This document shows positions 1 through 64,000 of a stretch of DNA of 64,000 nt, piece after piece. The stretch is taken from positions 1,889 to 65,888 of the forward strand of contig JBAVAG010000118.1 of the NCBI GenBank assembly GCA_049585595.1. Reading direction: 5' to 3'. The stretch comes from Desulfobaccales bacterium. GTDB lineage: Bacteria > Desulfobacterota > Desulfobaccia > Desulfobaccales > 0-14-0-80-60-11. The notes under the pieces are model-generated. The model saw nothing but the letters and a program-made list of their open reading frames with translations. It did no database searches and had not been told where the DNA came from. Made by a program: the position numbers and the translations under genes. Within the stretch, counting starts at the first letter, position 1. Each line of letters starts with the position of its first letter.

Positions 1-894
1 CACCTGCTCCGGGTGAAACCACCTGATCTCCGGGTCGGCCCGGAACCAGGTGAGCTGGCGCTTGGCGTAGCGCCGGGTGTCCACCTTAAGTGCATTGATG
101 GCCTCCTCCCAGGACCGCTCCCCCCTGAGGTATTGGCCCAAGTGCCGGTAGCCCAGGGACTGCAAAGGCTTTAGGTCCGGGGGATACCGCCCCAGCAGCT
201 CCTCCACCTCCTCTAGAAATCCCTGGGCCAGCATGGCCGTGAGGCGCAGGGCGATCCTGGACTGGAGTTCCTCCCGGGGAATTCTCAGGCCCAGCTTCAG
301 GATACGGTAGGGTGAGTCTCGGAAGCGATGGGCCTGGAAAAGTTCCGAGAGGGGCCGGTGGCTGGCCTCCATAACCTCCAGGGCCCGGAGAATCCGATAG
401 CGGTCGTGGGGGTGCAGGCGGGCGGCGGTGATCGGGTCCAGGGCCGCCAGGCGCTGGTGCAGGAGGAGAGGTCCCAGATCGGTAAGCTCCCTCTTGAGGC
501 GCACCCGGATTTCCCCCCGGGGCGAGCCCTCCTCAAAGAGGCCGTAGAGCATGGCCTTGAGATAGAGGCCGCTCCCCCCCACCACCAGGGGCGGTATGCC
601 GCGGGCATAAAGAGAGGCCAGCACGGCCCGGCCCTCCCGGGAGTAGCGGGCCGCGTCATAAGGTTCCGGGGGGCCGGCCACGTCCACGAGGTGGTGGGGC
701 ACGAGGAGGCGTTCCGCGGGGCTGGGCTTGGCGGTGCCGATATCGAGCTCGCGGTAGACCTGGAGGGAGTCGGCGTTGACGATCTCCCCCCCCAGCCTGC
801 GGGCCAATTTTAGGGCGACGGCGGTCTTGCCCACCGCGGTGGGGCCCACCAGCACCGCCACCGGGGATCGGTATTTGCTTGGGGAGGACGCCAT
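1..894 (-). CDS. miaA: tRNA dimethylallyltransferase MiaA; the C-terminus runs off the window start
   Basis: Minus-strand translation from ATG at 894 gives MASSPSKYRSPVAVLVGPTAVGKTAVALKLARRLGGEIVNADSLQVYRELDIGTAKP... It has a P-loop and an IPP-transferase-type body. There is no stop before position 1, so it is absent from the ORF track. Confidence 0.9.
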   Translation of the reverse strand, partial: MASSPSKYRSPVAVLVGPTAVGKTAVALKLARRLGGEIVNADSLQVYRELDIGTAKPSPAERLLVPHHLVDVAGPPEPYDAARYSREGRAVLASLYARGIPPLVVGGSGLYLKAMLYGLFEEGSPRGEIRVRLKRELTDLGPLLLHQRLAALDPITAARLHPHDRYRILRALEVMEASHRPLSELFQAHRFRDSPYRILKLGLRIPREELQSRIALRLTAMLAQGFLEEVEELLGRYPPDLKPLQSLGYRHLGQYLRGERSWEEAINALKVDTRRYAKRQLTWFRADPEIRWFHPEQV

Positions 895-902
895 TCTTAA
901 GG

Positions 903-1091
903 AGTAGCCAGTAGTCAGTAGTCAGTAGTCAGTAAATATTCTCTAAATATAATCTTAAAGCTTATTTCGCCGAAAACCAAAAACCGCCAACCGAGAACCA
1001 ACAGCCAGGGGTTAACCTCTATTTTCATCTCACGCAATGTCGCCAAGACGCCATCCGACTACTGACTACTGATTACTGACCACTGATCACT
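903..1091. repeat. Heptanucleotide-array inverted repeat filling the miaA-mutL spacer
   Basis: Left arm 903-936 is (CAGTAGT)n. Right arm 1057-1091 is (ACTGACT/ACTGATT)n, its complement. A central array 968-1006 reads CGAAAAC CAAAAAC CGCCAAC CGAGAAC CAACAGC. Confidence 0.85.
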
Positions 1092-1092
1092 A

Positions 1093-2856
1093 TTACCTAG
1101 GACGTCGAAAGCTCTGGTGGATGTCGCCGTAGGGGATCAGGCGCCACAGCGGGCGTCCGTGGGGGCAGTGGGAGGATACCGGGATTTCATCTAATTGGGC
1201 CAGCAATGCCTGAACGGCCTCCTCTTGCATAGGGTCCCCAGCCTTGAGGGCCCCCCGGCAGGCCATGAACTGGCAGGCCTGCTCCCGGATCGCCTGGGGC
1301 GAGGCGCCACCCTTCAAGGGGGACAAGGCCTCCACCGCCTCGGCCACCACCGCCTCCAGGTCGGCGTGGCTGAGAAAGGCCGGAGCCGCGGTGATCAAAA
1401 AGCTGGCCCCGCCAAAGTCAGAGAGGTCCAGGCCCGCCTGGGCCAGGACCTCCAGGTGCTCCCGGACCCAATCGGCCTGGGCGGTGGGAACCTCCACCAC
1501 CTTGGGGAAGAGCAGCGCCTGGCGGGTGGCCCCCGGTCCCTTGGCCTTAAAGGATTCATAGAGAACGCGTTCGTGGGCCGCGTGCTGGTCGATGAGGACC
1601 AGGCCCTCCGGGGACTGAGCCAGGATATAGGTGTTCTTTAACTGGCCGATGACCCGGAGGTCCTGGAAGCGCCAGGAGCGGGGGGAGGACGCCGGCGCCG
1701 GTCCGGGCGCCGGCCCCGGCGGCGGGGCCCAGGCGGCCGTCCCTCCCCAGGGGGCCGGGGACGACTCGATGAGTGAAGGCTCAGCCACCCTCGGGAAGTC
1801 GGGCTGCAAGGTCACCCGGTATCCGGGAGCGGCGCCGGAGAGCGGCCCCAGGGCCTGGCGCAGGGCCGCCAGCAGGAGGGCGTAGATTCGGCCCGGATCT
1901 TGAAAGCGCACCTGAGCCTTGGCCGGGTGGACGTTGACGTCCAAATCCGGGGCGGGGAGCGTCAGGTGGAGCACCGCCGCCGGATGGCGCCCCCGGGGCA
2001 GCAGGCCCGCGAACACCTCTTTCAGGACCGCCCCCAGAATGCGGTCCTGCACCACCCGGCGGTTCACCAGGAACACCTGGAAGCGGGAGCTGGCCAGGGA
2101 AAAATCTGGGTCGCTGATGAGCCCGCTGACCTCAAAGGGACCGGTCCCCAGGGACACCGGCAGCATCCGCGCCGCCGCTTCGGCGCCGTAGAGGGCCGCC
2201 ACCCGGGCCGGCAGCTCCTGGGGGCCCGGGGCGGTCAGCAGCACCCGGGTTGGCGTCTTCAGGGTGAAATGGACCTCCGGATACCCCAGGGCCAGCTGGC
2301 GCACCACCTCCACGATATAGGCCTGCTCTCCATCCTTGCTCTTCAGGAATTTGCGCCGGGCCGGGGTATTGAAAAAGAGCTCCGCGACCTCCACCTGGGT
2401 GCCGCCGGCAGCCGCCCAGGGAGAGGATTCTTGCAATTCCCCGGCCAGGGTCGCCAGCCGGAAGCCGGGGGAAGCGCCCGGCGGGCAGGTGACCAGGGTC
2501 AAGCGGCTCACCGCGGCGATGCTGGGCAAGGCCTCGCCCCGGAACCCCAGGGTGGTTATGTTGAGGAGGTCGGACTCATCCCTGAGCTTGCTGGTGGCGT
2601 GGCGCTCCAGGCTCAGGAGGGCCTCCTCCGGGGTCATGCCCCAGCCGTCGTCCACCACCCGCAGGCGCCGGCACCCCCCCTCCTCGATCTCCACCACCAG
2701 GGTCCGGGCCCCGGCGTCCAGGGAGTTTTCCACCAGCTCCTTGACCACCGCGGCGGGGCGGAGGATGACCTCCCCCGCGGCAATCTGGGCCGCCACCTGG
2801 GGCGCCAGCACCCGAATGGCCCGCTCTCTTTTTACCTCTTGCCTTGGCCCAGTCAC
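1093..2856 (-). CDS. mutL: DNA mismatch repair protein MutL
   Basis: IRVLAPQVAAQIAAGEVILRPAAVVKELVENSLDAGA (GHKL ATPase N-terminus) and a C-terminal dimerisation region. The ORF is open to 2997, but the extra N-terminus translates the heptamer repeats (TGNWELVT), so a GTG at 2856 is the more plausible start. The start remains uncertain. Confidence 0.9.
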   Translation of the reverse strand: MTGPRQEVKRERAIRVLAPQVAAQIAAGEVILRPAAVVKELVENSLDAGARTLVVEIEEGGCRRLRVVDDGWGMTPEEALLSLERHATSKLRDESDLLNITTLGFRGEALPSIAAVSRLTLVTCPPGASPGFRLATLAGELQESSPWAAAGGTQVEVAELFFNTPARRKFLKSKDGEQAYIVEVVRQLALGYPEVHFTLKTPTRVLLTAPGPQELPARVAALYGAEAAARMLPVSLGTGPFEVSGLISDPDFSLASSRFQVFLVNRRVVQDRILGAVLKEVFAGLLPRGRHPAAVLHLTLPAPDLDVNVHPAKAQVRFQDPGRIYALLLAALRQALGPLSGAAPGYRVTLQPDFPRVAEPSLIESSPAPWGGTAAWAPPPGPAPGPAPASSPRSWRFQDLRVIGQLKNTYILAQSPEGLVLIDQHAAHERVLYESFKAKGPGATRQALLFPKVVEVPTAQADWVREHLEVLAQAGLDLSDFGGASFLITAAPAFLSHADLEAVVAEAVEALSPLKGGASPQAIREQACQFMACRGALKAGDPMQEEAVQALLAQLDEIPVSSHCPHGRPLWRLIPYGDIHQSFRRPR

Positions 2857-2958
2857 TGGTTTATCATTTCCCCTTGAGGAGGGCTGTGACCCGGTTCTTC
2901 TTGACCCGCCCCGCCGGCCATCAAGACGGCCTTCTTCTGGCCCGCGGGGCCTTTTTAT

Positions 2959-3024
2959 AGTTACCAGTTCCCAGTTGCCAGTTCTCAGTAGGTCCACGGC
3001 GCTGGGAACTGGCTACTGGCGAAG
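2959..3024. repeat. Heptamer-array hairpin
   Basis: TTACCAG TTCCCAG TTGCCAG TTCTCAG (2959-2992) faces CTGGGAA CTGGCTA CTGGCGA (3001-3024) across an 8-nt loop. Confidence 0.8.
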
Positions 3025-3087
3025 AAAGATCTTGGAATCTTTAGATATTTCATGGTGAGCACTTCCCACCATTTTAAATCGAAACTT

Positions 3088-3125
3088 GGAACTGCTCACT
3101 GCTTACTGCTCACTGCTCACTGCTA
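3088..3125. repeat. Tandem heptamer array (CTCACTG/CTTACTG) x4-5 with no adjacent partner arm
   Basis: The sequence reads ggaaCTGCTCACTGCTTACTGCTCACTGCTCACTGCTa. Confidence 0.8.
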
Positions 3126-3160
3126 ATATACCAAAAAATCGCAGCAGAAGGGAGCCTTGC

Positions 3161-3334
3161 ATGGGCCGGGAGCGACCAGCAGACGCCCCCTTGCCGTCCC
3201 GGGAGGAACTGCTCCTGAAGGCGGCCAAGGAGATCGTGGTCAAGTTCATCGAGGTGGGCCGGGTCTCCCCCGCCTCCTTTAGTGACACCTTTAACCTGGT
3301 AATCGACACACTACGCCGATCCCTTAAGGATTAG
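3161..3334 (+). CDS. Small hypothetical protein (57 aa)
   Basis: ATG at 3161 is preceded by GAAGGGAG. Product is MGRERPADAPLPSREELLLKAAKEIVVKFIEVGRVSPASFSDTFNLVIDTLRRSLKD. The longer ORF from 3086 only translates the heptamer array. Confidence 0.5.
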   Translation: MGRERPADAPLPSREELLLKAAKEIVVKFIEVGRVSPASFSDTFNLVIDTLRRSLKD

Positions 3335-3335
3335 G

Positions 3336-3443
3336 ACAGTTTTCTGTTCACTGTTAACTCTTTTCTGTGAAAGCCCGAGGCCAGCCCCAATGGACCTTGG
3401 TTGAGACAGAAAACGGAAAACAGGAAACCGAAAACAGGAAACT
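3336..3443. repeat. Heptamer-array inverted repeat between the small ORF and rph
   Basis: Left arm 3336-3368 is TTTTCTG TTCACTG TTAACTC TTTTCTG. Right arm 3406-3443 is CAGAAAA CGGAAAA CAGGAAA CCGAAAA CAGGAAA. Confidence 0.8.
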
Positions 3444-3448
3444 AAGAG

Positions 3449-4189
3449 ATGATGCGCCGCAGCGGCGGGCGGGCTCGGGACCGGCTCCGGCCGGTGAGCC
3501 TCACCCCGGGCTACCTCGATTTTGCCGAAGGCTCCTGCCTGATAACCTGGGGCCGCACCCGGGTGGTGTGCGCCGCCACGGTGGTGGAGACGGTGCCGGC
3601 CTTTCGTCAATCCCGCGGCGGCGGCTGGGTTACCGCCGAATACGCCATGCTGCCCCGGGCGTCCCACAGCCGCCAGGAGCGGGAGTCCCGCCTGGGCCGG
3701 ATGGGGGGCCGGACCCAGGAGATCAGCCGCCTCATCGGGCGTTCGCTCAGGGCCGCGGTGGACCTGCAGGCCCTGGGAGCCCGCACCGTCATCCTGGACT
3801 GCGACGTCCTGCAGGCCGACGGCGGCACCCGCACCGCCAGCATCACCGGGGCCTACGTGGCCCTGGCCCTGGCCCTGGAAGGGTTGCGGCGCCAGGGCCT
3901 GCTGGCGGCCCTGCCCCTTTCCCAGCAGGTAGCCGCGGTGAGCGCCGGCGCCTACTGGGGTCAACTGCTGCTGGACCTGGACTATGAAGAGGATTCCCAG
4001 GCCGCGGTGGACGCCAACTTTGTGGGCACCGGCCAGAGCGAGCTCATCGAGGTGCAGGTCAGCGGCGAGGAGGGGCCCTTCCCGGTAGACCAGCTCCCGC
4101 AACTGCTGGCCCTGGCCCAGGAGGGTCTTAAGGAGCTTTTCCATCTCCAGGAGGAGGCCCTGCGCCCATGGATGCCCCTGTCCTGGTGA
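3449..4189 (+). CDS. rph: Ribonuclease PH
   Basis: LRPVSLTPGYLDFAEGSCLITWGRTRVVCAATV...GGGWVTAEYAMLPRAS...DCDVLQADGGTRTASITGAYVAL is a canonical RNase PH sequence. Confidence 0.95.
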   Translation: MMRRSGGRARDRLRPVSLTPGYLDFAEGSCLITWGRTRVVCAATVVETVPAFRQSRGGGWVTAEYAMLPRASHSRQERESRLGRMGGRTQEISRLIGRSLRAAVDLQALGARTVILDCDVLQADGGTRTASITGAYVALALALEGLRRQGLLAALPLSQQVAAVSAGAYWGQLLLDLDYEEDSQAAVDANFVGTGQSELIEVQVSGEEGPFPVDQLPQLLALAQEGLKELFHLQEEALRPWMPLSW

Positions 4190-4830
4190 TGGCCACGCGC
4201 TCGGTCGGCAAGATCCGGGAGCTGCGGCAAATCCTGGCAGACCTGGAGCTCTCCCTCTTGGGGTTGGACGATTTTCCGGGACTGCCGGAGATCACCGAAG
4301 AGGGATCGACCTTTGGGGCGAACGCCGAGACCAAGGCCCGGGAAGTGGTCCGGCTCACGGGGCTTCCGGCCCTGGCGGACGACTCCGGTTTGGAGGTGGC
4401 GGCACTCAAGGGCCGCCCCGGAGTCCATTCGGCCCGCTACGCCCAGGACCTTACCTTCCCGGCGGCCCCTGGCGACGCCAACAACTGGGGCAAACTCCTC
4501 AAGGAGATGCGGGAGATTCCCTGGGAGCAGCGCCAGGCCCGGTTCGTCTGCGAAATGGCCCTGGCCCTGCCGGACGGCCGCCTCTTCCGGGCCCGGGGGG
4601 AGTGCCCCGGCCGCATCTCGCTTAAGCCCCTGGGGACCCAGGGGTTCGGCTACGACCCGGTCTTCTGGGTGGAGGAGTACGGGGCCACCATGGCCCAACT
4701 GGGGTTGCTAGTGAAAAACCGCATCAGCCACCGGGCCCGGGCCCTCACCGCCATGCGGCGGATTTTGGCCGGGCTCAGGGAGGACTTGGCCCGATTCAGT
4801 AAAAGTCGGGACGTGGCGCAGCCTGGTTAG
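4189..4830 (+). CDS. rdgB: dITP/XTP pyrophosphatase (RdgB/HAM1 family)
   Basis: MATRSVGKIRELRQIL...ADDSGLEVAALKGRPGVHSARY...GFGYDPVF...SHRARAL. ATG at 4189 overlaps the rph TGA (TGATG); an alternative in-frame ATG lies at 4168. The stop TAG at 4828-4830 lies inside tRNA-Pro. Confidence 0.9.
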   Translation: MATRSVGKIRELRQILADLELSLLGLDDFPGLPEITEEGSTFGANAETKAREVVRLTGLPALADDSGLEVAALKGRPGVHSARYAQDLTFPAAPGDANNWGKLLKEMREIPWEQRQARFVCEMALALPDGRLFRARGECPGRISLKPLGTQGFGYDPVFWVEEYGATMAQLGLLVKNRISHRARALTAMRRILAGLREDLARFSKSRDVAQPG

Positions 4831-4884
4831 CGCGCCTGCTTTGGGAGCAGGAAGCCCCCGGTTCGAATCCGGGCGTCCCGACCA
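4807..4884 (+). tRNA. tRNA-Pro (anticodon TGG)
   Basis: CGGGACGTGGCGCAGCCTGGTTAGCGCGCCTGCTTTGGGAGCAGGAAGCCCCCGGTTCGAATCCGGGCGTCCCGACCA folds as a cloverleaf. The anticodon loop is TTTGGGA and CCA is encoded. Confidence 0.93.
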
Positions 4885-5308
4885 TTTTTAGAAGACACCC
4901 GCGGCCGCTCCTGCCGCCTCATTTCCCGGTAATCCCCCTATCAGTGACCGCTTCCGGGAAATTAACCAAATATTAATCAAACTAAAATTCAATTTTTACG
5001 AACTCAGGGTAACCTGCGGACATTCCCTTTCACCTGCTGAAACGGCTGGGCTGATGAAGACCCCTTATCCCGGGGGGCGCCTGATTTGCCCAGCCGTTGT
5101 TTCTGGTGGCAACAGGGACTGGCCAAAATCGGCCACCTGCGGAAAAGACGCAGTTCCAGGTGGCCTGCTACAATAGTCGCGGCCCCGGGTGGTAGTCCTT
5201 AAAATTTGCGCCTGGCTTCAATGCCCAGGCCGGAAGGGCTTGGTCTACCCCGTTTATACCGCACATCTGGCAAACCTTGGAGGTTCTTGCCGAGGAAGGT
5301 CAAAATCG

Positions 5309-5494
5309 ATGAATACCCCTAGAGATCAGTCAAAAAGGCAGGCTGTGGAGAATATCACCAATGAATTGCACAAGCTCTATCTGGCAGTGGTGGGCAAAGA
5401 GCCTGATCCGGAAGTGGTGCGGGCCGAAGCGGAATACTTTGTGGCGAAGTATGGGCCGGATGCCGACCTGAAAGAAATGTTTGGGTCAGTTTAG
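5309..5494 (+). CDS. Small hypothetical protein (61 aa)
   Basis: ATG at 5309 follows GAGGAAGG. Product is MNTPRDQSKRQAVENITNELHKLYLAVVGKEPDPEVVRAEAEYFVAKYGPDADLKEMFGSV. I recognise no family. Confidence 0.3.
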   Translation: MNTPRDQSKRQAVENITNELHKLYLAVVGKEPDPEVVRAEAEYFVAKYGPDADLKEMFGSV

Positions 5495-5627
5495 GCATCG
5501 CTTATAAAGTCATTCAATGATGGATTGCCATCAAGGTGAAGAAGAGGGCCTTGATGCAGCCAGGCTCAGCTATTCAAGAACCGGCGGCTAACGAAGCAAA
5601 TGCCAACCTGAGAGGGCCTCTGGTGCC

Positions 5628-5792
5628 ATGATCAGGTCCGAAACCAATTGTCCGCGTTGCGGGCAGGGGTCTCCAGCCCGTTTGCGGTGCAAGTTATGGA
5701 TGCGCCTGCTTCCGGCCAGCAGGTATTATAAATGCGGCTGGTGCGCGCTGAAATTTCTGGCCGCCGGCCTATGGACCTGGCGCTTTCCCTAG
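5628..5792 (+). CDS. Possible zinc-ribbon mini-protein (54 aa)
   Basis: Hand translation gives MIRSETNCPRCGQGSPARLRCKLWMRLLPASRYYKCGWCALKFLAAGLWTWRFP, with two CxxC pairs. It is below the ORF-track length cutoff. Confidence 0.3.
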   Translation: MIRSETNCPRCGQGSPARLRCKLWMRLLPASRYYKCGWCALKFLAAGLWTWRFP

Positions 5793-6385
5793 CAATATTT
5801 TGAAAATTCTTGCTCGAAGATGAGCCGCCTAAGCTTCAGTAAAGAAAAGCCAACAAATATGGCCGCCGGCCGACCTGGGAGGCGGCCAATTTTATGAGAG
5901 GGCTGGTTTCTGGCCAGTCCCTGAATAGCAATTTCTCGATTGCGGGGTACCGGAGAATCGGGGACCCGGGTGACCGGACGGCCAGGGCCGCTCCCTGCGG
6001 TAGTCTGATACTGCGCTCGCTGAGGACCTGATTAAGCCTCAGGTCGATAACCGGGATGAATTACCCAAGGTCAGCGCGGCAGGTAGGGGTGGAGAATTCC
6101 TTGGAGAGAAAAGAGGTAGTGGCCATGCTTATGGAAAGCCCCTTCTACTTCGATCTGCGGCCCCGGGAGCGGCTTTTGCTGGTGCGCCAATACCAACTTC
6201 GATTTTCCCGAAAAGTCAGGGCAGGCAATCCGGACCCTACGCTCCATGTGGCCTCGGAACGGAGGCAGGATGAGATGAGGTTCTGCCAACTACCTTCTGT
6301 CAGTTTGAAGACCATAAAAAAAAATGAGAATCCGGCCTGAGGCTGAAGTGCCGCGGCCATCATCCCATCCGGGGGGCAATCCTAG

Positions 6386-6751
6386 CTAGCTACTGAGGCA
6401 ATTGGCTACCAGGTGGCGAAGCCCGGGCCAGCCGAAGGGCTTGAAGTCATACCCCTCATCTTTGACCACGTAGGCGCCGATGGGGGACCTGGCCTTGGGT
6501 CCGGGACGCAGAATCACCACCGCAATCTCCCGATTCAACTCCCGGACCGCCTTCAGGAAGGGGCGTGTATCGGTCCAACCATTGCTCAAGCAGGTGATGA
6601 CCAGGCGAAAATTGCCGGCGCGCAGGGACTGAAAGGCTTCCCGGGTTTCGCCAGTGGTCATGACCCGGTGGCCGGCATCCGCTAAGAACCGGGCCAGGGG
6701 CGGAAAGATTTGGGAGCCATCACTGATTAGTAATATGTCGCCGTCATCCAT
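6386..6751 (-). CDS. CheY-like receiver-domain protein, atypical (Cys at the phospho-acceptor position)
   Basis: ATG at 6751 follows AGGAGG. MDDGDILLISD...FRLVITCLSNGW...IAVVILRP...DFKPF has a receiver-like beta/alpha pattern and a KPF motif, but LVITC replaces the usual LVxxD. Confidence 0.6.
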   Translation of the reverse strand: MDDGDILLISDGSQIFPPLARFLADAGHRVMTTGETREAFQSLRAGNFRLVITCLSNGWTDTRPFLKAVRELNREIAVVILRPGPKARSPIGAYVVKDEGYDFKPFGWPGLRHLVANCLSS

Positions 6752-7022
6752 GACTTTTCCTCCTGAATTCCAGGAGAGGGTCCTCTCTCCTGGCGTTGTT
6801 TTCAGGCAGCCGAGGTCGTGGCCCTGCCACCTTTCCAATCACGGAGGAGACCTCTGCCTGCCTGGTCAGGCACAACTTTACAAGGCCTGGGTTAATATTG
6901 GTTTAAGGTTCTGTTAATTATTTATGAATTTTTCTCGGGCTGTAGGGGGGTGAATCGAGGCTAGGGCGCCTTATCAGGTCCCGGATGGGACCAGCCACCG
7001 GGGGTTGGGAATGATTGGCAAT

Positions 7023-9434
7023 CTAGCCGGCGACTTGCCGGTGGTCGGCACTCCCTTCATACATCTTCCAGGAGGCCTGGAAGGCCGCGGTAAAGGAGCG
7101 CTGCTTGACATGATCCCGAGCCGCCTGCCCCATTTCTCTCAACCTCTCCGGATCGGCCACCAGCAGATTGATGGCCTTGAAGAGCCCTTCCTCATCATTG
7201 GCCGGAACTATGACGCCGGTTTCCCCATCGATGACGTTCTCCTGTGGCCCCCCGGAATCGGTGACCACGACCGGAATGCCCGAAGCCTGCGCTTCCAGGA
7301 CCACATTGCCGAAGGTGTCGGTGGTGCTGGGGAAGACAAACAGGTCACAGGAGGCGTAGACCTGAGCCAGGTCCTCCCCTGCCAGATAGCCGGTAAAGGC
7401 GCAAGAGGGGCCCGCCAGCGCCCGCCGCATCTCTGTCAGATAGGGTCCGTCTCCCACGACGATCAATTTGAGCTCCGGGTGGCTGGGTAACAAGGTTTTG
7501 AAGACCTTGGCCAGGAGCGGCAAATTCTTCTCTTTGGATATCCGGCCCACGTAAAGGAGCTTCACCCCCTTCTTGATCTGATAGCACTTTTCCAACACCC
7601 CGTTGCGTTTGGCCGGATGGAACCGCTCGACATCCACTCCCCTGGGAAAGAGGCGGATCTTCTCCGGGTCGATCCCCTTCTGGTGCAATTCTTCAGCGGT
7701 GCTGCCGGAGGGCACAAAGACGAGATCCATCTGATTGTAAAACCAGATGATGTACTTCCACATCATCTCTTCCATAGCGGCATCACCCGTTAAATATTGA
7801 GTATATTGGGGCAGGGCGGTGTGATAAGTGCCCCAGATCGGCACCCTGAGCAGACGGGCCACCCCCAAGGCCGTAAGTCCCATGGGGCCCGGAGTGGCGG
7901 TCTTGATATGGGTAAAGTTCTGCTCATAACAATAGTTGAGGATTTGAAACAGAGGCGGATGGAAGAGTTTCTGTTCGGGGTATTCCGGTAACTGCAAGAC
8001 CCCGACGGGAGCGAAATTGCGAACCCCCGGCAGTTGCGGATGGGCCCCGGAATCGCAGGTGATAATGGTGTATCTCTTGTTGGCCCTGACCGCGGCCTCA
8101 GCCTGGCGCCGGAGAGTGAGTCCCACTCCGTTGACCTCATAAAAGGTGTCGGTAAAGTGCGCCAGGTTGAGTCCATTCTCTCGATTCTCAGGGCACTCAG
8201 AGGTGCGCCCCGAAAAACTTCGCAGGATTTCCGATCCGAGGCTCCGGTCCTTGGAGAAGGAAGAGAAGGCCGCCAGATAAGGAGTCAACCCCAGATAGAT
8301 CATCCCGGAAGACATGAGGGAATTAATCAAACCAAGGAAATTGGCCCCCCCCACCGCCTCGCGGAAATGTTCATGAAAGTGCTTCAAGATGGTGGTGGAG
8401 ATGTCATTGAGTATCTGGAACCACTGCATCCCGGGGCGGGTCGGCGACTTCTGCGGAGCCTTGATGGCTTCATTGACGATTAGAGACAGGAGTGGGTCGG
8501 TTTGGCTGCTTCTCGTGGAACTCCTGAAAAAATATTTAATCTTGTCCCGGTAATACTGATAGCGGGTGGGGATATGTTTAGGTTCTGAGCTGGTCTGCAG
8601 GAATCTTTCGAAAAAATTGATGAATAAGCTGGAACCGGCATACTTTCCCAGGTCGTATTTCTTTCTATAGAACTGATAAGCGATGCTATAGAGATTGTAA
8701 CCGAGCGTTATGGGCGTGGAGGCCTCCCCCTGGGGCCTGGCCTGGCCGACCTGGAGGCCGTGAAAGAAATGCTTTAAGGATCTGGCCCCCTCCACCCGGG
8801 TATACATCCGGGCAATGTTGAGAGAACTATGGTCATCGGAACCGCCGGTAAGATTCTTCTGCCAGGGGTTATGCATGCTGGGCGTGATGCCATACTTATC
8901 AGCCAATGCGTCCAGGTATTTCGGGGTGAGTTGGGACAACATGGCCTTGAGCCCTTCGTTCAAATGGCTATCCCTAGCCCCGTTCAGTTCGAAATTTTTG
9001 AAGAGCAGCAGAAATTTATCGAAATGGACCGGAGTCAAGCGATCGTTGACAGACCAAAAGGGATGGGCCAGAACGTGAGGGATCTGATTTTCTTCCAGAT
9101 AATGCACGAGGTCATAGATATTTTCCCTGGCCTGCTGCAGGTCTAGATGTTGTTTCTCATTAATATCGTAAACCAGGACGTGGGCCTTGCAGCGGTCCTC
9201 CGGGAAATAGGCGGTCAGTTCCTCGCTGATAAAGGTGTCGGGGTAGCCGGCGATTTCCAGGGAGCCGTCAATGACATTGTGGTCCGTAATGGTTACCCGG
9301 GACATGCCCAGCTTTTTGGCAAGGCGGTAGAGGGTCTGGGGCTCCGTATAACACTCCTGGCAGCCCAACTTTTGCAACACCCATTGGGAGGGTCGAGTGG
9401 AGTATTTGGAGTGTACGTGCAGATCGATCTTCAT
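7023..9434 (-). CDS. PHP-domain phosphoesterase fused to a GT4-family glycosyltransferase (803 aa)
   Basis: The N-terminus MKIDLHVHSKYSTRPS...ITDHNVIDG...HVLAHPF is PHP-type. The C-terminus KLLYVGRISKEKN...FVFPSTTDTFGNVVLEAQASGIPVVVTDSGGPQE is GT1/GT4-type with an EX7E region. Confidence 0.8.
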   Translation of the reverse strand: MKIDLHVHSKYSTRPSQWVLQKLGCQECYTEPQTLYRLAKKLGMSRVTITDHNVIDGSLEIAGYPDTFISEELTAYFPEDRCKAHVLVYDINEKQHLDLQQARENIYDLVHYLEENQIPHVLAHPFWSVNDRLTPVHFDKFLLLFKNFELNGARDSHLNEGLKAMLSQLTPKYLDALADKYGITPSMHNPWQKNLTGGSDDHSSLNIARMYTRVEGARSLKHFFHGLQVGQARPQGEASTPITLGYNLYSIAYQFYRKKYDLGKYAGSSLFINFFERFLQTSSEPKHIPTRYQYYRDKIKYFFRSSTRSSQTDPLLSLIVNEAIKAPQKSPTRPGMQWFQILNDISTTILKHFHEHFREAVGGANFLGLINSLMSSGMIYLGLTPYLAAFSSFSKDRSLGSEILRSFSGRTSECPENRENGLNLAHFTDTFYEVNGVGLTLRRQAEAAVRANKRYTIITCDSGAHPQLPGVRNFAPVGVLQLPEYPEQKLFHPPLFQILNYCYEQNFTHIKTATPGPMGLTALGVARLLRVPIWGTYHTALPQYTQYLTGDAAMEEMMWKYIIWFYNQMDLVFVPSGSTAEELHQKGIDPEKIRLFPRGVDVERFHPAKRNGVLEKCYQIKKGVKLLYVGRISKEKNLPLLAKVFKTLLPSHPELKLIVVGDGPYLTEMRRALAGPSCAFTGYLAGEDLAQVYASCDLFVFPSTTDTFGNVVLEAQASGIPVVVTDSGGPQENVIDGETGVIVPANDEEGLFKAINLLVADPERLREMGQAARDHVKQRSFTAAFQASWKMYEGSADHRQVAG

Positions 9435-9457
9435 AGTTCCCCCCTTTCTTTAATGGA

Positions 9458-10144
9458 TTAAGCGATTAAGACCGTCTCTCCGGCCCGGACTTTATCGCCC
9501 GGCCGGACCAGGATGCTCATCTCTGGCAGGAATGGCGCCACCAGGTCCACTTGCGAGCCGATGCGGATCATGCCGAAGACTTCACCCTTAGTTACCTGCT
9601 CCCCCGGGTTGACATAACTATCGATGCCTTTCACACTCTTCCCGGCGATTTGCACGACATAATAAGAGAGCGCCTCTCCCTTGAATCTGCCCTCCATATT
9701 GGTCACCACTCGTTCATTGTGGATAATGTGCCTCGAATTCTCATAAAAGGGGGCCCGCTTAAGCAGGGTCCGCCAATGCATGGGAGCCATGCAAAAATTC
9801 TTCACTATGGCTGGGTAGTGCCTGATAAAGTTGACCTTCCCGGGGAGCGGGGCCCGGTTGTAGTGGACATTGAAGGGGCTCATAAAGATGCCGATCAGGA
9901 TTTTGGGAGAGGGCAGGTCTTCTTTAACTATGTCGGTGAGAGTCGCCGACAGCCCCTGCTTGATTATTATTACCTCCTGCCGGGGGGCCACCCTGGTGAC
10001 ATAGACTACGGTGCCGTCGGCGGGACTGACCAGGGTCTCTCCCGGCGGCGGTACCCGCGGGGGGTTGCGAAAAAACCAGATGTAGCGCCAATATAGATAG
10101 CCCGTCAGTGTGGCAGTCAGGAGGGATATGGTTGGGAGGATCAA
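9458..10144 (-). CDS. psd: Phosphatidylserine decarboxylase family protein (short, archaeal-type)
   Basis: It has an N-terminal TM segment, FMSPFNVHYNRAP, and a GS self-cleavage-type motif in MIRIGSQVDLV. The TTG start overlaps the upstream stop (TTGA). Confidence 0.75.
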   Translation of the reverse strand: MILPTISLLTATLTGYLYWRYIWFFRNPPRVPPPGETLVSPADGTVVYVTRVAPRQEVIIIKQGLSATLTDIVKEDLPSPKILIGIFMSPFNVHYNRAPLPGKVNFIRHYPAIVKNFCMAPMHWRTLLKRAPFYENSRHIIHNERVVTNMEGRFKGEALSYYVVQIAGKSVKGIDSYVNPGEQVTKGEVFGMIRIGSQVDLVAPFLPEMSILVRPGDKVRAGETVLIA

Positions 10145-10836
10145 TGGAGCCTCTTCCAGGCGGAGGGGTCCACAACCCGGACCAGGGCGACGCCCGAGGA
10201 GAAGGGAAAATCGATCACCTCAAAGGAGGCCTCCTCCCGCTTGACGAATTTCAACCATTTCTTCACCCCCGCGTGCTTGACCAATTCCCTGAGGTAGATA
10301 TTGGTGTCGTGCAGAAAGATATAGGTATTCTTATGCGACTGCTCCAAGACCTTGATGAAATCGTATTTCACGTCTTTGTAGGCATGGCTGCCGTCTATGA
10401 AGGCCAGATTTAGGGGAGGCAATTTTAAATCCTGGAAACTGGGAAAAAACTCATCGCTGCGCATCTTATAATGAGTGATCAGGTTTTCTACGCCGAAGCG
10501 CCCGAAATGCGCTTTAACATGAGACTCATCGGTCCAGACGCCCCGTCCGCCTACGGTCATGAGGGGCCCATTCTTTAATAAAGAATAGGCCGGGTCGACA
10601 AAACTCAACCTGCCCCGGCCGTTGTCCTTTAGACCCAAGGCCAGACAAACAACGCTGAAGCCATATCCTGACCCTATCACTAAGACATGATCCGGTCTTA
10701 GGGCCCTGACTACCCCATAATACATAAAGCCGAACCCTAGGTTCAGTTCCCTGGTCTTTTCGTTGTGGCCAAAAGGCTTGGCAACTTTTAGGATATCCTT
10801 AAGAAGATCAGTACTTAAGCTAAAATCTCCCATCAT
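10141..10836 (-). CDS. Class I SAM-dependent methyltransferase (Methyltransf_24-like)
   Basis: VLVIGSGYGFSVVCLALGL (glycine-rich SAM loop) and AFIDGSHAYKDVKYDF. AGGAGGG lies upstream of ATGATG. Confidence 0.7.
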   Translation of the reverse strand: MMGDFSLSTDLLKDILKVAKPFGHNEKTRELNLGFGFMYYGVVRALRPDHVLVIGSGYGFSVVCLALGLKDNGRGRLSFVDPAYSLLKNGPLMTVGGRGVWTDESHVKAHFGRFGVENLITHYKMRSDEFFPSFQDLKLPPLNLAFIDGSHAYKDVKYDFIKVLEQSHKNTYIFLHDTNIYLRELVKHAGVKKWLKFVKREEASFEVIDFPFSSGVALVRVVDPSAWKRLH

Positions 10837-10872
10837 TGGACCCTCCTAAATTATTTTGAGATGATGTAACTA

Positions 10873-10887
10873 TGCACAAATTGTGCA
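10873..10887. promoter_or_regulatory. Perfect 15-bp palindrome TGCACAAATTGTGCA upstream of the methyltransferase operon (operator candidate)
   Basis: Seen directly, about 40-50 nt upstream of the ATG at 10836. A related GTGCAAATTGCGCA lies at 10896-10909. Confidence 0.4.
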
Positions 10888-10941
10888 ATTACAGGTGCAA
10901 ATTGCGCAATTACTATCGCACTTACATTACTATCTTATTGC

Positions 10942-10957
10942 AATTTGGTTAATTTTG
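10942..10957. promoter_or_regulatory. 16-nt motif AATTTGGTTAATTTTG (copy 1)
   Basis: It is identical to 13268-13283. Shorter TTTGGTTAA cores occur at 11526-11534, 15304-15312 (reverse complement) and 4962-4970 (reverse complement). Confidence 0.4.
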
Positions 10958-11122
10958 AGTTAATTCCAACTTGTCCAAAAAATATCACAAGTAAACGTAT
11001 TGCCTGAGTGGCAAGACCGCCTATAATTAAATCTCTTTGAGGGGATGATAAAGGGAGAACCGGGTGGGGCCACCGCTTAAATCTGAAGGAAAGGGAAGAA
11101 GGGGGAGGGAAAACCGTGAAAG

Positions 11123-11473
11123 TTAAACTGAATTCGCTTGAGCCGCATCCGGCAGGCCGCCCAGAATCACCTCACGGACAATTTCTGCCGCTTCCTTGCG
11201 CGAGGCCTCCAGGCAGTCTTGCCCTTGGGGAGTAAGCTCATAATATTTGCGAGCCCGCCCCTTGAAGACCCTGATGTGGCAGCGCATGAGGTTGGCCTTT
11301 TCCATGCTATGGAGCATAGGGTACAGGCTGCCCGGGCTGATGGCGTAACCCAGGCTGTGGAAATACTTACTCAGCCGGCCGCCGTAAACCGGCCCCAGAC
11401 TCGCCTGGTGCAGGACAATGAGTTTCACCATACCCTGCCAGAAGGCCTGGGAGATTTGTCTTTGAAAATTCAT
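11123..11473 (-). CDS. PadR-family transcriptional regulator
   Basis: LIVLHQASLGPVYGGRLSKYFHSLGYAISPGSLYPMLHSMEKANLM...KYYELTPQG is a winged-helix PadR signature. Confidence 0.85.
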   Translation of the reverse strand: MNFQRQISQAFWQGMVKLIVLHQASLGPVYGGRLSKYFHSLGYAISPGSLYPMLHSMEKANLMRCHIRVFKGRARKYYELTPQGQDCLEASRKEAAEIVREVILGGLPDAAQANSV

Positions 11474-11590
11474 ATATCGAATATTGATATATACCTGTTA
11501 GAAAATCATTAAGGTCTCATTGATTTTTGGTTAAAGAATCACTAAAGTTAGTTTTTCAAATTGTGCCTTTGCAAAGGAGGTAGGTGTGCC

Positions 11591-11896
11591 ATGGCTGTTA
11601 TGGATAATGGTCTGAAGGGCGCAGTTCCCAGTATTCTGGTGGTGTTGGGGGTGGCCCTGGCGGCCCCCATCGTTCTTCCCGCCGTGGCGGCGGTGTCCCG
11701 CCCGCTGGCCAAGACCCTGATCAGAGGCTATCTGACCTTGTCGGATATGGCCAAGGAGTTCGCGGCCGAGGCCGGGGAGCAGATCAGCGACCTGATGGCC
11801 GAGGTCCAGTCCGAACGCGCGGCAACCGCCACCGCCGAGGCGGCAGCCGCCACAGTGGAAGCGGTGGCCAAAACCAAAGTTAAACCAGGCAGTTGA
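11591..11896 (+). CDS. Small membrane protein, DUF5132-like (N-terminal TM helix plus Ala/Glu-rich helix)
   Basis: ATG at 11591 follows AAGGAGG. Product is MAVMDNGLKGAVPSILVVLGVALAAPIVLPAVAAVSRPLAKTLIRGYLTLSDMAKEFAAEAGEQISDLMAEV... The family name is from memory and needs HMM confirmation. Confidence 0.6.
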   Translation: MAVMDNGLKGAVPSILVVLGVALAAPIVLPAVAAVSRPLAKTLIRGYLTLSDMAKEFAAEAGEQISDLMAEVQSERAATATAEAAAATVEAVAKTKVKPGS

Positions 11897-11913
11897 CCAT
11901 TCCGGGAGAGAGA

Positions 11914-12486
11914 ATGGAACTCGAGGGCTTCAAAGTCGTCCATGCCCTGCCGGGGCGGGTGCGTCTCCAGGTCGCCAAGTTTAAGGGAAACCCGGCCCTG
12001 GCCCGCCAGGCTCAGGGAAAGCTCGCCAAGGTGCCGGGCATCACGCAGGTCGAGGCTAAACCAGGAACCGGGAGCCTGTTGATCCACTACGACCAGGACA
12101 AATTACTCTCCACGGCCTCCCTGGAAATCCTATCTGGGACCTTGGGGGAAATCTTTCCCGAAATCGAAGTCCTCACCCTGGCCACCGGGTTAGCCTCTCT
12201 GGCGGAGAATCCCGGCGCCGGGACCGGCTCGCCGGTGGCCGCCAGCCTGACCGGTTCCCTTAAGGCCGCCAATACCCGGCTGGCCAAACTTACCGGGGGG
12301 CTGGACCTGAAGCTCCTGCTGCCGCTCACCCTGATCTTCTTCGGCTTACGCAGGCTTTGGGCCGCCGACAAGGTCGCTTCCCCTTCCTGGTTCGACTATC
12401 TCTGGTTTGGCTTTGCCAGCTTTGTCATGCTGAACCGCGGCCTGGTGGAAGGCGGTACTGAGACCACAGCGGCAAAGAAAGACTGA
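11914..12486 (+). CDS. Cysteine-less HMA-like (HMA_2-type) domain protein with a C-terminal hydrophobic region
   Basis: MELEGFKVVHALPGRVRLQVAKFKGNPALARQAQGKLAKVPGITQVEAKPGTGSLLIHYDQ..., then LDLKLLLPLTLIFFGL and WFDYLWFGFASFVMLN hydrophobic segments. Confidence 0.65.
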   Translation: MELEGFKVVHALPGRVRLQVAKFKGNPALARQAQGKLAKVPGITQVEAKPGTGSLLIHYDQDKLLSTASLEILSGTLGEIFPEIEVLTLATGLASLAENPGAGTGSPVAASLTGSLKAANTRLAKLTGGLDLKLLLPLTLIFFGLRRLWAADKVASPSWFDYLWFGFASFVMLNRGLVEGGTETTAAKKD

Positions 12487-12682
12487 TTGGGACAGGTTAA
12501 GTTTCTTGGGGAAGGATTACCGGCAGGAGCTGAAAGGGGTAAAGAGTAGAGATGAGCCCAGGAAACGGGCTTTTGGCTAGGGTCATTGAGGGTGGCGGCG
12601 CCTGGGTCTCACCTTTTCAGAGGAAAATGGAGGAAAAAGCCCCCCCGGCGCCCATTTGCACTCCGTAAATTCTGTTGGCGCC

Positions 12683-12796
12683 TCAGGGATATTCGAGATA
12701 TTCGGCGCCACAATTACGGCATTTAATTTCCATCAACCAATAACGTCCCCAGAAACCCAGGGCCACCCCGATAATCAGGCTGATCACATACCACAT
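12683..12796 (-). CDS. Unannotated 37-aa peptide: one TM helix plus a CxxC
   Basis: AGGAGG lies 6 nt upstream of the ATG at 12796, which is 22 nt after the stop of the upstream HMA-like gene. Product is MWYVISLIIGVALGFWGRYWLMEIKCRNCGAEYLEYP. Confidence 0.5.
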   Translation of the reverse strand: MWYVISLIIGVALGFWGRYWLMEIKCRNCGAEYLEYP

Positions 12797-12818
12797 GATT
12801 TCCCTCCTGCGGGGCTGC

Positions 12819-13190
12819 TCAAATCAGGCCTCCGACCAACCGGCTCAGAGCGACCTCCATCAAGGTGGCGGCCACGACCGAGGTCACTTTTTCCACCATC
12901 CCCTGCGGAGCAGATTGGGGGCTCGCAGTGCCGCTGGCCAGCGGACCGGCATGAGATAAATACCCCGATTCCCTTAATGATAAGATGATGCGCCACTGGT
13001 CGATGCAGTGGGGATTGTAAAGGACCAAGACGTTGCCGGTGGTGGGATTGGCGGAAACGGATTCGATGCCGGCAAATTGCTGCAGGTGCTGCTCAAGTTC
13101 CTGGGCCTGGTCGGCCGCCCCCTTAATCCTCGGAATCTTGATCCGCAACCTCCCTGCCAGGGCGTGTACGTAAGCTGAATCCACGTGCAT
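12819..13190 (-). CDS. Cysteine-less HMA-like domain protein with a hydrophobic C-terminal tail
   Basis: MHVDSAYVHALAGRLRIKIPRIKGAADQAQELEQHLQQFAGIESVSANPTTGNVLVLYNP..., followed by the VTSVVAATLMEVALSRLVGGLI tail. Confidence 0.65.
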   Translation of the reverse strand: MHVDSAYVHALAGRLRIKIPRIKGAADQAQELEQHLQQFAGIESVSANPTTGNVLVLYNPHCIDQWRIILSLRESGYLSHAGPLASGTASPQSAPQGMVEKVTSVVAATLMEVALSRLVGGLI

Positions 13191-13267
13191 GGCAACCTCC
13201 GATTTAGCAAGTGTTTTGAGTTGAATTGTTACCCATGAAAGTTTCGATTTAATATTTTTAATGTTAG

Positions 13268-13283
13268 AATTTGGTTAATTTTG
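13268..13283. promoter_or_regulatory. 16-nt motif AATTTGGTTAATTTTG (copy 2)
   Basis: It is identical to 10942-10957. It lies in the divergent region between the HMA-like gene (start 13190) and phoH2 (start 13415). Confidence 0.4.
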
Positions 13284-13414
13284 TCTAATCCCTTAAACTA
13301 TCAGGACAATTATCATTTAGCCGCGCAGCTTCTCCTATGGGAAAAACCCTTCCCAAAATACCCGGAATATGGCAAAATAGCAGCGAATGAGTCAATAGAT
13401 GTCAGAGGGGGCAA

Positions 13415-14716
13415 ATGAAAAAAATCTATGTTTTGGATACCAACGTTTTATTGCACGATCCGGAATCCTTATTTGCTTTCGAAGACAACTCCATTGTTTT
13501 GCCGCTTTCAGTGATAGAGGAATTAGACCGCACTAAGAGGAGGGGTGATGAGGTGGGCAGAAATGCCCGGGAGGTTTCCAGAAGATTGGATGAATTGAGG
13601 TTGACAGGCCGCCTGGCGGAAGGGGTCCAACTCCCGGGAGGGGGCACCATCCGCATTGAATTAAACGGCACTAAATCATACGACCCGTTGAACGGGGTCG
13701 ATTTAAACATCATTGACAATAAAATCCTGGCCCTGGCCTATCATCTAAAGAGCAATGGAAATAACCCGCTGGTTTTGGTTACCAAAGATCTAAATCTGAG
13801 GATCAAGGCAGATGTCCTGGGGATTCCCACTGAAGATTTTTACAGCGATAAAGTAGATTATTGTAGGTTATATAACGGAGTTCAGGAATCATTTCTTGCT
13901 CAAGCTGAAATAGACCGGTTTTATCAGGATGGTTCGCTCGACTCCGCCCAGAATGGCCTTCATCCCAACCAATTCTGTATCATCAAATCCAGTGAAATTC
14001 CCTCCATTTCCGCCCTGGCCAAATACTGTGATAATAAAATCCATAAGCTCTCATATGACGGTAAGGCGGCTTATGGCATCAAAGCCTTGAATAAAGAACA
14101 GAGATTTGCCCTGGAACTGCTGCTGGATGATCAAATCAAGATCGTTACCTTAGTCGGCAAGGCCGGGACCGGGAAGACCATCCTGGCGTTGGCCGCCGGG
14201 CTGGAACGAGTCTTTGAGGATAACAGCAGATTTAACCGCCTCCTCATCACCAGGCCCATTGTGCCCTTGGGCAATGACCTGGGCTATCTTCCCGGGGATA
14301 AGGAAGACAAGATTCGCCCCTGGATGCAGCCCATATATGATAACTTGGAGTATCTCTGCAACGAGCATATCCGGTCCAACGGCTCCACCGAGTATTTGCT
14401 CAGCAGCGGTAAGATTGAATTGGAGGCCCTGACTTATATCCGGGGCCGCAGCATCCCTCGCCAGTTCATTATTTGCGATGAAAGCCAGAATCTCAGCCCC
14501 CATGTGATCAAAACCATCCTTACCCGGGTGGGCCGGGGCAGCAAGATCGTCTTCACCGGAGACCCGGAACAGATCGATCACCCGTATCTGGACGCTTCTT
14601 CCAATGGCTTGAGTTATTTGGTGGAGAAGATTAAAGACGAGAAGATTTCCGGCCACATAACCTTGATAAAGGGAGAAAGGTCCGGGGTCGCTGAATTGGG
14701 GGCTAGATTATTATGA
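13415..14716 (+). CDS. PhoH2-type protein (N-terminal PIN domain plus PhoH ATPase)
   Basis: YVLDTNVLLHDP...VIEELD is PIN-type. VTLVGKAGTGKTILAL (Walker A) and FIICDESQN (Walker B) are PhoH-type. The gene is visibly lower in GC than its neighbours. Confidence 0.85.
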   Translation: MKKIYVLDTNVLLHDPESLFAFEDNSIVLPLSVIEELDRTKRRGDEVGRNAREVSRRLDELRLTGRLAEGVQLPGGGTIRIELNGTKSYDPLNGVDLNIIDNKILALAYHLKSNGNNPLVLVTKDLNLRIKADVLGIPTEDFYSDKVDYCRLYNGVQESFLAQAEIDRFYQDGSLDSAQNGLHPNQFCIIKSSEIPSISALAKYCDNKIHKLSYDGKAAYGIKALNKEQRFALELLLDDQIKIVTLVGKAGTGKTILALAAGLERVFEDNSRFNRLLITRPIVPLGNDLGYLPGDKEDKIRPWMQPIYDNLEYLCNEHIRSNGSTEYLLSSGKIELEALTYIRGRSIPRQFIICDESQNLSPHVIKTILTRVGRGSKIVFTGDPEQIDHPYLDASSNGLSYLVEKIKDEKISGHITLIKGERSGVAELGARLL

Positions 14717-14814
14717 TTGGCAGTTGGAAATTCATTGTTCACTTTCCCTACTGGCTTTTCAGTGGAAGTTGCTCCCGCCAGCATCGTTTGGCGATATATA
14801 TCGTCACCCCACCG

Positions 14815-14842
14815 TTGTATGCCTTCCCATAACCTCTATAAT
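14815..14842 (+). promoter_or_regulatory. Sigma70-like promoter candidate for the HMA-like / repeat protein / ATPase operon
   Basis: TTGTAT (14815-14820), a 16-nt spacer, then TATAAT (14837-14842), about 75 nt upstream of the start at 14917. Confidence 0.35.
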
Positions 14843-14916
14843 ATCTAGACTTTACTTGGGTCATAACTATCCTTTCATTATCCCCAGGGTGACAGCTCTC
14901 CAAAAAGGGGAAGGAC

Positions 14917-15204
14917 TTGCAGGACATCGAGATCATCGCCTCCCGGCCGGGCCAGCTCAGTCTGACCATAATCCGGGTTAAGGGCAATGAAGTCCTGGCG
15001 CGGGAGGTGCAGGACCGCTTGGGGGCTATCAGAGGGATTCACCAGGTGGAAGCGGACGCCGTCCAGGGACTGGTGTCCATCGACTACGACAGACAGCGGT
15101 TATCCTCCGTCAGTTTTCTGCTGCAATTAAAGGAGACCTTTTCCTCCCTATTTCCGGAAATCAGCGTAACTCAACTGGCTGCCACGATAAGCCGCAGTCT
15201 GTGA
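14917..15204 (+). CDS. Stand-alone cysteine-less HMA-like domain protein (95 aa, no TM)
   Basis: The TTG start follows GGGGAAGGA. Product is MQDIEIIASRPGQLSLTIIRVKGNEVLAREVQDRLGAIRGIHQVEADAVQGLVSIDYDRQ... Confidence 0.55.
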   Translation: MQDIEIIASRPGQLSLTIIRVKGNEVLAREVQDRLGAIRGIHQVEADAVQGLVSIDYDRQRLSSVSFLLQLKETFSSLFPEISVTQLAATISRSL

Positions 15205-15328
15205 AAGCCTTCCCTGAAGCCCGCCAAGGGGAGGTCCTGCCGGCTCATTGCCGGAGTGGCATCACAGACCTGGAAATGTTTGCTTTAAATTACTACCTTG
15301 AAGTTAACCAAAATTTTTGGAGGTCCAT

Positions 15329-15994
15329 ATGTCCCCCCAGGAAACTAAAGAGAGCAAGAGTATCGGCAAGATGCTGGGCGAAGCCGGCACCACCGTGAAA
15401 GACGGCCTGGTCGACAGCCTCAAGGGGCTGAACGAGATTGAAGCCCAAATCGTCACTCTGGCGAGAAACACCGTAACCGACGTCCTGAAGGGCACCGGCA
15501 GCGTGGCCAACGAGACCATCAATGTCAGCAAGGACGTCTTTAAAGGGGCGTTGAAGGCCAGCGAAGAGATGGGCTCCAGCCTGGTGGTGACCACCAAGGA
15601 TGTGGCCAAGGGCATTCTCCTGGGCCTTACCGATGTGGGCGGAGATGTGGGAAAGTCCGCCGCCCAACTGGCCAAAGGCGCGGTCAAAGGGGCCGGGGAA
15701 GTCGGCGGCGACGTGGCCCAGGTGGCCAAAAGCGCCGTAACCGGAGTCATTGAGGCCACTTCCGAGATCGGCGGCAATGTGGGCGAAGCCGCCAAGGCGG
15801 CGGCGGGTGGCGCCATTGAAGCCGCCGGCAGCCTGGGTCAGTCGGCGGTCAAGGCCGTCAGCGACATCCTGGTGGGTGCGGTCTCCGGCCTCAAGGACGT
15901 GGCTTGCGCCGCCTGGCCGAAATCGAAGGCCGGGTCGCCACCGGACTCCAAGCCGGAGGCCGTTGCCCATCCGGAAAAGAAGACGAAGGGGTAA
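15329..15994 (+). CDS. Repeat protein: about 8 tandem 22-residue Gly/Ala/Val/Lys-rich units and a Lys/Pro-rich tail
   Basis: ATG at 15329 follows GGAGG. Units include KSAAQLAKGAVKGAGEVGGDVA, QVAKSAVTGVIEATSEIGGNVG and EAAKAAAGGAIEAAGSLGQSAV. Confidence 0.65.
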   Translation: MSPQETKESKSIGKMLGEAGTTVKDGLVDSLKGLNEIEAQIVTLARNTVTDVLKGTGSVANETINVSKDVFKGALKASEEMGSSLVVTTKDVAKGILLGLTDVGGDVGKSAAQLAKGAVKGAGEVGGDVAQVAKSAVTGVIEATSEIGGNVGEAAKAAAGGAIEAAGSLGQSAVKAVSDILVGAVSGLKDVACAAWPKSKAGSPPDSKPEAVAHPEKKTKG

Positions 15995-16055
15995 GCCTGG
16001 CCGCGGCATCCCCATTAGCTGAACAGAGTTGACTAGGCAAGGTTATCCGGCCCCA

Positions 16056-19000
16056 ATGGTCGAAGCGATCCATACCGCGGTGGCGGGCAGGGCGAGGTTT
16101 AAGGTTGAGGGCCTGTACCGCTCCAAATCCCTGGAGAAGCTGCTGGAGTCGCGACTGGCGCGGCTGCAGGATATTTCCCTGGCCTCAGCCAACGCCCTCA
16201 CCGGCAACGTTCTGGTCTGCTACAATTCGGATAATAATCCCCAAACTATTGCGGCCTTAATTGAAGGGATCGTCTCCGATTGCCTGAAGTCCCCGCAGCC
16301 GGTCCCTTCATTTCCTGTCCCCGCTAAAGCCGGGGCTGCCATCGGGCTGGAAGATCGGGCCACCGCCTTAGACAGATTCAAGGGTCTCTTTGCCTATCCG
16401 CTGGAGCAGCCGGGTCAACCCTGGCACCGGCTGAAGGCCGAGGCGGTGTTGGCCCAATGGCAGACCTCCAGGGAAAAGGGGTTGTCCCTCAAGGCCGTCC
16501 AGGGAAACCGCCAGAAATACGGCCTCAATCTCCTGCCGGAAGCCGAGCCCCGGTCCGGCTGGGACATCTTCCTGGTCCAGTTTCAATCACTCCCGGTGGC
16601 CCTCCTGGGAGCGGCCGCCGGCCTTTCCATCTTCACCGGCGGGCTGGCCGATGCCGTGTTGATTGCCGGCGTAGTGGTCCTCAATGCCTTCATCGGCTAC
16701 AAAACCGAAAGCGAATCCGAAAAAACCATTCGCTCTCTGCAAACCCTGGTGCGGCCTGCCGCCCTGGTCTTGCGGGAAGGAGGGCTTCGCGAAATTCCCT
16801 CCGAAGAAGTGACCCCGGGAGACCTCCTGGTGCTGCGCCCCGGCACTTACGTGGCCGCCGATGCGCGCCTGGTCGAGGCTAACCACCTGTCCGTGGATGA
16901 GTCGGCCCTGACTGGGGAAAGCCTGCCCGTGAATAAAGATACCCGGCCCCTGAAACGGGATCATATCCCCTTGGGAGACCGGATCAACCTGGTCTTCATG
17001 GGCACCCTGGTGACCGGCGGTGAAGGTTTGGCGGTGGTGGTGGCCACCGGGATTTATACTGAAATCGGCCTGATCCAGTCTCTGATCGGCGAAGCCGCCA
17101 GCCCGGAAACCCCCATGGAGAGGCAGCTCGGCCAGTTGGGGAACCAACTGGTCCTCCTCTGTGGCGGAGTTTGCGGGGTGGTGTTCGTTATGGGATTTAT
17201 GTGGGGCTTCGGTTGGCTGGAGTTGCTGCGCACCTCCATCTGCCTGGCGGCGGCCGCGGTGCCGGAAGGGCTGCCCACCACGGCCACCACCACCCTGGCC
17301 CTGGGTATCCGCGACATGCGCAAGCACCATGTCTTGATCCGCCACCTGAACGCGGTGGAGACCCTCGGTTCGGTGCAGACTGTCTGCCTGGATAAGACCG
17401 GGACCATCACCCGCAACCAGATGTCCGTGCTCCAAATCTTTACCGGCATGAGGACTATCAAGGTGGCGGACGGGCAATTCCTGGGGCCCGCCGGGCCGAT
17501 TCCCCCCTTAGCCTGTGAGGAATTGGAGCAGCTCCTGAAGATCTCGGTGCTGTGCAACGAAATCGAAATCTATCAGGAAGGCGGGGATTATGTTCTCCGG
17601 GGGACTCCCACGGAGGCGGCCCTGGTCCATCTGGCCATCCTGGTGGGTCTCGACGTCACCGACCTGAGGAGACGGTATCCCCTTTTAAAAGTCAATCACC
17701 GTTCGGAAAACCGCCTGTTCATGGGCACGTTGCATAAGGATCCGCCCGCCGGCAGTCTTTTTGCAATCAAAGGCAACCCCCTGGAAGTTATGGCGCTCTG
17801 TTCCTGGCATCTCCAGGATGGCCGGAAAATGCCGCTCACCGATGAAGACCGGCAGCGCCTCGAAGCTGAGAACGAGGAGATGGCGGGGGACGCCCTGCGG
17901 GTCCTGGGGCTGGCCTATGCCCTGGGTCCGGATGAGTCCGTGGCTGAGAACGATAACCTGGTCTGGCTGGGCATGGTGGGCATGGCCGATCCCATCCGGG
18001 AAGGGGTGGGCGAGGCGATTCGGGCCTTCCATCGGGCGGGGATCGAGACGGTGATGATCACCGGCGACCAGAGTCCCACCGCCTATGCCATCGGCCAGGA
18101 ACTGGACCTGAGCCAGGGAGGCCCCTTGGAGATCCTGGACGCCACCCACCTGGCGGAGATCGAGCCGGAGGTCTTGCGGGCTCTGGTCAAGAGGGCCCAG
18201 GTCTTTGCCCGGGTCAGCCCGTCCCATAAGCTTGGGATAGTCCAGGCCTTGCAAGGGGCCGGCAAGGTGGTGGCCATGACCGGCGACGGCATCAACGACG
18301 GCCCGGCCCTCAAGGCCGCGGACGTGGGCATCGCCATGGGCCGCACCGGCACCGATATCGCCCGGGAAGTGGCGGACGTGGTCCTGGAGGAGGATAATCT
18401 CGATACCTTGATCATAGCCATCCGGGACGGCCGCACCATCTATATCAACATCCGCAAGTCGGTCCATTTCTTCCTGGCCACCAATCTCAGCGAGATCATG
18501 TTGACCTTTGTGGCTATGGCCGTCGGCCTGGGGTCTCCCCTGACCGCGGCCCAGCTCCTCTGGATCAACCTGATTTCCGATATCTTTCCCGGGTTGGCCC
18601 TGGCGATGGAAGCGCCGGAGCCTGATATCCTGGACCGCCCGCCCCGTGATCCCGCCCGGCCGATCTTCACCGGCAGCGACTATAAGAGAATGGCCTTCGA
18701 GTCCGGGGCCATCACCACCGGGGCCTTGGGGGCCTATGGCTATGGCCTGATGCGCTACGGCCTGGGGGCTCAAACCAGCACCCTGGCCTTTCACAGCCTC
18801 ACCACCGGGCAGCTCTTGCACGCCATCAGTTGCCGTTCTGATACCCATGGCATCTTTAGCCCGGGGAAATTGCCTCCCAACCGCTACCTGACCCTGGCCC
18901 TGGGGGGCTCGCTGGCGGTCCAATTCTTGACCGCGGCGGTCCCAGGATTGAGAAGCCTGCTGGGGCTCGCCCCGGTGGGCCTGTTGGATGGCCTGGTGAT

Positions 19001-19097
19001 TTCCGGCAGCGCCCTGCTGCCCCTGGTGGTAAACGAAGCCACCAAGAAACCGCCGGTCAATGGTGAAAACGAAGTCCCGGAGCCGGCCCTGGAGTGA
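16056..19097 (+). CDS. P-type ATPase, type II (PEGLP, Ca2+-ATPase-like) with an N-terminal cysteine-less HMA-like domain
   Basis: Motifs: TGES (LTGESLPV), AAAVPEGLPTTATTTLALG, CLDKTGTITRNQM, MITGDQ, TGDGINDGPALKAADVGIAMG. The N-terminus is MVEAIHTAVAGRARFKVEGLYRS...ANALTGNVLVCYN. An alternative TTG start lies at 16029. Confidence 0.9.
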   Translation: MVEAIHTAVAGRARFKVEGLYRSKSLEKLLESRLARLQDISLASANALTGNVLVCYNSDNNPQTIAALIEGIVSDCLKSPQPVPSFPVPAKAGAAIGLEDRATALDRFKGLFAYPLEQPGQPWHRLKAEAVLAQWQTSREKGLSLKAVQGNRQKYGLNLLPEAEPRSGWDIFLVQFQSLPVALLGAAAGLSIFTGGLADAVLIAGVVVLNAFIGYKTESESEKTIRSLQTLVRPAALVLREGGLREIPSEEVTPGDLLVLRPGTYVAADARLVEANHLSVDESALTGESLPVNKDTRPLKRDHIPLGDRINLVFMGTLVTGGEGLAVVVATGIYTEIGLIQSLIGEAASPETPMERQLGQLGNQLVLLCGGVCGVVFVMGFMWGFGWLELLRTSICLAAAAVPEGLPTTATTTLALGIRDMRKHHVLIRHLNAVETLGSVQTVCLDKTGTITRNQMSVLQIFTGMRTIKVADGQFLGPAGPIPPLACEELEQLLKISVLCNEIEIYQEGGDYVLRGTPTEAALVHLAILVGLDVTDLRRRYPLLKVNHRSENRLFMGTLHKDPPAGSLFAIKGNPLEVMALCSWHLQDGRKMPLTDEDRQRLEAENEEMAGDALRVLGLAYALGPDESVAENDNLVWLGMVGMADPIREGVGEAIRAFHRAGIETVMITGDQSPTAYAIGQELDLSQGGPLEILDATHLAEIEPEVLRALVKRAQVFARVSPSHKLGIVQALQGAGKVVAMTGDGINDGPALKAADVGIAMGRTGTDIAREVADVVLEEDNLDTLIIAIRDGRTIYINIRKSVHFFLATNLSEIMLTFVAMAVGLGSPLTAAQLLWINLISDIFPGLALAMEAPEPDILDRPPRDPARPIFTGSDYKRMAFESGAITTGALGAYGYGLMRYGLGAQTSTLAFHSLTTGQLLHAISCRSDTHGIFSPGKLPPNRYLTLALGGSLAVQFLTAAVPGLRSLLGLAPVGLLDGLVISGSALLPLVVNEATKKPPVNGENEVPEPALE

Positions 19098-19132
19098 GCC
19101 GCAGCCGGCTTTTGGCGAGAGGGGCGCCATAG

Positions 19133-20332
19133 ATGAAAAGTGACTTTATCTTCATGTCGGAGTCGGTAACCGAGGGGCACCCGGATAAGATCTGCGATCA
19201 GATCAGCGATGCCATCTTGGATCATTTCCTGGCGCAAGACCCCCAGGCCCGGGTGCGGGCCGAATGCGCCGTGGCCACTTCCATCCTGTTCATTGCCACC
19301 CGGTTTGTTTCCGAAATTAAAGTCGATATCCCCAGGGTGGCCCGCAAGTTCCTCAGCCAGCTCGGCTATACGAAACCCGACTTCGACGCCCGCACCTGCA
19401 GCGTCTTGACCAGTCTCCAAGAATATCCGCCGGATGCGGATCTCTTTTTCAACGAGCACCGGCTGACCGATAAAGAAGTGGAAAACTTCCACGTGCGGCA
19501 GCAGGCCACAGTCTTCGGTTTTGCCTGCCGCCAGACCGCGGCCTTGATGCCCCTGCCCATTTGGTTGGCGCACCGGCTGGCCCGGCAACTCGTCGCGGCC
19601 CGGGTTCAGAATCTGGCGCCCTATCTGTCGCCGGACGGCAAGACCACGGTGGGGGTGGAGTATAGAAACCGCCGGCCCCATCGGATTCAGAGCGTTACGG
19701 TCCTTGCCAGCGGCTCCAAGGCCGCCTGCCAGGAAATATCCGAGAAGCGCTTGCATGACGATATCCGGGAAGTGGTGATCAAGCCGGCCTTCGCCGATGA
19801 AGAGCTGAAACCGGATAATCAGACCCTGATCTTTGTCAATCCGGAGGACCACCTCATAATGGGCGGCCCTGCGGTGCATTCCGGGCTCACGGGCCGCAAA
19901 TCCGACGTTGACACCTATGGCGAATATGCCCGGCACAGCGGCAACGCCTTGAGCGGCAAGGACCCCATGCGCATCGATCGGGTGGGGGCTTATGCGGCGC
20001 GCTACGCCGCCAAGAATGTGGTGGCGGCCGGACTGGCGGAGGCATGCGAGGTCCAGTTGAGCTATTCCATCGGCTTTTCCCGGCCAGTCAGTATTCAGGT
20101 GGAAACCTTTGGCACCGGCAAGTTGACGGACGAGAAACTGGCCGACCGGCTGGAGCGGCACTTCGATTTTCGCCTGGCCGCCATCCTGCGGGATTTCAAC
20201 CTGAGGCACCTTCCCGCCCTGCATAAAGGAGGTTTTTACCGGAAGCTGGCGACCTATGGCCACGTGGGGCGCCTCGACCTTGATCTGCCCTGGGAAGTTA
20301 CCGACAAGGCGGGGGCGCTCAAAGGACGGTAA
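19133..20332 (+). CDS. S-adenosylmethionine synthetase (MetK) paralogue with substituted catalytic motifs
   Basis: SESVTEGHPDKICDQISDAILD, GLTGRKSDVDTYGEYARHSGNALSGKDPMRIDRVGAYAARY and KLATYGHVGR are MetK-like. However, GAGDQG is replaced by RQQATV, and GGGAFSGKD by SGNALSGKD. Confidence 0.75.
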   Translation: MKSDFIFMSESVTEGHPDKICDQISDAILDHFLAQDPQARVRAECAVATSILFIATRFVSEIKVDIPRVARKFLSQLGYTKPDFDARTCSVLTSLQEYPPDADLFFNEHRLTDKEVENFHVRQQATVFGFACRQTAALMPLPIWLAHRLARQLVAARVQNLAPYLSPDGKTTVGVEYRNRRPHRIQSVTVLASGSKAACQEISEKRLHDDIREVVIKPAFADEELKPDNQTLIFVNPEDHLIMGGPAVHSGLTGRKSDVDTYGEYARHSGNALSGKDPMRIDRVGAYAARYAAKNVVAAGLAEACEVQLSYSIGFSRPVSIQVETFGTGKLTDEKLADRLERHFDFRLAAILRDFNLRHLPALHKGGFYRKLATYGHVGRLDLDLPWEVTDKAGALKGR

Positions 20333-20983
20333 ATGCAAAATCTACACCTGGTAGCCATTCTGTTACTGGCATTTGCCAGTAATCTTGACAATGTCGGGGT
20401 GGGCGTTTCTTATGGCATGAGGAAGATCAACATCCCCTTTACCTCCAACCTGCTCATTGCGGTAGTTACCTCAATCGGCACCCTTTTGTCAGTACTACTC
20501 GGCAAGAGCATCTATCTTTTCATAAGCGCGGAAATGACCGGTTTATTGGGGGGAGGCATCATCATCGTCGCCGGGATCTGGGTACTCTTCCAGGAGAAAT
20601 TCATGCACCGGGGCCAGGAGCCCCAGGAAGAGACGCCAATGGTTGCCGAAACCGGTTCTCCCGGATTTAGTTTTCGGCAAATTGTCTCGATTCTCGACAA
20701 CCCGATTAATGCCGACAAAGATTTCTCCGGGCATATCGACCTCAAGGAAGCCGTCGCCTTATCCCTGGGCCTGACCATCAATAATATCCCCAATGGCGTT
20801 GGCGCCGGGATGGTGGGCGGCGGCGCCATTTTAATGACGAGTGCCGTCTTCGTATTCAGCATTGTGACCATCTGGATTGGGATATCAGGCGGTCTTTTAG
20901 GATTTAAATGGCTGGGCAAGTTAACCGGGCTGATCGCCGGCTTGATTCTCATCGGCGTCGGCCTTTACGAAATTTTCTTTTAA
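20333..20983 (+). CDS. YtaF-like membrane protein (MntP/DUF204 superfamily, putative divalent-cation efflux)
   Basis: LLAFASNLDNVGVGVSYGMRKINIPF and a second half, LSLGLTINNIPNGVGAGM, with about 6 hydrophobic segments. The ATG directly abuts the metK-like TAA. Confidence 0.65.
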   Translation: MQNLHLVAILLLAFASNLDNVGVGVSYGMRKINIPFTSNLLIAVVTSIGTLLSVLLGKSIYLFISAEMTGLLGGGIIIVAGIWVLFQEKFMHRGQEPQEETPMVAETGSPGFSFRQIVSILDNPINADKDFSGHIDLKEAVALSLGLTINNIPNGVGAGMVGGGAILMTSAVFVFSIVTIWIGISGGLLGFKWLGKLTGLIAGLILIGVGLYEIFF

Positions 20984-21016
20984 CGCAGTAGTTTTACCAT
21001 GGAGAAATGAGGATAT

Positions 21017-21703
21017 ATGGCCCACGAAAGCATTTTAGCGGTGGAAGACGACGAGGACATCCTGGAACTCCTCAAGTATAACCTGGGCAAGGAGGGGTAC
21101 CGGGTTACCGCAGTCACCACGGGGGAGGAAGGATTGCGCCTCGCCCATGCGGCCCCGCCGGATCTGATCTTACTGGACCTGATGCTCCCGGGAGTGGACG
21201 GACTGGAGGTCTGCCGAAGTCTCAAGATGGACGACAAGACCCGGAAGACGCCGATTATTATGCTCACCGCCAAGGGAGAAGAAGCGGACATCGTCACCGG
21301 TCTGGAGCTGGGAGCGGAGGACTACATCACCAAGCCCTTCAGTACCAGGGTCTTGCTGGCCCGGGTGCGGACGGTGCTGCGCCGTCCCCACATTGCCCCG
21401 GCGGGTGAAGATGCGCTTCTCAAGATCCATGACCTGGTCATCGACCCGGGCCGCCACGAGGTTTTGGTCCAGGGGCAGCCCGTCGACCTGACGGCCACCG
21501 AGTTTCGCCTCCTCCATCTGCTGGCGCGCCGCCCGGGCTGGGTCCTCACCCGGGCTCATATTGTCGAGGGGGTTCACGGCGATGATTACCCGGTGACGGA
21601 CCGGGCGGTGGATGTGAAAATCGTGGCGCTGCGCAGGAAACTGGGCCCCGCCGCCCAGTATGTCGAAACCGTCCGGGGAGTGGGATATCGCTTCAAGGGA
21701 TAA
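21017..21703 (+). CDS. OmpR/PhoB-family response regulator
   Basis: ILAVEDDEDILELL...DLILLDLMLPGVDG...ITKPF is the receiver. LTATEFRLLHLL...VETVRGVGYRF is the winged helix. No adjacent histidine kinase. Confidence 0.9.
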   Translation: MAHESILAVEDDEDILELLKYNLGKEGYRVTAVTTGEEGLRLAHAAPPDLILLDLMLPGVDGLEVCRSLKMDDKTRKTPIIMLTAKGEEADIVTGLELGAEDYITKPFSTRVLLARVRTVLRRPHIAPAGEDALLKIHDLVIDPGRHEVLVQGQPVDLTATEFRLLHLLARRPGWVLTRAHIVEGVHGDDYPVTDRAVDVKIVALRRKLGPAAQYVETVRGVGYRFKG

Positions 21704-22325
21704 CCTTGAGAGACTTTACCCGGGATTTCGGCCATTTCAGACGCAGCCATTTCCCCCGGATAAGGACGTAACCCAAAAGCAGGGCGGCGATTAGCCCGGT
21801 GGCCCAGCGGCAGTGGACGCCGATCCTTTCCACTAAGAGGCTCGCCTCCCGACCCAGGAAATACCCCAACAAAATATAGGACAGGGACCAGGCCAGGACC
21901 CCCAAATAAGCAAACCGGGTAAAGCCTGCTACCGGGAACCTGGTAATCCCGGCGGCGATGGCGACCCAGTGCCTTACTCCAGGGAGAAAGTATCCCGGGC
22001 ATAATCTCCAGCCGCCGCCACGCTGGAGCCACTCCTGCAAATTCTTAAACTTGTCAGGCCTGAGGCGGAAGAAGGCCCCGGACTCCCCGATTAACCTGGC
22101 GCCTGCCGCTCTTCCCACCCAATAATCCAAAGTTACGCCCAGGACGGCGCCCGAGACGACCACGGCCATGGCAGGGAGGAGCCGCAAATCCCCCCGAAGC
22201 GCCAGATAGCCGGTGAGGGTTAATAATAATTCATCAGGGATGGGAAGGCCGAAGGCCCCGGGCAGCAGTAAGAGAAATATTGCCGGATAGCCATAATTGG
22301 TGACGTAATAAGTTACTAATTCCAT
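21693..22325 (-). CDS. DedA-family membrane protein
   Basis: YGYPAIFLLLLPGAFGLPIPDELLLTLTGYLA... plus multiple TM segments. Confidence 0.75.
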   Translation of the reverse strand: MELVTYYVTNYGYPAIFLLLLPGAFGLPIPDELLLTLTGYLALRGDLRLLPAMAVVVSGAVLGVTLDYWVGRAAGARLIGESGAFFRLRPDKFKNLQEWLQRGGGWRLCPGYFLPGVRHWVAIAAGITRFPVAGFTRFAYLGVLAWSLSYILLGYFLGREASLLVERIGVHCRWATGLIAALLLGYVLIRGKWLRLKWPKSRVKSLKVIP

Positions 22326-22630
22326 AATTAATCAAAAAAGCTTAAGGCCGGTTTTGGTTGTGTGGAGGTTTAATGGCGTTTACGCTCCCATTAACCATTC
22401 AACGTCATCATCGTGGCGCTAACCAGGCTCGGCTTTAAATAAAATTGTTAAATGATAACCAAGTTTTGTTAGGTTATTTTTAATAATTGGTTATTTTTAG
22501 GTTTGGAGAAATAAGGCTGGACCGAAGACAGTTCGACATCTGAGTCGAAATTTGCGAAAATCTCGCCAGGTATTTTTGCCAGTTTGATTTCAAATTTGAG
22601 AGTTTGCCTTGAGCATTAATTCATTGGTGG

Positions 22631-22657
22631 ACCCGGGGATTTCATCCCGGGTTTTTT
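22631..22657 (+). terminator. Orphan rho-independent terminator
   Basis: ACCCGGG-gatttcat-CCCGGGT followed by TTTTTT. No plus-strand CDS lies upstream. Confidence 0.5.
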
Positions 22658-22800
22658 CCATTTTAAGAGATTTCCATATTCGAATCATATGCAACGATCT
22701 CACGAGCGCGGATAGTGGCAAGATAGTCGTTATTCTTGAATACCGATTCTAACAGCAGAGTTTTTGCCATTAGCGGGTTTTGCCGGGGGACCCTTTAGGC

Positions 22801-22840
22801 GGAAACTGAAAAACCGAAAAACTGAAAACTGATAACTGCC
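22801..22840. repeat. Tandem heptamer array (GAAAACT-type), single arm
   Basis: GGAAACT GAAAAAC CGAAAAA CTGAAAA CTGATAA CTG, immediately 3' of the L,D-transpeptidase stop. Confidence 0.7.
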
Positions 22841-22841
22841 T

Positions 22842-23303
22842 TTAATCCTGCGTTCTCCAGCCCATGATAACCACCAGGGTTCTGCCTGGCTCCGTCCAAT
22901 CATATAACCACTTGATGTAGGGCTGCTGTACGTGTACGCAGCCATGGGTGGCTAATCCTCTTTTCTTCTGCGGCGGCGGTACTACTCCTTCGTGAATCGC
23001 TTTTCTCTCTTGATAATTGAAAAATATGGAGTAGGGCATGGGGGTCTGGTAATGCCGCGAATAATAGTCTTCCTCTTTCACTCGCACCAGATAAATGCCC
23101 GGTTCGGTGGTAGTTTCATCGTCGCCAGTTATCACCGGAAACTCCAGAACCTTTTTCCCCCTTTCATAAGCTGTGCCCACTTGCTTGAGTTGATTAATCC
23201 AAATCACTTTTTCATACTCCTGGAAGATGTCTGCCGCGAGAGTTGGAGATACAAGAAGATTAGTTAATAATGCTAATGAAAATAACAAAATATATTTTTT
23301 CAT
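22842..23303 (-). CDS. L,D-transpeptidase (YkuD domain) with a signal peptide
   Basis: MKKYILLFSLALLTNLLVSPTLA is the signal. The catalytic region is IHEGVVPP...ATHGCVHV. The ORF is open to 23318. Confidence 0.8.
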   Translation of the reverse strand: MKKYILLFSLALLTNLLVSPTLAADIFQEYEKVIWINQLKQVGTAYERGKKVLEFPVITGDDETTTEPGIYLVRVKEEDYYSRHYQTPMPYSIFFNYQERKAIHEGVVPPPQKKRGLATHGCVHVQQPYIKWLYDWTEPGRTLVVIMGWRTQD

Positions 23304-23867
23304 CCGGTCTGTTCCCATTGATTAAGAGCTTATAAGATACAGTTTAATTATCGTAATCATCTTCCAAAACGATTTCAAGACCGGGAGTCGCTTGGAAGTA
23401 CCCTGACCCTTGACCTCGGTTCATACACAGAATTTTCAATTGAGATTGACTTCTTGGATGGCATAAAAAATATTCGACCTCCCGACCGGAAAGGTCTAGT
23501 CAATTCTTCGAAACAAAACTCTGGCAAAGGATTGAAAGCAAATCTATATACTCCTGGTCGCGCGCTCGAGCTGGGTGGGTTATAGGTGGGCCGGGAACAA
23601 GAACTTGACAAAATTAAAAAGATGCTTTCGGTCAGACTCAACAAAATATCGGGAATTTAGTGGGACGGATTTATTGATTTTTCTATAAAAGTTCGTGGGG
23701 GCAAGTGTCCTCGCAGGGGCGTAGCCTTTCTTGATAATCCCACTTACTTGAGACATCGTCCAAAACAAAACGACAGAGGCCAAGATTTTTCTTGACAAAC
23801 AGGCTGGAAGTTCTTACTGCTTTATCCAAATAAGCAACACTCATTTTACATAAGGGGGGATATCTCA

Positions 23868-24089
23868 ATGAATAAAAAAATTATTTTCCTGATGTGCCTG
23901 CTCATGGCAATGATGTGGACTGCGGGTTGTTCATGTCCGGGAGTGCGGCCCGTGGCTGCGGCGCCTCCCGTGGTGGAACCCGCCCCCACGCCGCCTGCTC
24001 CGCAGCCAGAGGTTGTCAAACCCGCGCCAGTGGAGGAACCCGGCTCGAAGAAGCTGAAGCCACGCGTCATCAAGGATACGAATGACTAA
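23868..24089 (+). CDS. Small Pro-rich lipoprotein
   Basis: MNKKIIFLMCLLMAMMWTAGCS (lipobox TAGC), followed by a PVAAAPPVVEPAPTPPAPQPEVVKPAPVEEP stretch. Confidence 0.6.
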   Translation: MNKKIIFLMCLLMAMMWTAGCSCPGVRPVAAAPPVVEPAPTPPAPQPEVVKPAPVEEPGSKKLKPRVIKDTND

Positions 24090-24271
24090 GGTGAAGCTTA
24101 AACAATCAGATCCGTTAGTTGATATTTTGCTGGGGGAATCCCGGTTAAAAAAGCCAATGGCAGAATGGACCGGGCCAGAGCGAAGCTTCGATCTGATTGT
24201 TGTCTCCCCGACCCCTATTCTTTGGAAGAAAAGGTGGGGGAAATAACCAAACAACCAAAAGGAGAAAACCC

Positions 24272-24853
24272 ATGATTAAACGATTGGCATTGCTTATTTG
24301 CTGCGTTTTGTTGTTACCGACCATCGCCGCCGCACAAGAAGGAAGTACCAACTATGGAGATTTCTGGGTTGGTGGTCAAGTAGGTGGATTGTTTACTGCC
24401 AAAACTGATCCCGGCGTAATGGCTGGCGCCACTGTCGGCTACAACTTCTGCATGTCATACAGACCAAGCTGGCAAAGGTATTTCGGCGTGGCTCTGGACT
24501 TCCAATGGAACCAGTTAAACTGGAACCACGAAAACTTTTATGGTGATCACGAGAACCAGTTTGCTCTAGCCCCCCTGGCCAGGTTACAATATCCCCTCAT
24601 GGGAGATGAAAGTTTCACCCGTGGCCGGTACGTGCCGTTCTTCATGTTTGGCCCTGCTATCGTCTGGACGGATCCAAATTCCGGCCAGCCATTAAGCAGC
24701 AGGACCGACTTTGGGGCCGTTGCTGAGATTGGCCTGGAATATTTCGTGATTCCGCAGCTGTCCGTTGGGCCATCCTACCGTTTCCGGTGGGTCTCGGAAG
24801 GTGGGGGCGAGTATCAGCACACGATCTTGGCTCGTCTGGCCTATCACTTCTAA
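24272..24853 (+). CDS. Outer-membrane beta-barrel protein (OmpA-like transmembrane / OmpW-like class)
   Basis: MIKRLALLICCVLLLPTIAAAQ is the signal. Alternating aromatic beta-strand pattern and a C-terminal ...RLAYHF. ATG at 24272 follows AAAGGAGAA. Confidence 0.7.
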   Translation: MIKRLALLICCVLLLPTIAAAQEGSTNYGDFWVGGQVGGLFTAKTDPGVMAGATVGYNFCMSYRPSWQRYFGVALDFQWNQLNWNHENFYGDHENQFALAPLARLQYPLMGDESFTRGRYVPFFMFGPAIVWTDPNSGQPLSSRTDFGAVAEIGLEYFVIPQLSVGPSYRFRWVSEGGGEYQHTILARLAYHF

Positions 24854-24855
24854 GC

Positions 24856-25206
24856 GGAGAGTGGATGATGGTTCTCGTTCCTCCTCGCTGAGAACCGAGA
24901 CCCAGTTCAGTACCTGCGTGCTGGTCTTGACCCGGCCTATTGCTGCGGGAGCAGGCTTGGAGGAGTAACCAGACAGGGGATGCCATGATTTACCAGGCGG
25001 TCTATGAAGCCGGAATCCAAAATATCCGGCTTCATAGACCGCCATCTTACGATGGCCAGCAGATCGGGCCAAACCGCCGTGCAGAGCTTCCCGTCCCCCG
25101 GAATGCTGGCGCTGAACAACTCTACGTCAAGAGTCGGAATGGTTACGTGCCACCTGTTCTTATGCAGGTCGATCCCCAAATAGATCCTTTCCACCTGTAA
25201 TTTCAT
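24856..25206 (-). pseudogene. IS110-family transposase relic (N-terminal third only, frameshifted)
   Basis: Frame 1 reads MKLQVERIYLGIDLHKNRWHV. Frame 2 reads MAVYEAGYFGFRLHR. Frame 1 then reads HGIPCLVTPPSLLP and frame 2 GRVKTSTQ. No C-terminal domain and no terminal repeats are seen. Confidence 0.65.
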
Positions 25207-25514
25207 TCTTGGGCCGGCTCATCGCAGCCTCCTATCTTGGTATGGTTAGACAGCCCAGAAATCACAGGTAATATCTTTGTTCTTTGGGATCACTCTACTG
25301 GCGATTGGAACACCCAAACCTTCCAACCCTCCCTGCTGGAAAATTTATCCGCTATTAAAGGTTTCTGCTATGAACCGACACTTATCAACTTCCTGAAAAT
25401 TTTGCCTATATGGACCATATCTTCACTTTTCAGCCATGTCCATGCGGAATTTTCTGGCCGGAGCCGCACCCCTGCCTGCATCGGCATCCATGACTCTGCA
25501 CCTAGGTGCGTCTC

Positions 25515-27695
25515 TTACTCCGCCGCCGGCTCATTCACCGCCCGGTGGATAAAGGGGTAGAGCTCCGGAGAGACCGAAGTGAACCGGATAATGGCGGTAA
25601 GCGAGTTGTCGGCTCCTACCTTTACCTGGGTCACCTTTCCGTAGAGCTTCCCTGGGACCGGCGTCCCGTCCGGCTCGAACAGGTGCAGGCGGACGTCCTC
25701 CCATTCCACCAGGTCTCCGGCCAACAACACCTGGACCCCGGTTTCGCTGAGATGGGTGACCTGCACCTCATGGTTGCTGCCGATAACCACCTTTTCCCGG
25801 ATACGCTGAAGGTGGATATTCATAGGCGAAGCCAACCGAACCAGGGCCTGGCTGCGGGTCTGGACCCGAATATTATAGGGGGCGCCGATGGCGCGCACTT
25901 CGTACAGGGTGGCTTTGCCCGCAATACCCTTCATTTCCGCAAGGAGAACGTCCCCCACCTCCACCAGCTCCTTTACCCGCTCATAGGTGGGGGCGCTGAT
26001 GAGCACCTGACCACCCAGGGCAAAGGATTCGATGCGGCTGGCGAAGTTGACGTCGGAGCCCACCACGCTGTACTTGCTGCGGCGCTCCGAGCCGATGTTG
26101 CCCACCACCACCGTGCCGGTATTCACCGCGATGCCCATTTCGAGGTGGGGCAGGCCATCGGCCTGGTTAAGCCGGTTGAGGTCGCCCATGGCCTCCTGCA
26201 TAGCCAGGGCGCAGGCCACCGCCCTTCGGGGATGGTCATCCAAGGGCTCCGGCGCCCCGAAAAAGGCCAGGATGCCGTCACCCAAAATTTCGTCAATGAC
26301 CGCCCGGTAACCCACCAGGATCTCGATCATCTTCCCCAGATAGCGGTTGAGGAAGGGAATGACGTCCTCCGGAGCCATGTCCGAGGTGAGGGCGGTAAAT
26401 CCCCTCAAGTCCGAGATGAGCAGGGAGACTTCCCGGGTTTCGCCCCCCATCTCCAGGGCCTCTTTGGACTCCAGCAGTCTTTTTACTACTTCCGGGGTGA
26501 CATAACGGCCGAAGGTGTCCCGGATGAAGTCCCGCTTCTCCATATAATCAATGAGTTCCCGGCCCATGCGGTTGAAGGAGCCGGCCAGATCGGCGATCTC
26601 CCTGGCCCCGGTTTCCGGCACGGTGGCGGTGAAGTCGCCGCGGGCGATGTCCGCGGTCTTCCGGGCCAGATGCCGCAGGGGCTGGGTGATCCTCCGGGAG
26701 ATGACGATGATCACCGCGGCCAGGATGATTAGACTCAGGAGCGCCACGGCCGCGCTGCGGCGCATCAGACGCTGGGCGTCGGCGAATAATTCCGCCTCCG
26801 GAAAGACCACCCCCAGGGACCAGCCGGTGCCCGGCACGGGGGCGTAGTAGAGCCAGGACCTCTTGCCGGTGAAGGATGCCGGGATGGGGACAAAACCCTC
26901 GCCGCCCCGGATCATGTCCCGCCCCACTTCCCGCATCTTGGGATCGCGCCTCTCCTCCGCCAGGCCGAAAATGCTCTCCCGCATGATCAACCTTTGGTCC
27001 GGATGAGTGACGAACACGCCGTTTTGGGAAATGAGAAAGGCGTAACCGGTTTGGTAGATCTTCACTGCGGAGACGATGTCTTTCAGCCACATGAGGGAGA
27101 TATCAGCCGAAACCACCCCGGCTATTTCCCGGCGTCCCTCCCTTTCCCGGTAGAAAGGCACGGAATAGGTGGATTCGATAGTGTTGCCGGCGCCGAAATA
27201 AGGCTCGATCCAGAGCGGCCGCCCCAGCTCCCGGGGAATTTGATACCAATCCAGGTAAAAGTAGCGGTAGGATTCGCCTCCCAGCATCTTTACCTGGAGT
27301 TGATCATCACTGCGGAAAACGTACGGACAAAAATATAGAGATTTGGGGTTATGGCCGTAGGGTTCAAATCCGATGCCCAGGCCGAACAACTCCTTATTGT
27401 TGCTCACGGCAGTCCGCAGCAGGGGAACCAGGTTTCGCTCCTGCCCCGGCAGTTGTTCCAGGGTGGCCGCCAGGTTCAAAGAGATCTTTTCCACCCCCCG
27501 CAGGATCACCTCTATGCGGAAAACGGTCTCGTAGCCCAGGTGCCGGGCGTTCTCGGAGGCCCGGAGGACGATGCCCTCCTTGGAGGCGTGATAACTATAC
27601 ATGGAGGCGATAAGGAAGATGGCCGCCACACTGGCAAGGATAAAAAAGATGAGTTCGCTGGCCAGGGTTCTAGTTTTCATCGGTATTGGCGCCAT
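25515..27695 (-). CDS. Membrane sensor nucleotidyl cyclase: Cache-like periplasmic domain, HAMP, class III cyclase, C-terminal PilZ-like barrel
   Basis: Two TM segments flank a roughly 270-aa extracytoplasmic region. HAMP is ITQPLRHLARKTADIARGDF. The cyclase domain includes VSLLISDLRGFTAL...ILGDGILAFFGAP...VGSDVNFASRIE. The C-terminus has LQRIREK...THLSETG. Confidence 0.8.
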   Translation of the reverse strand: MAPIPMKTRTLASELIFFILASVAAIFLIASMYSYHASKEGIVLRASENARHLGYETVFRIEVILRGVEKISLNLAATLEQLPGQERNLVPLLRTAVSNNKELFGLGIGFEPYGHNPKSLYFCPYVFRSDDQLQVKMLGGESYRYFYLDWYQIPRELGRPLWIEPYFGAGNTIESTYSVPFYREREGRREIAGVVSADISLMWLKDIVSAVKIYQTGYAFLISQNGVFVTHPDQRLIMRESIFGLAEERRDPKMREVGRDMIRGGEGFVPIPASFTGKRSWLYYAPVPGTGWSLGVVFPEAELFADAQRLMRRSAAVALLSLIILAAVIIVISRRITQPLRHLARKTADIARGDFTATVPETGAREIADLAGSFNRMGRELIDYMEKRDFIRDTFGRYVTPEVVKRLLESKEALEMGGETREVSLLISDLRGFTALTSDMAPEDVIPFLNRYLGKMIEILVGYRAVIDEILGDGILAFFGAPEPLDDHPRRAVACALAMQEAMGDLNRLNQADGLPHLEMGIAVNTGTVVVGNIGSERRSKYSVVGSDVNFASRIESFALGGQVLISAPTYERVKELVEVGDVLLAEMKGIAGKATLYEVRAIGAPYNIRVQTRSQALVRLASPMNIHLQRIREKVVIGSNHEVQVTHLSETGVQVLLAGDLVEWEDVRLHLFEPDGTPVPGKLYGKVTQVKVGADNSLTAIIRFTSVSPELYPFIHRAVNEPAAE

Positions 27696-28866
27696 CGTGA
27701 TAGAACTGGGAAAAATCGGGAATAGCCTTAATGGTCCCGTCCATCTTCAGGGCTGCCGCCGTCCGGTAGTAGTCTTCCCGGTTCAGGACCCCCACCGGCC
27801 TCCCTGATCCGGGGTCCAGGATCAGGGGCCGCAGGTGCTCCAGCATCCACTTCTGGTGGACCCGGTCGGTGGGCACGTGGGCGGCATCCACGTATTTCAT
27901 GACGATGTTCAGGGCTTCTTCCGGGTGGGCAAAGGCATATTGCCAGCCGGCGATGCTGGCTCGGACAAAGGCCCGGCATACCTGGGGTTTGTCCTTGTAG
28001 GTCTGCTCCAGGCAGTAGATGCCGCCTTCGGGAAAATCGAAGCCGTAGTCCGCCATGGAAAAAGTGGTCAATTCGTCCGGGTTCAGGCCGGCGTCGAGGA
28101 GCAAGTGGTATTCGTTGTACCCCATGGCCGAAGCCACCTCCACGCCGCCCCGCAAAAAGAGATTCATGGTAGTCCCCTGGGGAACGGTCTGCACCTGGAG
28201 ATTGAACTTGCGGAGAAAGGCATCTATCTGGCCTTTGAAGTCCTCGCCCCAGACGCCCACTCTCTTGCCGTTGATATCTTGGGGTTTGGTGATGCCGCTC
28301 GCTTTCTTGGCCACCAGCATCAGGGCCGAATGCTGGGCTAACTGGCAGATGTTCACCAGCTTGAGCCCCCGGGCCCGGCGAACAATGCCGGCGGAGAGGA
28401 GCAGGGTGCCGAAATCGGCGCGGCCCTGTTTCAGCATCTCTGGGGGGGACCACCCCGGCCCGCCCCGCAAGACCTCCACCTTAAGCCCCTGCTCCCGGTA
28501 GAACCCTTTTTCATAGGCAACATAATATCCGGCAAATTGGGCCTGAGGCTGCCACTGGGGAATAAACCTGACCTGCTGGGCCTGGGGCTCCTGGGCTGCC
28601 GCGGCCTTCAGGAATTGGCCAGGCAACAGCATGCCAGCCGACCCAACAAGGGCCCCCAGGCCCACGCTGAGGAACAAAATCCGCAGCAAAGGGAAGGCCC
28701 GCTGGCGGGCGCAGCCCTGGCCGCAGCAAAATTTCCCGGCCAGGTGCGATGGCCTCTGACGCAGGGGATTATTGAGGTGTTTCAGGGATAACACCGGTGG
28801 CTGACCCGCGGTTGCCTTTGGCCCGCTAAGCCAATATGGAGAGATTTGGCTTAAAATTTGACTCAA
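27670..28866 (-). CDS. Periplasmic substrate-binding protein (NMT1/THI5-like, NitT/TauT class)
   Basis: VRFIPQWQPQAQFAGYYVAYEKGFYREQGLKVEVLRGGPG... The 3' end overlaps the cyclase start by 26 nt. The true start within the ORF is uncertain. Confidence 0.7.
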   Translation of the reverse strand: MSQILSQISPYWLSGPKATAGQPPVLSLKHLNNPLRQRPSHLAGKFCCGQGCARQRAFPLLRILFLSVGLGALVGSAGMLLPGQFLKAAAAQEPQAQQVRFIPQWQPQAQFAGYYVAYEKGFYREQGLKVEVLRGGPGWSPPEMLKQGRADFGTLLLSAGIVRRARGLKLVNICQLAQHSALMLVAKKASGITKPQDINGKRVGVWGEDFKGQIDAFLRKFNLQVQTVPQGTTMNLFLRGGVEVASAMGYNEYHLLLDAGLNPDELTTFSMADYGFDFPEGGIYCLEQTYKDKPQVCRAFVRASIAGWQYAFAHPEEALNIVMKYVDAAHVPTDRVHQKWMLEHLRPLILDPGSGRPVGVLNREDYYRTAAALKMDGTIKAIPDFSQFYHDGANTDEN

Positions 28867-28906
28867 AAGTGTCCGGTACCGCCATTTTTGAAAACCTTAG
28901 CATCGA

Positions 28907-28961
28907 GCTGAATACCTTCTAGATTCAGACTCAACCTCGGCCTATTGCCTATCAGTATCTA
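28907..28961. repeat. About 55-nt direct repeat, copy 1 (19-nt perfect core ACCTTCTAGATTCAGACTC at 28914-28932)
   Basis: Aligned by eye with 30282-30335. Confidence 0.8.
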
Positions 28962-28969
28962 GCCAGAAG

Positions 28970-29078
28970 CTACTTGTCTTTGCTCAGCACCGCGCCGGTG
29001 GGCCGGCTGTTGCCTGTGCTGCGGGTGCTCACCAGCTTGGCGATGAGCATGAAGTATTCATCCCATGAGGGTCGCATT
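28970..29078 (-). pseudogene. dCMP deaminase (ComEB-like) N-terminal relic, frameshifted and truncated
   Basis: From ATG at 29078 the product reads [13 protein letters not shown]. After a 1-nt frameshift it reads [22 protein letters not shown], then stop. Compare the family N-terminus [22 protein letters not shown]. The rest of the gene is absent. Confidence 0.55.
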
Positions 29079-29189
29079 TAAACTCTTTGTCCCACATATT
29101 ACCTGCTCTCCTTTTTTGGCAGGCGCGATAACACCTCTTGAGGGCCAGAATTTGGACCTAGATGTTCTTTCCTATTTAAATTCTTTTCT

Positions 29190-30185
29190 TTAGCCAAACC
29201 ACAATTCTTCGGCATTGAGACGAGCTATCTTCTCCCTGGCGTCTTTAGGCAAGGTCTCCAGGAGGCCGTTATAACGGGCCATAGCCTTCCCCTCCTGGTT
29301 GAACTTGCCGCACAGGTCGCTGCCGAGCATTATTCGATCTTGATATGGGAGGGTCACTTCTTCAATCCATTCCTGCCGGGGAATCAGTGGTTCCTGTTCA
29401 CCGCGACGGGATTCGCAGATGAGGTTCTCATATACGACCCAGGAGAAATCCACATAAAGATGCGAGTATTCATTTAACAAACTGCTTACCATTCGATAGT
29501 ATTCCTGATGATAGACACGGCGGGAACCGCCGCAATGGGCCCACACCACCTTAGTATCTTGATGCCGGTCCAGAACATCTCGCAGTTCATGGAGATACTC
29601 GTATTGTGAGTGCAGGCCTACGGAGGTGCTGTTTTGGTGCACGCAAACTGGAATCTTTTTCTTGGCCCCGAACTCAAAGACTTTGGTGAGCGCGGCATGA
29701 TTGACTCTGGCGGTTTCATCCAGGGTCAGGTTGGTCAGATCATCATGTCGGCATATTATTTCACCTATCCCCTTCCAAAAAGGATATTTTTCAAACATGT
29801 ACTCGATATAATCGATACTGGCCATGTCGGTGGGGTTGAAGCCGCATAGACAGGGAGCAATGCGTTTCCGGTTCTCCGGCGAAAGCCGGGTATACTCATG
29901 GGCTACGATTTCATCGGTTCCCACCCAGTAATAGCACCGGGAATCATCATCCAGGTAGTATGAGGGTTTGAGTGGTTCAATGGAATCCCACTTTTTCTTC
30001 ACGGGAAGACCAAAAACCACGGCCTTAAGGATATTGCCTTGGTTCATAGTTTCCAGGAGGTATTTCATCCCTTCGGTGTCCTGAAGAAAATTTACCAGAT
30101 GAAGATGCATGTCTATGGCGGGCACAATGGTTCGGACCTCGTGATATTCATCAATCTTTTGAGCAAATCTGGAATGCATACTCAT
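29190..30185 (-). CDS. Amidohydrolase-2 family metal-dependent hydrolase (TIM barrel)
   Basis: PAIDMHLHLVNF...VCVHQNS...VWAHCGG...GSDL. The gene is visibly lower in GC. Confidence 0.7.
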   Translation of the reverse strand: MSMHSRFAQKIDEYHEVRTIVPAIDMHLHLVNFLQDTEGMKYLLETMNQGNILKAVVFGLPVKKKWDSIEPLKPSYYLDDDSRCYYWVGTDEIVAHEYTRLSPENRKRIAPCLCGFNPTDMASIDYIEYMFEKYPFWKGIGEIICRHDDLTNLTLDETARVNHAALTKVFEFGAKKKIPVCVHQNSTSVGLHSQYEYLHELRDVLDRHQDTKVVWAHCGGSRRVYHQEYYRMVSSLLNEYSHLYVDFSWVVYENLICESRRGEQEPLIPRQEWIEEVTLPYQDRIMLGSDLCGKFNQEGKAMARYNGLLETLPKDAREKIARLNAEELWFG

Positions 30186-30281
30186 AGCATTTGCCGGCCT
30201 TTTTTTGTCACCCGATCTTCAGGGACTTGTCCCAACCCTTCTCGCCCAACTTCCCCGCACTTCACCTGAAATTATGCGGCA

Positions 30282-30335
30282 GCTGAAACCTTCTAGATTC
30301 AGACTCTGCCTTGACCTTTTAGCTATCTGTATATA
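30282..30335. repeat. About 55-nt direct repeat, copy 2 (19-nt perfect core at 30288-30306)
   Basis: Aligned by eye with 28907-28961. Confidence 0.8.
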
Positions 30336-30442
30336 ATCGGTCAATTTGGCAGCCGCTTAAAATTTTATCAGATTCCCGGGGGGCTGCAATTGGGCGTTCG
30401 ATTGCCTGCGTCCCGGCTGGAAAGGCTGGAATATGATGGGAG

Positions 30443-31930
<1,488 letters not shown>

Positions 31931-31995
31931 GACATTTCCATCATTTGCAATCGGCGCCGCCAACTGCTCTGGGGGCTGCCTACTCCCTAAGAATC

Positions 31996-32640
31996 TCAAT
32001 AACCCAAATCCTCGCCCACCAGTTTGACGTGAATCCGATCTTTCAACATGTGGCCTTCGATAATCAACCACATGTTGCAGATGCGCTGGGGGCTTCGGCA
32101 ATCCTGGCACACCCCGGTTTCCCCGCATGGCGTCGGCATATGCACACGCATGGCATTGATGGGGGCGGCGTAATGTTTCACCCGGGCCATGGCGGTATCC
32201 AGGTTGGGGGTCACTTTATTCATCCCCACCGCCAGGATGACCTTTTTGGGCCCGAAGCACATGGCCGCCACCCGGTTGCCGGTGGCATCCAGGTTGACCA
32301 GTTGGCCGTCCAGGGTCAAGGCGTTAGAACTGGCGATCATAAAGTCGGCGGCCAGCCCCTGAAGCCGCCGGGCCATGACCTCTTCCGGCGCCAGCCCCGG
32401 AACAAACGGATCAATCACCGTCACCCCGGGTCTTTGGGCCAGGGCCTCCCACAAGCCCATTTCCACCAGGGACATGGAGCCGCAGCGGCTGACCGTGGCC
32501 CCAGCCGGAATCATCTCGATGATCTCTTCCCGGGCGAGAGCCGCGGTGGGGGCGTAGCTGGCTTCCAATCGCCGCTTGGTCAGCCGCTTGATCAGATGTT
32601 CCGCCAGCTTTTCCCGGTATTGAATCTGAGGAGCGTCCAT
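31996..32640 (-). CDS. LUD-domain protein (lactate-utilisation-protein-like)
   Basis: GSMSLVEMG...FMIASSNALTLDGQLVNLDATGNRVAAMCFGPKKVILAVGMNK... plus the cysteine cluster CGETGVCQDCRSPQRIC. Confidence 0.6.
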   Translation of the reverse strand: MDAPQIQYREKLAEHLIKRLTKRRLEASYAPTAALAREEIIEMIPAGATVSRCGSMSLVEMGLWEALAQRPGVTVIDPFVPGLAPEEVMARRLQGLAADFMIASSNALTLDGQLVNLDATGNRVAAMCFGPKKVILAVGMNKVTPNLDTAMARVKHYAAPINAMRVHMPTPCGETGVCQDCRSPQRICNMWLIIEGHMLKDRIHVKLVGEDLGY

Positions 32641-32707
32641 GATCTTCCCTTCTTGCCGCCGCCAGGGCGGCTAAGTTGAAATCCCGCTATTCCTGCCAAA
32701 CCCGCCA

Positions 32708-33913
32708 TCAGTCCGGCTGGTCGATGGGCTCGGCTTCCGGAATCATATAGATGTCGGCATGGGTTAGTGCCAAACACCCCAAGGCGGCGATGAGGGCCAT
32801 CGCCCCCAGGACCACAAAGCCGCTGATGAACGTCCCGGTGACATCCACCAGGCGTCCGATAATGGGCGGAAATACCATGACCCCAATGGCTCCCCAGGTA
32901 TTGACAAACCCCATGGCCACCCCGGGACAATGCGGGCAGTTGTCCCGGGCGGCGTTAAAGATCCCGGCAAAGGGCAATCCTGCCATAATGCCGGTAAAGA
33001 TGATGGCGATCAGGACCACGCCCATGCTGGACGACAACCCCATCCAGATGAATCCCAGCGCCAGCCCGGCACAGGAGGCCGCCAGCAGGTTTTTGGTAGT
33101 CATAACTTTGTGGCCCAGGATGAAACCGCCCAGCGGCCGGGAGAAGATCCCCAGGAGCAAGACGATGGAGCCGATTATGCCGGCAACCTTGGGAGGCAGG
33201 TGGATGCTCTTGATCAACAGCGTATTAACCCAGACGCCGCAGGCAATGATCTCGCCAAAAGTGGCCAGTTGCGCCAGGGAGAGCAGCCAGATATTGCGGC
33301 TGCCGAAAACGCCGGCCCAGTCGATTTTGGGAGTGGTCACCGCCCGGGGCGTATCCGGCGCCAGGAAATACCAGAGGATTAACAGCGACCCCGCCATGCC
33401 GCCGGTGATCATGAAGATATTGTGCCAGCCCACCAGCGGCAGGAGTTGGGGGATGCCGTAAATCACGAAGCCGGACCCCAGGAGGATCGACCCGCCGTAA
33501 AATCCTTGGGCCCGCTGGATTTCCTTGCCGAGAAAAAAGGTGGTGATGTAACGCGCCCCGGCGATAAAGCAGATGCCGGTACCGATGCCGATGATGAACT
33601 TCAAAATCAGAATGGCTTGATAGGAATTGGACAGCCCGATGATGACATTGCCGGCGGTGATGATCAGAAGCGCCACATTAACCAGTTTCTTGGCGCCGAA
33701 TCTATCTGCCAACGCCCCTCCGGGTATCTGCAAGGCCCCGTGGGTCAGGAAAATGGCGGTAGTCAGAAACCCCGCCATGGTGAAGGTGATTTCCAACTGC
33801 TTGACCAGGGTGGGGATCAAGGGGCCGTGGTTGGTGTAGTTGGCCGAAAAGATAAAACCCAGGAGGACGGCGAACCCCAGCGCTTTCCACCTTTGCGCCC
33901 ATAATTCTTCCAT
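32708..33913 (-). CDS. MFS transporter
   Basis: About 12 hydrophobic segments and GALADRFGAKK (MFS loop 2-3 motif). Confidence 0.8.
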   Translation of the reverse strand: MEELWAQRWKALGFAVLLGFIFSANYTNHGPLIPTLVKQLEITFTMAGFLTTAIFLTHGALQIPGGALADRFGAKKLVNVALLIITAGNVIIGLSNSYQAILILKFIIGIGTGICFIAGARYITTFFLGKEIQRAQGFYGGSILLGSGFVIYGIPQLLPLVGWHNIFMITGGMAGSLLILWYFLAPDTPRAVTTPKIDWAGVFGSRNIWLLSLAQLATFGEIIACGVWVNTLLIKSIHLPPKVAGIIGSIVLLLGIFSRPLGGFILGHKVMTTKNLLAASCAGLALGFIWMGLSSSMGVVLIAIIFTGIMAGLPFAGIFNAARDNCPHCPGVAMGFVNTWGAIGVMVFPPIIGRLVDVTGTFISGFVVLGAMALIAALGCLALTHADIYMIPEAEPIDQPD

Positions 33914-34018
33914 TTTTTCCTCTCCTCTCAGCGAAGAAGGCTACCCGTTGCAGGAATATTACCGGTGACCCGCCGGCTGCCGCCGCCAGGTCATCTGGCC
34001 GGGCTGCCGGATGCTCTG

Positions 34019-34044
34019 TAGGGGCGACCGGGGAGTCGCCCCTA
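34019..34044. repeat. REP-like palindrome TAGGGGCGAC-N6-GTCGCCCCTA
   Basis: Perfect 10-bp arms, flanked by the 8-nt direct repeat GCTCTGTA (34013-34020 and 34053-34060). Confidence 0.75.
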
Positions 34045-34071
34045 GGCGAGTCGCTCTGTAACTCAGCGCAG

Positions 34072-34773
34072 CTACGGTTCTATCACTAATTCTTGCTGCT
34101 GGTTATTGGCGAAGATGATGTTGATCGAGGGTTTCCCCCGGGGCGTCCAGCCATGCGCCCCGAGTTCGAGCGGCACATCGTGTCCAGGATAGAGCTGGTC
34201 GGCCAGGCCGGCAAGTTTGCGGATAGAGGCCTGAAATTGCTCCGCATCCCACACCGGCAGCGCCACCTGGCCTTTAAGGTCCCAACGATTCTTCAGCGCA
34301 TCGCCGCACAAGACGGACTTTCCGGTCTGAAGCGCCAGGCTTCCGGGAGTGTGTCCGGGCACGAGCAGGAGCTGGATATCCGGTTCGAGTTGGCAATCGT
34401 TCGCAATCAGGCGGAGTCTGGGGCTCTCCGCCAAGGCCCGCGACTGGTGGCGCAGCGTGCTCTGGTCTACCTGAGGCGAGCAGGCATACTCCAGCTCTTT
34501 TTCATGAACGACGATTTCGGCGCCCGGGAACAGGTCCCAATTGGCGGCGTGATCGAAATGGAGGTGGCTGAGAACGACAGTATGAATGCCGGTAAGCTGG
34601 ATCTGCCGCTGTTCGAGCGCCGCGGCCAGGGTCACTCGCTCGTTGTAGCCGGCAGTATCAAAAAGAATTCTTCTGCCCCCCTCGGTGACCGCCAGATAAA
34701 CCGCGCTCCAGCCGAGATAACCATGACTGCTTCTACCTGGGAACCCAAAAAACAGAGTTTCGATTGTGGCCAT
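34072..34773 (-). CDS. MBL-fold metallo-hydrolase
   Basis: VVLSHLHFDHAANW (HxHxDH) and VPGHTPGS. ATG at 34773 (MATIETLFFG); the ORF is open to 34827. Confidence 0.8.
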   Translation of the reverse strand: MATIETLFFGFPGRSSHGYLGWSAVYLAVTEGGRRILFDTAGYNERVTLAAALEQRQIQLTGIHTVVLSHLHFDHAANWDLFPGAEIVVHEKELEYACSPQVDQSTLRHQSRALAESPRLRLIANDCQLEPDIQLLLVPGHTPGSLALQTGKSVLCGDALKNRWDLKGQVALPVWDAEQFQASIRKLAGLADQLYPGHDVPLELGAHGWTPRGKPSINIIFANNQQQELVIEP

Positions 34774-34804
34774 GGATGCCCCGATAATATTCTCTCCGCC
34801 AGCG

Positions 34805-35692
34805 CTAATCGCCAGATGGAAAATCATACAATCTCGCCGGGTTCTCGACGAGGATACGGCGCCGGAGACCCGGGTCCGGCACCCACTCCGTCAGCAGATC
34901 GAGCAGGCCGGCATCCACCGGCATCTCGCCCACAAAAGAAGGGTGTGGCCAGTCGCTGCCCCAAACCATTTGCTCCGGACCGGCCTCCACCAGGGCCTGG
35001 GCCATGGGGACGACGTCGTCGTAAGGAAATGGCTTGCTGGAGATGCGGTAGGCTCCTGACAATTTGACCCAGCATCTGCCCTCTCGCACCAGCGACAACA
35101 GGGCCGCAAACGCCGGATGCCTGACGGTCAGCGTCGCCGGCAGGTGGCCCATGTGGTCGATGACCGAGAGAACCGGCAACCGCCGGAGGCGCGGCGCCAG
35201 GTCCACCAGGTCACGGCCAGCCACCAGCAATTGCAGGTGCCAGCCCCAGGGTTCAATCCGCCGCGCCAGTCTCTCCAGCACATCCATCATCAGGCCTCCC
35301 TCGAAAAGCAGGTTGATCCTGACGCCGCGGAATCCCGCTTCGTGGAGCGCCTGTAATTCTTCTCTTGTTACCTCCGGGTGGACGACTGCAACCCCGCGCC
35401 ATTTCCCACCCGATTGCCGGACTGCGTCACAGGTGCAGCGATTGTCGGTCCCATAGACGCTCGGCTGCACGATGACCGCCCGCTCCAATCCGAGTGCGCT
35501 CAACAGGCGCACATAGGCGGGTATGCTGGCCTCCGGTGGCGTGTAACTGCGGCCGGGAACCATAGGGTAGAGATCGGCCGGGCCGAAGATGTGCGCATGG
35601 GTGTCGCATGAATGCGCGGGCGCAATCTCCTTCGGCGTACCCGGATCAGGATGTGGGCCAGGTATAGTCACTTTCGCTTCAGTATTAATCAT
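34805..35692 (-). CDS. Amidohydrolase-2 family hydrolase (LigI / 2-pyrone-4,6-dicarboxylate-hydrolase-like)
   Basis: CDTHAHIFGP...RGVRINL...SVIDHMG...GSDWPHP. ATG at 35692 overlaps the upstream MFS stop. Confidence 0.7.
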   Translation of the reverse strand: MINTEAKVTIPGPHPDPGTPKEIAPAHSCDTHAHIFGPADLYPMVPGRSYTPPEASIPAYVRLLSALGLERAVIVQPSVYGTDNRCTCDAVRQSGGKWRGVAVVHPEVTREELQALHEAGFRGVRINLLFEGGLMMDVLERLARRIEPWGWHLQLLVAGRDLVDLAPRLRRLPVLSVIDHMGHLPATLTVRHPAFAALLSLVREGRCWVKLSGAYRISSKPFPYDDVVPMAQALVEAGPEQMVWGSDWPHPSFVGEMPVDAGLLDLLTEWVPDPGLRRRILVENPARLYDFPSGD

Positions 35693-36956
35693 AAACCTGC
35701 AACTCCTTGCCTCTGGTTTCAGGCAGCAGCAGCACGGCCACAATCATGATGGCGTAAGCGGCAACCGCAAACACCGCAATCGCCTTTCCCAGGGTCAGGA
35801 CTGCGCTGAGATAGCCGACCAGCGTCGGGAACACTGCGCCAAGCGCCCGTCCTATATTGTAGGAAAAACCCTGGCCGGAGCCGCGCAAATGGCTCGGGAA
35901 CAATTCAGTGAAGAATGAACCCACCGGGCTGAACGAGCCTGAGACGAAGAACCCCAGCGGGAAACCCAGAAGCAGCATCACCGGTCCGTTGGCGATGGGA
36001 AGAAAGGTATACGCCACCACGCTCAGGGCGCAACAGGCGGCGAACAAGACCAGGGCATTCTTGCGGCCGATACCGTCGGTCAAATAGGCGCTGGTCATAT
36101 ACCCGCAGAACGACCCGACGATGATGACAATCATGTACCAACCCGTGTTCAGGACTGACAAATGACGCACAGTCTTAAGATAAGTAGGCAGCCACGTGGT
36201 GACTGCGTAGTAACCCCCTTGGACTCCCACGCCGAGAATCGAAGTCAGAACCGTCGTCTTCAGCACCGCAGGAGAAAAAATCTCCAGGAAATGCGGGGCA
36301 TTTCCTGCAGCCGCAACCTTTTCCCGAGTCTTGGCGAAGACCTCGGGCTCGGGCACGTTACGTCTGATATAGAAGACCAGTAAGGCCGGCAGAATTCCGA
36401 TCCAGAACATGGCGCGCCAGGCGTATTCTTTGGGAAGCCAGGTAAACAGCACGACCGAAAAGATTGCCGCGATGCCCCAGCCAATCGCCCAGCCGCCCTG
36501 CACGGTGCCGACCGCCTTGCCACGGTGTTTGGCGCGGATCGCTTCGCCCATCAGCACCGAGCCGACCGCCCATTCACCCCCGAATCCGAGACCTTGCAGG
36601 CCACGCGTGAAGAGCAGGCCCCAGAAGGAGTTGGTAAAGCCGCTTAAGAAGGTGAACACCGCGAACCATAAGATGGTGAGCTGCAAAATTTTAGCGCGGC
36701 CGAAGCGGTCTGCCAACAACCCGGCCAGCCAGCCGCCGACCGCAGAGGTCAGCAGCGCCGCGGTAGCCAGCCACCCGGCGTCTCCGCTGCTGATGTGCCA
36801 GGCCGCAATCAAACTGGGAATCACGAAGCTGTAAACCATCACGTCCATCCCATCGAGCGCCCAACCGCCGAAAGTAGCGACCAGAGTGCTTCGTTCGGGA
36901 GGACTCAATTCCGAGATCCATGCCAGCTTACCTTCTTGAACCGATTGTTCCGTCAT
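35685..36956 (-). CDS. MFS transporter (aromatic-acid / metabolite:H+ symporter-like)
   Basis: GGWLAGLLADRFGRAK, about 12 TM segments, and ER/GRK loop motifs. Confidence 0.8.
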   Translation of the reverse strand: MTEQSVQEGKLAWISELSPPERSTLVATFGGWALDGMDVMVYSFVIPSLIAAWHISSGDAGWLATAALLTSAVGGWLAGLLADRFGRAKILQLTILWFAVFTFLSGFTNSFWGLLFTRGLQGLGFGGEWAVGSVLMGEAIRAKHRGKAVGTVQGGWAIGWGIAAIFSVVLFTWLPKEYAWRAMFWIGILPALLVFYIRRNVPEPEVFAKTREKVAAAGNAPHFLEIFSPAVLKTTVLTSILGVGVQGGYYAVTTWLPTYLKTVRHLSVLNTGWYMIVIIVGSFCGYMTSAYLTDGIGRKNALVLFAACCALSVVAYTFLPIANGPVMLLLGFPLGFFVSGSFSPVGSFFTELFPSHLRGSGQGFSYNIGRALGAVFPTLVGYLSAVLTLGKAIAVFAVAAYAIMIVAVLLLPETRGKELQVYD

Positions 36957-37036
36957 AATGGCACCTCGTACCTCGTATAATGGGATGAAATGATAAGATT
37001 GATCAGATTGCTTTCCCGGGGGCCGGCGCCACAGGC

Positions 37037-37076
37037 CCTGCGCTCCCTTTTTTTACCCCCCCCCCACCTGCGCTCC
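37037..37076. repeat. Homopolymer tract T7-A-C10 bracketed by the 10-nt direct repeat CCTGCGCTCC
   Basis: CCTGCGCTCC c TTTTTTT A CCCCCCCCCC a CCTGCGCTCC, read directly. It lies 80-120 nt upstream of the MFS start at 36956 (minus strand). Confidence 0.8.
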
Positions 37077-37153
37077 ATCAGCAATAAATCTTCATGGTAG
37101 TCCTCCTTTGCCAGCTGCCTGGAATCGAGCCAGACCGCACTTCGGCCTACCGC

Positions 37154-38743
37154 TCATTCTTCAGAGAGCCGCGGCCGGCCGTATCCTCCGCCACCGGGGG
37201 TTTCAATGCGGACCAGGTCCCCCGCCAGCAAGCGCACAGAGAATTTCCCCGGCATGACTTGAGTCTGCCCCTTTTTGATCAGGGTGTTCTTCCCGGTCTG
37301 GCCCGGAGCCCCCCCGGCGATTCCGTAAGGGGCGTTGGTGCGCCGTTCGGAGAGCACGGTCACTTCGGCATCGGAGAGCAACCTGATTTCCCTGACCAGA
37401 CCATCTCCGCCATCGAAATGGCCTTTGCCCCCCGAGCCTTTCCGGATGGAATATTCAGTCACCTGCAATGGGTAGGCGAATTCGAGAGCTTCGATGGGCG
37501 TGTTCAGGGTGCTGGTCATGTGGGAGTGCATGGCCGACTCGCCGTGGTTGCTTGCCGTGGCGCCGCAGCCGCCACCCAGGGTTTCGTAATAGGCAAAGGG
37601 GTTGCCGGTGCGCGGGTCGAGGCCACCGATGGTCACGTTGTTCATCGTCCCCTGGCTGGCAGCGGGAGCGATGTCCGGCAGCGCGGCCGCGAGCGCCCCC
37701 AGCAGGACGTCAACGATGCGCTGGGAGGTCTCGACATTACCGCCTGCGACTGCAGCCGGAAACCGGGCGTCCACAATGGTCCCCGGCTTGGTGATGACCT
37801 CCAGAGGCCGCAGGATGCCGGCGTTGGTCGGAACATCCTCGCGGATCAGTGAACGAAAGACATACAGGACCGTTGAGAGGGTAATGGCCCGCACCGCATT
37901 GACGCTCCCGGCCACCTGGGGGTCGCTCTCGCTGAAATCGAGGGTGGCCCGGTCCCCGGCCACTCGCATCTTAAGGCGGATGGCAATCTGTGTGGTGCCG
38001 ATCCCGTCGTCGTCCAGCACATCGGTGAACTGGTAGCACCCGTCAGGGATGGATTCGATGGTGGCGCGCATGACCCGCTCGGCATAATCCTTGAGGCTCC
38101 CGGCGTATAAATTGACCTGATCCAGGCCGTATTTTTTCAGAAGTTCCAGGGTTCGCTGGATACCGGTGAAATTGGCCATTATCTGGGCGGCGAAATCCCC
38201 CTCCCGTTCGATGGGGGTGCGTACGTTGGTTTTCAGGAAATCGAGGATCTTTCGGTCCACGGCGCCGCGCTCGACTATCTTCAGGGGCGAAATGATAATC
38301 CCCTCCTGAAAGATAGAGGTCGAAAGGGGCATGGAACCCGAGGTCATGCCACCAACATCGGCGTGATGAGCCCGGTTGGCCACGTAGTAGACGGGCTCCG
38401 GGCCACCATAGAAGACCGGTGCGACGATGGTGATGTCGGGGAGGTGGGTCCCACCTTGAAAAGGATTGTTAAGCATCACCATATCCCCTTCCTCGAACTG
38501 GCAGCAGTCGATGGCGGCCCGGACGGAAAGGGGCATGGAGCCCAGATGGACTGGAATATGCGCCGCCTGGGCGATCATTTCACCGGCGGCATCGAAAATG
38601 GCGCAGGAGCAATCCCGGCGCTCCTTGATGTTGGGCGAGAAGGCAGTCCGGTTCAGGGTGACTCCCATCTCCTCGGATATCGAAGCAAACCGGTTCTTGA
38701 AAACCTGCATCAGGATGGGATTAATAATCATGATGGCACCCAT
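37154..38743 (-). CDS. hyuB: Hydantoinase B / oxoprolinase family protein
   Basis: NPILMQVFKNRFASISEEMG...IKERRDCSCAIFD...HLPDITIVAPVF... The start shares one nucleotide with the hyuA stop. Confidence 0.85.
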   Translation of the reverse strand: MGAIMIINPILMQVFKNRFASISEEMGVTLNRTAFSPNIKERRDCSCAIFDAAGEMIAQAAHIPVHLGSMPLSVRAAIDCCQFEEGDMVMLNNPFQGGTHLPDITIVAPVFYGGPEPVYYVANRAHHADVGGMTSGSMPLSTSIFQEGIIISPLKIVERGAVDRKILDFLKTNVRTPIEREGDFAAQIMANFTGIQRTLELLKKYGLDQVNLYAGSLKDYAERVMRATIESIPDGCYQFTDVLDDDGIGTTQIAIRLKMRVAGDRATLDFSESDPQVAGSVNAVRAITLSTVLYVFRSLIREDVPTNAGILRPLEVITKPGTIVDARFPAAVAGGNVETSQRIVDVLLGALAAALPDIAPAASQGTMNNVTIGGLDPRTGNPFAYYETLGGGCGATASNHGESAMHSHMTSTLNTPIEALEFAYPLQVTEYSIRKGSGGKGHFDGGDGLVREIRLLSDAEVTVLSERRTNAPYGIAGGAPGQTGKNTLIKKGQTQVMPGKFSVRLLAGDLVRIETPGGGGYGRPRLSEE

Positions 38744-40716
38744 CAGGTGTCCAGGGTGAGAATGATGTTGCCCAAGTGATCGACCTCAGCCGCGGCAAAA
38801 GGTGGTACGACAATGGTCGAGGAGTATTCGACCACGATCGCGGGTCCTCTGAAGATGTTCCCGTACCCCAGTCGATCACGGGCAATGACTTTCGCCGGGA
38901 GGGGTTCCCGATCGAAATAGACCCGATTTTCCCCCAGCAGGGCGTCGTCGGGAATTTCTCGGCCTGCCTGCGGCAGGCGGGGAAAATTGGGTTTCTCCTG
39001 GGCTCCCACCGCCCGCAGCCGCAGGTTGACGACCTCGACGGCCTTGTCCCGGTTGCAGTAGCCGTAGAGTCTTTCGTGCTGGCGATGGAAAGTCTCTCGA
39101 AAATCGAGGTCCACGGGCACGACGACTTCGAAGGACTGGCCGCGGTAACGCATATCCAGATATTGTTCAAGTCGAATCCATGCCGCAGAAACTCCCTCCG
39201 CCAGCAGTTCCTCCTTGCCCCGGTTTGCCAGCGGGGCGAACAGCGTTTCCAAAACCGCCGGGTCCACGCCCTCTTCCGGCAGCATAACGGTCTGGGAATA
39301 GTCCTTGATGATATCCGACATCAGCATTCCGAAGGCCGACAAAATTCCAGCGCTGCGGGGAATCAGCACGCGGGGGATCTCCAGGCCGCGGGCCAGATAG
39401 GCGGCATGCATGCCGCCGGCGCCGCCGAAGGAAAAGAGGGTGAATTCCCTCGGGTCGAAGCCGCGCTCCACGGAAATAACCTTGATGGCCCTCTCCATGG
39501 TGGTATTGGCCACCGCCAGGACCCCTTCGGCAAGTTCCGTCGGCTTGAGACCCAGCTTGTCCGCCATCTTCCGAAAATGGGATTCCAGTTCCGCGGTTTT
39601 CAGGCTCATGGAGCCGCCGAGAAAGTGGTCGGGAACCAGGCGGCCGAGAAACAGGTTGGCGTCGGTGACCGTAATCGCGGCGCCCTTCCCATAGCAGATC
39701 GGGCCGGGATCGGCGCCGGCACTTTCCGGGCCGACCTTCAGAGCGCCTCCGGCATCGATGGCGGCGATGGAGCCGCCCCCCTCGCCGACGGAGTTGATGT
39801 CGATCATGGGAACCTTCACCGGGTAGCCGCCGAGGTTTGATTCCGTGGTGAGTGGCAGCTTGCCGTCGATCAGGGCGACGTCGGTCGAGGTGCCCCCCAT
39901 GTCAAAGGTGATCAACCGGTCAAACCCCGCCATCCTGCCGATTTCGAAGGCCCCCACCGCACCGCCCGCCGGCCCCGAGAGAATCGTGCGGACCGACTCG
40001 GTCATGACGGTTTCCGCGGAAATGCTGCCGCCATTGGATTGCATGATGCGAAAACGCTGGCTGCCCAGATGGTCTTTCAGAAAAGTGATGTAACGCCCCA
40101 TCTTGGGAGAGACGTAGGCGTTGATAACCGTCGTCGAGGTGCGCTCATACTCGCGAAACTCTGCCAGGGTCTCGTGGGAGAGGGAAATGGGGATGCCCAG
40201 TTTCAGGATTTCCCGGCGAACCGTTCGTTCGTGTTCCGGGTTCTTGAAGGAGAAGAGCAGCGACACGGCAATCGATTCGACCTGGGCGGTTTTGAGCGGC
40301 GCCAGCAGCTCCCGGACCTCCTTGGGATCGAGTGCTTCGAGGATGTTGCCGGCCGCATCGACCCGGCATTTCAGCCCGAAACGCAGCGAGCGGGGAACCA
40401 GGGGAGGGTTTTTGCGATAGGAAAAGTCGTAAAGAACCTGCCGGTTCTGGCGGGCGATTTCGATCACATCCTCAAACCCGGAGTTGGTGATCAGGGCCGT
40501 TTTGGCCCCCTTTTTTTCCAGGATCGAATTGGTCGCCACCGTAGAGCCGTGCACGAGTTCGAAATCGCGGTCCCCGGCAATCTGGCGAATGCCGGCCAGG
40601 ACTGCTTCGGCGGGATTGGCAGGGGTGGACAGGGTCTTGTATTCGCCCCAGAGGCTGCCGTCCTTCCAGATGAAGTCGGTGAAGGTGCCGCCGGTGTCAA
40701 CACCGATGATGAGCAT
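38743..40716 (-). CDS. hyuA: Hydantoinase A / oxoprolinase family protein
   Basis: MLIIGVDTGGTFTDFI...HGSTVATN...ITFDMGGTSTDVALI (ASKHA-fold ATPase motifs). Confidence 0.85.
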   Translation of the reverse strand: MLIIGVDTGGTFTDFIWKDGSLWGEYKTLSTPANPAEAVLAGIRQIAGDRDFELVHGSTVATNSILEKKGAKTALITNSGFEDVIEIARQNRQVLYDFSYRKNPPLVPRSLRFGLKCRVDAAGNILEALDPKEVRELLAPLKTAQVESIAVSLLFSFKNPEHERTVRREILKLGIPISLSHETLAEFREYERTSTTVINAYVSPKMGRYITFLKDHLGSQRFRIMQSNGGSISAETVMTESVRTILSGPAGGAVGAFEIGRMAGFDRLITFDMGGTSTDVALIDGKLPLTTESNLGGYPVKVPMIDINSVGEGGGSIAAIDAGGALKVGPESAGADPGPICYGKGAAITVTDANLFLGRLVPDHFLGGSMSLKTAELESHFRKMADKLGLKPTELAEGVLAVANTTMERAIKVISVERGFDPREFTLFSFGGAGGMHAAYLARGLEIPRVLIPRSAGILSAFGMLMSDIIKDYSQTVMLPEEGVDPAVLETLFAPLANRGKEELLAEGVSAAWIRLEQYLDMRYRGQSFEVVVPVDLDFRETFHRQHERLYGYCNRDKAVEVVNLRLRAVGAQEKPNFPRLPQAGREIPDDALLGENRVYFDREPLPAKVIARDRLGYGNIFRGPAIVVEYSSTIVVPPFAAAEVDHLGNIILTLDT

Positions 40717-41114
40717 GGTTTCCTCGGGAGCCCAGTTATCCCGGAGCTTATAAATTTATCCGATCAGGCTGCCTAGGTAGTCCGGGCCCGCCTTGGTCGG
40801 GACTCGGTCGTAGGTGACCACCTCCGGGACATATTTGCACAAATTCGGGTTTTCCGAAAGATGAACTTTGAGGTCAAGATAAATTTTGTCTTGGCATCGA
40901 AGACTTGTCATCCAACATTTTATTGACCCTCAAGCCTTGGAATCGCGGCAAAAACTTGAGGCTGAGGGGTACATACGATTGAAGCGGTTTCCAGGGTCTT
41001 CGGAAATGGGGAAGCGGCTGATGGCAGTGTCAAGGGTAATCAAGGAAGAGTGTATGAGTCGTTCAGCCTTATGAGATACTTCTGGGGGGAATATCAATAG
41101 CTTATATGGCAAAA

Positions 41115-41189
41115 TGGTAGTCCCAACGGGAATCGAACCCGTGTCTCCGCCGTGAGAGGGCGGTGTCCTAGGCCGCTAGACGATGGGAC
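41115..41189 (-). tRNA. tRNA-Glu (anticodon CTC)
   Basis: The reverse complement is GTCCCATCGTCTAGCGGCCTAGGACACCGCCCTCTCACGGCGGAGACACGGGTTCGATTCCCGTTGGGACTACCA. The anticodon loop is CTCTCAC. Confidence 0.9.
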
Positions 41190-41282
41190 CGGATTGAGGC
41201 TTTTTATAACCAAAGGCCGGGGTGCTGTCAAGAGAGGCTGCGGCGGCCCGCCGGCGGGGCCGGGGGTTTCCCTGGCCGGCGG

Positions 41283-41927
41283 TCATCGGGGAGGTCCCGG
41301 CTCAATCCAGGCGACGGCCCGTTCCAAGTCCTCCGGGGTGTTGAGGTTGAAGAAGCTCTTCCCCTCAGGATCCAGCCGCATTACCTCCTCCGGCGGCATG
41401 ACCTGGGGGCGGCATTTCGACACAAAGAGGCTGGCCCGCCGCTGGCTCTTGAGAAATTCGGTCAGGGAAGGCAGCAGTCTCACGTGGTAAAGCCCCGGGA
41501 AGGGCTCCAGACCGCTGGCGGACCGGCAGACCACCGCCGGCCGGGAGGTTCCGGCCAGCCTGGCCGTTAATCCCGCCAGCAATTCCGGGGCCAGGAAGGG
41601 GTTGTCCACCGCGGCGGCCAGCACCCAGGGAGTCCGGGAGTAGAACAGGGCGGTGCGCAGGCCCCCCGCCGGCCCCTGGAAGGGCCATAAATCCGTGACC
41701 AGGGGCAGCCCCAGGGCCAGGTGCGGTCCGGGGTGGTTGGTGATCAGCCAGCAATCGCCCACCAACGGCGCCAGGGCCTCGGCCACCCGGCGAGTTAAGG
41801 TTTTCCCCCCCAGCAACAGGGAAGCCTTATCCAGTCCCAGGCGGCGGCTGTTGCCCCCGGCCAGAATGGCCCCGGTGACTTGGGGAGGATTCTCCGTCCC
41901 GGCGGTCAGCCTCTCGTTCCTTGCCAT
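41283..41927 (-). CDS. mobA: Molybdenum cofactor guanylyltransferase MobA
   Basis: GAILAGGNSRRLGLDKASLLLGGKTL... Confidence 0.8.
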   Translation of the reverse strand: MARNERLTAGTENPPQVTGAILAGGNSRRLGLDKASLLLGGKTLTRRVAEALAPLVGDCWLITNHPGPHLALGLPLVTDLWPFQGPAGGLRTALFYSRTPWVLAAAVDNPFLAPELLAGLTARLAGTSRPAVVCRSASGLEPFPGLYHVRLLPSLTEFLKSQRRASLFVSKCRPQVMPPEEVMRLDPEGKSFFNLNTPEDLERAVAWIEPGPPR

Positions 41928-42024
41928 ACCCCAGTTGCCCCTTTGCCAACCTTAGCCATGCCCTGTTTGGAAAAATGCTTATCCTACCCCCTACCCTCAT
42001 CGCTCCCGGAGTCGCCCGCCGGCC

Positions 42025-42516
42025 CTAGAGACCCAGATGGGCCAGGATAAAGCCGCCTATGGCCTCCAGGTCTTCGGGAGCAAAGACGGGCAGGTCCGTA
42101 GCCACTGGCGCCAGACCCACCATGGCGATCACCTGGGGGGAGATGGCCGGGGGCTCTTTGGGGACCACAGACAACACCGCGATCTTGGGCAGGGGCCCGG
42201 ATTTATAACCTTCCACCAGAATCAGGTCCGCCTCCCGGGCCAGGGCCGCCAAAGTCTCAGAAAGGGGTGGCTCACCAATGACCTGGCGGCTGACCTGGAG
42301 CAGACCCGGAGCCGCCAGGGCCACCACCCGGGCCCCAGCCCGGCGAAAGCGCCAGGTGTCCTTGTCCCGGTCTCCCGGATCGCGATGGTGGGTATGTTTC
42401 AGCACCGCCACCCTGAGACCCCGGCGGCCGAACCACTCCAGCAAACGGCAGATGAGCTCGGTCTTGCCGGAGCCCGAAGGTCCCACAATGGCTAGGGCTT
42501 TGGCTAGGGAGGGCAA
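42025..42516 (-). CDS. mobB: Molybdopterin-guanine dinucleotide biosynthesis adaptor MobB
   Basis: ALAIVGPSGSGKTELICRLLEWFGRRGLRVAVLKHTHH. The ORF is open to 42717 but that would overlap the upstream MerR gene. A TTG at 42516 is proposed; the start is uncertain. Confidence 0.7.
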   Translation of the reverse strand: MPSLAKALAIVGPSGSGKTELICRLLEWFGRRGLRVAVLKHTHHRDPGDRDKDTWRFRRAGARVVALAAPGLLQVSRQVIGEPPLSETLAALAREADLILVEGYKSGPLPKIAVLSVVPKEPPAISPQVIAMVGLAPVATDLPVFAPEDLEAIGGFILAHLGL

Positions 42517-42541
42517 ATTGCTCAGGGAGAATTCCGGGCGG

Positions 42542-43000
42542 TCAGGACCCCGGAGTAAATTGCTCCAAGATCTTTTCTTTCTTGACGTTCCGGTTGAGGT
42601 AGACGGCGCAGCGGGCGCAGGGACCGTTGCACAGGGTGTCCCGGTTTTCCCGTACTTCGTAGCAACGGCGCCAGGGAAGCTGGAAGGCCGAGCATTCCTC
42701 TTTATGCTTACAGTCAAAGATGTTCCAGCAGGGCGCCAGCACCATCAAATTACGCAGGCAGGCCAGGGTGAAACCCCGATCATGGATCAGGCTGTTGATC
42801 TGGTTGATCTGGGTGATGTCGAAAGATGAATAGAGGCGGTTGTTGGTGTTCTTTTCCCTGAGCGGCTTGACGAACCCTTCCTTTTCATACTCCCGAATAC
42901 GTTTTTGAGAAAGGTTCACCAACCGGGAGACCTCATTAATGAGAAACAGGTCTGCGCCATCCTCTCCAGCTCTGATCCGCTTGTTCTTTCCCCGGGGCAT
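42542..43000 (-). CDS. MerR-type HTH regulator with a Cys-rich C-terminal domain
   Basis: FLINEVSRLVNLSQKRIREYEKEGFVKP is the HTH. The C-terminal half has 8 Cys (CLRN..CWNIFDCKHKEECS..RRCY..LCNGPCARC). Confidence 0.7.
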   Translation of the reverse strand: MPRGKNKRIRAGEDGADLFLINEVSRLVNLSQKRIREYEKEGFVKPLREKNTNNRLYSSFDITQINQINSLIHDRGFTLACLRNLMVLAPCWNIFDCKHKEECSAFQLPWRRCYEVRENRDTLCNGPCARCAVYLNRNVKKEKILEQFTPGS

Positions 43001-43174
43001 ATGCCATCCATTCTATAAGATAAATAGTATAAACAACTTTTACCTTAGGAGAATCCCATATACAAGTAAAAACTGAGCCCCAGAGTAAAAATTGTAAACT
43101 TTGCCTTTAGCTATTCCCGGAGGTCCCGCAACGAGGATTCGCAATCTTTTTGTCAACTCGGCAGCCGGCCATCT

Positions 43175-43990
43175 TCAACCGACCCGCCGGACTGCAACGG
43201 AGAGGCCGGTCCCCCCCCGGAGCCGGGCTGCGGCGCTACCCCCGGCACAGGCGATCTCCAGGTAACCGTGACTGCCTACCAGGGCCAGCAGCTCCCCCGG
43301 GGGAGCCTCCCCGTAGGTGCGCCCCAGGCGGGTCAGGGTGCGCCGCCCCACCTGCAATCGAAATTTAGGTTCTGCTCCCTTAAGCCAGGCGTGCAAGGCG
43401 CCGGCGGCAATATTGCTCACCAGGTTGCCGAAGTGGTCCACGTGGATAATTTCTCCCCGGAGCAGCGACGCACTGACAGACGGCTCCGGCCAGGGGAGCC
43501 GCACCGGGTCGGTGAGAGCAGGCCCGAGACGTTCCAGCGCCAGACCCAGGGAAAGGTGCGCCGCCACCGGGGCGAACACGTCCCGGCCATGGAAGGTGGG
43601 AGATACCCGGGGAAGAAAATAGTCGGGGTTTTCCAGGGAGACTATCTTAAACTCCGGCCGTCCGGCAAAGATAAGGTGGAACAGGCCGTTGTCCGGCCCC
43701 ACCCAGAACTGCCCCCGCCCGAACGCCGCCAGCCCCCGGCGGCCGGTGCCCACCCCAGGGTCCACCACCGCCAGGTGAATGGTCCCCGGCGGGAAATAGG
43801 CCGCCGCCCCCGCCAGGACAAAGGCCCCGGAACGGATATCCTGAGGCGGCACCGCATGGGTCAGGTCCACCAGCACCGCCTGGGGGTTGAGACCCAAGAT
43901 CACCCCTTTAAGGCAGGCCGCATACTCGTCCTGGACCCCAAAATCGCTGAGCAGGGTGATGACGGCCCGGGTTCCGGCTGGTCTGGGCAT
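43175..43990 (-). CDS. SAM hydrolase / SAM-dependent halogenase family protein (DUF62)
   Basis: ITLLSDFGVQDEYAACLKGVILGLNP...VVDPGVGTGRR...HFGNLVSNI. ATG at 43990; an alternative lies at 44029. Confidence 0.8.
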   Translation of the reverse strand: MPRPAGTRAVITLLSDFGVQDEYAACLKGVILGLNPQAVLVDLTHAVPPQDIRSGAFVLAGAAAYFPPGTIHLAVVDPGVGTGRRGLAAFGRGQFWVGPDNGLFHLIFAGRPEFKIVSLENPDYFLPRVSPTFHGRDVFAPVAAHLSLGLALERLGPALTDPVRLPWPEPSVSASLLRGEIIHVDHFGNLVSNIAAGALHAWLKGAEPKFRLQVGRRTLTRLGRTYGEAPPGELLALVGSHGYLEIACAGGSAAARLRGGTGLSVAVRRVG

Positions 43991-44083
43991 TGCCTCACCT
44001 GGTTCCGGCTGCACTTCTTGGCGGCTCATCGGTTGGGCGCATCTTTGCCGTCAAGGCTCGTAAGGTGGCTTGGGCGACCCAAT

Positions 44084-44118
44084 CACAGGCTGGAAGCCTG
44101 TGCCACTTTCGCCCCTAC
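44084..44118. repeat. REP-like element (minus orientation: GTAGGGGCGAAAGTGGCACAGGCTTCCAGCCTGTG)
   Basis: It shares GTAGGGGCG...AGTGGCACAGGC with the copy at 51428-51460. It contains the CACAGGCT/AGCCTGTG hairpin. Confidence 0.7.
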
Positions 44119-44121
44119 AAC

Positions 44122-46815
44122 TCAAAACTTGGCGCCCAAAGGCTCCTTCTCCGAGAATTCCATTTCCACTCTACGGATGTCGTCCATTTCGCCTCTGCTG
44201 ACGCGGAACCCCAGCTTTTTCACCAACTCCAGCATGGGGTGATTTGCGGCCAAGACTTCACCATACAAGAGATTTACCCCATTTTCCCGGGCAATTTCTA
44301 TGACCCGCTCAATCAATTTCTGCCCCAGGCCTTTGCCCTGCCAGGGGTCGGCCACAATCACCGCAAACTCGGCGTGGTCCCGCTCCGGAGTCATGACCAG
44401 CCGGCCCACCCCCATCATGATCTCCGGCCCGGGGGGCTGGCCAAACGCAGCCAGGCCGATCTCCCGGTCATAATCGTTCTGGGTGAAGCGGATCAGCATC
44501 TCATGGGTCCATCTCTTGATCAGGTGAAAATACCGGAAATAGATGGTATCGTCCGAACAGTTGTTCAGCAATTCCGCCACCAGGGGCTCATCTTCGGGAC
44601 GCATGGGACGCAGCAACACTGGGGTGCCGTCTTCGAGGAGCCAATCGCTCTCATACTGGTTGGGATAGGGACTGATAATCAGATGGCGGGGCGCCGGCAA
44701 ACTGCTTTCCTCGATGACCAGGCGGGCGTCCACCGCCACCGGTTGTCCGGCGGCGATGAGCAGGGGGTTGATATCCAACTCCACGATCTCCGGAAAATCG
44801 GTCACTAACTGGGAGAGCCGCACCAGGATTTCCTCCACCGCCTCCAGGTTGGCAGGGGGAATATTGCGGAAACCCTGGAGCAGCCGGTAAACCTGGGTCC
44901 TTGCCATCAGCCTCCGGGCCAGCAGCAGGTTTAAGGGCGGCAGGTCCACCGCGGTGTCCCGGATGGCCTCGGTGAGCACCCCGCCCAGGCCGAACAGGAT
45001 GCTGGGACCGAAGTCGGGGTCCCGTTTGCTGCCGAGGATCAGTTCCAGGTCTCCTTTGAGCACCTGGGCCTGCACCGTCACCCCGTAGAGCCTGGCCTCG
45101 GGCAGCGCCTCCCGGGCCTTCCCGGTAATCTCCTCATAAGCGGCCAGCACATCGGCATCGGTGTGCAGGTGGACTCGCACGCCGTCCACATCGGATTTGT
45201 GGGAGATATCCGGGGAGTGTACCTTCAGGACCACCGGGAAGCCCACGGCCTTGGCGGCCTTGACGGCGGCCGCAGCCGAAGAAGCCGCCACCGTGTGGTT
45301 CACCGGGATGCCATAAGCCGACAGGATAGCCTTGGATTCGATTTCGGTAAGAATCTTCACTTCCCGCTTAAAACACTCGTCGATGAAGGTCCTGGCCTGT
45401 TTGCTGTTGACCGTCAGGTTTTGGGGCAGGCGGGGCGGCGTCTCTTGCAGAAGCTCCAGATTCCGGGAATAGGTGTACATCTGCATAAAGCTGTCAACCG
45501 CCTCTTCCGGAGTGTGGAAGGTGGGAATACCGGCTTGGGTCAGAATGTTGATCCCTTCCGCCACCTGCCGGCCCCCCATCCAGACGGCGATCACCGGCTT
45601 GGCCCGGCTGGTGACCTCCGTCAGGGCCCGGGCCACCCCGGTGGGGTCGGTCATGGCCTGGGGCGACAGAATAACCACCAGTCCCTGAAACTCCGGCGCC
45701 TCCAGGCAGACCTGCACCGCCTTCAGGTAATGCTCCGGCCGGGCGTCCCCCAAGACATCGATGGGGTTGGCGTGGCTCCACATGGGGGGCAAAAATTGGT
45801 TCAGGGCTTGCAGGGTGGCGTCGCTCAAAGCGGGGGGCTCCAGACGCCATTTACTGAAGGCGTCCACCGCCATCACCCCGGGGCCGCCGGCGTTGGTGAT
45901 TATGGCCAGCCTGCCGCCGGCGGGGCGCTGCATCTTCCCCAGGGTCTCGGCGCAGTCAAAGAGTTGGGAGATGGTGTCCACCCGGATGATGCCGGCCCGC
46001 CGGAAAGCGGCATTGTAGGTTTCGTCCTGCCCTGCCAGGGCACCGGTGTGGGAGGCGGCGGCCTTGGCGGCCGCCTGGCTGCGCCCCGATTTGACCACGA
46101 TGATGGGTTTGACCCGGGAAACGGAGCGGGCGGCGCTCATAAATTTGCGGTGCCGAGTCATGTTCTCCATGTAAATGATGATGCTTTTGGCCGTCTCCTC
46201 ATTGCCCAGATAGTCGATCATGTCGGCGAAGTCGATGTCCGCCATGGAGCCAATACTGACAAAATGGCTGAAGCCTATATTCGCCACCGCGGCCCAGTCC
46301 AGGATGGCGCTGCAAATGGCGCCGCTCTGGGAGAGCAAGGCCAGTCTGCCGGGGGCGGCTTCGCTCCCGGCGAAGCTGGCGTTGAGCTTCTGGGACGGGC
46401 AGAGGATTCCCAGGCAATTGGGCCCCAGGTAGCGCACCCCGCTCTGATCCGCCGCGGCCTTGATCTCCGCTTCGATCTCGACGCCTCCCGCCCCGGTTTC
46501 CTTGCCGCCGGCGGAGATGATGATGGCCCCAGGCACCTGGGCCGGGCCGCAGTCTTTCAGGATAGCCGGCACCCCCTCGATGGGCACGGCAATGATAGCC
46601 AGGTCAATGGGGGCCTGCACCGCGGCCAGGGAGGGATAGGTCTTAAGACCCAGGATTTCCTCATGTTTTGGGTTGATGGGATAGATCTTCCCGGGGAACC
46701 CGCCCTTTTTGAGATTATCCACCAGGGTGCGCCCGATGCACGCCTCCCTGGGGCTGGCCCCTACCACCGCCACCGCTTGCGGTTTGAAAAAGTGATCCAG
46801 GAAAGGTTCCGTCAC
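44122..46815 (-). CDS. pat: Pat-type bifunctional protein: ADP-forming acyl-CoA synthetase-like domains plus a C-terminal GNAT acetyltransferase
   Basis: AVVGASPREACIGRTL is the CoA-binding part, followed by succinyl-CoA-synthetase-like and ATP-grasp regions. The C-terminus VIVADPWQGKGLGQKLIERV is GNAT motif A. Confidence 0.85.
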   Translation of the reverse strand: MTEPFLDHFFKPQAVAVVGASPREACIGRTLVDNLKKGGFPGKIYPINPKHEEILGLKTYPSLAAVQAPIDLAIIAVPIEGVPAILKDCGPAQVPGAIIISAGGKETGAGGVEIEAEIKAAADQSGVRYLGPNCLGILCPSQKLNASFAGSEAAPGRLALLSQSGAICSAILDWAAVANIGFSHFVSIGSMADIDFADMIDYLGNEETAKSIIIYMENMTRHRKFMSAARSVSRVKPIIVVKSGRSQAAAKAAASHTGALAGQDETYNAAFRRAGIIRVDTISQLFDCAETLGKMQRPAGGRLAIITNAGGPGVMAVDAFSKWRLEPPALSDATLQALNQFLPPMWSHANPIDVLGDARPEHYLKAVQVCLEAPEFQGLVVILSPQAMTDPTGVARALTEVTSRAKPVIAVWMGGRQVAEGINILTQAGIPTFHTPEEAVDSFMQMYTYSRNLELLQETPPRLPQNLTVNSKQARTFIDECFKREVKILTEIESKAILSAYGIPVNHTVAASSAAAAVKAAKAVGFPVVLKVHSPDISHKSDVDGVRVHLHTDADVLAAYEEITGKAREALPEARLYGVTVQAQVLKGDLELILGSKRDPDFGPSILFGLGGVLTEAIRDTAVDLPPLNLLLARRLMARTQVYRLLQGFRNIPPANLEAVEEILVRLSQLVTDFPEIVELDINPLLIAAGQPVAVDARLVIEESSLPAPRHLIISPYPNQYESDWLLEDGTPVLLRPMRPEDEPLVAELLNNCSDDTIYFRYFHLIKRWTHEMLIRFTQNDYDREIGLAAFGQPPGPEIMMGVGRLVMTPERDHAEFAVIVADPWQGKGLGQKLIERVIEIARENGVNLLYGEVLAANHPMLELVKKLGFRVSRGEMDDIRRVEMEFSEKEPLGAKF

Positions 46816-48143
46816 GTTCCCTCCTTGTGGCCGCTCCGGACCTGGGGCGGCAATGATTCCGCATAGATTTCCACCGCGTGGCGCACTGCCACCCGGGCCC
46901 CGGCCTGGGAGAGCATATCGGTAAGCTGCAGCATGCAGGCAGGGCAGCCGGTGGCCACCACGGCGCAGCCGGATTCGAGGACATGATCCCGCTTGCGCCG
47001 GCCGATGCTGGCGGAGATTTCATAGTGCTGCAGGTTGAAGCTGCCGCCCATACCGCAGCACCAATCCGCCTCGGCCATCTCCTTGAGGCGGTAGCGGGGA
47101 TTGGCCCGGATCAGGGCCCGGGCCTGGTCCGCCACCCCCAGGGACTTCTTCAAGTGGCAGGGGTCGTGGTAGGTAATGTCGATGGCTTCGGCTCCAGGCG
47201 TTGACCGCGCCGGCCCCGGGTCCAGCCGCTCCACCAGAAACTGGCTGATGTCCAGGGTCTTGGCGGCCAGGGCGGCGGCCTTCTCCCGGTCGGCGGCGGG
47301 GAAATCCTGGGTCATCACCGGCCAGAGCTTCTTGATGGTGGAGGCGCAGGTGGCACAGGCGGTCACCAGGTAATCGCAGGGCTCCCCGGCGAACTGTCCC
47401 AGCGAGTGGCGCACCAGGGCCGCGAAGGCCTCGACATCGCCGCCGGCCAGGGCGGGAATGCCGCAGCAAGCCTGCTCCGGCGGCGCCAGCACCCCCACCC
47501 CGTGGTGCCTGAGGGCCTTGAGGGTCGCGTCCGCCACCTCCGGGAAGAGCTTGTCGATCAGGCAGCCCACAAAAAAGGCGACCCTCAGACCCCCGGGGCC
47601 AGGGGCGATATCCACCCTGCCCACCTGGCGGTGCCAGGGCACCGGGGCCAGGGGTTTGAGATGCCGACCCCTAAGCAACGGTGACATCACGCGGGCGCAG
47701 GAGGAACCGAGGAGGTCGTCCACCGGCTTGATGAAGATCCCCTGGAACCGGGCCCCCCAGTCCAGGATGCGGTTAAAGGTCCCCGGTTTGGCCAGCAGCC
47801 TCCGAAAGGCCGCCTTTTTCCAGGGCGGCAGACCCAGATAACCCGTCAGGATGGCCCGGGCCTTGATGAAGATGTTCAGCACCTTGACGCCGCTGGGGCA
47901 GTTGGCGGCGCAGGAGCCGCACAGCAGACAGCGGTTCAGGTGGTCCTGGACCCCATCGGGGTTTTTCAGGATCTCCTTGAGAAGGCCGTCCAGCAAGGCC
48001 AGCTTGCCCCGGGCCACGTCCGCTTCCCGGCCGGTTTCGGCGAACAACGGGCAGACCGCCTGGCAGAGGCCGCAGCGCATACAGACCACCAACTGGTCTT
48101 CCAATTCCTTCATCAGCCGGGCCAGCGCCGTAAGGCTGGGCAT
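46812..48143 (-). CDS. glcF: Fe-S subunit of a glycolate / D-lactate oxidase-type dehydrogenase (GlcF-like)
   Basis: CMRCGLCQAVCPLF and CLLCGSCAANCPSG are 2x[4Fe-4S] motifs. The CCG motifs are QACCGIPA and ADWCCGMGG. Confidence 0.85.
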   Translation of the reverse strand: MPSLTALARLMKELEDQLVVCMRCGLCQAVCPLFAETGREADVARGKLALLDGLLKEILKNPDGVQDHLNRCLLCGSCAANCPSGVKVLNIFIKARAILTGYLGLPPWKKAAFRRLLAKPGTFNRILDWGARFQGIFIKPVDDLLGSSCARVMSPLLRGRHLKPLAPVPWHRQVGRVDIAPGPGGLRVAFFVGCLIDKLFPEVADATLKALRHHGVGVLAPPEQACCGIPALAGGDVEAFAALVRHSLGQFAGEPCDYLVTACATCASTIKKLWPVMTQDFPAADREKAAALAAKTLDISQFLVERLDPGPARSTPGAEAIDITYHDPCHLKKSLGVADQARALIRANPRYRLKEMAEADWCCGMGGSFNLQHYEISASIGRRKRDHVLESGCAVVATGCPACMLQLTDMLSQAGARVAVRHAVEIYAESLPPQVRSGHKEGT

Positions 48144-48476
48144 CTTCTTCTCCTAAGAAAGCAGTGAGCAGGGAGCAGTGGCCAGTGATCAGTAATCAGT
48201 AATCAGTAATCAGTAAAAAGGGTTTTTCTGTAGCCGCAGCCTTTAGGCTGCGCCAAAAGCTTCTGGGCAGAGGCGTCTACACCAACTGGTTCTGCAATTC
48301 CCCACGAAACCTATTAATTCGCAATGGCAATTTAGACCGGGGTGTGCCTCATGACCCCAATAAGGCGCGTAAGACGCGCCCTACGTAACTGTTCACTACT
48401 CACTGCTTACTGCTCCCTGCTCAATGACCACTGATTACTGATTACTGATTACTCCTCCCTGATCACTCCTCCCCAC
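48144..48476. repeat. Heptamer-array element filling the glcD-glcF spacer
   Basis: The left arm is 48161-48216 (CAGTGAG/CAGGGAG, then CAGTAAT x3). The right arm is 48388-48476 (CTCACTG/CTGCTCC, then ACTGATT x3). The 170-nt core has two GC hairpins. Confidence 0.85.
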
Positions 48477-49859
48477 TCACTCCCCGATGCTCTGCCCGGG
48501 GTTCAAGATATTCTTCGGGTCCAGGGCCGCCTTGATGCTCTTGGAATAGCGGATGGTGCCGGGGCCCACTTCCTTTTCCAGGAAGCGGGCCTTGGCCTTG
48601 CCGATGCCGTGCTCCCCGGAGAGGGTGCCACCCAGGGCCAGGGCAACGTCGAAGATGGCCTCTACTGCGGCCTCCACCCGGCGCCATTCCTCCTGGTTGC
48701 GGCGGTCCGTGAGGATGGTGGGGTGGAGGTTGCCGTCCCCGGCGTGGCCGAAGGTGCCGATGGGCAGCTCAAATTTCCGGCCGATCTCTTCCAGTGCCCG
48801 GATCATGGCGGGGATCTGGCTGCGGGGGACGGTGGCGTCCTCCAGGACCACGGTGGGTTTCAGTTTGGCCAGGGCCGAAAGTGCCGCCCGGCGGGCGGCC
48901 CAGACCCGGTCCCGCTCCGCCGCGTCCTGGGCGGTGTGCACCTGGGTTGCCCCGAGCTTCCGGCAGAGGGCCTCCACCTGCTCGGCCTCCTCCGCCACCA
49001 CTGCGGGGTGGCCGTCCACCTCGATCAAGAGCAGGGCGGCGGCGTCCACCGGCAGCCCCACGTGGCTGTAATCCTCCACGGTGCGGATGGTGAAGTTATC
49101 CAGAAATTCCAGGGTGGCCGGCACGATGCGGTTACTGATGATGGCCGCCACCGTCTCCGAAGCCTGGTCCACCTGGTCGAAAGTCGCCAGCATAGCCCGC
49201 CGGTCCTGGGGCAGGGGAATCAGTTTCAGGATGATCTCGGCGATCACCCCCAGGGTGCCCTCGGAACCCACCAGGAGGCCGGTGAGGTTGTAGCCGGTGA
49301 CGCACTTCACCGTGCGGGAGCCGGTCTTGACGAGGTCGCCCGCGGCCGCGAAAAACTCCAGGCCCATGACGTAGTCCAGGGTGACCCCATACTTCAGGCC
49401 CCGCAGCCCCCCGGCGTTTTCCGCGACGTTGCCCCCCAGGGTGGAGACCGCCATGGAGCCCGGGTCCGGCGGATAGAAGAGGCCCTTGGCCTCCACCGCC
49501 GCGGCCAGCCTGGCGGTGACCACCCCCGGCTGCACCACCGCGTACTGGTCTGCTTCGTTGATCTCCAGGATCTGGTTGAGGGCGTTGGTCAGGACCACCA
49601 CCCCCCCGGCGTGGGGGATGGTGCCGCCGCTGAGGTTGGTGCCGGCCCCCCGCACCGTCAGGGGCAGACCGTGGTCGTTGCAGAGGCGCACCACCCGGCC
49701 CAGGGCCTCGCAGGAGCGGGGCCGCACCACCAGGGCGGGGAGCACCGGCTCCAGGACCGCGGCGTCATAGGCATAGGTGAGCCGGTCGGCTTCGCTCACC
49801 ATGACCTGCTCCCGGCCCACGATCTGTTGCAATTCTTGAATCAGGCCTTGGCTAATCAT
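48477..49859 (-). CDS. glcD: FAD-linked oxidase (GlcD / D-lactate dehydrogenase-like)
   Basis: PALVVRPRSCEALGRVVRLCNDHGLPLTVRGAGTNLSGG is the FAD-binding PCMH domain; GEHGIGKAK lies near the C-terminus. ATG at 49859 follows GGAGGAGA. Confidence 0.85.
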   Translation of the reverse strand: MISQGLIQELQQIVGREQVMVSEADRLTYAYDAAVLEPVLPALVVRPRSCEALGRVVRLCNDHGLPLTVRGAGTNLSGGTIPHAGGVVVLTNALNQILEINEADQYAVVQPGVVTARLAAAVEAKGLFYPPDPGSMAVSTLGGNVAENAGGLRGLKYGVTLDYVMGLEFFAAAGDLVKTGSRTVKCVTGYNLTGLLVGSEGTLGVIAEIILKLIPLPQDRRAMLATFDQVDQASETVAAIISNRIVPATLEFLDNFTIRTVEDYSHVGLPVDAAALLLIEVDGHPAVVAEEAEQVEALCRKLGATQVHTAQDAAERDRVWAARRAALSALAKLKPTVVLEDATVPRSQIPAMIRALEEIGRKFELPIGTFGHAGDGNLHPTILTDRRNQEEWRRVEAAVEAIFDVALALGGTLSGEHGIGKAKARFLEKEVGPGTIRYSKSIKAALDPKNILNPGQSIGE

Positions 49860-49947
49860 TTCTCCTCCGGACCAACGGCGTCTCAGGGAAGGTTCGGGTT
49901 TTTCCCTCAAACTCTAGCAAGTTAAAAGTTTGGTAGGGGAAAAACAC

Positions 49948-51240
49948 TTAAGTTGTCAAGGTGTTATCAAAAAGAGGGATGACGTACGGTCCTTCAGGCA
50001 CCACGGCAATTTCGCTATCATTCTGAGCCTTCATGCTGGCCAGCACCGCCTCAGTAACCGATGCCACCGGCTCGACGCAGACATCTTTCAGCATTGGTTC
50101 GTTGAGCCCCGTGGTGTATAACTGCACCCGCCCCACTCGCAGGGCCTTCACCAGCATCTCCGTCTGCCATTCATCAATGAGCGCCTTTTCCCGGGTTGCC
50201 AGGGCCGCCATGAAGGCCTCGGGACCCACCTTGCCCAGATGGCGCTGAGCCTCCACGAATTCGCGGCTGCCCATCCCTTCGGAACACTCGCTGGCAATGA
50301 TGATGTTCCCGCCTGGCTCCAGCACCTCCAGGACGCCTACCATGCCCTTGATGGTTTGGTAATAAGTCTTGTCGAGGGGATATCCGGCGCTGGTGGTGAC
50401 AATGGTCTTAAAACGCCTGGGAATTCTGACTTCGGCATATTTCCTCATGAAGGCTACCGCCTCCAGGTGGCTGGTCTCAATTTCACCAAAGTTGACAAAA
50501 CCGATCCGTCTCTCTTCATCGATGACCACGTTCAGGGCTAAAATCCCCCCCAGCGTCCGGATAATTTCCATCTGTTCATTGTGCAGGGGGTTCCCTTCGA
50601 TGACACAGTTGACAGCCTTGCAATGCTCGAGGATATGAGCGGTATGAAGCTTCAGAATGGTATCTTGATAGGCCACGCCCGGTACGATGACCTTCCGTCC
50701 ACCCGAATACCCTGCCATGAAGTGGGGTTCCACCAAGCCGGTCACAATCTTCAAATCCGCCTCGACAAAGCGGCGGTCGAGGGCGATGGGAATCCCGGTG
50801 GAAGTCTTTCCCAACTCAACGTGGGCCTGTTTCTCCCGGGCAAAATGGTTCTCCACGCGCATAGAGTTAAAGATCTCATCCGAACCAATGATCTCCTTCA
50901 GTTCCTCCCCTTCGTTGGGCCGGTGCAAACCAGTGGCGACGAGAATCAGGATATTTTCCCTGGAAATGCCAGCGGCGCAGAGGGCATCCAGGAGGGGCGG
51001 CAGCAGAGTCCCATTGGGAACCGGCCTGGTAACATCGCAGATCAGAATGCAGACATTTTTTTTACCCCGGCCCAGCTTGGCCAGGGGATCACTCTGGACC
51101 GGTGCGGCGATGGCTTTCTTTACCGCGGCCAACGGGTCCGCCAAGGGGGTCATGGGATGCTTGCGGATCACGGTGGCGCGGGCCTCAGGAGGCAGATCGA
51201 CTGTGATACCGTTCCGTCCATAGAGAAGGTCAACTTTCAT
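49948..51240 (-). CDS. larA: Nickel-dependent lactate racemase LarA family protein
   Basis: KNVCILICDVTRPVPN...ILVATGLHRP...GLVEPHFMAGYSGGRK. Confidence 0.8.
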   Translation of the reverse strand: MKVDLLYGRNGITVDLPPEARATVIRKHPMTPLADPLAAVKKAIAAPVQSDPLAKLGRGKKNVCILICDVTRPVPNGTLLPPLLDALCAAGISRENILILVATGLHRPNEGEELKEIIGSDEIFNSMRVENHFAREKQAHVELGKTSTGIPIALDRRFVEADLKIVTGLVEPHFMAGYSGGRKVIVPGVAYQDTILKLHTAHILEHCKAVNCVIEGNPLHNEQMEIIRTLGGILALNVVIDEERRIGFVNFGEIETSHLEAVAFMRKYAEVRIPRRFKTIVTTSAGYPLDKTYYQTIKGMVGVLEVLEPGGNIIIASECSEGMGSREFVEAQRHLGKVGPEAFMAALATREKALIDEWQTEMLVKALRVGRVQLYTTGLNEPMLKDVCVEPVASVTEAVLASMKAQNDSEIAVVPEGPYVIPLFDNTLTT

Positions 51241-51346
51241 AGCCAGTCTCCTCTCAAGTTAATGCCTTGCGGGCGCGTGTCGGTGCTGATTTAAAACAGG
51301 CGCGATTTTGACCCCAGACCCCTGATCATGTGACAATTTCCAAATT

Positions 51347-51373
51347 TCTAAAATCATAATTCATAATCATAAT
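51347..51373. repeat. Short tandem heptamer array (TCATAAT) x3
   Basis: aaaATCATAATTCATAATCATAATgcg. Confidence 0.6.
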
Positions 51374-51379
51374 GCGTAA

Positions 51380-51545
51380 CCCCAAAAAAGGGGAATTATA
51401 TACTTGACTCCCGATTCCATCACGGCCGTAGGGGCGGCGTTTCAGTGGCACAGGCCTCTGGCAATCGTGGGTTTGCCCTGGGCGGGGAAACCCTGCCCCT
51501 ACAAAGGATAATTGAGGGATTCAAATATATAATTCCCCAAAAAAG
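51380..51545. mobile_element. MITE-like nested palindrome: 13-bp perfect terminal inverted repeats around a REP-like core
   Basis: GGGGAATTATATA (51390-51402) pairs with TATATAATTCCCC (51526-51538). CCCCAAAAAAG occurs at both ends. The core is GTAGGGGCGG...CTGCCCCTAC (51428-51501). Confidence 0.5.
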
Positions 51546-51754
51546 CTATCCGTGATCAGGCCTCGCGGCGACAGCCGGCAAGGTGTAATTTAACCTTTGA
51601 GTTTGCTAAGGTAAAAGGTTTGGCAGATGGTAATACCATTTTACTCGCTGGCCGGACCTTCCAAGTATTTCCTCATTGGTTAGTCACTCACTTACAAAAA
51701 AAACCTGAAAAGGACTTTTTCCTATCCGGATTTTTGCCGCCCCGGCCGCGCCCC

Positions 51755-52471
51755 CTATGAAACCCGGTGATTCCGGACAAAATCCAGGACAAAGCCGATG
51801 TGCCGTTTCATGGCCAGGAAGGCGGCTTCCGGGTCATGGTCTTTGATGGCCTCATAAACCTCCCGGTGGTGCCGGGAGATGATGGGGAGGCTCTTGGGTT
51901 CCTCCCAGAGGGCCTGCAGGTTCTCCTTGATGCCGTGGTGCAAGAGGTCGTAAAAATTCTTCATGATATAGACCTGGACCGGGTTCCTGGTGGCATAGGC
52001 CAGGGCCATGTGAAAGGAGACGTCGTCGTCAATCCCCAGGCGGCCGGCGGCGTTCTCCGCCTGCATGGCCGCCAGGTGCTTCTCCATCACCTGCAGGTCC
52101 TCGGCGGAGGCCCGCTGGGCCGCCAGGAGCGCCGCCTGGCATTCCAGGCCCATGCGCACTTCCAGCAGTTCCTCCAGGGTGGCTTCATGGCCCCCCATCA
52201 CCGCGGCCAGGGGGTTGTGCTCCCTCTGGGCGGTGAGGGAGCGCACAAAGGTACCCGCCCCTTGCTGGTGGTCCAGCAACCCCATGGTCACCAGCCTTCT
52301 GATGGCCTCCCGCACCGTGGGCCGGCTCACGCCCAGGGCCTGGGCCAGCTCCCGCTCCGGCATGAGTTGGTCCCCCGGCTTGAGCTGCCCCCGGAAGACC
52401 AGGTCGCGGATCTGCTCAAAGGCCTGGTCCGAGACCCGTCTGGCCTTAATGGGCTTGAGTAGGATGTTCAT
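51755..52471 (-). CDS. GntR/FadR-family regulator (LldR/PdhR-like)
   Basis: VSDQAFEQIRDLVFRGQLKPGDQLMPERELAQALGVSRPTVREAIRRL plus an FCD-type C-terminal domain. Confidence 0.85.
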   Translation of the reverse strand: MNILLKPIKARRVSDQAFEQIRDLVFRGQLKPGDQLMPERELAQALGVSRPTVREAIRRLVTMGLLDHQQGAGTFVRSLTAQREHNPLAAVMGGHEATLEELLEVRMGLECQAALLAAQRASAEDLQVMEKHLAAMQAENAAGRLGIDDDVSFHMALAYATRNPVQVYIMKNFYDLLHHGIKENLQALWEEPKSLPIISRHHREVYEAIKDHDPEAAFLAMKRHIGFVLDFVRNHRVS

Positions 52472-52508
52472 GGCCCCCCCGGTTCATTTTACCCCCAAAA
52501 ATTTTTCC

Positions 52509-52537
52509 TTGACAAGTTATTAGCGGTTTTTTAATAT
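52509..52537 (+). promoter_or_regulatory. Sigma70-like promoter of the lut-lctP operon
   Basis: TTGACA (52509-52514), a 17-nt spacer, then TAATAT (52532-52537). Confidence 0.5.
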
Positions 52538-52544
52538 CATGTCA

Positions 52545-52560
52545 AGTGGTATTACCAATT
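52545..52560. promoter_or_regulatory. FadR/PdhR-type operator AGTGGTATTACCAATT
   Basis: The inverted repeat TGGT-ATT-ACCA lies just downstream of the -10. A half-site-like AATTGGTTAGC lies at 52593-52603. Confidence 0.5.
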
Positions 52561-52659
52561 CATTTCCAGGGAAAAATCTGCCACTTTTCGACAATTGGTT
52601 AGCTATCTCGCCCAGGGGCGCTGCTTTTTCAGACCATACCTGATCTTTGGGAGCCAATC

Positions 52660-53208
52660 ATGGCCGCACAGAAACTGGTCGCCACCCTAAAGGAAAAAGC
52701 CGAAGCGGTCCAGGTGGTGGTCACCCAGGTGCCCAGCCTCGAGGCCGCCTTTGCCTACGCCGTCAAGGTCACCCGGGAGCAAGGCGGCGCCTCCATTGCC
52801 GCTCCCGGCTGGGACGCCGAGAGCCTGGCGACCCTGAAGGCCGACTGCCAAGAGGCCGGCTTGGAGTTGCTGGAGGAGAATCTGCGGGAGCGGGCCGCCG
52901 CCATCCATACCGGTCTCACCCAGGCTGATTGGGGCATCGCCGACACCGGCACTTTGGTGCTGGATTCCAGTTCCGAGGACCTCCGCCTGGCCACCATGCT
53001 CTCCGAAACCCACATTGCGGTCCTGCCCCTCTCCCGTCTGCGGGCCACCGCCACTGACCTGGAACCGGAGATGAACCGCCTCATGCAGTCCCCTCCCAAT
53101 TATCTGGCCTTCATTACCGGCGCTTCCCGCACCGCCGACATCGAGCGGGTGCTGACCCTGGGGGTCCACGGCCCCCTGGAACTCCACCTCTTGCTGCTCA
53201 AGGATTAA
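52660..53208 (+). CDS. lutC: LutC-like LUD-domain protein
   Basis: GLTQADWGIADTGTLVL...HIAVLPLSRL...FITGASRTADIE. Confidence 0.75.
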   Translation: MAAQKLVATLKEKAEAVQVVVTQVPSLEAAFAYAVKVTREQGGASIAAPGWDAESLATLKADCQEAGLELLEENLRERAAAIHTGLTQADWGIADTGTLVLDSSSEDLRLATMLSETHIAVLPLSRLRATATDLEPEMNRLMQSPPNYLAFITGASRTADIERVLTLGVHGPLELHLLLLKD

Positions 53209-53213
53209 TCGTC

Positions 53214-55379
53214 ATGATCGATACCGCCCAAGACCTGGAGGAATACCGGAAACGCTTGCGGCAGGCCCTGGATAACCAGTTCCTGCGCGCCGCCCAGGGC
53301 GCCTTCTTCGCCGCCTACCCCGAAGGCCGGGCCCGGGCCCTGAGCGGGATCGATTTTGAGGCCCTGCGGGAGGAGATCGCCCGGGGCAAAGACCAGGCCC
53401 TGCCCCACCTGGAAGAGCTTTATGAGGCCTTCAAGGCCAGGGCCGAGGCCGCCGGGGTCAAGGTGCACCTGGCCGGGACCGCCCGGGAGGCCAACGAGAT
53501 CATCTGCGGCATCGCCAAAGACCGCGGGGTGCAGAAGATCGTCAAATCGAAGTCCATGACCGCGGAGGAGACCTTCCTCAACGACCACCTGGAAAAGGAA
53601 GGCCTGACCGTGGTGGAAACCGACCTGGGCGAATGGATTATCCAGCTCAGGCACGAAGGCCCCTCCCACATGGTCCTGCCTGCCATCCATCTCTCCCGCG
53701 GGCAGGTGGCGGAGTTATTCTCCCGGGTCACCGGGGAGTCCCTCGACCCGGACGACATCGGTAAGATGGTGAAGGTGGCCCGGCGGGAACTTCGCAAGGA
53801 GTTCCTGTCCTCCGGGATGGGTATCAGCGGCGCCAACTTCGCCATTGCCGAAAGCGGCGCCCTGGGAATTATGACCAATGAGGGCAACGCCCGCCTCACC
53901 ACCACCCTGCCGCCCATCCACGTGGCCCTGGTGGGCCTGGATAAGCTGGTGCCGGACCTGGCCAGTGCGCTCCGCATCTTGAAGGTGGTGCCCAAGAACG
54001 CCACCGGCCAGGTGATCACCTCCTATGTCTCCTGGATCACCGGGGCCACCGAGTGCCGCCCCGGCCCGGGGGGCCGCAAAGAGATGCACGTGGTCTTCCT
54101 GGACAACGGCCGCCTGGCCCTGGCCCGGGATCCGGTCTTTTCCGAGGTCCTGCGCTGCATCCGCTGCGGCGCCTGCGCCAATGTCTGTCCCGTCTATTCA
54201 CTGGTGGGCGGCCACAATTACGGCCATGTCTACATCGGCGCCATCGGTTTGATTCTCACCTATTTTTACCACGGCCGCCAAAACGACCGGGCTATCGTCC
54301 AGAACTGCCTCAACTGCCTGGCCTGCAAAGCGGTCTGTCCCGTGGGCATCAATCTGCCCCTGATCATCAAGGAAGTTCATGGGGAAATCCTGGCCGAAGA
54401 GCGAGAGAGGCCGCTGAAGAACCGGCTGCTGCGGAGGGTCCTGAAGAACCGCCGCCTCTTTCATTTCCTCCTGCGCCGGGCCTCCCTGGCGCAGCGGCCT
54501 TTTGCCCGGAAAGGATTTATCCGCCATCTCCCCTTTTTCTTCGGCAAGGAACACGAGTTCCGGAGCCTGCCCACGGTGGTCGCCACTCCCTTGCGGGACC
54601 GCTGGCCGCAGCTGGCCGGCAAAGAGGCGGCTCAACCCCGGACCCGGGTCGCCTTGTTCGGCGGGTGTCTGGTCGATTTTGTCTATCCGGAACAGGGCGA
54701 GGCCCTGGTCAAGCTGTTGAGAGACCGCCAGATCCGGGTGGACTACCCCCAGGACCAGACCTGCTGCGGCCTGCCGGCCAAATGCATGGGCGAGCTCGAT
54801 CTGGCCCGGGAGGTGGCCATCCAAAACCTGCGGGCCCTGGACCCGGCGGATTACGATCAGATCCTGGTCCTTTGCGCCTCCTGCGGCTCGCATATCAAGA
54901 ACACCTATCCCCTCCTCCTGGCCCGGGAACCGGGAGTGGGGGTCAAGGCGCGCCAATTGGCGGCAAAGTTGATGGACTTCAGCTCCTACCTGACCGAAGT
55001 CCTCAAGGTTAGCCCGGAAGAGTTCCTGGCATCGAACCGGAAGGTGGCCTACCATGCCCCCTGCCACCTGTGCCGGGGTCTTAAGGTGACCCGGCCTCCC
55101 CGGGAGCTATTGAAGATCGCGGGTTATCAGTACCTGCCCGCCCAGAATGAAGAGGTCTGCTGCGGCATGGGCGGCACCTTTTCGGTGGATTTCCCGGAAA
55201 TCTCCGGGGAGCTGCTAAAAAACAAGCTGGACGCGGTGGCCGCCACCGGCGCCGACCTCCTGGTGAGCGACTGCCCCGGCTGCGTCCTGCAGCTCCGCGG
55301 GGGACTTGAGAAGCGGGGCGGTAAGATCAAAGTCCAGCACATCGCCGAGGCGGTGGCCGAGGCAGCCAAAAGGAGGTGA
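53214..55379 (+). CDS. lutB: LutB-like Fe-S oxidoreductase fused to a LutA-like CCG-domain module
   Basis: LUD region, then CIRCGACANVCPVY and CLNCLACKAVCPVG. The C-terminal third has DQTCCGLPA and EEVCCGMGG. Confidence 0.8.
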   Translation: MIDTAQDLEEYRKRLRQALDNQFLRAAQGAFFAAYPEGRARALSGIDFEALREEIARGKDQALPHLEELYEAFKARAEAAGVKVHLAGTAREANEIICGIAKDRGVQKIVKSKSMTAEETFLNDHLEKEGLTVVETDLGEWIIQLRHEGPSHMVLPAIHLSRGQVAELFSRVTGESLDPDDIGKMVKVARRELRKEFLSSGMGISGANFAIAESGALGIMTNEGNARLTTTLPPIHVALVGLDKLVPDLASALRILKVVPKNATGQVITSYVSWITGATECRPGPGGRKEMHVVFLDNGRLALARDPVFSEVLRCIRCGACANVCPVYSLVGGHNYGHVYIGAIGLILTYFYHGRQNDRAIVQNCLNCLACKAVCPVGINLPLIIKEVHGEILAEERERPLKNRLLRRVLKNRRLFHFLLRRASLAQRPFARKGFIRHLPFFFGKEHEFRSLPTVVATPLRDRWPQLAGKEAAQPRTRVALFGGCLVDFVYPEQGEALVKLLRDRQIRVDYPQDQTCCGLPAKCMGELDLAREVAIQNLRALDPADYDQILVLCASCGSHIKNTYPLLLAREPGVGVKARQLAAKLMDFSSYLTEVLKVSPEEFLASNRKVAYHAPCHLCRGLKVTRPPRELLKIAGYQYLPAQNEEVCCGMGGTFSVDFPEISGELLKNKLDAVAATGADLLVSDCPGCVLQLRGGLEKRGGKIKVQHIAEAVAEAAKRR

Positions 55380-55473
55380 TTAACCGCTGCCTTTCCGAAC
55401 ACCTTACGCTTTTGGAAGGATTTTCTGGCAAATCGATTGAGAGCACTTATTTTTCATAAAGGAGGGTGCATTG

Positions 55474-57099
55474 ATGCCGTGGATTCAAAATTACATACCT
55501 TTGGGCCACTTGGGCCTCTCGGCCCTGGTAGCCACGGTTCCCATTATCATCCTTGGGTACCTGCTGGCCGTCATGCGCACCAAAGGGCATCCCGCCGCCT
55601 TCATTTCCGTCCTGGCGGCCGTCTTGTTGGCCATCCTGGTTTGGCGCATGCCCGTATCTCTGGCGATCATGGCCACCCTGAACGGCATGTTATTCGGCCT
55701 CTTCCCCGTGGTCTGGATTGTCATCACCGCCATCTGGATCTACAACATGTCGGTGGAATCCGGCGAATTCGAGATCATCAAAAACTCCCTGGCCTGCATC
55801 ACCGATGACCGCCGCCTGCAGGCCCTCTTTATCGCCTTCGCCTTCGGCGCCTTCCTGGAAGGCACCGCCGGTTTCGGCACCCCGGTGGCCATCACCGCCG
55901 CCATGTTGGTAGGCCTCGGTTTTCAGCCGGTCTACGCCGCCGGCGTCTGTCTGATTGCCAACACCGCACCGGTGGCCTTTGGCGCCATCGGCATCCCCAT
56001 CGTGGTGGCAGCTGGGGTCACCCATCTGCCCTTGATGCACATCAGCGCCATGGTGGGCCGGCAGCTTCCCTTTGTGGCTGTCATCGTCCCTCTCTGGCTG
56101 GTGGTGACCATGAGCGGCTGGAAATCCGCCATGGAGGTCTTGCCGGCGATCATCGTTACCGGGGTCTGCTTTGCAGTCTCCCAATTCGTGGTCTCCAATT
56201 TCGTCGGCCCCTACCTCCCTGATATCGTTGCCGCCATTGTCACCATCATCGGCCTGGGGGTCTTCCTCATGTTCTGGAAGCCGCCTACCATCTGGCGATT
56301 TTCCGGGGTGGCTCCCACTGAAAAGGTGACCTGTCTCTATTCCAGCAAGGAAGTGGTCCGCTGCTGGGTGCCTTACATCATCCTGGCCATCATGGTGTTT
56401 CTCTGGGGCCTCGATCCGGTCAAAAAACTCCTGGGACCCATCGGTTTCACCTTCCAATGGCCTCTGCTCCATAATCTGGTGATCAAGGCTGCCCCCATCG
56501 TGGCCAAGAATACCCCGATTCCCGCGGTCTTTGCGGTTAATATCGGCACCGCCGCCGGCACCGCTATCTTTATCGCCGGCCTGTTATCGGTTCTGTTCAT
56601 TCCCAACTACGGCTTCGGCAAGGCCTTTGCCTGTTTCGGCCGAACCATCAATACCCTGAAGTGGGCCATCGTCACCATCTCCCTGGTCCTGGGCCTGGGC
56701 TGGATCATGAACTATTCCGGCATGAGTTCCACCTTGGCCCTGGCCGCAGCCGCCACCGGGGTTTTGTTCCCCATTTTCTCTCCCATCCTGGGCTGGCTCG
56801 GGGTCTTTCTCACCGGTTCCGACACCGCCTCCAACGCCCTGTTCGCCGGCTTGCAGAAGAGCACCGCCGAACAAATCGGGGTGAGCCCCACCCTGATGGT
56901 GGCGTCCAACTCCAGCGGCGGCGTGGTGGGGAAGATGATTTCGCCCCAATCCATCGCGGTGGCCACCGCGGCCACCGGCATGGTGGGGGAGGAGGGCTCC
57001 ATCTTCCGGTTTGCCTTGAAGCACAGCGTCTCCATGGTCCTGATCATCTCTGTCATCTGCCTGCTCCAGGCCTATGTCCTGAAGTTCATGGTGCCCTAA
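55474..57099 (+). CDS. lctP: L-lactate permease (LctP family)
   Basis: MPWIQNYIPLG...ACITDDRRLQALFIAFAFGAFLEGTAGFGTPVAI... with about 12-14 TM segments. ATG at 55474 follows AAGGAGGG. Confidence 0.88.
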   Translation: MPWIQNYIPLGHLGLSALVATVPIIILGYLLAVMRTKGHPAAFISVLAAVLLAILVWRMPVSLAIMATLNGMLFGLFPVVWIVITAIWIYNMSVESGEFEIIKNSLACITDDRRLQALFIAFAFGAFLEGTAGFGTPVAITAAMLVGLGFQPVYAAGVCLIANTAPVAFGAIGIPIVVAAGVTHLPLMHISAMVGRQLPFVAVIVPLWLVVTMSGWKSAMEVLPAIIVTGVCFAVSQFVVSNFVGPYLPDIVAAIVTIIGLGVFLMFWKPPTIWRFSGVAPTEKVTCLYSSKEVVRCWVPYIILAIMVFLWGLDPVKKLLGPIGFTFQWPLLHNLVIKAAPIVAKNTPIPAVFAVNIGTAAGTAIFIAGLLSVLFIPNYGFGKAFACFGRTINTLKWAIVTISLVLGLGWIMNYSGMSSTLALAAAATGVLFPIFSPILGWLGVFLTGSDTASNALFAGLQKSTAEQIGVSPTLMVASNSSGGVVGKMISPQSIAVATAATGMVGEEGSIFRFALKHSVSMVLIISVICLLQAYVLKFMVP

Positions 57100-57158
57100 G
57101 CCGGCGGTTATGATTGGGAGCATTATGAGATCTCTTATTTATCTCCTCTCCCCTCGCC

Positions 57159-57204
57159 GTAGGGGCGGGGTGTCCGCGCCCGGGCGGCGAGACGCCGCCC
57201 CTAC
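57159..57204. repeat. REP-like palindrome GTAGGGGCGG...CCGCCCCTAC with extended outer arms
   Basis: The outer arms are TCTCCCCTCGCC and CGGCGCGGGGAGA. It lies 60 nt after the lctP stop. Confidence 0.75.
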
Positions 57205-57370
57205 CGGCGCGGGGAGAAGCGAAAGGTGGTTGGGAAGGTAATCTATTTTCGCCTCCCATTGATAAGATGCACCAGTGGCGGACCCGGTCCGCCACTTTTT
57301 TTTGGCCCTCGTCCATTTTGCCCCTCTAATGATTTGCCAAGGCCCGCCTCTATGGGTTAAAAATCCTTAC

Positions 57371-58009
57371 ATGAACGACTGCACCTCGCCGGAAAAGGCA
57401 CACGCAACCCTGGTGATTATCGACACCCAGCAGGATTTTGTCGTCCCGGGCGCCCCGGGGTTCATCCCCGGAACCTTGGAGGCCCTGCCCCGCATGGCCC
57501 GGCTGGTTGAGAAATTCAGGCAAAAAGGACTCCCCATCATCCACGTGGTGCGGTTGTACCTCGAAGATGGCGGCAATGTTGATCTGTGCCGCCGGGCCGC
57601 GGTGGCCCAGGGATTAAAAATGGTGGCCCCCGGAAGCCCCGGCGCCGAAATCATGGAGGAATTGAAGCCTTTTCCGCAGGTGCGCCTGGACGCGGCCTTG
57701 CTCTTATCAGGCAAGCTCCAGGCCATCGGACCCAGGGAATGGTTCATGTATAAGCCCAGGTGGGGCGCCTTTTATCAGACACGTCTTGAGGAGCACCTGC
57801 GGGCCCTGGGGGTCAACACCCTGGCCCTGGGCGGCTGCAACTTCCCCAATTGCCCCCGGACCACCATCTATGAGGCCAGCGAACGGGATTTTAAGATTAT
57901 CCTGGTACCCGACGCGGTCTCCGGCATCTATGACCAGGCGCTCCTGGAGATGCGGAATATCGGGGTGAACTTGATGACTGCCGGAGAATGCCTGGCCTGG
58001 CTGGACTGA
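57371..58009 (+). CDS. Isochorismatase-family cysteine hydrolase
   Basis: ATLVIIDTQQDFVVPG...LALGGCNFPNCPRTT (catalytic Cys region). ATG at 57371; the ORF is open from 57275. Confidence 0.8.
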   Translation: MNDCTSPEKAHATLVIIDTQQDFVVPGAPGFIPGTLEALPRMARLVEKFRQKGLPIIHVVRLYLEDGGNVDLCRRAAVAQGLKMVAPGSPGAEIMEELKPFPQVRLDAALLLSGKLQAIGPREWFMYKPRWGAFYQTRLEEHLRALGVNTLALGGCNFPNCPRTTIYEASERDFKIILVPDAVSGIYDQALLEMRNIGVNLMTAGECLAWLD

Positions 58010-58010
58010 C

Positions 58011-58103
58011 AATAAAGGCAAAAGGCAAAAGTAAAAAGGTAAAATTAAAAAAATCAGGGTTTTGCCCTTTTACTTTTGCCTTTTTACTTTTTCATTTTGC
58101 CTT
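58011..58103. repeat. Heptamer-array hairpin (AAGGCAA / AAGTAAA units)
   Basis: Left arm 58011-58053 and right arm 58057-58103 are complementary around a 3-nt loop. It lies between the isochorismatase stop and tRNA-Arg. Confidence 0.8.
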
Positions 58104-58135
58104 GGGGGGGTCTCATCGCCCCCAGCCATCTCACT

Positions 58136-58212
58136 GCGCCTGTAGCTCAGTTGGACAGAGCAACGGACTTCTAATCCGTGGGTCGCAGGTTCGAATCCTG
58201 CCAGGCGCGCCA
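58136..58212 (+). tRNA. tRNA-Arg (anticodon TCT)
   Basis: GCGCCTGTAGCTCAGTTGGACAGAGCAACGGACTTCTAATCCGTGGGTCGCAGGTTCGAATCCTGCCAGGCGCGCCA. The anticodon loop is CTTCTAA. Confidence 0.92.
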
Positions 58213-58337
58213 ATAATTTCACGGGTTGGCATTAAGCGTTAGTACCGATTTTTATGCCAAATGGTGCTGGGCGATGGCGGCCTTACTGTGATTTTTCCTT
58301 AAGGCTAAATTTTTCGAAGGCGGAGGTAATTTCTTAG

Positions 58338-59276
<939 letters not shown>

Positions 59277-59282
59277 GGCCTC

Positions 59283-60014
59283 ATGGATGATCTTGCCGAA
59301 ACTACGGCGGTGATTCTGGCGGGCGGGCGGGGCACTCGCCTGCAGCCGGTCCTGCCTCACCAGCCCAAGGTCATGGCGGAATTCCATGGCCGCCCTTTCC
59401 TTACGTACCTGCTGGATCAATTGGTGGCGGTGGGAGTCCGGAACGTGGTCTTGTGCACGGGATACCGCGGGGAGGAAATCCGCACCCACCTGGGCGATGC
59501 TTATAGCTCCGCGCATCTGACGTATTCCCACGAAGATCAGCCCTTGGGGACGGGTGGGGCCTTGCGGCTGGCGCTGCCGCTGCTGGACTCGGACCCGGTC
59601 ATGGTCATGAATGGCGACTCTTTGATCGAGGCGGACTTTAAGGGCTACCTGGCCTGGTTCCTGGGGCGCCCCGCGGCGGCGGCGCTCACCTTGGCCAGGG
59701 TGGAAGATACCGCCAGATTTGGGCGGGTGGAGGCGGCCGCAGATGGCGCCATCACGAACTTCCAGGAAAAGGCCGTTCCCGGTCCCGGATGGATCAATGC
59801 CGGCGTCTATCTCGTGAAGAAAGCAGTTCTGGAACTGATTCCTCCCCGGCGATTCTTCTCCCTGGAGGGGGACCTGCTGCCAACTCTGGTGGGCCAGGGG
59901 CTTTACGGGCATAGGGTGGCGGGCCGGTTCATCGATATCGGCACGCCGGAGTCTTATGCCGTGGCCGCGGATTTCCTCCGGCAGCTGCGGGAAGAGGCGA
60001 AAATCCACTTTTAA
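59283..60014 (+). CDS. Sugar-phosphate nucleotidyltransferase (HddC-like)
   Basis: AVILAGGRGTRLQP...PKVMAEFHGRPFL... Confidence 0.8.
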   Translation: MDDLAETTAVILAGGRGTRLQPVLPHQPKVMAEFHGRPFLTYLLDQLVAVGVRNVVLCTGYRGEEIRTHLGDAYSSAHLTYSHEDQPLGTGGALRLALPLLDSDPVMVMNGDSLIEADFKGYLAWFLGRPAAAALTLARVEDTARFGRVEAAADGAITNFQEKAVPGPGWINAGVYLVKKAVLELIPPRRFFSLEGDLLPTLVGQGLYGHRVAGRFIDIGTPESYAVAADFLRQLREEAKIHF

Positions 60015-60098
60015 CCCGGCGATATTTTTGTTATAAAATCAAAGAGTGCTACCGGGGATCGCATAATGATAACTCTGGCAGGGGATTAAAGGTACGGC

Positions 60099-61160
60099 AT
60101 GGTCATCAGCAGGACCCCCTTTAGAATCTCTTTCTTTGGCGGTGGCACCGATTACCCCTCCTGGTACCGTAACCATGGGGGCCAGGTGCTGGCTTCATCC
60201 ATTAACAAATACTGCTATATCACCTGCCGTTATTTACCCCCGTTTTTTGAGCACCGGATCCGGGTGGTTTACTCCATAATCGAAGATTGCCAGAATTATG
60301 AAGAGATTAAACATCCGGCGGTGCGGGAGACCCTCCGCTTCCTGCAACTGGAACGGGGTCTGGAAATCCACCACGATGGCGACCTGCCCGCCCGGAGCGG
60401 CATGGGTTCCAGTTCGTCGTTTACGGTGGGCTTGCTGAACGCCCTTTATGCCCTGATCAACGTCATGGCCAGTAAGCACCAGTTGGCCATGGAGAGCATT
60501 CACATCGAACAGGAGATGATCCGGGAGACGGTGGGGTCCCAGGACCAGGTAACCGCCGCCTACGGGGGCTTGAACCAGATTGTTTTCAGCCCCGGCGGGG
60601 AAATCACCGTGAAGCCGGTGACCATCTCTTACGAGCGCCTGGAGAAACTCAGTTCCCATGTTATGCTCTTCTATACGGGGATCAAACGCACCGCTTCGGA
60701 CGTGGCCAAATCGTATGTGGCGGATATTGAAGATAAAGCCGACCTCCTCAAGGCAATGGACGGCATGGTGGACGAGGCGCTTAGGATCCTTTGCGGCAGC
60801 GGCTGTCTCTCCAAGTTCGGGGAATTGCTGCACGAGGCCTGGTTGCTCAAGCGGGACTTGAGTTCCCAGGTTTCCAACCACGAGTTGGACGGCTACTATG
60901 CCAGGGCCCGGGCCCACGGGGCCATCGGCGGGAAGATCATGGGGGCCGGAGGAGGCGGGTTCTTGATGCTGTTCGTGCCCCCTGAAGCCCAGGAGCAGGT
61001 CCGCCTGGCCCTCAAGGAACTGCTCCATGTGCCGGTGCGGTTTGAATCCTCCGGGACCCAGATTATTTTTTACGGACCGAGCAAGGAGGATTTCTCGGCG
61101 CTGGATCGGGAAAGAACCATAAACTCCATCACGCCTTTCCGGGAGTTCCTGTCGTCCTAA
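60099..61160 (+). CDS. GHMP-family sugar kinase (HddA-like heptose-7-phosphate kinase)
   Basis: RTPFRISFFGGGTDYP...GDLPARSGMGSSSSF (GHMP motif II)...GAGGGGFL. Confidence 0.8.
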   Translation: MVISRTPFRISFFGGGTDYPSWYRNHGGQVLASSINKYCYITCRYLPPFFEHRIRVVYSIIEDCQNYEEIKHPAVRETLRFLQLERGLEIHHDGDLPARSGMGSSSSFTVGLLNALYALINVMASKHQLAMESIHIEQEMIRETVGSQDQVTAAYGGLNQIVFSPGGEITVKPVTISYERLEKLSSHVMLFYTGIKRTASDVAKSYVADIEDKADLLKAMDGMVDEALRILCGSGCLSKFGELLHEAWLLKRDLSSQVSNHELDGYYARARAHGAIGGKIMGAGGGGFLMLFVPPEAQEQVRLALKELLHVPVRFESSGTQIIFYGPSKEDFSALDRERTINSITPFREFLSS

Positions 61161-61291
61161 GCTTCCTCGGATTTTGGTTGGTGTGCGGCATCCCTCGCTT
61201 ATTTCCAGCGGCGCCCCGCCCACCCCAGGCCCAGCAACTAACGGCGGAGATATTTTGACCAGGCGTGGCGTGAATTTTCCAGGATAACGGT

Positions 61292-62275
61292 ATGTTGCGA
61301 TACGGCAAAGAAACCCTGGGGCGCCTCTATTACGACATGTTGCGCATTCGCCGGTTCCAGTTGCGCATCGATTCCCTCTACCTGGACGATGAGATGAAGA
61401 CGCCGGTGCACCTCTGTATCGGCCAGGAGGCTGTTCCGGTAGGGGTGTGCGCCCATCTGGGCCCCGAGGATTACCTCACCAGCAACCACCGGGGGCATGG
61501 CCATTACCTGGCCAAAGGTGGTGACCTGAGGGCGCTGGTCGCGGAGTTATACGGCAGGAAGACCGGCTGTTCCAAAGGTCGGGGGGGCTCCATGCATCTG
61601 GTGGACGTGGCCGTGGGGCACTATGGGAGTTCTTCCATAGTCGGGGGCGGCATCCCCATTGGCACCGGCTTTGGACTGGCCATCAAGATGCGAGGCGAAT
61701 CCCGGGTGAGCTCGATTTTTTTGGGGGACGGGGCCGCAGATGAAGGGGTGTTGTACGAGAGCATCAATTTTGCCATCCTGAAAAAGCTGCCCGTGTTGTT
61801 CGTGCTGGAGAACAACCAGTACTCCGTCTGTTCCCACGTGTCCGCCCGGCAGGTCGGGGAGATCGCCTTTCATACCATGCCACCGGATCTGCTGTTCACC
61901 CGCAAGGTGGACGGCAATGACGTGCTGGCGGTTTATGAGGCGGCCGGGGAGGCGGTATCCCGGGCCCGGGCCGGGTTGGGCCCTGCCTTTCTGGAGTGCC
62001 AAACCTACCGAATCCTGGGACACGCGGGGTGCGAGGCCCAGGATTCTGCCGGTTACCGGAGCCCCGAGGAGGTAGACCGGTGGAAACAGCGATGCCCCCT
62101 GGCCAGGTTGCAGCGGGAGCTGCTGGCGGCCGGGATAATCACCTTAGAGAACGTGGAGGCCTTGGAACAACGCATCGAAGCCGAACTGGATGAGGCCTTC
62201 GCCGGCGCCCAAAGAGACCCGCACCTCCCCCAGGCTGAGGAACTTCCCTTATACCTTTTCTGTGAGCAAGAATAG
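61292..62275 (+). CDS. Thiamine-diphosphate-dependent dehydrogenase E1 alpha-like subunit
   Basis: LCIGQEAVPVG...NHRGHGH...LGDGAADEGVLYESINFA...VLENNQYS (ThDP motif GDG..NN). Confidence 0.8.
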   Translation: MLRYGKETLGRLYYDMLRIRRFQLRIDSLYLDDEMKTPVHLCIGQEAVPVGVCAHLGPEDYLTSNHRGHGHYLAKGGDLRALVAELYGRKTGCSKGRGGSMHLVDVAVGHYGSSSIVGGGIPIGTGFGLAIKMRGESRVSSIFLGDGAADEGVLYESINFAILKKLPVLFVLENNQYSVCSHVSARQVGEIAFHTMPPDLLFTRKVDGNDVLAVYEAAGEAVSRARAGLGPAFLECQTYRILGHAGCEAQDSAGYRSPEEVDRWKQRCPLARLQRELLAAGIITLENVEALEQRIEAELDEAFAGAQRDPHLPQAEELPLYLFCEQE

Positions 62276-63336
62276 TGCCCTGGTCCAAGATCAAAGCCGA
62301 AGTTGAGGAGCCGGAATTTTCGCAGGAGACCGAGAGCGGCGGGCGGGTCCTCAGTTATCCCGAGGCGGTGCGGGATGCCTTCCATGAGGCCCTGAAGCAC
62401 GATGCCCGGGTCTTTCTTATGGGCCAGGATGTGGATGCCCCCGGAGGGATGTTCGGCACCACCCGGGGACTCTATCAGGAATTTGGCCGCCGGCGGGTCT
62501 TCGATACCCCGTTATCCGAAGGCGCCCTGACCGGCATAGCCATTGGCGCCGCCATCGCCGGCCTGCGTCCCGTTTACCTCCATAATCGTCCAGACTTTCT
62601 CATGCTCTGCATGGATCAGTTGGTCAACCATGCGGCCAAATGGAGCTTCATGTTCGGCGGCGCGGTCCACGTGCCATTGGTAATCTGGACCTGCATCGGC
62701 CGGGGCTGGGGTTCCGGCGCTCAGCATTCCCAGGCCCTCCAGGGGTTGTTCATGCATATCCCCGGGCTGAAACTGGTCATGCCCAGCACCTGTTACGATG
62801 CCAAGGGGTTATTGCTGGCTGCGATTGCGGACCCGAACCCGGTGCTGGTCATCGACCACCGGTACAATTTTAAGCAAAAGGGCCGGGTTCCGGAAGGCCT
62901 CTACCGGCTCCCGCTGGGGCAGGGGGTCATCCGGCGGCCCGGGAAGCAGGTCACGGTGGTGGCCATCTCCCACCTGGTCCTGGAGGCTTACGAGGCGGCC
63001 CAGGAATTGAGCGCCGAAGGCATTGACGCCGAAATCATCGACCCGCGCACCCTCCGCCCGCTGGACGAAAAGCTCATCCTGGACTCGGTGGCGCGGACCG
63101 GCCGTCTGGTGGTCGCGGACACCGGCTGGAAGACCGGCGGGGTGACCGCGGAAATCAGCGCCCTGGTGGCCGAAAAGGGTTTTGCCTCCCTGAAAGCGCC
63201 CATCCGGCGGGTGGCCGCGCCGGATCTTCCCACCCCGGCTGGATTTACCCTGGAAGAAGCTTATTACCTCAGCAAAGAGGATATCAAACAGGCCATCCGG
63301 GAAATTGCCGCTTGCAGGCCAGGGGTTGACGGGTAG
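62275..63336 (+). CDS. E1 beta-like (transketolase pyrimidine-binding / C-terminal) subunit
   Basis: VFLMGQDV...RVFDTPLSEGALTGIAIGAA...IDPRTLRPLD. The GTG start shares one nucleotide with the alpha-subunit TAG. Confidence 0.8.
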   Translation: MPWSKIKAEVEEPEFSQETESGGRVLSYPEAVRDAFHEALKHDARVFLMGQDVDAPGGMFGTTRGLYQEFGRRRVFDTPLSEGALTGIAIGAAIAGLRPVYLHNRPDFLMLCMDQLVNHAAKWSFMFGGAVHVPLVIWTCIGRGWGSGAQHSQALQGLFMHIPGLKLVMPSTCYDAKGLLLAAIADPNPVLVIDHRYNFKQKGRVPEGLYRLPLGQGVIRRPGKQVTVVAISHLVLEAYEAAQELSAEGIDAEIIDPRTLRPLDEKLILDSVARTGRLVVADTGWKTGGVTAEISALVAEKGFASLKAPIRRVAAPDLPTPAGFTLEEAYYLSKEDIKQAIREIAACRPGVDG

Positions 63337-63515
63337 CTTGACTGGCGGCCCCCTGGCGTTTGTCCGGCGGAACTTCCCGGGAGATGGCAGCGGCCCAGAA
63401 TGTGCTTGCTTTTTCCGGGCAATTATTGGAAAAATAACAAGGGGTAACGTCCATGGAGAGCGGTTTCGGCTCCGGGCTTCCCTGAAAATCGACGCAAGCA
63501 TCGGAAAGGCAACAT

Positions 63516-64000
63516 TTGGCCAAGAAGATTAAAATCCCCTTCGGCACCATCGAGATCCCCCCTGAGTCCAAGGAGTTAATCCTAAAGGCGTTGGATTCCA
63601 CCCGGGTTTCCTGCGGCCGGCTGGTTCGGGAATTTGAGAAGAAGTTTGCCGCGATTCTGGGGTGCAGGGAGGCGGTGGCCGTCAGCAGCGGCACCGATGC
63701 CGACATCCTGGCCCTGGCCGTGTTGCACGATTATGGGGCCCGCCGGGATGACGAGGTCATCGTGCCGGCGCTCTCTTTTGTGGCCACCGGCAACGCCGTG
63801 GTGCACGCCGGCTTCCGGCCGGTTTTTGTGGATGTGGACCGGAAGTCCCTCAACATCGACGTGGGCCAGGTCGAGGCGGCCATTACCGACAAGACCCGGG
63901 CCATCATGCCGGTTCATCTCATGGGGAAACCCGCGGAGATGGACGCCATCATGGCCTTGGCCCAAAAATATGATTTAGTGGTGGTGGAAGATGCGGCGGA
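63516..64000 (+). CDS. DegT/DnrJ/EryC1/StrS-family PLP aminotransferase (partial; continues past the window end)
   Basis: The TTG start at 63516 follows GGAAAGG. FEKKFAAILGCREAVAVSSGTDADILAL...VIVPALSFVATGNAV...PVHLMGKPAEMD. No stop before 64000. Confidence 0.8.
   Translation, partial: MAKKIKIPFGTIEIPPESKELILKALDSTRVSCGRLVREFEKKFAAILGCREAVAVSSGTDADILALAVLHDYGARRDDEVIVPALSFVATGNAVVHAGFRPVFVDVDRKSLNIDVGQVEAAITDKTRAIMPVHLMGKPAEMDAIMALAQKYDLVVVEDAA

Follow-up and report, generated by a model that had tools for sequence, protein, structure and literature searches.

Paired intergenic heptanucleotide arrays of fixed polarity at orthologous gene junctions in the Desulfobaccales: a largely known kind of bacterial repeat with co-varying arms

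Heptanucleotide repeats, the most over-represented of the long simple repeats of bacteria, still lack an established function after 35 years of cataloguing in cyanobacteria, Xanthomonas, Beggiatoaceae and Geobacter. Among them are the cyanobacterial STRR1 (CCCCAGT) and STRR3 (CAACAGT), which Mazel and colleagues reportedly described in 1990. According to two later papers that relate the survey of Mrazek et al. 2007 (via PMC4679880 and PMC4692102), heptanucleotides are over-represented among repeats of 5–11 nt and are mainly intergenic. Xanthomonas campestris and X. axonopodis carry 70–75 convergent pairs of GGGAATC heptamer arrays (Rehm et al. 2015, PMC4692102); like the arrays described here, these are intergenic and form close opposite-strand pairs able to form stem-loops, and their length varies between species with the single or paired type preserved (PMC4692102). 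In Geobacter metallireducens, a former deltaproteobacterium, the class 3 repeats consist of five-fold heptanucleotide MTYCTGA in eight opposite-strand pairs (Aklujkar et al. 2009, PMC2700814). Most hepta- and octanucleotide arrays of that genome belong to opposite-strand pairs whose spacing varies, including an intra-operonic pair between proB and proA; the unit contains CTGA/TCAG, and IS insertions lie at set distances from the sites (PMC2700814). TAACTGA direct repeats occur in marine Beggiatoaceae, some Cyanobacteria and Bacteroidetes (MacGregor 2015, PMC4679880). In the Beggiatoaceae they share the ACTG/CAGT core found here, are intergenic, run forward a few nucleotides upstream of starts, contain stop codons and have been proposed to act post-transcriptionally (PMC4679880).

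We analysed a 64,000-nt stretch of DNA (the window) whose host is an uncultured sulfate-reducer relative of the order Desulfobaccales, phylum Thermodesulfobacteriota. The nearest homologues of the window proteins carry Desulfobaccales or Thermodesulfobacteriota names, the gene content includes lactate utilisation (Lar/Lut/GlcD), and a GTDB scan with the window MutL gave a top match of 64% identity. The HIP1 palindrome (GCGATCGC), which many cyanobacteria carry in abundance, has a count of zero in the window. Since HIP1 is absent and the homologues come from Desulfobaccales, a cyanobacterial origin was rejected.

Tandem Repeats Finder (TRF) detected period-7 arrays of 3.4–12 copies (Table 1). 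Our own scan of the window found eight strong period-7 arrays in the 8.6 kb of intergenic DNA (13% of the window), none in approximately 55 kb of coding DNA, and at most one array for each of the other periods from 4 to 12. In 200 Markov shuffles of the intergenic DNA the mean was 0.015 arrays per shuffle; with eight observed, the arrays are long simple sequence repeats by definition. The original prediction of STRR-like intergenic heptanucleotide arrays was thus borne out. Most of the loci that it listed were recovered; the TCATAAT repeat proved marginal (TRF gives period 6 with an indel, and the period-7 score is under our own threshold) and probably lies outside the array system, the arm at 3336–3368 is degenerate in the window and the array at 968–1006 is weak. 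The arrays abut stop and start codons between same-strand genes, as had been stated. They occur in approximately 6 of the 41 window spacers of at least 40 nt, and the further statement that they often fill the spacer applies at 3335–3448 and 58010–58135 only. Nor are they assembly artefacts, an objection raised at the outset, because independent same-species assemblies reproduce them: 11 contigs, from nine other samples or assemblies and 99.76–100% identical to the window, have no indel in any array, and two contigs of this set end inside arrays, as expected for repeats.

The units are contiguous and 7 nt long, as opposed to the 20–50-nt repeats with unique spacers of a CRISPR array. With Rfam covariance models only tRNAs reached the gathering score in the window, and at E≤1 the regions 850–3500 and 48100–48520 had no credible match to an RNA family. 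Scanning the spacers for promoter and terminator consensus sequences gave nothing decisive, and a literature search for heptamer repeats in Desulfobaccales or Syntrophobacter found no paper.

Table 1. Array features in the window, with TRF intervals and inverted arms (length, complementarity)
Feature	Position	Strand	TRF period-7 interval	Inverted arms	Units and evidence
Start-proximal arm, mutL>miaA	903–936	−	903–934	903–930 / 1057–1084 (28 nt, 89%)	TRF, inverted repeat, fold, position rule
Weak internal loop array	968–1006	−	970–999 (weak)		TRF score 32, 73% matches; predicted inner hairpin
Stop-proximal arm, mutL>miaA	1057–1091	−	1057–1091	as for 903–936	TRF, inverted repeat, fold, gene calls
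Tight hairpin	2959–3024	+	2959–2989	2971–2988 / 3002–3019 (18 nt, 89%)	(CAGTTNC)x4 against GGGAACTGGCTACTGG; TRF, inverted repeat, fold z −4.3
Solitary array	3088–3125	+	3091–3124		(ACTGCTC/ACTGCTT)x5; TRF score 61; orthologues in L097, L099
Degenerate stop-proximal arm	3336–3368	+		3339–3368 / 3406–3435 (30 nt, 77%)	Inverted repeat, fold z −3.5
Start-proximal arm	3406–3443	+	3406–3442	as for 3336–3368	ACAGAAA ACGGAAA ACAGGAA ACCGAAA ACAGGAA; TRF, inverted repeat, fold
Solitary array	22801–22840	−	22803–22838		TRF, position rule
Start-proximal arm, glcD-like>CCG/Fer4	48156–48222	−	48160–48216	48164–48214 / 48430–48480 (51 nt, 84%)	(UUACUGA)x4 ... CUGCUCCCUGCUCACUGC; fold z −7.2
Loop between arms	48223–48384	−			REP-like GTAGGGCGCG...CGCGCC hairpin, CCG 5'-end partial duplicate, conserved GC hairpin
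Stop-proximal arm, glcD-like>CCG/Fer4	48385–48483	−	48388–48483	as for 48156–48222	~13 heptads; TRF, inverted repeat, fold, relatives
Marginal TCATAAT repeat	51347–51373	.			~2.9 copies: two full 7-nt and one 6-nt copy
Tight hairpin, second unit family	58011–58103	+	58014–58051, 58060–58098	58015–58050 / 58068–58103 (36 nt, 89%)	TRF, inverted repeat, fold z −6.4

Seven of the ten window arrays have a reverse-complement 14-mer partner (12–14 of 14 bases, within 600 bp), whereas the reverse-only and complement-only controls reached 11/14 at most. The partners are predicted to form imperfect stems of 18–60 bp, and the window holds five pairs of opposite-strand arrays, each pair within a single intergenic region, as in Xanthomonas. 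Folding of the spacer RNAs gave z-scores of −4.6, −7.2, −3.5, −6.4 and −4.3 relative to dinucleotide shuffles. As originally predicted, most arrays are inverted pairs whose arms stay complementary as the units change. Most units have a CAGT/ACTG core of the general form CAGTNNN (CAGTAGT, CAGTAAT, CAGTGAG, CAGTTNC and CAGTTTT), a second family has the unit AAAAGGN, and both families recur in relatives; the unit ACTGCTC/CAGTGAG itself recurs at two window loci only. The CAGTNNN/ACTGNNN units contain no GGG tracts and are G-rich only in parts of the glcD arm. The original prediction that the period and the pairing are all that is conserved was therefore overstated, since the core and the AAAAGGN family recur and the polarity is fixed, with arrays of the CAGT type after stop codons and those of the ACTG type ahead of the next gene. 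At same-strand junctions across the lineage, all CAGT-in-sense arrays lie −1 to 23 nt from a stop codon (leaving out one row with a wrong crude gene call), and all intact ACTG-in-sense arrays lie 8–43 nt before the next ORF start, the forward orientation near starts that is known from TAACTGA. The rule holds for solitary arrays too, and none of the arrays at these junctions falls within coding DNA.

In the mutL>miaA spacer, the stop-proximal arm reads CAGUGAU CAGUGGU CAGUAAU CAGUAGU CAGUAGU in the mRNA sense and begins approximately 1 nt past the mutL stop (1093–1095); the start-proximal arm, (ACUGACU)x3-ACUGGCU, ends 8 nt ahead of the miaA start codon (892–894). The weak array between them consists of GGUUNNN x4–5 in sense (CNNNAAC on the + strand). 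Promoter-like −10 boxes (GATATAAT-like) lie in this loop, before miaA, which has no obvious SD behind its array. In three relatives (L097, L100 and L001) the AAAAGGN family follows the mutL stop.

Around the 57-aa ORF (3161–3334), the hairpin at 2959–3024 is directly 3' of a conserved terminator-like hairpin (2939–2956); its orthologue in L099 is a hairpin too, whereas L098, L100 and L004 have AGTTNNN arrays in its place. Within the conserved segment 2871–2960 there is a 24-codon ORF preceded by a strong SD; a small protein is disfavoured, and we read the segment as a non-coding element because its nucleotides are almost 100% conserved and L100 has an indel of 1 nt. A conserved TAATAT box and the leader of the 57-aa ORF come shortly after the solitary array at 3088–3125. 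Past the stop codon of this ORF, the degenerate arm reads CAGTTTT CTGTTCA CTGTTAA CTCTTTT CTGT and is recognisable in the window mainly by its complementarity and by clearer orthologous arrays in L097 and L098; its partner ends 5 nt ahead of the start of rph (RNase PH) at 3449.

The solitary array at 22801–22840 (CAGUUAU CAGUUUU CAGUUUUU CGGUUUUU CAGUUUC in sense) begins 3 nt past the stop of a YkuD L,D-transpeptidase gene (22842–23318). The hairpin at 58011–58103, (AAAGGCA/AAAAGTA)n against (TTTTGCC/TTTTTAC)n, directly follows the isochorismatase stop codon (58009) and precedes tRNA-Arg (58136). This AAAAGGN/NCCTTTT hairpin has a predicted energy of −50 kcal/mol and a U-rich 3' arm, and the terminator consensus scan flags only 58056–58068, a small inner hairpin.

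The longest arms flank the loop at the glcD-like>CCG/Fer4 junction. The first unit of the stop-proximal arm, GGAGUGA, includes the UGA stop of the FAD-oxidase gene (48477–49859), and the start-proximal arm ends 5–6 nt ahead of the SD AGGAG of the CCG/Fer4 gene (46812–48143). The loop position is an insertion and duplication hot spot in relatives, filled by REP-like elements, a Type IIG restriction gene, an orphan ORF or gene-fragment duplications, and the arms are kept with loops of 54 bp (a minimal hairpin, L096), 333, 355, 494 and 804 bp. One relative (L094) carries a 3.2-kb Type IIG RM gene here and another (L092) a single promoterless 232-aa ORF, both in operon orientation; a search for integron attC-like core sites (RYYYAAC/GTTRRRY) at the latter cassette gave one chance-level match. 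Between L092 and L093 the flanks are 99.5% identical, the loop content is entirely different and the arms are kept, having changed together (GTAA/TTAC versus GTGA/TCAC). Units differ between genomes at this junction (CAGTGAG, CAGTAAT, TCAGCTT and CAGTTAG) with the arms complementary in each, and a CAGTAAT x3–4 expansion specific to the window is mirrored by ATTACTG x4 in the opposite arm. Among the 720 permutations of 5' and 3' arms from six genomes, the cognate combination had the best duplex energy.

Arrays are found at the same gene junctions in approximately 15 related genomes, and orthologous arrays persist from 97% to approximately 64% protein identity despite fast sequence turnover. Copy number and units differ already at 99.5% (L092 versus L093) and at 79–95% nucleotide identity, and of the four SNPs that separate the window from L081 over 15 kb, two lie in one arm, which we read as hypermutability. 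Upstream of the 57-aa ORF, too, the units differ between genomes (CCAGTTN, GAGTTTC and AGTTTYR) and the arms are complementary in each; a metagenome scan with RNase PH for orthologous spacers gave at least four close relatives, with L103 and L104 usable. Further inverted array pairs occur in L001, L002 and L003. Thus both the compensatory arm changes and the copy-number variation that had been put forward as a check were found between related genomes. The arrays are nevertheless dispensable, since in some relatives the same junction is a 3-nt spacer with no array (orf57>rph in L099, mutL>miaA in L003). The sense duplex was more stable than the antisense one at 10 of 16 junction/genome combinations, a weak signal given that the genomes are not independent, and G.U pairs numbered 40 in sense versus 27 in antisense overall and 20 versus 4 at glcD>CCG. 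This excess in G.U pairs and sense stability is a hint of pairing at the RNA level.

Our preferred reading, held tentatively and at less than an even chance, is that the arrays are slippage-born repeats kept as intercistronic RNA stems. They would be hypervariable microsatellites of the STRR or long-simple-sequence-repeat type that arise and turn over by slipped-strand mispairing and persist as complementary pairs. A (CAGTNNN)n or (AAAAGGN)n array would start at the upstream unit's stop codon or terminator, or a few bases from it, and a mirror array, (NNNACTG)n or (NCCTTTT)n, would end a few bases before the downstream ribosome-binding site or promoter. In a read-through polycistronic transcript the arms would pair into a long imperfect stem, clamping adjacent cistrons together, end to start, and looping out the sequence between them. 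Tight versions, especially those of the AAAAGGN/CCTTTTN family with a U-rich 3' arm, may act as terminator- or stabiliser-like hairpins, and split versions as intercistronic stems. A split stem could couple translation of the downstream gene to termination in the upstream one, since a ribosome reaching the stop codon would open the stem base beside the SD; alternatively, it may be a processing site for a double-strand RNase. The loop may have become an insertion and duplication hot spot because such a stem tolerates any loop content. In favour of this reading are the intergenic excess of period 7, stems far more stable than those of shuffles, the position rule, the co-varying and hypermutable arms, and loops that change between retained arms. 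Against it, the SD itself lies outside the predicted stems. Given the promoter-like −10 boxes inside or beside some loops, before miaA and after 3091–3124 (TAATAT), the arms may not always share one RNA, and one array may sit in promoter DNA instead of a leader. The adjacency to stops and starts can also be explained by history alone, if a short ancestral spacer was taken up by a tight hairpin whose loop later received insertions.

Nearly as likely as this RNA-stem reading is a neutral origin at the DNA level, in which the arrays are selfish or by-product DNA. Heptamers would slip wherever selection allows, that is, between genes, and arms would be copied when a hairpin or cruciform at replication provokes intramolecular template switching (quasipalindrome correction), leaving the loop as fragile DNA. 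A general mutational process is suggested by a diverse background sample (1.36 Mb from 80 unrelated genomes), in which period 7 is the commonest non-triplet period and 13 of the 31 period-7 arrays have an inverted partner; the CAGT core is present in only 5 of these 31 arrays and is not a universal feature. The dispensability of arrays in some relatives, the hypermutable arms, the duplications of adjacent gene ends and a sense/antisense asymmetry of just 10/16 also fit such an origin. However, the polarity is fixed even for solitary arrays, which have no partner to copy, and array density in the Desulfobaccales lineage is approximately 5-fold that of the diverse background and 18-fold that of non-relatives. 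Persistence at the same junctions across the lineage and the G.U excess at the best-sampled one (glcD>CCG) likewise speak against a neutral origin.

It is unlikely that the arrays are paired DNA sites at which a nucleoid-associated or global regulator forms an oligomer on each array and loops the DNA around a promoter, a hypothesis put forward for the paired sites in G. metallireducens (PMC2700814). The conserved CAGT core would suit sequence-specific recognition, three heptads span two helical turns at 21 bp (with periods 14 and 21 also among the TRF solutions), and the −10-like boxes in the mutL>miaA loop and after 3091–3124 could mark promoters. However, one specificity is improbable when the variable positions and even the core shift between junctions and genomes (TCAGCTT, GAGTTTC and AAAAGGG), protein binding does not need idiosyncratic unit variants in mirrored order in the two arms, and many arrays follow stop codons far from promoter-like sites. 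Quite unlikely, too, is a model taken from the TAACTGA repeats of Beggiatoaceae, in which ACUG arrays are a functional single-stranded RNA platform for the ribosome or an RNA-binding protein (S1, cold-shock-domain or CsrA-like) and CAGU arrays are antagonists or incidental. The CAGTTAT and CAGTTTT units at 22801–22840 correspond to the reverse complement of TAACTGA or differ from it by one mismatch, and miaA has no obvious SD behind its array; yet most window arrays are paired and predicted to be double-stranded, half follow stop codons instead of preceding starts, the AAAAGGN family makes tight hairpins and the unit sequence varies.

A very improbable view takes the arm pairs for the terminal inverted repeats of MITE-like, non-autonomous mobile elements (cf. 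Nezha) or for cassette-capturing recombination sites: although they flank variable inserts in operon orientation, with content that differs between L092 and L093 despite near-identical flanks, the arms differ in sequence between loci and stay beside the stop codon and SD when the loop is near-empty (L096) or swapped, loop sequences have no second copy within the window, and no target-site duplication, transposase or integrase is linked to them. The recognisable mobile elements of the loops are separate REP-like GTAGGG palindromes, in or near the loops, with inverted repeats of their own; the heptad arrays lack the GTAG-tagged GC-rich palindrome of REP/REPIN.

A further and rather improbable reading is that the paired arrays are a dedicated, lineage-wide device, a CAGT-heptad- or stem-recognising factor maintaining at operon junctions an evolvable RNA or DNA 'clamp' that marks safe docking sites for foreign DNA. 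If so, defence genes such as the Type IIG RM system, orphan ORFs and REP elements could be inserted or exchanged without breaking the operon, at an integrase-independent cassette hot spot whose co-evolving arms keep the flanking genes expressed. The Desulfobaccales lineage is an informative natural series, as the same junctions can be traced from 100% to approximately 64% protein identity. Along it the unit, copy number and loop content change and the arm complementarity and polarity persist, which makes it possible to test whether the arrays act as RNA stems, whether selection or template switching maintains complementarity and whether insertions are favoured in the loops. Stems that matter would give operons a general means of tolerating insertions; otherwise, the arrays would clearly exemplify how inverted microsatellites evolve in concert.

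Long-range RNA stems are familiar in polycistronic transcripts, for example the RNase III stems flanking rRNAs and the long-distance pairing that couples adjacent cistrons. In these, as may be the case for the arrays, complementary segments bracket a variable insert and juxtapose the end of one unit with the next start; such stems are not made of tandem heptads, and the analogy is one of anatomy alone. The arrays are intergenic tandem heptanucleotides like the cyanobacterial STRRs, in a host that is not a cyanobacterium, and the CAGT core is all that the window units would have in common with the reported STRR1 and STRR3 units. The STRRs are generally described as direct fingerprinting arrays, not as co-evolving inverted pairs.

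Taken together, the arrays are a real and largely already described kind of bacterial repeat. The original prediction was made without awareness of any description of paired inverted arrays in a genome of comparable gene content; such pairs are known from Xanthomonas (PMC4692102) and G. metallireducens (PMC2700814), besides the 13 background arrays with a partner. In Beggiatoaceae, 169 direct sets contrast with one indirect (inverted) set, and there is one exact unit and no predicted RNA structure (PMC4679880), whereas here pairs dominate, half of the arrays follow stop codons, and the exact TAACTGA unit is replaced by one-mismatch relatives (AAACTGA, TTACTGA and GATAACTGC). The G. metallireducens repeats are multicopy classes of one consensus found by BLAST and were read, without tests, as IHF/HU-type sites (PMC2700814); here the units differ between loci, which sets them apart from class 3 with its single MTYCTGA consensus, and the comparative evidence points to arm pairing. 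The Xanthomonas arrays have one G-rich genome-wide unit, studied as a G-quadruplex former (PMC4692102), in contrast with the CAGT- and AAAAGG-core variants without G-tracts found here, and that report does not include the arm co-variation, fixed stop/start polarity or loop insertion hot spots (PMC4692102) that the Desulfobaccales arrays display.

The heptad arrays of the window are real and statistically secure. Tandem Repeats Finder recovered all of the strong period-7 loci listed in the original prediction, and in an independent autocorrelation scan all eight period-7 arrays fell in the 8.6 kb of intergenic sequence, with none in the ~55 kb that is coding and at most one array for each other period between 4 and 12. 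Markov-shuffled intergenic DNA yielded 0.015 period-7 arrays per shuffle against the eight observed, and array density was ~0.125/kb in the window compared with 0.023/kb in a diverse background and ~0.007/kb in non-relatives. The arrays are present in only ~6 of 41 spacers; 51347-51373 (~2.9 copies, score under the scan threshold) and the central array 968-1006 (TRF score 32) are weak items, and the window genome has a degenerate left arm at 3336-3368. The analysis covered these 64 kb and ~190 kb from relatives. An assembly artefact is contradicted by 11 contigs drawn from nine further samples or assemblies: at 99.76-100% identity to the window, they had no indel in any array. Two short-read contigs begin within heptad arrays (L087 at window position 3095 and L085 at 48185); thus the arrays interrupt assemblies, and their truncation or under-representation in MAGs is to be expected. 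Contig L081 differs from the window by four SNPs over 15 kb, two of them in a single arm, and the arrays are substitution hot spots.

The window has a G+C content of ~60%, its closest proteins are MAG proteins labelled Desulfobaccales or Thermodesulfobacteriota, and HIP1, a palindrome abundant in many cyanobacteria, is absent from it. The called-gene map, crude outside the regions with looked-up annotation, places the majority of the arrays between same-strand genes. At ~22000-24000 the G+C content falls to 45.7%, compared with ~60% elsewhere; besides the YkuD gene, this stretch carries small ORFs that gave no Pfam hit and a spacer of 516 bp that is AT-rich, and it may have been acquired.

The predicted inverted pairing was borne out, as for seven of ten arrays a reverse-complement partner lies within 600 bp and matches at 12-14 of 14 bases, compared with a maximum of 11 of 14 in reverse-only and complement-only controls on the window arrays. 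Predicted spacer folds gave z-scores of -4.6, -7.2, -3.5, -6.4 and -4.3 against dinucleotide shuffles, and the arrays matched no Rfam family. The claim that unit sequence is not conserved did not hold, because the window units fall into two families, CAGTNNN (with its complement) and AAAAGGN, both also found in relatives.

Features of the window and of compared loci (L-numbers, loci or contigs from other genomes, mostly relatives; A>B, spacer between upstream gene A and downstream gene B; CCG, the CCG/Fer4 gene)
Feature	Position	Strand	Description
miaA	start at 894	-	
mutL	1093-2856	-	
57-aa ORF (orf57)	3161-3334	+	
rph	3449-4189	+	RNase PH
rdgB-like gene		+	
YkuD gene	22842-23318	-	
CCG/Fer4 gene	46812-48143	-	
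GlcD-like FAD oxidase (glcD)	48477-49859	-	
larA		-	
GntR-type regulator gene		-	
Isochorismatase	57371-58009	+	
tRNA-Arg	58136-58212	+	
Arm pair	903-930 / 1057-1084		28 nt, 89% complementary
Arm pair	2971-2988 / 3002-3019		18 nt, 89% complementary
Arm pair	3339-3368 / 3406-3435		30 nt, 77% complementary
Arm pair	48164-48214 / 48430-48480		51 nt, 84% complementary
Arm pair	58015-58050 / 58068-58103		36 nt, 89% complementary
CAGTNNN units	mutL>miaA		CAGTAGT, CAGTAAT, CAGTGGT, CAGTGAT
CAGTNNN units	glcD>CCG		CAGTGAG, CAGGGAG, CAGTGAT, CAGTAAT
CAGTNNN unit	3091		CAGTGAG (ACTGCTC on + strand)
CAGTNNN unit	2959		CAGTTNC
CAGTNNN units	22803		CAGTTAT, CAGTTTT
CAGTNNN unit	3336		degenerate C[AT]GTTNN
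AAAAGGN units	58011-58103		
REP-like palindromes	22917, 34018, 44093-44118 (-), 48359-48384 (-)		window
REP-like palindromes	51428 and 51477-51502 (-), 57159 and 57179-57204 (-)		window
REP-like palindromes	L093 11556-11735; L095 8278-8457; spacers of L097, L098, L099, L104		relatives
mutL>miaA	window		CAGTNNN pair, 120-nt loop
mutL>miaA	L097, L100, L001		tight (AAAAGGG)n/(CCCTTTT)n hairpin
mutL>miaA	L098		same hairpin, degenerate
mutL>miaA	L099		no heptads
mutL>miaA	L003		3-nt spacer
orf57>rph	window, L097, L098		(CTGTTTT)n/(AAAACAG)n
orf57>rph	L100		another structure
orf57>rph	L099		3-nt spacer
Upstream of orf57	window, L099		arms CCAGTTN/NAACTGG
Upstream of orf57	L098		arms GAGTTTC/GAAACTC
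Upstream of orf57	L100		arms AGTTTYR/AAAACTN
glcD>CCG	L096		54-bp minimal hairpin, CAGTTAG.../...CTAACTG
glcD>CCG	window		333 bp
glcD>CCG	L095		355 bp, REP-like element with GTAGGGTGGGCACTGCCCACC inverted ends
glcD>CCG	L093		494 bp
glcD>CCG	L092		804 bp, orphan 232-aa ORF
glcD>CCG	L094		3.2-kb Type IIG RM gene, three tandem duplicated units
glcD>CCG	L184		arms (TCAGCTT)2 / (GCTGAAA)2
Near mutL or rph	L045 5721-5754 / 5838-5874		Nitrospiria, heptad arrays
Near mutL or rph	L058 5961-5984 / 6034-6061		Anaerolineae, heptad arrays
Near mutL or rph	L013 11858-11949		Geobacter, heptad array
Near mutL or rph	L048 15411-15684		Olavius symbiont Delta 1, (CATCCAG)x39
Near mutL or rph	L148 4732-4765		(CTGGCTA)x5

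Read in gene sense, CAGU-type arrays set in from -1 to 23 nt past a stop codon, and intact ACUG-type arrays end 8-43 nt ahead of the next ORF start. No exception to this polarity was found at the same-strand junctions of 16 related loci, bar one row with a wrong crude gene call, and this survey found no array within coding DNA; solitary arrays obey the same polarity as paired ones. The 'divergent' spacer upstream of mutL, in which an AGTTNNN array begins right after the terminator-like hairpin that closes the ~115-nt segment described below, fits the scheme. The UGA stop of glcD is part of the first heptad, and the UAA of mutL is followed by in-frame UAG and UGA from the first heptad (1084-1095, minus-strand sense UAA UAG UGA). 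CAGTRRN units contain a stop codon, and with a period of 7 nt every frame meets a stop within three units. In the relative L095, the GlcD-like ORF (6860-8275) is called at 471 aa, not 460 aa, because it reads into a (GCAGTGA)n array, an example of an array changing a protein C-terminus.

Across relatives, array positions are kept, sequences turn over and the arms change jointly, and the arrays are dispensable. Heptad arrays also lie close to mutL or rph in phyla unrelated to this lineage, several of them as inverted pairs; the phenomenon is widespread.

At glcD>CCG, genomes 79-95% nucleotide-identical to the window always carry a (GCAGTRA)n array after the glcD stop codon and a (TYACTGC)n array ahead of the Shine-Dalgarno sequence of the CCG gene. 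The copy-number variation and compensatory arm changes that the original prediction had proposed looking for were both seen here: copy number, units and loop content vary by genome, and the arms read GTAA/TTAC in L092 and GTGA/TCAC in L093, two relatives whose flanks are 99.5% identical over 18.8 kb and whose loops share nothing. Of the 720 permutations of arms among six genomes, the cognate combination ranked first in double-centred duplex energy; the two arms having expanded together in the window accounts for part of this signal. The loop of L094 holds a 1055-aa Type IIG RM gene exactly between the arms (2243-5410; PADLOC REase_MTase_IIG, E 1.5e-270), and that of L092 an AT-rich orphan ORF (11430-12128) without Pfam or PADLOC hits. 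In L094 (5440-5870), a unit made up of a hairpin, an ACTG array, an SD and the opening 19 codons of the CCG gene is present three times in tandem, and the window loop (48239-48280, minus strand) carries an incomplete copy of the first ~19 CCG/Fer4 codons (compare 48081-48143), GGAATTG.AGA.CCAGTTGGTG; these duplicates point to repeated local tandem duplication.

REP-like GTAGGG-tagged palindromes occur in many spacers, e.g. GTAGGGGCGGC...GGCACAGGC and GTAGGGTGGGCACTGCCCACC, often as inverted doublets resembling REPINs (paired REPs) or MITEs; insertion within or beside heptad arrays is seen for several of them. In the 514-bp GntR>larA spacer, a pair of them is bracketed by a 23-nt inverted repeat (51390-51412 / 51516-51538, 91% complementary; GGGGAATTATATACTTGACTCCC), which could be a composite element or a regulatory structure. 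A ~115-nt segment (2838-2956, plus strand) hardly varies across five genomes, with only 82-94% identity between their flanking proteins. The segment carries a sigma-70-like promoter match (TTGCCT-17-TATCAT, 2839-2867) and, at its 3' end, an intrinsic-terminator-like hairpin, GGCCCGCGGGGCC, with a T5 run behind it (2939-2956). In the relative L100, an indel of 1 nt argues against coding, and the segment, which had no Rfam match, is a candidate for a small RNA or for a mutL leader or regulatory element overlapping the mutL start.

The best-supported reading, to which we lean only tentatively, combines slippage-born arrays, intercistronic RNA stems and insertion-tolerant loops. Slippage would create the arrays and drive their turnover, and in a read-through transcript the stop-proximal arm would pair with the start-proximal arm to give an intercistronic stem; because such a stem would tolerate any loop, insertions would build up there. 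The tight AAAAGGN hairpins would be terminator- or stabiliser-like structures, and the stem modelled in silico may act in termination, processing or translational coupling. With genomes that are not independent, the sense duplex was more stable than the antisense duplex in 10 of 16 junction/genome combinations, and G.U pairs numbered 40 in sense and 27 in antisense overall (20 and 4 at glcD>CCG). This strand asymmetry, a weak signal, together with the gene-relative polarity favours a constraint tied to transcription or translation. Promoter-like -10 boxes lie within or beside some loops, so both arms may not share one transcript. The main rival, which we consider somewhat less probable still, is a DNA process without function, in which slippage is combined with correction of quasipalindromes by template switching; consistent with it, phyla unrelated to this lineage commonly have period-7 arrays with an inverted partner (13 of 31 arrays in 1.36 Mb, compared with 4-6 in controls). 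Paired DNA binding sites, single-stranded RNA platforms and MITE or cassette sites are less well supported than either the intercistronic stems or the function-free process.

Among the long simple repeats of bacteria, heptamers show the strongest over-representation, according to Mrazek (2007) as related in PMC4679880 and PMC4692102. Inverted array pairs, of which the original prediction was aware of no description in such a genome, have already been reported: Xanthomonas has 70-75 inverted heptamer-array pairs, with the pair type kept between species (PMC4692102), and in G. metallireducens octa- and heptanucleotide sites, including MTYCTGA x5 in the proB-proA interval, occur in pairs with IS elements close by (PMC2700814). 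CAGT-core heptamers just 5' of start codons are known from Beggiatoaceae, Cyanobacteria and Bacteroidetes (PMC4679880), and we found no report of such repeats in Desulfobaccales. The window arrays are a variant of an already described class of repeat. What is new, to our knowledge, is the presence of multiple unit variants with a common core in one genome, the stop-proximal/start-proximal polarity rule, the direct evidence of arm co-variation between close genomes, and the loop as a hot spot of insertion and duplication.

Follow-up and report, generated by a model that had tools for sequence, protein, structure and literature searches.

Cysteine-free CoBaHMA domains as a conserved companion set of a P-type ATPase in a Desulfobaccales genome

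Results

Four open reading frames (A, B, C and D, where D is the N-terminal part of a P-type ATPase) in the window, the whole 64,000-nucleotide stretch of Desulfobaccales DNA analyzed here, encode homologous domains of ~65 residues, and linkage of such domains to a pump and to a small DUF5132 protein is conserved across phyla. The four segments are ancient duplicates of the CoBaHMA domain (Pfam HMA_2, PF19991), a Cys-free branch of the HMA/ferredoxin-like fold with an extra β0 strand carrying a His and an R-x-R-x-[KR] β1 strand. The domain is already known: it was named CoBaHMA in Benzerara et al. 2022 (PMC8890360), where its signature is given as basic β1/β2 residues and a β0 His without a Cys pair, and PF19991 has been equated with it (bioRxiv 10.1101/2024.07.07.602159).

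The relationship had been proposed from an alignment by eye in an earlier note, which linked the domains neither to the published family nor to the ferrosome "R-rich motif" discussed below, and all four peptides quoted there for A, B, C and D were found at the positions it gave. The PF19991 scores of A (71.3 bits), B (48.6 bits) and D (33.1 bits) exceed the cut-off of 30 bits, and that of C (28.0 bits) lies just below it. In single-sequence BLASTP, the pair C-D had an E value of 0.32, and the other five pairs had values between 3e-20 and 5e-7. When profiles of the ortholog groups were compared with hhalign, E values were 4e-24 (A-B), 5e-29 (A-C), 4e-17 (A-D), 1e-13 (B-C), 3e-17 (B-D) and 2e-8 (C-D). 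Together these searches confirm that the similarity is far above chance and that the four segments are genuine paralogues. Each ORF has 29-34 orthologues that keep its place in the gene order, with identities as low as about 35-50%. In the ortholog alignments (28 sequences for A, 33 for B, 29 for C and 32 for D), the shared positions highlighted by the note are conserved: the β0 His, the G-R-x-R of β1 and T-G-x-[LV]-L are almost invariant among the orthologues of A, B and D. It is also evident, as the note had stated, that the metal-binding CxxC is absent from all four domains; the position of the GMxCxxC loop of HMA domains reads K-G-N/K-G-A/Y-R-S. Scores against the canonical HMA model, PF00403, are ~14 bits, far under its cut-off of 24.8. 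The mean charge of the domain core differs among the copies (A, +5.8; D, +4.4; B, +0.6; C, -2.1).

Protein A (190 aa; 11893/11914-12486 on the forward strand) has the archetypal PF19991 architecture and covers profile positions 8-152 of 154 (E=1.1e-19); an orthologue with 96% identity is named "HMA2 domain-containing protein" by NCBI. Its CoBaHMA domain (aa 1-80, nt 11914-12153, forward strand) contains H10 and G14-R15-V16-R17, and H10, P13, G14, R15, V16 and R17 are invariant in the 28-ortholog alignment. The domain is followed by a low-confidence linker and a C-terminal two-helix membrane hairpin (~aa 126-173, nt 12289-12432, forward strand). Protein B (123 aa; 12819-13190 on the reverse strand; PF19991 E=1.1e-12) has its CoBaHMA domain at aa 4-66 (nt 12993-13181, reverse strand), with H9 and G-R-L-R-I-K. 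A conserved hydrophobic C-terminal helix (aa 101-123, nt 12822-12890, reverse strand), in which one Glu is invariant, is kept in B from Desulfobaccales to Nitrospira and Salinibacter. Thus two of the three stand-alone copies, A with its hairpin and B with its hydrophobic helix, are not simply soluble. A 37-codon micro-ORF 3′ of B (12683-12796, reverse strand), encoding a TM helix and CRNCG, is conserved in at least 11 related loci (E values of 1e-16 to 1e-23) and is probably in one transcription unit with B.

Protein C (95 aa; 14917-15204 on the forward strand) is soluble and is a CoBaHMA-fold paralogue of residues 1-95 of A (99.7% in hhalign against the A profile, E=9e-27, 93 columns). It has neither the β0 His nor the R-x-R pair, which is replaced in P-G-Q-L-S-L, and its core is net negative. 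The note had remarked that the soluble copy lost its Arg pair, and this loss is common to the C orthologues (P-G-x-L-S-L): in 26 of 29, both positions are occupied by non-basic residues, and the other 3 keep the first Arg. Asp47 and Glu81 of C are almost invariant. In the tree, the C clade has a support of 0.99 and clusters with A-type proteins at 0.91. A search with the C profile matched 485 clusters at 50% identity (E ≤ 1e-3); among the 150 best cluster representatives, both basic residues of R-x-R are missing in only 16, none of which has the His. C is a conserved branch derived from A in which the His and G-R-x-R have been lost.

AlphaFold2 predicts the topology β0-β1-α1-β2-β3-α2 followed by another helix; in A, the strands lie at residues 6-12, 15-20, 43-49 and 54-59, and the helices at 27-38, 67-80, 132-150 and 159-173. 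Confidence is moderate within the domain of A (pLDDT 73-80), and the C model has a pLDDT of 83.8 and a pTM of 0.74. Among small-domain targets, Foldseek ranks CopZ, MerP and ATPase metal-binding domains highest (target-normalized TM 0.63-0.74, rmsd 2.3-3.7 Å), including CopZ 6ff2 (TM 0.74) and MerP 1osd (TM 0.71) for C, and KipI-N is also among the matches of the models. Foldseek E values are weak (4e-3 to 0.1), none being at or below 1e-3. Because the Pfam HMA_2 matches and the AlphaFold2/Foldseek matches point the same way, membership of the HMA superfamily is supported by sequence and predicted structure. The β-α-β-β-α-β arrangement put forward in the note holds as a predicted ferredoxin-like HMA fold, but not in its exact topology, since an N-terminal β0 is present and β4 is not predicted in the models of A or C.

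The fourth copy belongs to a P-type ATPase ORF of 1022 aa (16029-19097, forward strand; likely start ATG 16056). Domain D (16056-16283, forward strand; H-T-A-V-A-G-R-A-R-F-K-V) matches PF19991 at residues 14-85 of the ORF and is followed by a Pro-rich linker of ~45 residues; homology to solved Ca2+-ATPases starts only at residue 141. The core (16422-19097, forward strand) is P2A-like, with DKTGT, PEGLP in M4, N-L-S-E in M5 and N-L-I-S-D in M6, and has the Pfam domains E1-E2_ATPase, Cation_ATPase_N, Cation_ATPase_C and Hydrolase. Its best NCBIfam matches are of the PMR1 and SERCA types, under their equivalog cut-offs, and among solved structures Listeria LMCA1 (E=1.3e-143) and SPCA1 are nearest to it.

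The gene co-operonic with A encodes a DUF5132 protein (11592-11896, forward strand; PF17195 30.7 bits, cut-off 25), with its likely ATG at 11592 preceded by an AAGGAGG site. In the protein, an N-terminal TM helix (LGVALAAP, GxxxA) is accompanied by a conserved RPLAK..IKG segment and by an acidic helix, AEAGEQxxDLxAE, whose net charge is -2.3 in an alignment of 64 orthologues. Using A as a query, we retrieved 57 loci, each 12 kb or longer and together representing several phyla, so the linkage figures hold for A-type proteins rather than for all CoBaHMA proteins. A P-type ATPase is near the A-type protein in 55 of the 57 loci and has a CoBaHMA domain of its own in 48; DUF5132 is found in 44, and at least three CoBaHMA ORFs in 46. 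The pump is P2A-like in 30 loci, and the remaining loci have P1B pumps passing TIGR01525. Linkage to the set is thus conserved for CoBaHMA-bearing pumps of both classes, and identities within the conserved cassette are 50-70%. This very strong synteny across phyla backs the suggestion of the note that the stand-alone copies and the fused one work jointly. The cassette in the window also includes a 22-mer repeat protein, a lipid-modifying operon and a MetK-like gene.

Similar partners occur beside pumps of the type that belongs to iron-storing ferrosomes. Grant et al. (bioRxiv 10.1101/2020.01.10.902569) describe FezB as a P1B-6 ATPase whose N-terminus bears an RxR "R-rich motif", FezC as a protein with an HMA annotation and two TM helices, and FezA as a protein with one TM helix; fez clusters contain further R-rich proteins, both soluble and membrane-bound, and R-rich N-termini are also present on related non-FezB P1B pumps such as CtpC. 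By ATPase signature motifs and gene position, used in place of named FezA, FezB and FezC sequences, we have observed that FezB-signature pumps (DYSCA and HNxxT) have N-terminal PF19991 matches of 19.6-25.6 bits and adjoin PF19991 proteins of 38-47 bits. The one-TM protein upstream of these pumps matches the DUF5132 profile (hhalign 90%, E=1.6e-6). Given these shared partners, it appears that the "R-rich motif" of ferrosome proteins is the CoBaHMA domain.

Discussion

We consider it probable that the CoBaHMA copies and DUF5132 form a standing accessory set of the P-type ion pump, whose basic faces bind an anionic partner at the membrane. The N-terminus of P-type ATPases is cytoplasmic and none of the four copies has a signal peptide, so all copies would be cytoplasmic. 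D is tethered through its Pro-rich linker to the N-terminus of the pump, A is held at the membrane by its hairpin, and B carries its conserved hydrophobic helix. The copies probably do not hand over soft metals; they are likely to be a membrane-tethered docking or regulatory module rather than a metal chaperone. Through a putative exposed basic face, A, B and D could bind an anionic partner at the surface of the membrane; the published proposal for this partner is anionic lipid head groups, and our alternative is the acidic DUF5132 helix, which is co-conserved. Such binding might assemble or regulate the pump complex, with C, the soluble derivative without the basic residues, as a non-binding adaptor or competitor. 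The copies could dock on the pump, on one another or on the membrane.

Three other explanations were weighed. Chance or compositional likeness among unrelated short ORFs, some of them not genes, might be suspected because C scores under the Pfam threshold and the pair C-D has a BLASTP E value of 0.32, but it is refuted by synteny, by the orthologues of every ORF, by profile-profile E values down to 5e-29, by the 485 clusters reached from C and by the C model, and we give it practically no weight. It is improbable that the copies are chaperone-like carriers of a hard cation (Ca2+, Mn2+ or Fe2+) that use His and carboxylates in place of Cys and pass the ion to the pump, like CopZ to CopA. The HMA superfamily, the CopZ/CopA-like combination of stand-alone and pump-fused copies, the constant partnership with ion pumps, the invariant β0 His of A, B and D, and the net negative core of C with its Asp47 and Glu81 are consistent with such carriers, and the His and the acidic copy leave room for hard-cation binding. 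However, the metal-site loop K-G-N/K-G-A has no conserved ligand pair, the most conserved residues are cation-repelling arginines, and PF00403 scores far below its cut-off. Furthermore, the domain accompanies P2A-like, CPC-type P1B, Cys-free DYGTG P1B and FezB-type pumps, which argues against a role bound to one ion.

Somewhat less improbable, but still unlikely, is that the basic face binds phosphate, polyphosphate or carbonate and that the cassette is a homologue of the ferrosome kit with a Ca-type pump, serving an intracellular mineral store. Fez-signature clusters share three component types with the cassette: a pump bearing an N-terminal CoBaHMA domain, CoBaHMA proteins both in the membrane and soluble, and a one-TM protein resembling DUF5132/DUF6110. 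Ferrosome iron is described in a published abstract as an iron-phosphate mineral. W-type calcyanin, the marker of intracellular Ca-carbonate formation, is headed by a CoBaHMA domain, and in Microcystis its gene, ccyA, is flanked by co-expressed DUF5132, CoBaHMA-hairpin and Ca2+/H+ exchanger genes; the window cassette adds the 22-mer repeat protein and the lipid-modifying operon. On the other hand, the pump is P2A-like rather than P1B-6 and the cassette is therefore not a fez cluster, and the R-rich N-termini of CtpC-type pumps indicate that the domain is not organelle-specific. Inclusions have not been reported in Desulfobaccales, and the domains would be cytoplasmic, whereas the mineral would be luminal.

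Among known systems, the ferrosome cluster resembles the window in its pump with an N-terminal RxR domain, its RxR-domain protein with two TM helices, its soluble copies and the small one-TM protein gene immediately upstream. It differs in that the window pump is P2A-like (PEGLP, 10-TM type) without D[YF]SCA and HNxxT, in that the fez-signature upstream protein scores as DUF6110 and not as DUF5132, and in that the 22-mer repeat protein and the MetK-like gene were not seen in the searched fez-signature loci; no granules are known for the Desulfobaccales organism. The ccyA locus of Microcystis aeruginosa PCC 7806 (Bruley et al., bioRxiv 10.1101/2024.07.07.602159) likewise combines DUF5132 proteins, a CoBaHMA-hairpin protein and another CoBaHMA protein beside a Ca2+ transporter. 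Co-expression with ccyA is seen for the adjacent DUF5132 gene (position -1) as well as for the genes of the CoBaHMA-hairpin protein and the Ca2+/H+ exchanger. There, however, the transporter is an exchanger instead of a P-type ATPase, and calcyanin has C-terminal GlyZip repeats, a domain found in none of the four proteins here. Canonical HMA domains (PF00403: CopZ, MerP, Atx1 and the N-termini of CopA, ZntA and ATP7A/B) share the ferredoxin-like fold and the stand-alone plus pump-fused arrangement and are the best structural matches of the four domains, which differ from them in the missing GMxCxxC loop, the extra β0, the basic nature of the conserved residues and the low PF00403 score. The CoBaHMA family itself is reportedly described by Gaschignard et al. 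2024 (Proteins 92:776). Its members occur as single domains, as fusions to a two-helix hairpin (DUF454-Cter-like, compare A) and as fusions to membrane transporters. C keeps the fold but has neither the His nor the Arg pair. The family signature is present in A, B and D, and the match of A extends over the whole Pfam model.

Homology and family membership of the four domains

The window encodes four mutually related domains: those of three small ORFs, A (11914-12486, + strand), B (12819-13190, − strand) and C (14917-15204, + strand), and D, the N-terminal domain of the P-type ATPase ORF (16029/16056-19097, + strand). The earlier note, a reading of the sequence alone, had described four paralogous domains of about 60 amino acids, and all the peptides that it quoted are found in A, B, C and D. 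Comparison of ortholog profiles (29-34 orthologues per protein, drawn from 77 related loci) by hhalign gave E-values ranging from 2e-8 for C-D to 5e-29 for A-C (4e-24 for A-B, 4e-17 for A-D, 1e-13 for B-C and 3e-17 for B-D), and these profile statistics refute a chance resemblance. Single-sequence BLASTP is significant for five of the six pairs. Three of the domains exceed the gathering score (30 bits) of Pfam PF19991 (HMA_2, "Heavy metal associated domain 2"), with 71.3 bits for A, 48.6 bits for B and 33.1 bits for D. C lies just under it with 28.0 bits and matches the A profile at E = 9e-27, in an alignment of 93 columns that takes in the FPEI helix following the domain.

PF19991 is the CoBaHMA domain ("Conserved Basic residues HMA") according to a Microcystis preprint (10.1101/2024.07.07.602159). 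CoBaHMA was named after the N-terminal domain of W-type calcyanin and is defined by a fold of the HMA superfamily without the Cys pair, by basic residues in β1 and β2 and by a His in an extra strand, β0 (PMC8890360). According to a 2026 preprint, the dedicated 2024 CoBaHMA paper proposes that the domain is regulatory, possibly via anionic lipids. NCBI names the orthologues of A "HMA2 domain-containing protein"; among NCBIfam models, A has no family, and B and C show weak CopZ/CsoZ-like matches far under the cut-offs. The four copies are new members of a domain family already named in public annotation. Since the family has a name, this finding alone changes little; the surrounding cassette is uncharacterised. 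The main points lie in the links of CoBaHMA and DUF5132 to the R-rich motif and DUF6110 of ferrosome gene (fez) clusters, in the independence from pump class, and in the natural non-basic variant C.

Alignment of homologues showed that the shared positions are conserved in the orthologues of A, B and D. Ten residues (H10, P13, G14, R15, V16, R17, G25, G53, S54 and L56) are invariant across 28 A orthologues, and the orthologues of B and D retain H-x(3,4)-G-R-x-R-[IF]-[KR] and T-G-x-[LIV]-L. The β1/β2 basic residues and the β0 His are present in A, B, D and their 32-34 orthologues; C is without them. Inspection of the four sequences also bore out the earlier claim that CxxC is missing. The only Cys residues in the domains are single, namely C62 of B, which is not conserved, and the one in L-V-C-Y-N of D. 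The canonical HMA model PF00403 scores 14.2 bits in B and 14.8 bits in C against a cut-off of 24.8 and does not match A or D. A canonical HMA metal-binding domain is ruled out by these scores and by the absence of the GMxCxxC loop.

Predicted fold

AlphaFold2 models of A (28 orthologues) and C (22 orthologues) share the topology β0-β1-α1-β2-β3-α2. The domain of A was modeled with moderate confidence (pLDDT 73-80), with strands at residues 6-12 (β0), 15-20, 43-49 and 54-59 and helices at 27-38 and 67-80; a disordered linker and two long hydrophobic helices (132-150 and 159-173) are predicted beyond it. The model of C (pLDDT 83.8, pTM 0.74) has the same order of elements, with one further helix and no β4. 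Compact Foldseek matches in the PDB are mostly HMA domains, including CopZ 6ff2 (TM 0.74, rmsd 2.4), MerP 1osd (0.71, 2.3), CopZ 2qif, RAN1 MBD3 and Menkes metal-binding domains. KipI-N 2kwa, the structure by which the calcyanin authors placed β0 (PMC8890360), is matched as well. With full-length A the top rank went to RNA-polymerase subunit L/Rpb11, a weak match with an rmsd of 8-13 Å that we rejected as fold-level noise. The HMA and KipI-N matches have weak E-values, between 4e-3 and 0.1, and the fold assignment therefore rests on Pfam and the AlphaFold2 models jointly. The HMA-like fold suggested earlier is thus retained on the strength of Pfam HMA_2, the models and the HMA matches, and the β-α-β-β-α-β order suggested with it is not, given that the models show β0 and that β4 is predicted in neither A nor C.

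Domain subtypes and the non-basic copy C

A is the Pfam archetype, its domain and two-helix membrane hairpin together covering profile positions 8-152 of 154 in PF19991. The C-terminus of B is a hydrophobic helix that contains an invariant Glu (..VAxTLMEVALxRLVxALI-COOH; 12822-12890, − strand) and is conserved from Desulfobaccales to Nitrospira and Salinibacter; the Glu is often followed by Arg or Gln. This helix might serve as a tail anchor, in which the charge would be buried, or in docking. D forms the extreme N-terminus of the pump and is followed by a Pro-rich linker, with residue 141 being the first pump residue homologous to solved Ca2+-ATPases. D, fused to the pump, and A, with its hairpin, are likely at the membrane, and B is probably held there via its C-terminal helix. 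In the domain tree, the C clade (support 0.99) joins A-type sequences at 0.91. The B clade (0.86) and the pump-domain clade (0.99) are separate, and each of these two covers several phyla. The mean core charge is +5.8 for A, +4.4 for D, +0.6 for B and −2.1 for C; the putative basic surface patch was assessed by net charge and i/i+2 strand spacing.

The earlier note had pointed out that C has lost the Arg pair, and its orthologues have lost it too: R-x-R is found in none of 29, with both positions non-basic in 26 and one Arg in the other three. The β0 His is present in only two of the 29. With the C profile as query, a search of 1.84 billion cluster representatives yielded 485 clusters with E ≤ 1e-3. 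Among the best 150 of these 485 clusters, 127 have both basic residues (101 of the 127 also have the His); both basic residues and the His are missing in 16. These results mark C as a small, derived branch of the family that is non-basic.

Gene layout of the cassette

The window belongs to a metagenome-assembled genome of Desulfobaccales (Thermodesulfobacteriota), a name also borne by its nearest public proteins and loci. The cassette lies in a gene row at 11.5-21 kb that opens with a PadR gene on the − strand. A gene for DUF5132 (11592-11896, +), a protein with one transmembrane (TM) helix, directly precedes A (11914-12486, +), and B (12819-13190) follows on the − strand. Directly downstream of B, a micro-ORF of 37 codons (12683-12796, −) encodes a product with one TM helix and a CxxC, MWYVISLIIGVALGFWGRYWLMEIKCRNCGAEYLEYP, and is kept in at least 11 related loci (E 1e-16 to 1e-23). 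Between B and the gene for the soluble CoBaHMA-fold protein C (14917-15204, +) lies a PIN-PhoH gene (13415-14716, +). This gene was seen in the nearest relatives of the window only; it is missing from remoter cassette copies and therefore looks like an insertion into the cluster. Downstream of C, a 225-aa protein (15317-15994, +) rich in Gly, Ala, Val and Lys consists of repeats, with a 22-mer repeat, and has no Pfam match. It is followed by the P-type ATPase gene (1022 aa; 16029-19097, +) and a MetK-like gene (19133-20983, +) that runs right up to the start of an MntP-like gene. The orthologues of the MetK-like protein contain all three Pfam domains of S-AdoMet synthetase. A lipid operon (7023-10836, −) encoding a GT4 glycosyltransferase fusion, a PS-decarboxylase-like protein and a Methyltransf_24 protein is divergent from the cassette.

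The cassette is conserved at 50-70% identity. Its order starts with the lipid operon (GT4 fusion, PS-decarboxylase-like, methyltransferase and PadR), which is read in reverse, and continues with DUF5132 and A, the oppositely oriented B, and C; the repeat protein, the P2A-like ATPase with its CoBaHMA domain and the MetK-like gene come last. The lipid operon stands beside the cassette in most Desulfobaccales-type loci and again in a gammaproteobacterial locus. The genome of the window has seven PF19991 matches, four of which are inside the window. Elsewhere it encodes a second CoBaHMA pump, a P1B type with an ACPCA motif (C70:68439-70547), a B paralogue of about 118 aa (C25:54144-54443) and a Lys/Pro-rich protein whose C-terminal domain is CoBaHMA (C16:11586-11762), followed by two DUF5132 genes.

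Conserved linkage to P-type pumps of more than one class

The pump of the window has DKTGT, PEGLP in M4, N-L-S-E in M5 and N-L-I-S-D in M6. Its best matches are Listeria LMCA1 (1.3e-143) and SPCA1, and it scores under the equivalog cut-offs of TIGR01522 (604 vs 798 bits) and TIGR01116 (508 vs 703 bits). From the M4-M6 motifs and the similarity to LMCA1 and SPCA1, we infer Ca2+/Mn2+ as the substrate.

We examined linkage in the loci that a search with A retrieved from one genome per species, counting the 57 that span 12 kb or more. A P-type ATPase is present in 55 of the 57, and in 48 of these 55 the ATPase ORF carries its own CoBaHMA domain. DUF5132 is found in 44 loci and at least three CoBaHMA ORFs in 46. 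The pump is P2A-like in 30 loci, which belong to Desulfobaccales and relatives, a Nitrospira, a gammaproteobacterium, a Rubripirellula, a Beijerinckiaceae and a Solibacteraceae bacterium. The repeat protein gene is present in 28 of these 30, always immediately upstream of the pump, and a MetK-like gene follows the pump in 28, spanning several phyla. The remaining loci have P1B pumps that pass TIGR01525, and include cultured Nitrospira moscoviensis, Salinibacter, the cyanobacterium Microseira, Bacillus/Neobacillus and Myxococcus. The presence of one kit of CoBaHMA proteins and DUF5132 beside at least two classes of P-type pump argues for an ion-independent role, such as regulation, targeting or assembly.

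It was also observed that many P1B pumps beside A-like proteins (in L047, L048, L057 and other loci) lack the TM4 Cys, with IDYGTGIR, DFGTG or DFATG in place of CPC. The P1B versions of Bacillus and a Spirochaete have DYVCG or DYSCG plus HNxxT, near the signature of the ferrosome pump FezB.

Possible function of the CoBaHMA copies

We consider it fairly likely that the CoBaHMA copies are docking or regulatory modules of the pump that do not bind metal; for any particular ligand our confidence is far lower. All copies would be cytoplasmic, like the N-terminus of a P-type ATPase, and would not serve as soft-metal chaperones. The exposed basic face of the sheet may bind an anionic partner at the membrane surface, and such binding could assemble or regulate the pump complex. 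One candidate partner is an anionic lipid, as has been proposed in print. The 2024 abstract of Gaschignard et al. reportedly speaks of a regulatory role of CoBaHMA involving anionic lipids. The partner could alternatively be the helix AEAGEQxxDLxAE of DUF5132, which is co-conserved and has a mean net charge of −2.3. C, having kept the fold with a putatively acidic surface, might act as a cap or competitor of the basic copies, and this natural variant could reveal the function of the basic face by contrast with A, B and D. The earlier note had likewise favored protein-protein or membrane interaction over metal chaperoning; its HMA fold, absent metal site and lost Arg pair in C stand, and the docking itself we can only infer.

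Alternatively, the domains might be hard-cation chaperones that use the His, which is very unlikely, as one kit accompanying several pump classes argues against metal delivery. An anion- or mineral-related role inside a ferrosome-like storage body is unlikely. In a broader reading, which we hold to be quite unlikely as a whole, the CoBaHMA and DUF5132-like kit would be a generic homologue of FezA/FezB/FezC that does not depend on pump class and recruits or gates a P-type pump at an internal lipid-bounded compartment. Here, with a Ca-type P2A pump, a coat-like 22-mer repeat protein and a lipid-remodelling operon, it would form a hitherto unobserved calcium (phosphate or carbonate) storage body. 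The basic face would have the acidic DUF5132 helix as its ligand, and C would be a charge-reversed regulator.

Comparison with ferrosomes and calcyanins

FezB is a P1B-6 ATPase (D[Y/F]SCA and HNxxT) with an N-terminal "R-rich motif", RxR or RxRxR, that also occurs on related P1B pumps. In FezC, two TM helices accompany an HMA annotation at the N-terminus, while the N-terminal helix of FezA, its one hydrophobic helix, contains GxxxG; fez clusters encode additional R-rich proteins, both soluble ones and membrane ones (Grant et al., bioRxiv 10.1101/2020.01.10.902569). We recognised fez clusters by these published signature motifs and gene order rather than through named Fez proteins. Among 301 genomes of the phylum, six pumps with DYSCA and HNxxT were found, and all six match the CoBaHMA profile at the N-terminus. 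An adjacent small CoBaHMA ORF (E ≤ 7e-10) is present in five of the six short loci (L105, L106, L109, L111 and L113), and the sixth (L112) has a divergent upstream ORF with a weaker match (7e-4). PF19991 scores 38-47 bits in four of the neighbors and 19.6 and 25.6 bits in two of the pump N-termini. These matches indicate that the R-rich motif is very probably strand β1 of CoBaHMA.

Two of the four extended fez-signature loci have a divergent upstream ORF with Y-V-V-H-x-M-E-G-R-x-R-L-R-H and then a hydrophobic C-terminal region; it is FezC-like by eye, and a simple hydropathy count gave no TM segment. In all four (L116-L119), a gene for a one-TM protein lies immediately upstream of the pump, i.e., in the FezA position. 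This protein matches Pfam DUF6110 (20-28 bits), and the ORFs in this position match the DUF5132 profile (hhalign 90%, E = 1.6e-6, 43 columns) at the helix KPLA..DLxAE, so that DUF5132 and DUF6110 may form one superfamily. In the literature searched, ferrosomes are not mentioned jointly with CoBaHMA or calcyanin, and DUF5132 is mentioned in a single paper.

Fez clusters and the cassette of the window share three component types. The fez-like components of the window are the R-rich pump N-terminus (D, with G-R-A-R-F-K), an HMA protein with two TM helices (A) and further copies (B and C). The N-terminal TM helix of DUF5132 contains GxxxA, compared with GxxxG in FezA. The pump differs from FezB in having PEGLP in M4 and in lacking the P1B-6 motifs D[Y/F]SCA and HNxxT, and the cassette is therefore not a fez cluster. 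Nor are A, B and C calcyanins, which is ruled out by the absence of the C-terminal triple GlyZip domain: where calcyanin has this domain, A ends with the two-helix hairpin, B with one helix and C without an extension. Going by profile matches, the R-rich motif of ferrosomes, Pfam HMA_2 and CoBaHMA appear to be one domain, and the small partners DUF5132 and the FezA-position DUF6110 appear to be related. The identity of the domain would join two separate lines of research into mineral inclusions of bacteria, that on iron ferrosomes and that on Ca-carbonate granules.

Follow-up and report, generated by a model that had tools for sequence, protein, structure and literature searches.

Calcyanin (CcyA) is the marker of intracellular amorphous CaCO3. 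Around the Microcystis ccyA gene, which encodes this glycine-zipper protein, lie genes for DUF5132, CoBaHMA proteins and a Ca2+/H+ exchanger; other cyanobacteria have CoBaHMA and the GlyZip domain fused directly in one protein. The calcyanin GlyZip is about 50 residues long and largely apolar, with a strict period of 4 and a central Gly-Pro. CoBaHMA domains are devoid of the CxxC motif, and an anionic partner has been proposed for their conserved basic patch. The fez clusters of the ferrosome system combine a P-type ATPase carrying an N-terminal R-rich motif with HMA/R-rich two-TM proteins and GxxxG proteins.

We analysed a stretch of 64,000 nucleotides from a Desulfobaccales bacterium (the window), which encodes a repeat protein (REP) in a comparable setting (Table 1). 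REP is flanked by a DUF5132 gene, three stand-alone HMA_2 genes and the gene of a PMR1/SERCA-like ATPase. Similar to the calcyanin module, DUF5132, CoBaHMA, a small-residue-rich helical hairpin repeat protein and a putative Ca2+ transporter lie side by side. The transporter is a P-type ATPase in the REP module, whereas a CAX is found beside calcyanin. The best NCBIfam matches of the ATPase are PMR1-type and SERCA-type Ca-ATPase, both under cut-off. REP itself differs from GlyZip, as the latter has been described, in its 22-residue amphipathic period, in the K, D or E residues of every unit and in the absence of Pro from the repeats. A period of 4 is not sustained in REP, with z = 3.9 at lag 4 and z = -0.6, -0.7 and -0.9 at lags 8, 12 and 16, and the Pfam Gly-zipper families gave no match at E <= 1.

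Table 1. Features of the REP gene and its surroundings, with positions in the window
Feature	Position	Strand	Evidence
DUF5132 small membrane protein, start of the wider module	11591..11896	+	PF17195 on identical protein
CoBaHMA protein with C-terminal hydrophobic hairpin, FezC-like architecture	11893..12486	+	PF19991 E = 1.1e-19, 145/154 model positions; hairpin from translation
Third stand-alone CoBaHMA protein	12819..13190	-	PF19991 E = 1.1e-12; syntenic in most loci
Small CoBaHMA (HMA_2) protein, first gene of the local operon, directly upstream of REP	14917..15204	+	PF19991 E = 2.5e-6 (28 bits, slightly under the 30-bit cut-off)
Shine-Dalgarno GGAGG	15319..15323	+	5 nt spacer to ATG 15329; read from sequence
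REP gene, 221-aa Gly/Ala/Val/Lys-rich repeat protein	15329..15994	+	ORF; stop codon 15992-15994
Repeat core, eight ~22-residue amphipathic helix units, residues 8-195 of 221	15350..15913	+	Periodicity, moment, AlphaFold helices, charge; pI ~5
Basic Lys/Pro-rich C-terminal tail, predicted disordered	15917..15991	+	pLDDT below 50-60; pI 9.7
P2A-type (PMR1/SERCA-like) P-type ATPase with N-terminal CoBaHMA	16056..19097	+	Pfam E1-E2_ATPase, Cation_ATPase_N, Cation_ATPase_C, HMA_2
MetK-like gene	19133..20332	+	TIGR01034, 373 bits
YtaF/MntP-family membrane protein, last gene of the run	20333..20983	+	TIGR02840 E = 1.6e-45, Pfam Mntp; in Desulfobaccales loci

The ferrosome likeness lies in the N-terminal HMA-like region of the ATPase, in the FezC-like protein encoded upstream and in the G-x3-G motifs of REP (G99-G103 and G121-G125, in 225-aa numbering). 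However, FezB is a P1B-6 (iron) pump, whereas the pump of the REP module is of the P2A class. The GxxxG proteins of the fez clusters are hydrophobic and reside in the membrane, whereas REP has no TM segment. In addition, no intracellular compartment or inclusion has been seen or reported in the organisms that carry the REP module.

The REP open reading frame is a genuine gene with a strong ribosome-binding site. As GGAGG precedes the ATG and the orthologues share an identical N-terminus, MSPQETKES, the protein comprises 221 residues, and the TTG at 15317 is probably not used as a start. REP is single-copy in the source genome, and orthologues of 97-50% identity were found in at least 294 species genomes. 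No tandem repeats were found within the gene at the DNA level, indicating that the repeat is old and maintained at the protein level.

Gene order was compared among loci of Desulfobaccales, Nitrospirota, Binatia, Ca. Manganitrophus and others. In 60 of the 73 evaluable loci REP is followed directly by the CoBaHMA-ATPase gene, bearing out the preliminary description, which had placed REP just upstream of the ATPase as the second gene of a putative operon. REP is immediately preceded by an HMA_2 gene in 50 of 70 loci, DUF5132 lies no more than 5 kb upstream in 61 of 70, and a MetK-like gene follows the ATPase in 54 of 73. The ATPase frame is the continuation of the REP frame in 33 of 64 loci, 26 of which have it 0-9 nt from the REP stop; this shared frame and short gap suggest translational coupling of the two genes. 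A promoter/terminator scan of 14917-19400 revealed no terminator except one weak site within metK. In the Rfam scan of the window three tRNAs were the only matches; neither a Mn2+ riboswitch nor one of another kind was found to precede the operon. A PhoB-like regulator is encoded downstream, which suggests expression when phosphate is limiting. Among 151 genomes drawn evenly from the phylum, REP was found in 11 and the CoBaHMA-ATPase in 14; they occur together in 9 (about 1 expected by chance) and are adjacent in 8. The remaining 5 of the 14 ATPase-bearing genomes lack REP, so the pump has no strict need for it. HMA_2 was found in none of the control genomes, and the search for DUF5132 homologues returned Desulfobaccales-like close relatives only. 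Several database proteins in which REP appears fused to the ATPase or to CoBaHMA (P0001, P0003, P0035 and perhaps P0048) resemble frameshift or read-through artefacts of metagenome assemblies and were rejected as Rosetta-stone fusions.

The 22-residue tandem repeat noticed in the preliminary description was recovered by BLOSUM62 self-correlation, with maxima at lag 22 (z = 10.2), lag 44 (z = 8.8) and lag 66 (z = 6.5) against 500 shuffles, and weaker signals at lags 11 and 18 (z ~4.7 each). Residues ~10-196 divide into eight to nine 22-mers, of which the last five are the clearest. The consensus pattern written for the repeat fared less well, as it has 21 positions and its [AV] positions hold loosely. 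Cys and Trp, said to be absent until the tail, are both found in the final repeat (..KDVACAAW), immediately ahead of it. The amphipathic moment to be checked at 3.67 residues per turn was found as a sharp peak at 98.18 degrees (z = 10.9 over 184 residues), with background values at 95 and 100 degrees. As 22 residues make 6 turns, a peak at 98.2 degrees is automatic for any amphipathic helix repeat of this length, and alone it is no proof of one continuous 11/3 helix in REP.

We therefore describe REP as a non-enzymatic, all-alpha protein of eight 22-residue amphipathic units or, alternatively, four 44-residue units. Small residues (G-x3-G) run along one edge of each hydrophobic stripe. The units are separated by conserved GG[DN] turns; an invariant D-V-G-G-D and conserved E/D-x-G-x-D turns are present. 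The core has a GRAVY of +0.21; the mean hydrophobicity per helix is 0.15-0.55, with charges throughout, and no segment reaches TM-grade hydrophobicity. The core is acidic, with a net charge of -1 to -10, in 23 of 25 REP family members, and the lipid-binding discriminant (HeliQuest-type) is below 0.68 in seven of the eight helices. Both features disfavour an electrostatic attachment of REP to the anionic membranes of bacteria. With a pI of 9.7 versus 5.0 for the core, the tail, PKSKAGSPPDSKPEAVAHPEKKTKG, is basic, and the Nitrospirota orthologues share a conserved C-terminal tail, PE[IV]TT[KR]x[KR]x[KR][KR]GE.

Two AlphaFold models of REP conflict, one showing eight short helices and the other four long helices. 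The first is compact and solenoid-like (pTM 0.70). Its Foldseek matches in the PDB were de novo designed helical repeat proteins (TM 0.6-0.7), with no natural fold among them. Docking was examined by AlphaFold on a read-through of REP and the ATPase CoBaHMA domain with a paired alignment. This model gave a pTM of 0.29 and no confident arrangement; REP (pLDDT 44-57) became four long helices, and the solenoid was not reproduced. Two helical arrangements are what would be expected of exchangeable amphipathic-repeat proteins. The GG[DN] turns together with the one compact model suggest that helix-turn-helix units pack against each other, as opposed to a single long helix that coats a surface. A right-handed hendecad coiled-coil fibre was rejected on the conserved GG[DN] turns and the predicted hairpin-type helices, and a PspA/ESCRT-III identity was rejected for lack of a model match.

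The REP family comprises 1008, 459 and 83 clusters (50%-identity representatives) at E <= 1e-3, 1e-10 and 1e-30, respectively, spread over several bacterial phyla, with members in Desulfobaccales, Nitrospirota, Binatia and others. Searches of Pfam, NCBIfam and PDB sequences with REP and with all family members gave sub-threshold matches only. A family of about 1000 clusters is thus without a name in Pfam or NCBIfam, and homology to an unrelated known repeat family, which would have spoken against a lipid-surface role, did not emerge. The weak matches fall on exactly the lipid-surface families, all below threshold. Senescence (PF06911) matched 6 of 25 members with a best E of 0.004, short of its gathering score of 24.6 bits, and Phasin_2 (PF09361) matched 3 of 25 (best E = 0.028, under cut-off). 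Apolipoprotein (PF01442) matched one relative (E = 0.008, 16 bits against a 90-bit cut-off), and alpha-synuclein matches ranged from E = 0.24 to 3.6. The only PF06911 match at E <= 1 in the source genome is REP itself (11.3 bits, E = 0.38). Over 21 genomes the PF06911 matches have E = 0.1-0.9, those of the relatives lying mostly in open frames of 228-244 aa, a REP-like size.

Similar to apolipoprotein A-I/E, perilipins, alpha-synuclein, phasins and spartin/ERD7, REP has an 11/22 amphipathic periodicity, an Ala/Val/Gly/Lys-rich vocabulary and an ambiguous predicted conformation, and its relatives occur in neutral-lipid gene clusters. In contrast to these proteins, its core is acidic and its turns are marked by Gly-Gly-Asp instead of proline. 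The neutral-lipid link comes from a sister subfamily, which stands beside wax-ester/triacylglycerol synthase (WS/DGAT) genes in 3 of 5 contexts. These three homologues (P0031, P0015 and P0024) adjoin WS/DGAT or lie within 3.4 kb of it, together with fatty-acyl reductase, hydrolase and phasin genes, a phasin gene being directly beside one of them. The WS/TAG-cluster homologues are 35-42% identical to REP over the full length. This context independently supports a lipid-surface role of the REP family and makes the sister subfamily a candidate for a new class of proteins on the surface of bacterial lipid droplets. The lipid-coat reading of REP in the preliminary description therefore stands in part. 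Its amphipathic periodicity and the sister WS/DGAT context agree with it, whereas the acidic core, the low discriminant values, the packed-helix turns and the lack of lipid-storage genes in the source genome do not.

Taking the gene order, the repeat and the family context together, we tentatively propose, at somewhat less than an even chance, that REP is a peripheral, self-associating surface scaffold or coat that acts with the pump. REP would lie on the cytoplasmic side of the membrane in which the co-encoded CoBaHMA-tagged ATPase of Ca2+/Mn2+ type is embedded, where it may bind the surface and associate with itself. Its partners would be the small CoBaHMA membrane proteins and the DUF5132 protein. 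That membrane may, by analogy, bound an intracellular cation-storage compartment, since the fez clusters and the ccyA neighbourhood are composed of the same parts. The REP module would be a third instance of a design common to two bacterial mineral-storage systems; its pump belongs to another class, and its repeat protein is new.

A rather unlikely alternative is that REP is a soluble acidic alpha-solenoid adaptor, which sits on the basic patch of CoBaHMA, both in the pump and in the small membrane proteins, and thereby regulates the pump complex or assembles it, with no direct lipid contact. The acidic core would suit the anionic partner proposed in the CoBaHMA papers. The conserved GG[DN] turns, the close coupling of REP to the CoBaHMA-ATPase gene and the first AlphaFold model, compact like the designed helical repeat proteins, are all consistent with it; indeed, the compact solenoid fits a soluble adaptor equally well as a coat. 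However, the read-through model gave no confident arrangement of REP with CoBaHMA, and some relatives occur in WS/DGAT and TerC contexts with no CoBaHMA gene nearby.

The proposed scaffold or coat can be taken further. In its boldest form, which we regard as unlikely, REP would be the functional counterpart of calcyanin outside cyanobacteria, coating or organising the surface of a membrane-enclosed store of Ca/Mn mineral (carbonate or phosphate) that a fez-like system builds with a CoBaHMA-tagged P2A pump in place of the iron pump. If this reading were true, the combination of DUF5132, CoBaHMA, REP, ATPase and MetK-like genes would be a genetic marker for Nitrospirota, Desulfobaccales and relatives that form Ca/Mn minerals inside the cell. 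Carbonate inclusions have been seen in these groups, and the reports of intracellular carbonates, which include Nitrospirota, do not name their genetic basis.

It is quite improbable that REP serves as a low-affinity Ca2+/Mn2+ buffer or chaperone whose acidic turns pass the ion to the adjoining pump. Its acidic core with the D-V-G-G-D and E/D-x-G-x-D turns would be suited to this task, CoBaHMA domains have no CxxC, and members of the family adjoin four transporter families, namely P2A ATPase, YtaF/MntP, CorA and TerC. However, EF-hand, RTX and other known Ca-binding motifs are absent from REP, and Pfam gave no match of this kind. The Gly-then-Asp turns may be explained more simply as a helix C-cap followed by an N-cap, and the WS/DGAT-linked relatives have no transporter nearby.

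The sister WS/DGAT and phasin clusters, together with the sub-threshold Phasin_2, Senescence and Apolipoprotein matches, raise the further idea that, in the source organism, REP coats granules of neutral lipid or PHA in the manner of a phasin or perilipin. We consider this very improbable. Searches of the 98%-complete genome by tblastn, with a working positive control (for PhaC_N in Caulobacter), found no WS/DGAT, PhaC_N or PF05597-type phasin, indicating that coating lipid droplets or PHA is not the job of this copy, and REP sits within a pump operon. A LEA-like hydrophilin or general stress protectant, suggested by the 11/22-residue periodicity and by HSP20 and BON-domain genes near some distant relatives, is hardly credible, as the core is not strongly hydrophilic as LEA group 3 (LEA_4) requires, no LEA Pfam model matches the family and the pump operon is conserved.

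Granule proteins of the PhaF, PhaM and MLDS type combine an amphipathic surface domain with a DNA-binding tail. We know of no sequence similarity between them and REP; the parallel lies in the helical domain of REP followed by a basic Lys/Pro-rich tail of 25 residues, and in the MucR DNA-binding domain of its paralogues. The REP domain is found fused to a MucR DNA-binding domain, a receiver domain or GGDEF in family members, indicating a portable module, and in the MucR fusion it replaces MucR's own oligomerisation domain.

REP, the 221-residue repeat protein encoded just upstream of the P-type ATPase (the pump), is best explained, if still tentatively, as a peripheral and probably self-associating scaffold or coat that would act with this Ca2+/Mn2+-type pump and its CoBaHMA tag (Pfam HMA_2, PF19991). 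All functional statements on REP are drawn from sequence, gene context and analogy. The genes of the locus are listed in the table; no terminator-like site was found between the CoBaHMA gene at 14917 and the ATPase.

Features of the REP locus in the window
Feature	Coordinates	Strand	Remark
Candidate PadR	11123-11473	-	PadR gene at the same position in a syntenic locus (L002)
DUF5132	11591-11896	+	
CoBaHMA	11893-12486	+	Hydrophobic C-terminal hairpin
CoBaHMA	12819-13190	-	
PIN-PhoH	13415-14716	+	
CoBaHMA	14917-15204	+	
Antisense ORF	15293-16015	-	240 aa; covers the entire REP gene
REP	15317/15329-15994	+	From the ORF listing
CoBaHMA::P-type ATPase	16056-19097	+	
MetK-like	19133-20332	+	
YtaF/MntP-like	20333-20983	+	
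PhoB-like regulator	21017-21703	+	

Gene order was surveyed at 80 related genome loci, whose called ORFs were compared with the proteins of the window. The ATPase lies directly 3' of REP in 60 of the 73 evaluable loci and is followed by the MetK-like gene in 54 of 73, across phyla. Upstream, an HMA_2 gene directly adjoins REP in 50 of 70 loci and DUF5132 is found within 5 kb in 61 of 70. The ATPase frame continues that of REP in 33 of 64 loci, 26 of them with only 0-9 nt after the stop codon (L035, L042-L046, L049-L066 and L078-L083), and the ATPase often starts with a GTG two codons past the REP stop. Such junctions would imply tight translational coupling, and stop-codon read-through yielding a REP::ATPase fusion is conceivable. 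Among 151 genomes sampled evenly across the phylum, REP is present in 11 and the full CoBaHMA plus Cation_ATPase_N architecture in 14; the two co-occur in 9 of these 14, against about one expected by chance, with the genes adjacent in 8 genomes, and 5 genomes have the CoBaHMA-ATPase without REP. The PIN-PhoH gene is inserted between CoBaHMA genes in Desulfobaccales loci only, and in about 29 of 33 Nitrospirota loci DUF5132, CoBaHMA and REP follow one another without interruption.

Among NCBIfam models, the ATPase scores best against the Ca2+-ATPases of PMR1 type (604 bits) and SERCA type (508 bits), in each case under the equivalog cut-off. Its translation contains PEGLP in M4, NLSE in M5 and NLISD in M6, motifs that correspond in position to the Ca2+-site residues of SERCA. 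The N-terminus carries the motif H-x-x-V-x-G-R-A-R-[FY]-K-V, corresponding to the conserved histidine and basic strand by which CoBaHMA is defined.

A Shine-Dalgarno sequence (GGAGG, 15319-15323) 5 nt before ATG 15329, together with the orthologue N-termini MSPQETKES, supports the 221-residue REP product implied by the coordinates of the preliminary description. The longer 225-residue frame contains 33 A, 31 G, 27 V, 24 K and 19 S. BLOSUM62 self-correlation against 500 shuffles confirmed the tandem repeats reported earlier, with z-scores of 10.2, 8.8 and 6.5 at lags of 22, 44 and 66 residues, besides weaker signals at lags 11 (z = 4.8), 18 (z = 4.7) and 4 (z = 3.9). The amphipathic moment for which a check had been suggested is present over 184 residues, with z = 10.9 at 98.18° and background at 95° and 100°, although any amphipathic helix repeated every 22 residues produces this line as its sixth harmonic, so that an uninterrupted 11/3 helix is left unproven. 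No tandem repeat was detected at the DNA level in the gene by Tandem Repeats Finder, and therefore the repeat is old and kept at the protein level. The antisense ORF most likely owes its existence to the high GC content and the Gly/Ala/Val codon bias of the repeat; every homologue was found with, and aligns to, the plus-strand product.

The first AlphaFold2 model of REP, computed from a 25-sequence alignment, revealed eight helices, each 18-25 residues long, with breaks of 1-4 residues between them at G-rich motifs, and had a mean pLDDT of 78 (above 90 across residues 100-190) and a pTM of 0.70. Its Foldseek neighbours were only de novo designed helical repeat proteins (DHR4 and DHR7, TM 0.6-0.7), and no natural protein matched. 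In the second model, a Nitrospirota orthologue was translated through the REP stop codon into the ATPase N-terminus, using 26 naturally paired sequences. The CoBaHMA domain was confident (pLDDT 85-89); REP formed four helices of 36-47 residues (pLDDT 44-57; overall pTM 0.29), and the surviving breaks TGS, DVGGD and GGN give a 44-residue super-period. A compact REP solenoid is thus not robust to modelling, and this ambiguity, while not proof, is what would be expected for exchangeable amphipathic-repeat proteins. In 23 of 25 family members the repeats form an acidic core with a pI of 4.5-5.6 and a net charge of -1 to -10, and seven of the eight REP helices have a HeliQuest-type discriminant under 0.68. 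In the main rival explanation, which is rather unlikely, REP would be acidic and soluble and serve as an adaptor to the basic patch of CoBaHMA; docking of CoBaHMA onto REP was not predicted in the second model. A short C-terminal tail follows the repeats. It is basic or His-rich in most cases and ends in a conserved PE[IV]TT[KR]x[KR]x[KR][KR]GE in Nitrospirota.

The REP module has the parts list of two described systems. In the Microcystis preprint, the surroundings of ccyA encode a pair of DUF5132 proteins, two CoBaHMA proteins, one of them of the CoBaHMA-DUF454 type, and a Ca2+/H+ exchanger. Several genes of this neighbourhood are co-expressed, and the ccyA product calcyanin is a triplicated long glycine zipper (GlyZip) with predicted helical hairpins; other cyanobacteria fuse CoBaHMA to the GlyZip domain. 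In the ferrosome preprint, the fez cluster encodes a P1B-6 ATPase whose N-terminus bears an R-rich motif, small proteins (FezC) that combine two TM helices with this motif or an HMA annotation, and proteins whose hydrophobic regions carry GxxxG. REP fills the slot of the small-residue-rich helical protein in these systems, and the pump of its module is P2A. By the published criteria REP does not qualify as a GlyZip, as the strict period of 4 and Gly-Pro are absent and the protein is not apolar; nor is it a Fez GxxxG membrane protein, having no TM segment. That REP would, by analogy, be a calcyanin-like organiser of a cation-storage compartment is quite unlikely, and a role as a cation buffer is a minor and likewise unlikely rival. 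The mSystems study that deals with carbonate inclusions of magnetotactic Nitrospirota makes no mention of ccyA or of an ATPase.

The REP family is large and unnamed. A word-index search gave 34 relatives, and an exhaustive profile search gave 1008, 459 and 83 representative clusters at E <= 1e-3, 1e-10 and 1e-30, respectively. Relatives are encoded in no fewer than 294 species genomes; the 80 best belong to Desulfobaccales, other Thermodesulfobacteriota, Nitrospirota/Thermodesulfovibrionales, Ca. Manganitrophus, Binatia, Syntrophobacteraceae and one Geobacteraceae MAG. The source genome has one copy, and the closest relative (97% identity) is in one Desulfobaccales MAG, which assigns the window to Desulfobaccales as well. 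The family alignment is position-specific, with G86, G108, A166 and A170 invariant and G99, G103, V107, G109, G130, D132, G152, G165 and I167 nearly so. REP itself has no Pfam match, and Pfam and NCBIfam scans of 25 members yielded only sub-threshold matches: Senescence PF06911 (6 members, best E = 0.004), Phasin_2 (3, 0.028), Ag473 lipoprotein (7, 0.091) and Apolipoprotein (one relative, 16 bits). In a search of all PDB sequences, the family profile reached E = 0.06 with a phage tape-measure protein and E = 0.24-3.6 with alpha-synuclein, matches that reflect a common vocabulary and not demonstrable homology.

A sister subfamily (35-42% identity over the full length, His-rich C-termini in the WS/DGAT clusters) lies beside wax-ester/TAG synthase (WS/DGAT) genes in three of five contexts: with acyl-CoA synthetase, phasin and fatty-acyl reductase genes (L003, 8001-8654), with an alpha/beta-hydrolase gene, all on one strand (L092, 3070-3780), and 3.4 kb downstream of WS/DGAT (L005, 8001-8693). 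The fourth context holds patatin, CFA synthase and hydrolase genes, and the fifth is a short contig. Since few genomes carry WS/DGAT, this association should be far above chance, and the subfamily is a candidate for a new type of lipid-droplet surface protein in bacteria. In the source genome, tblastn detected no WS/DGAT, PhaC_N, PF05597 phasin or TerC, the positive control having worked. The lipid coat proposed in the preliminary description is partly supported at the family level, by the amphipathic repeat and the WS/DGAT-linked relatives; for the copy in the window this interpretation has to be modified.

In Syntrophobacteraceae, DUF5132 lies 1-3 kb upstream of REP and the ATPase is absent. 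At the one such locus examined (L048, 9923-11357 and 11375-12148), REP is followed by a gene for a TerC-family membrane protein in place of the ATPase, and a ParA/MinD-like ATPase gene adjoins on the opposite strand. TerC is a Mn/Ca exporter family. Some Syntrophobacteraceae paralogues also carry a C-terminal MucR/Ros zinc finger (P0004, P0005, P0007, L070 at 9983-11083 and L073 at 9965-11086), and REP is fused to an N-terminal receiver in P0054 and to GGDEF in P0028. In these fusions REP stands in the position of a domain for dimerisation or oligomerisation, which hints at self-association. The apparent fusions P0001, P0003 and P0035 were rejected as products of the frameshift problem that also splits the ATPase into many short frames in several MAGs (L013, L017, L018, L031, L077 and L084, mostly 'MFD' assemblies); the split frames look like assembly frameshifts.

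The MetK-like protein, resembling a SAM synthetase, scores over the metK equivalog cut-off. PhoU, PHO4, porin O/P, PstS-like and alkaline phosphatase genes lie close by at related loci (flanks of L001 and L010), which, with the PhoB-like regulator, hints at a link to phosphate limitation. The source genome has three more HMA_2 matches outside the locus (contigs C25, C16 and C70), one of which, in a 744-aa frame, may be another P-type ATPase.
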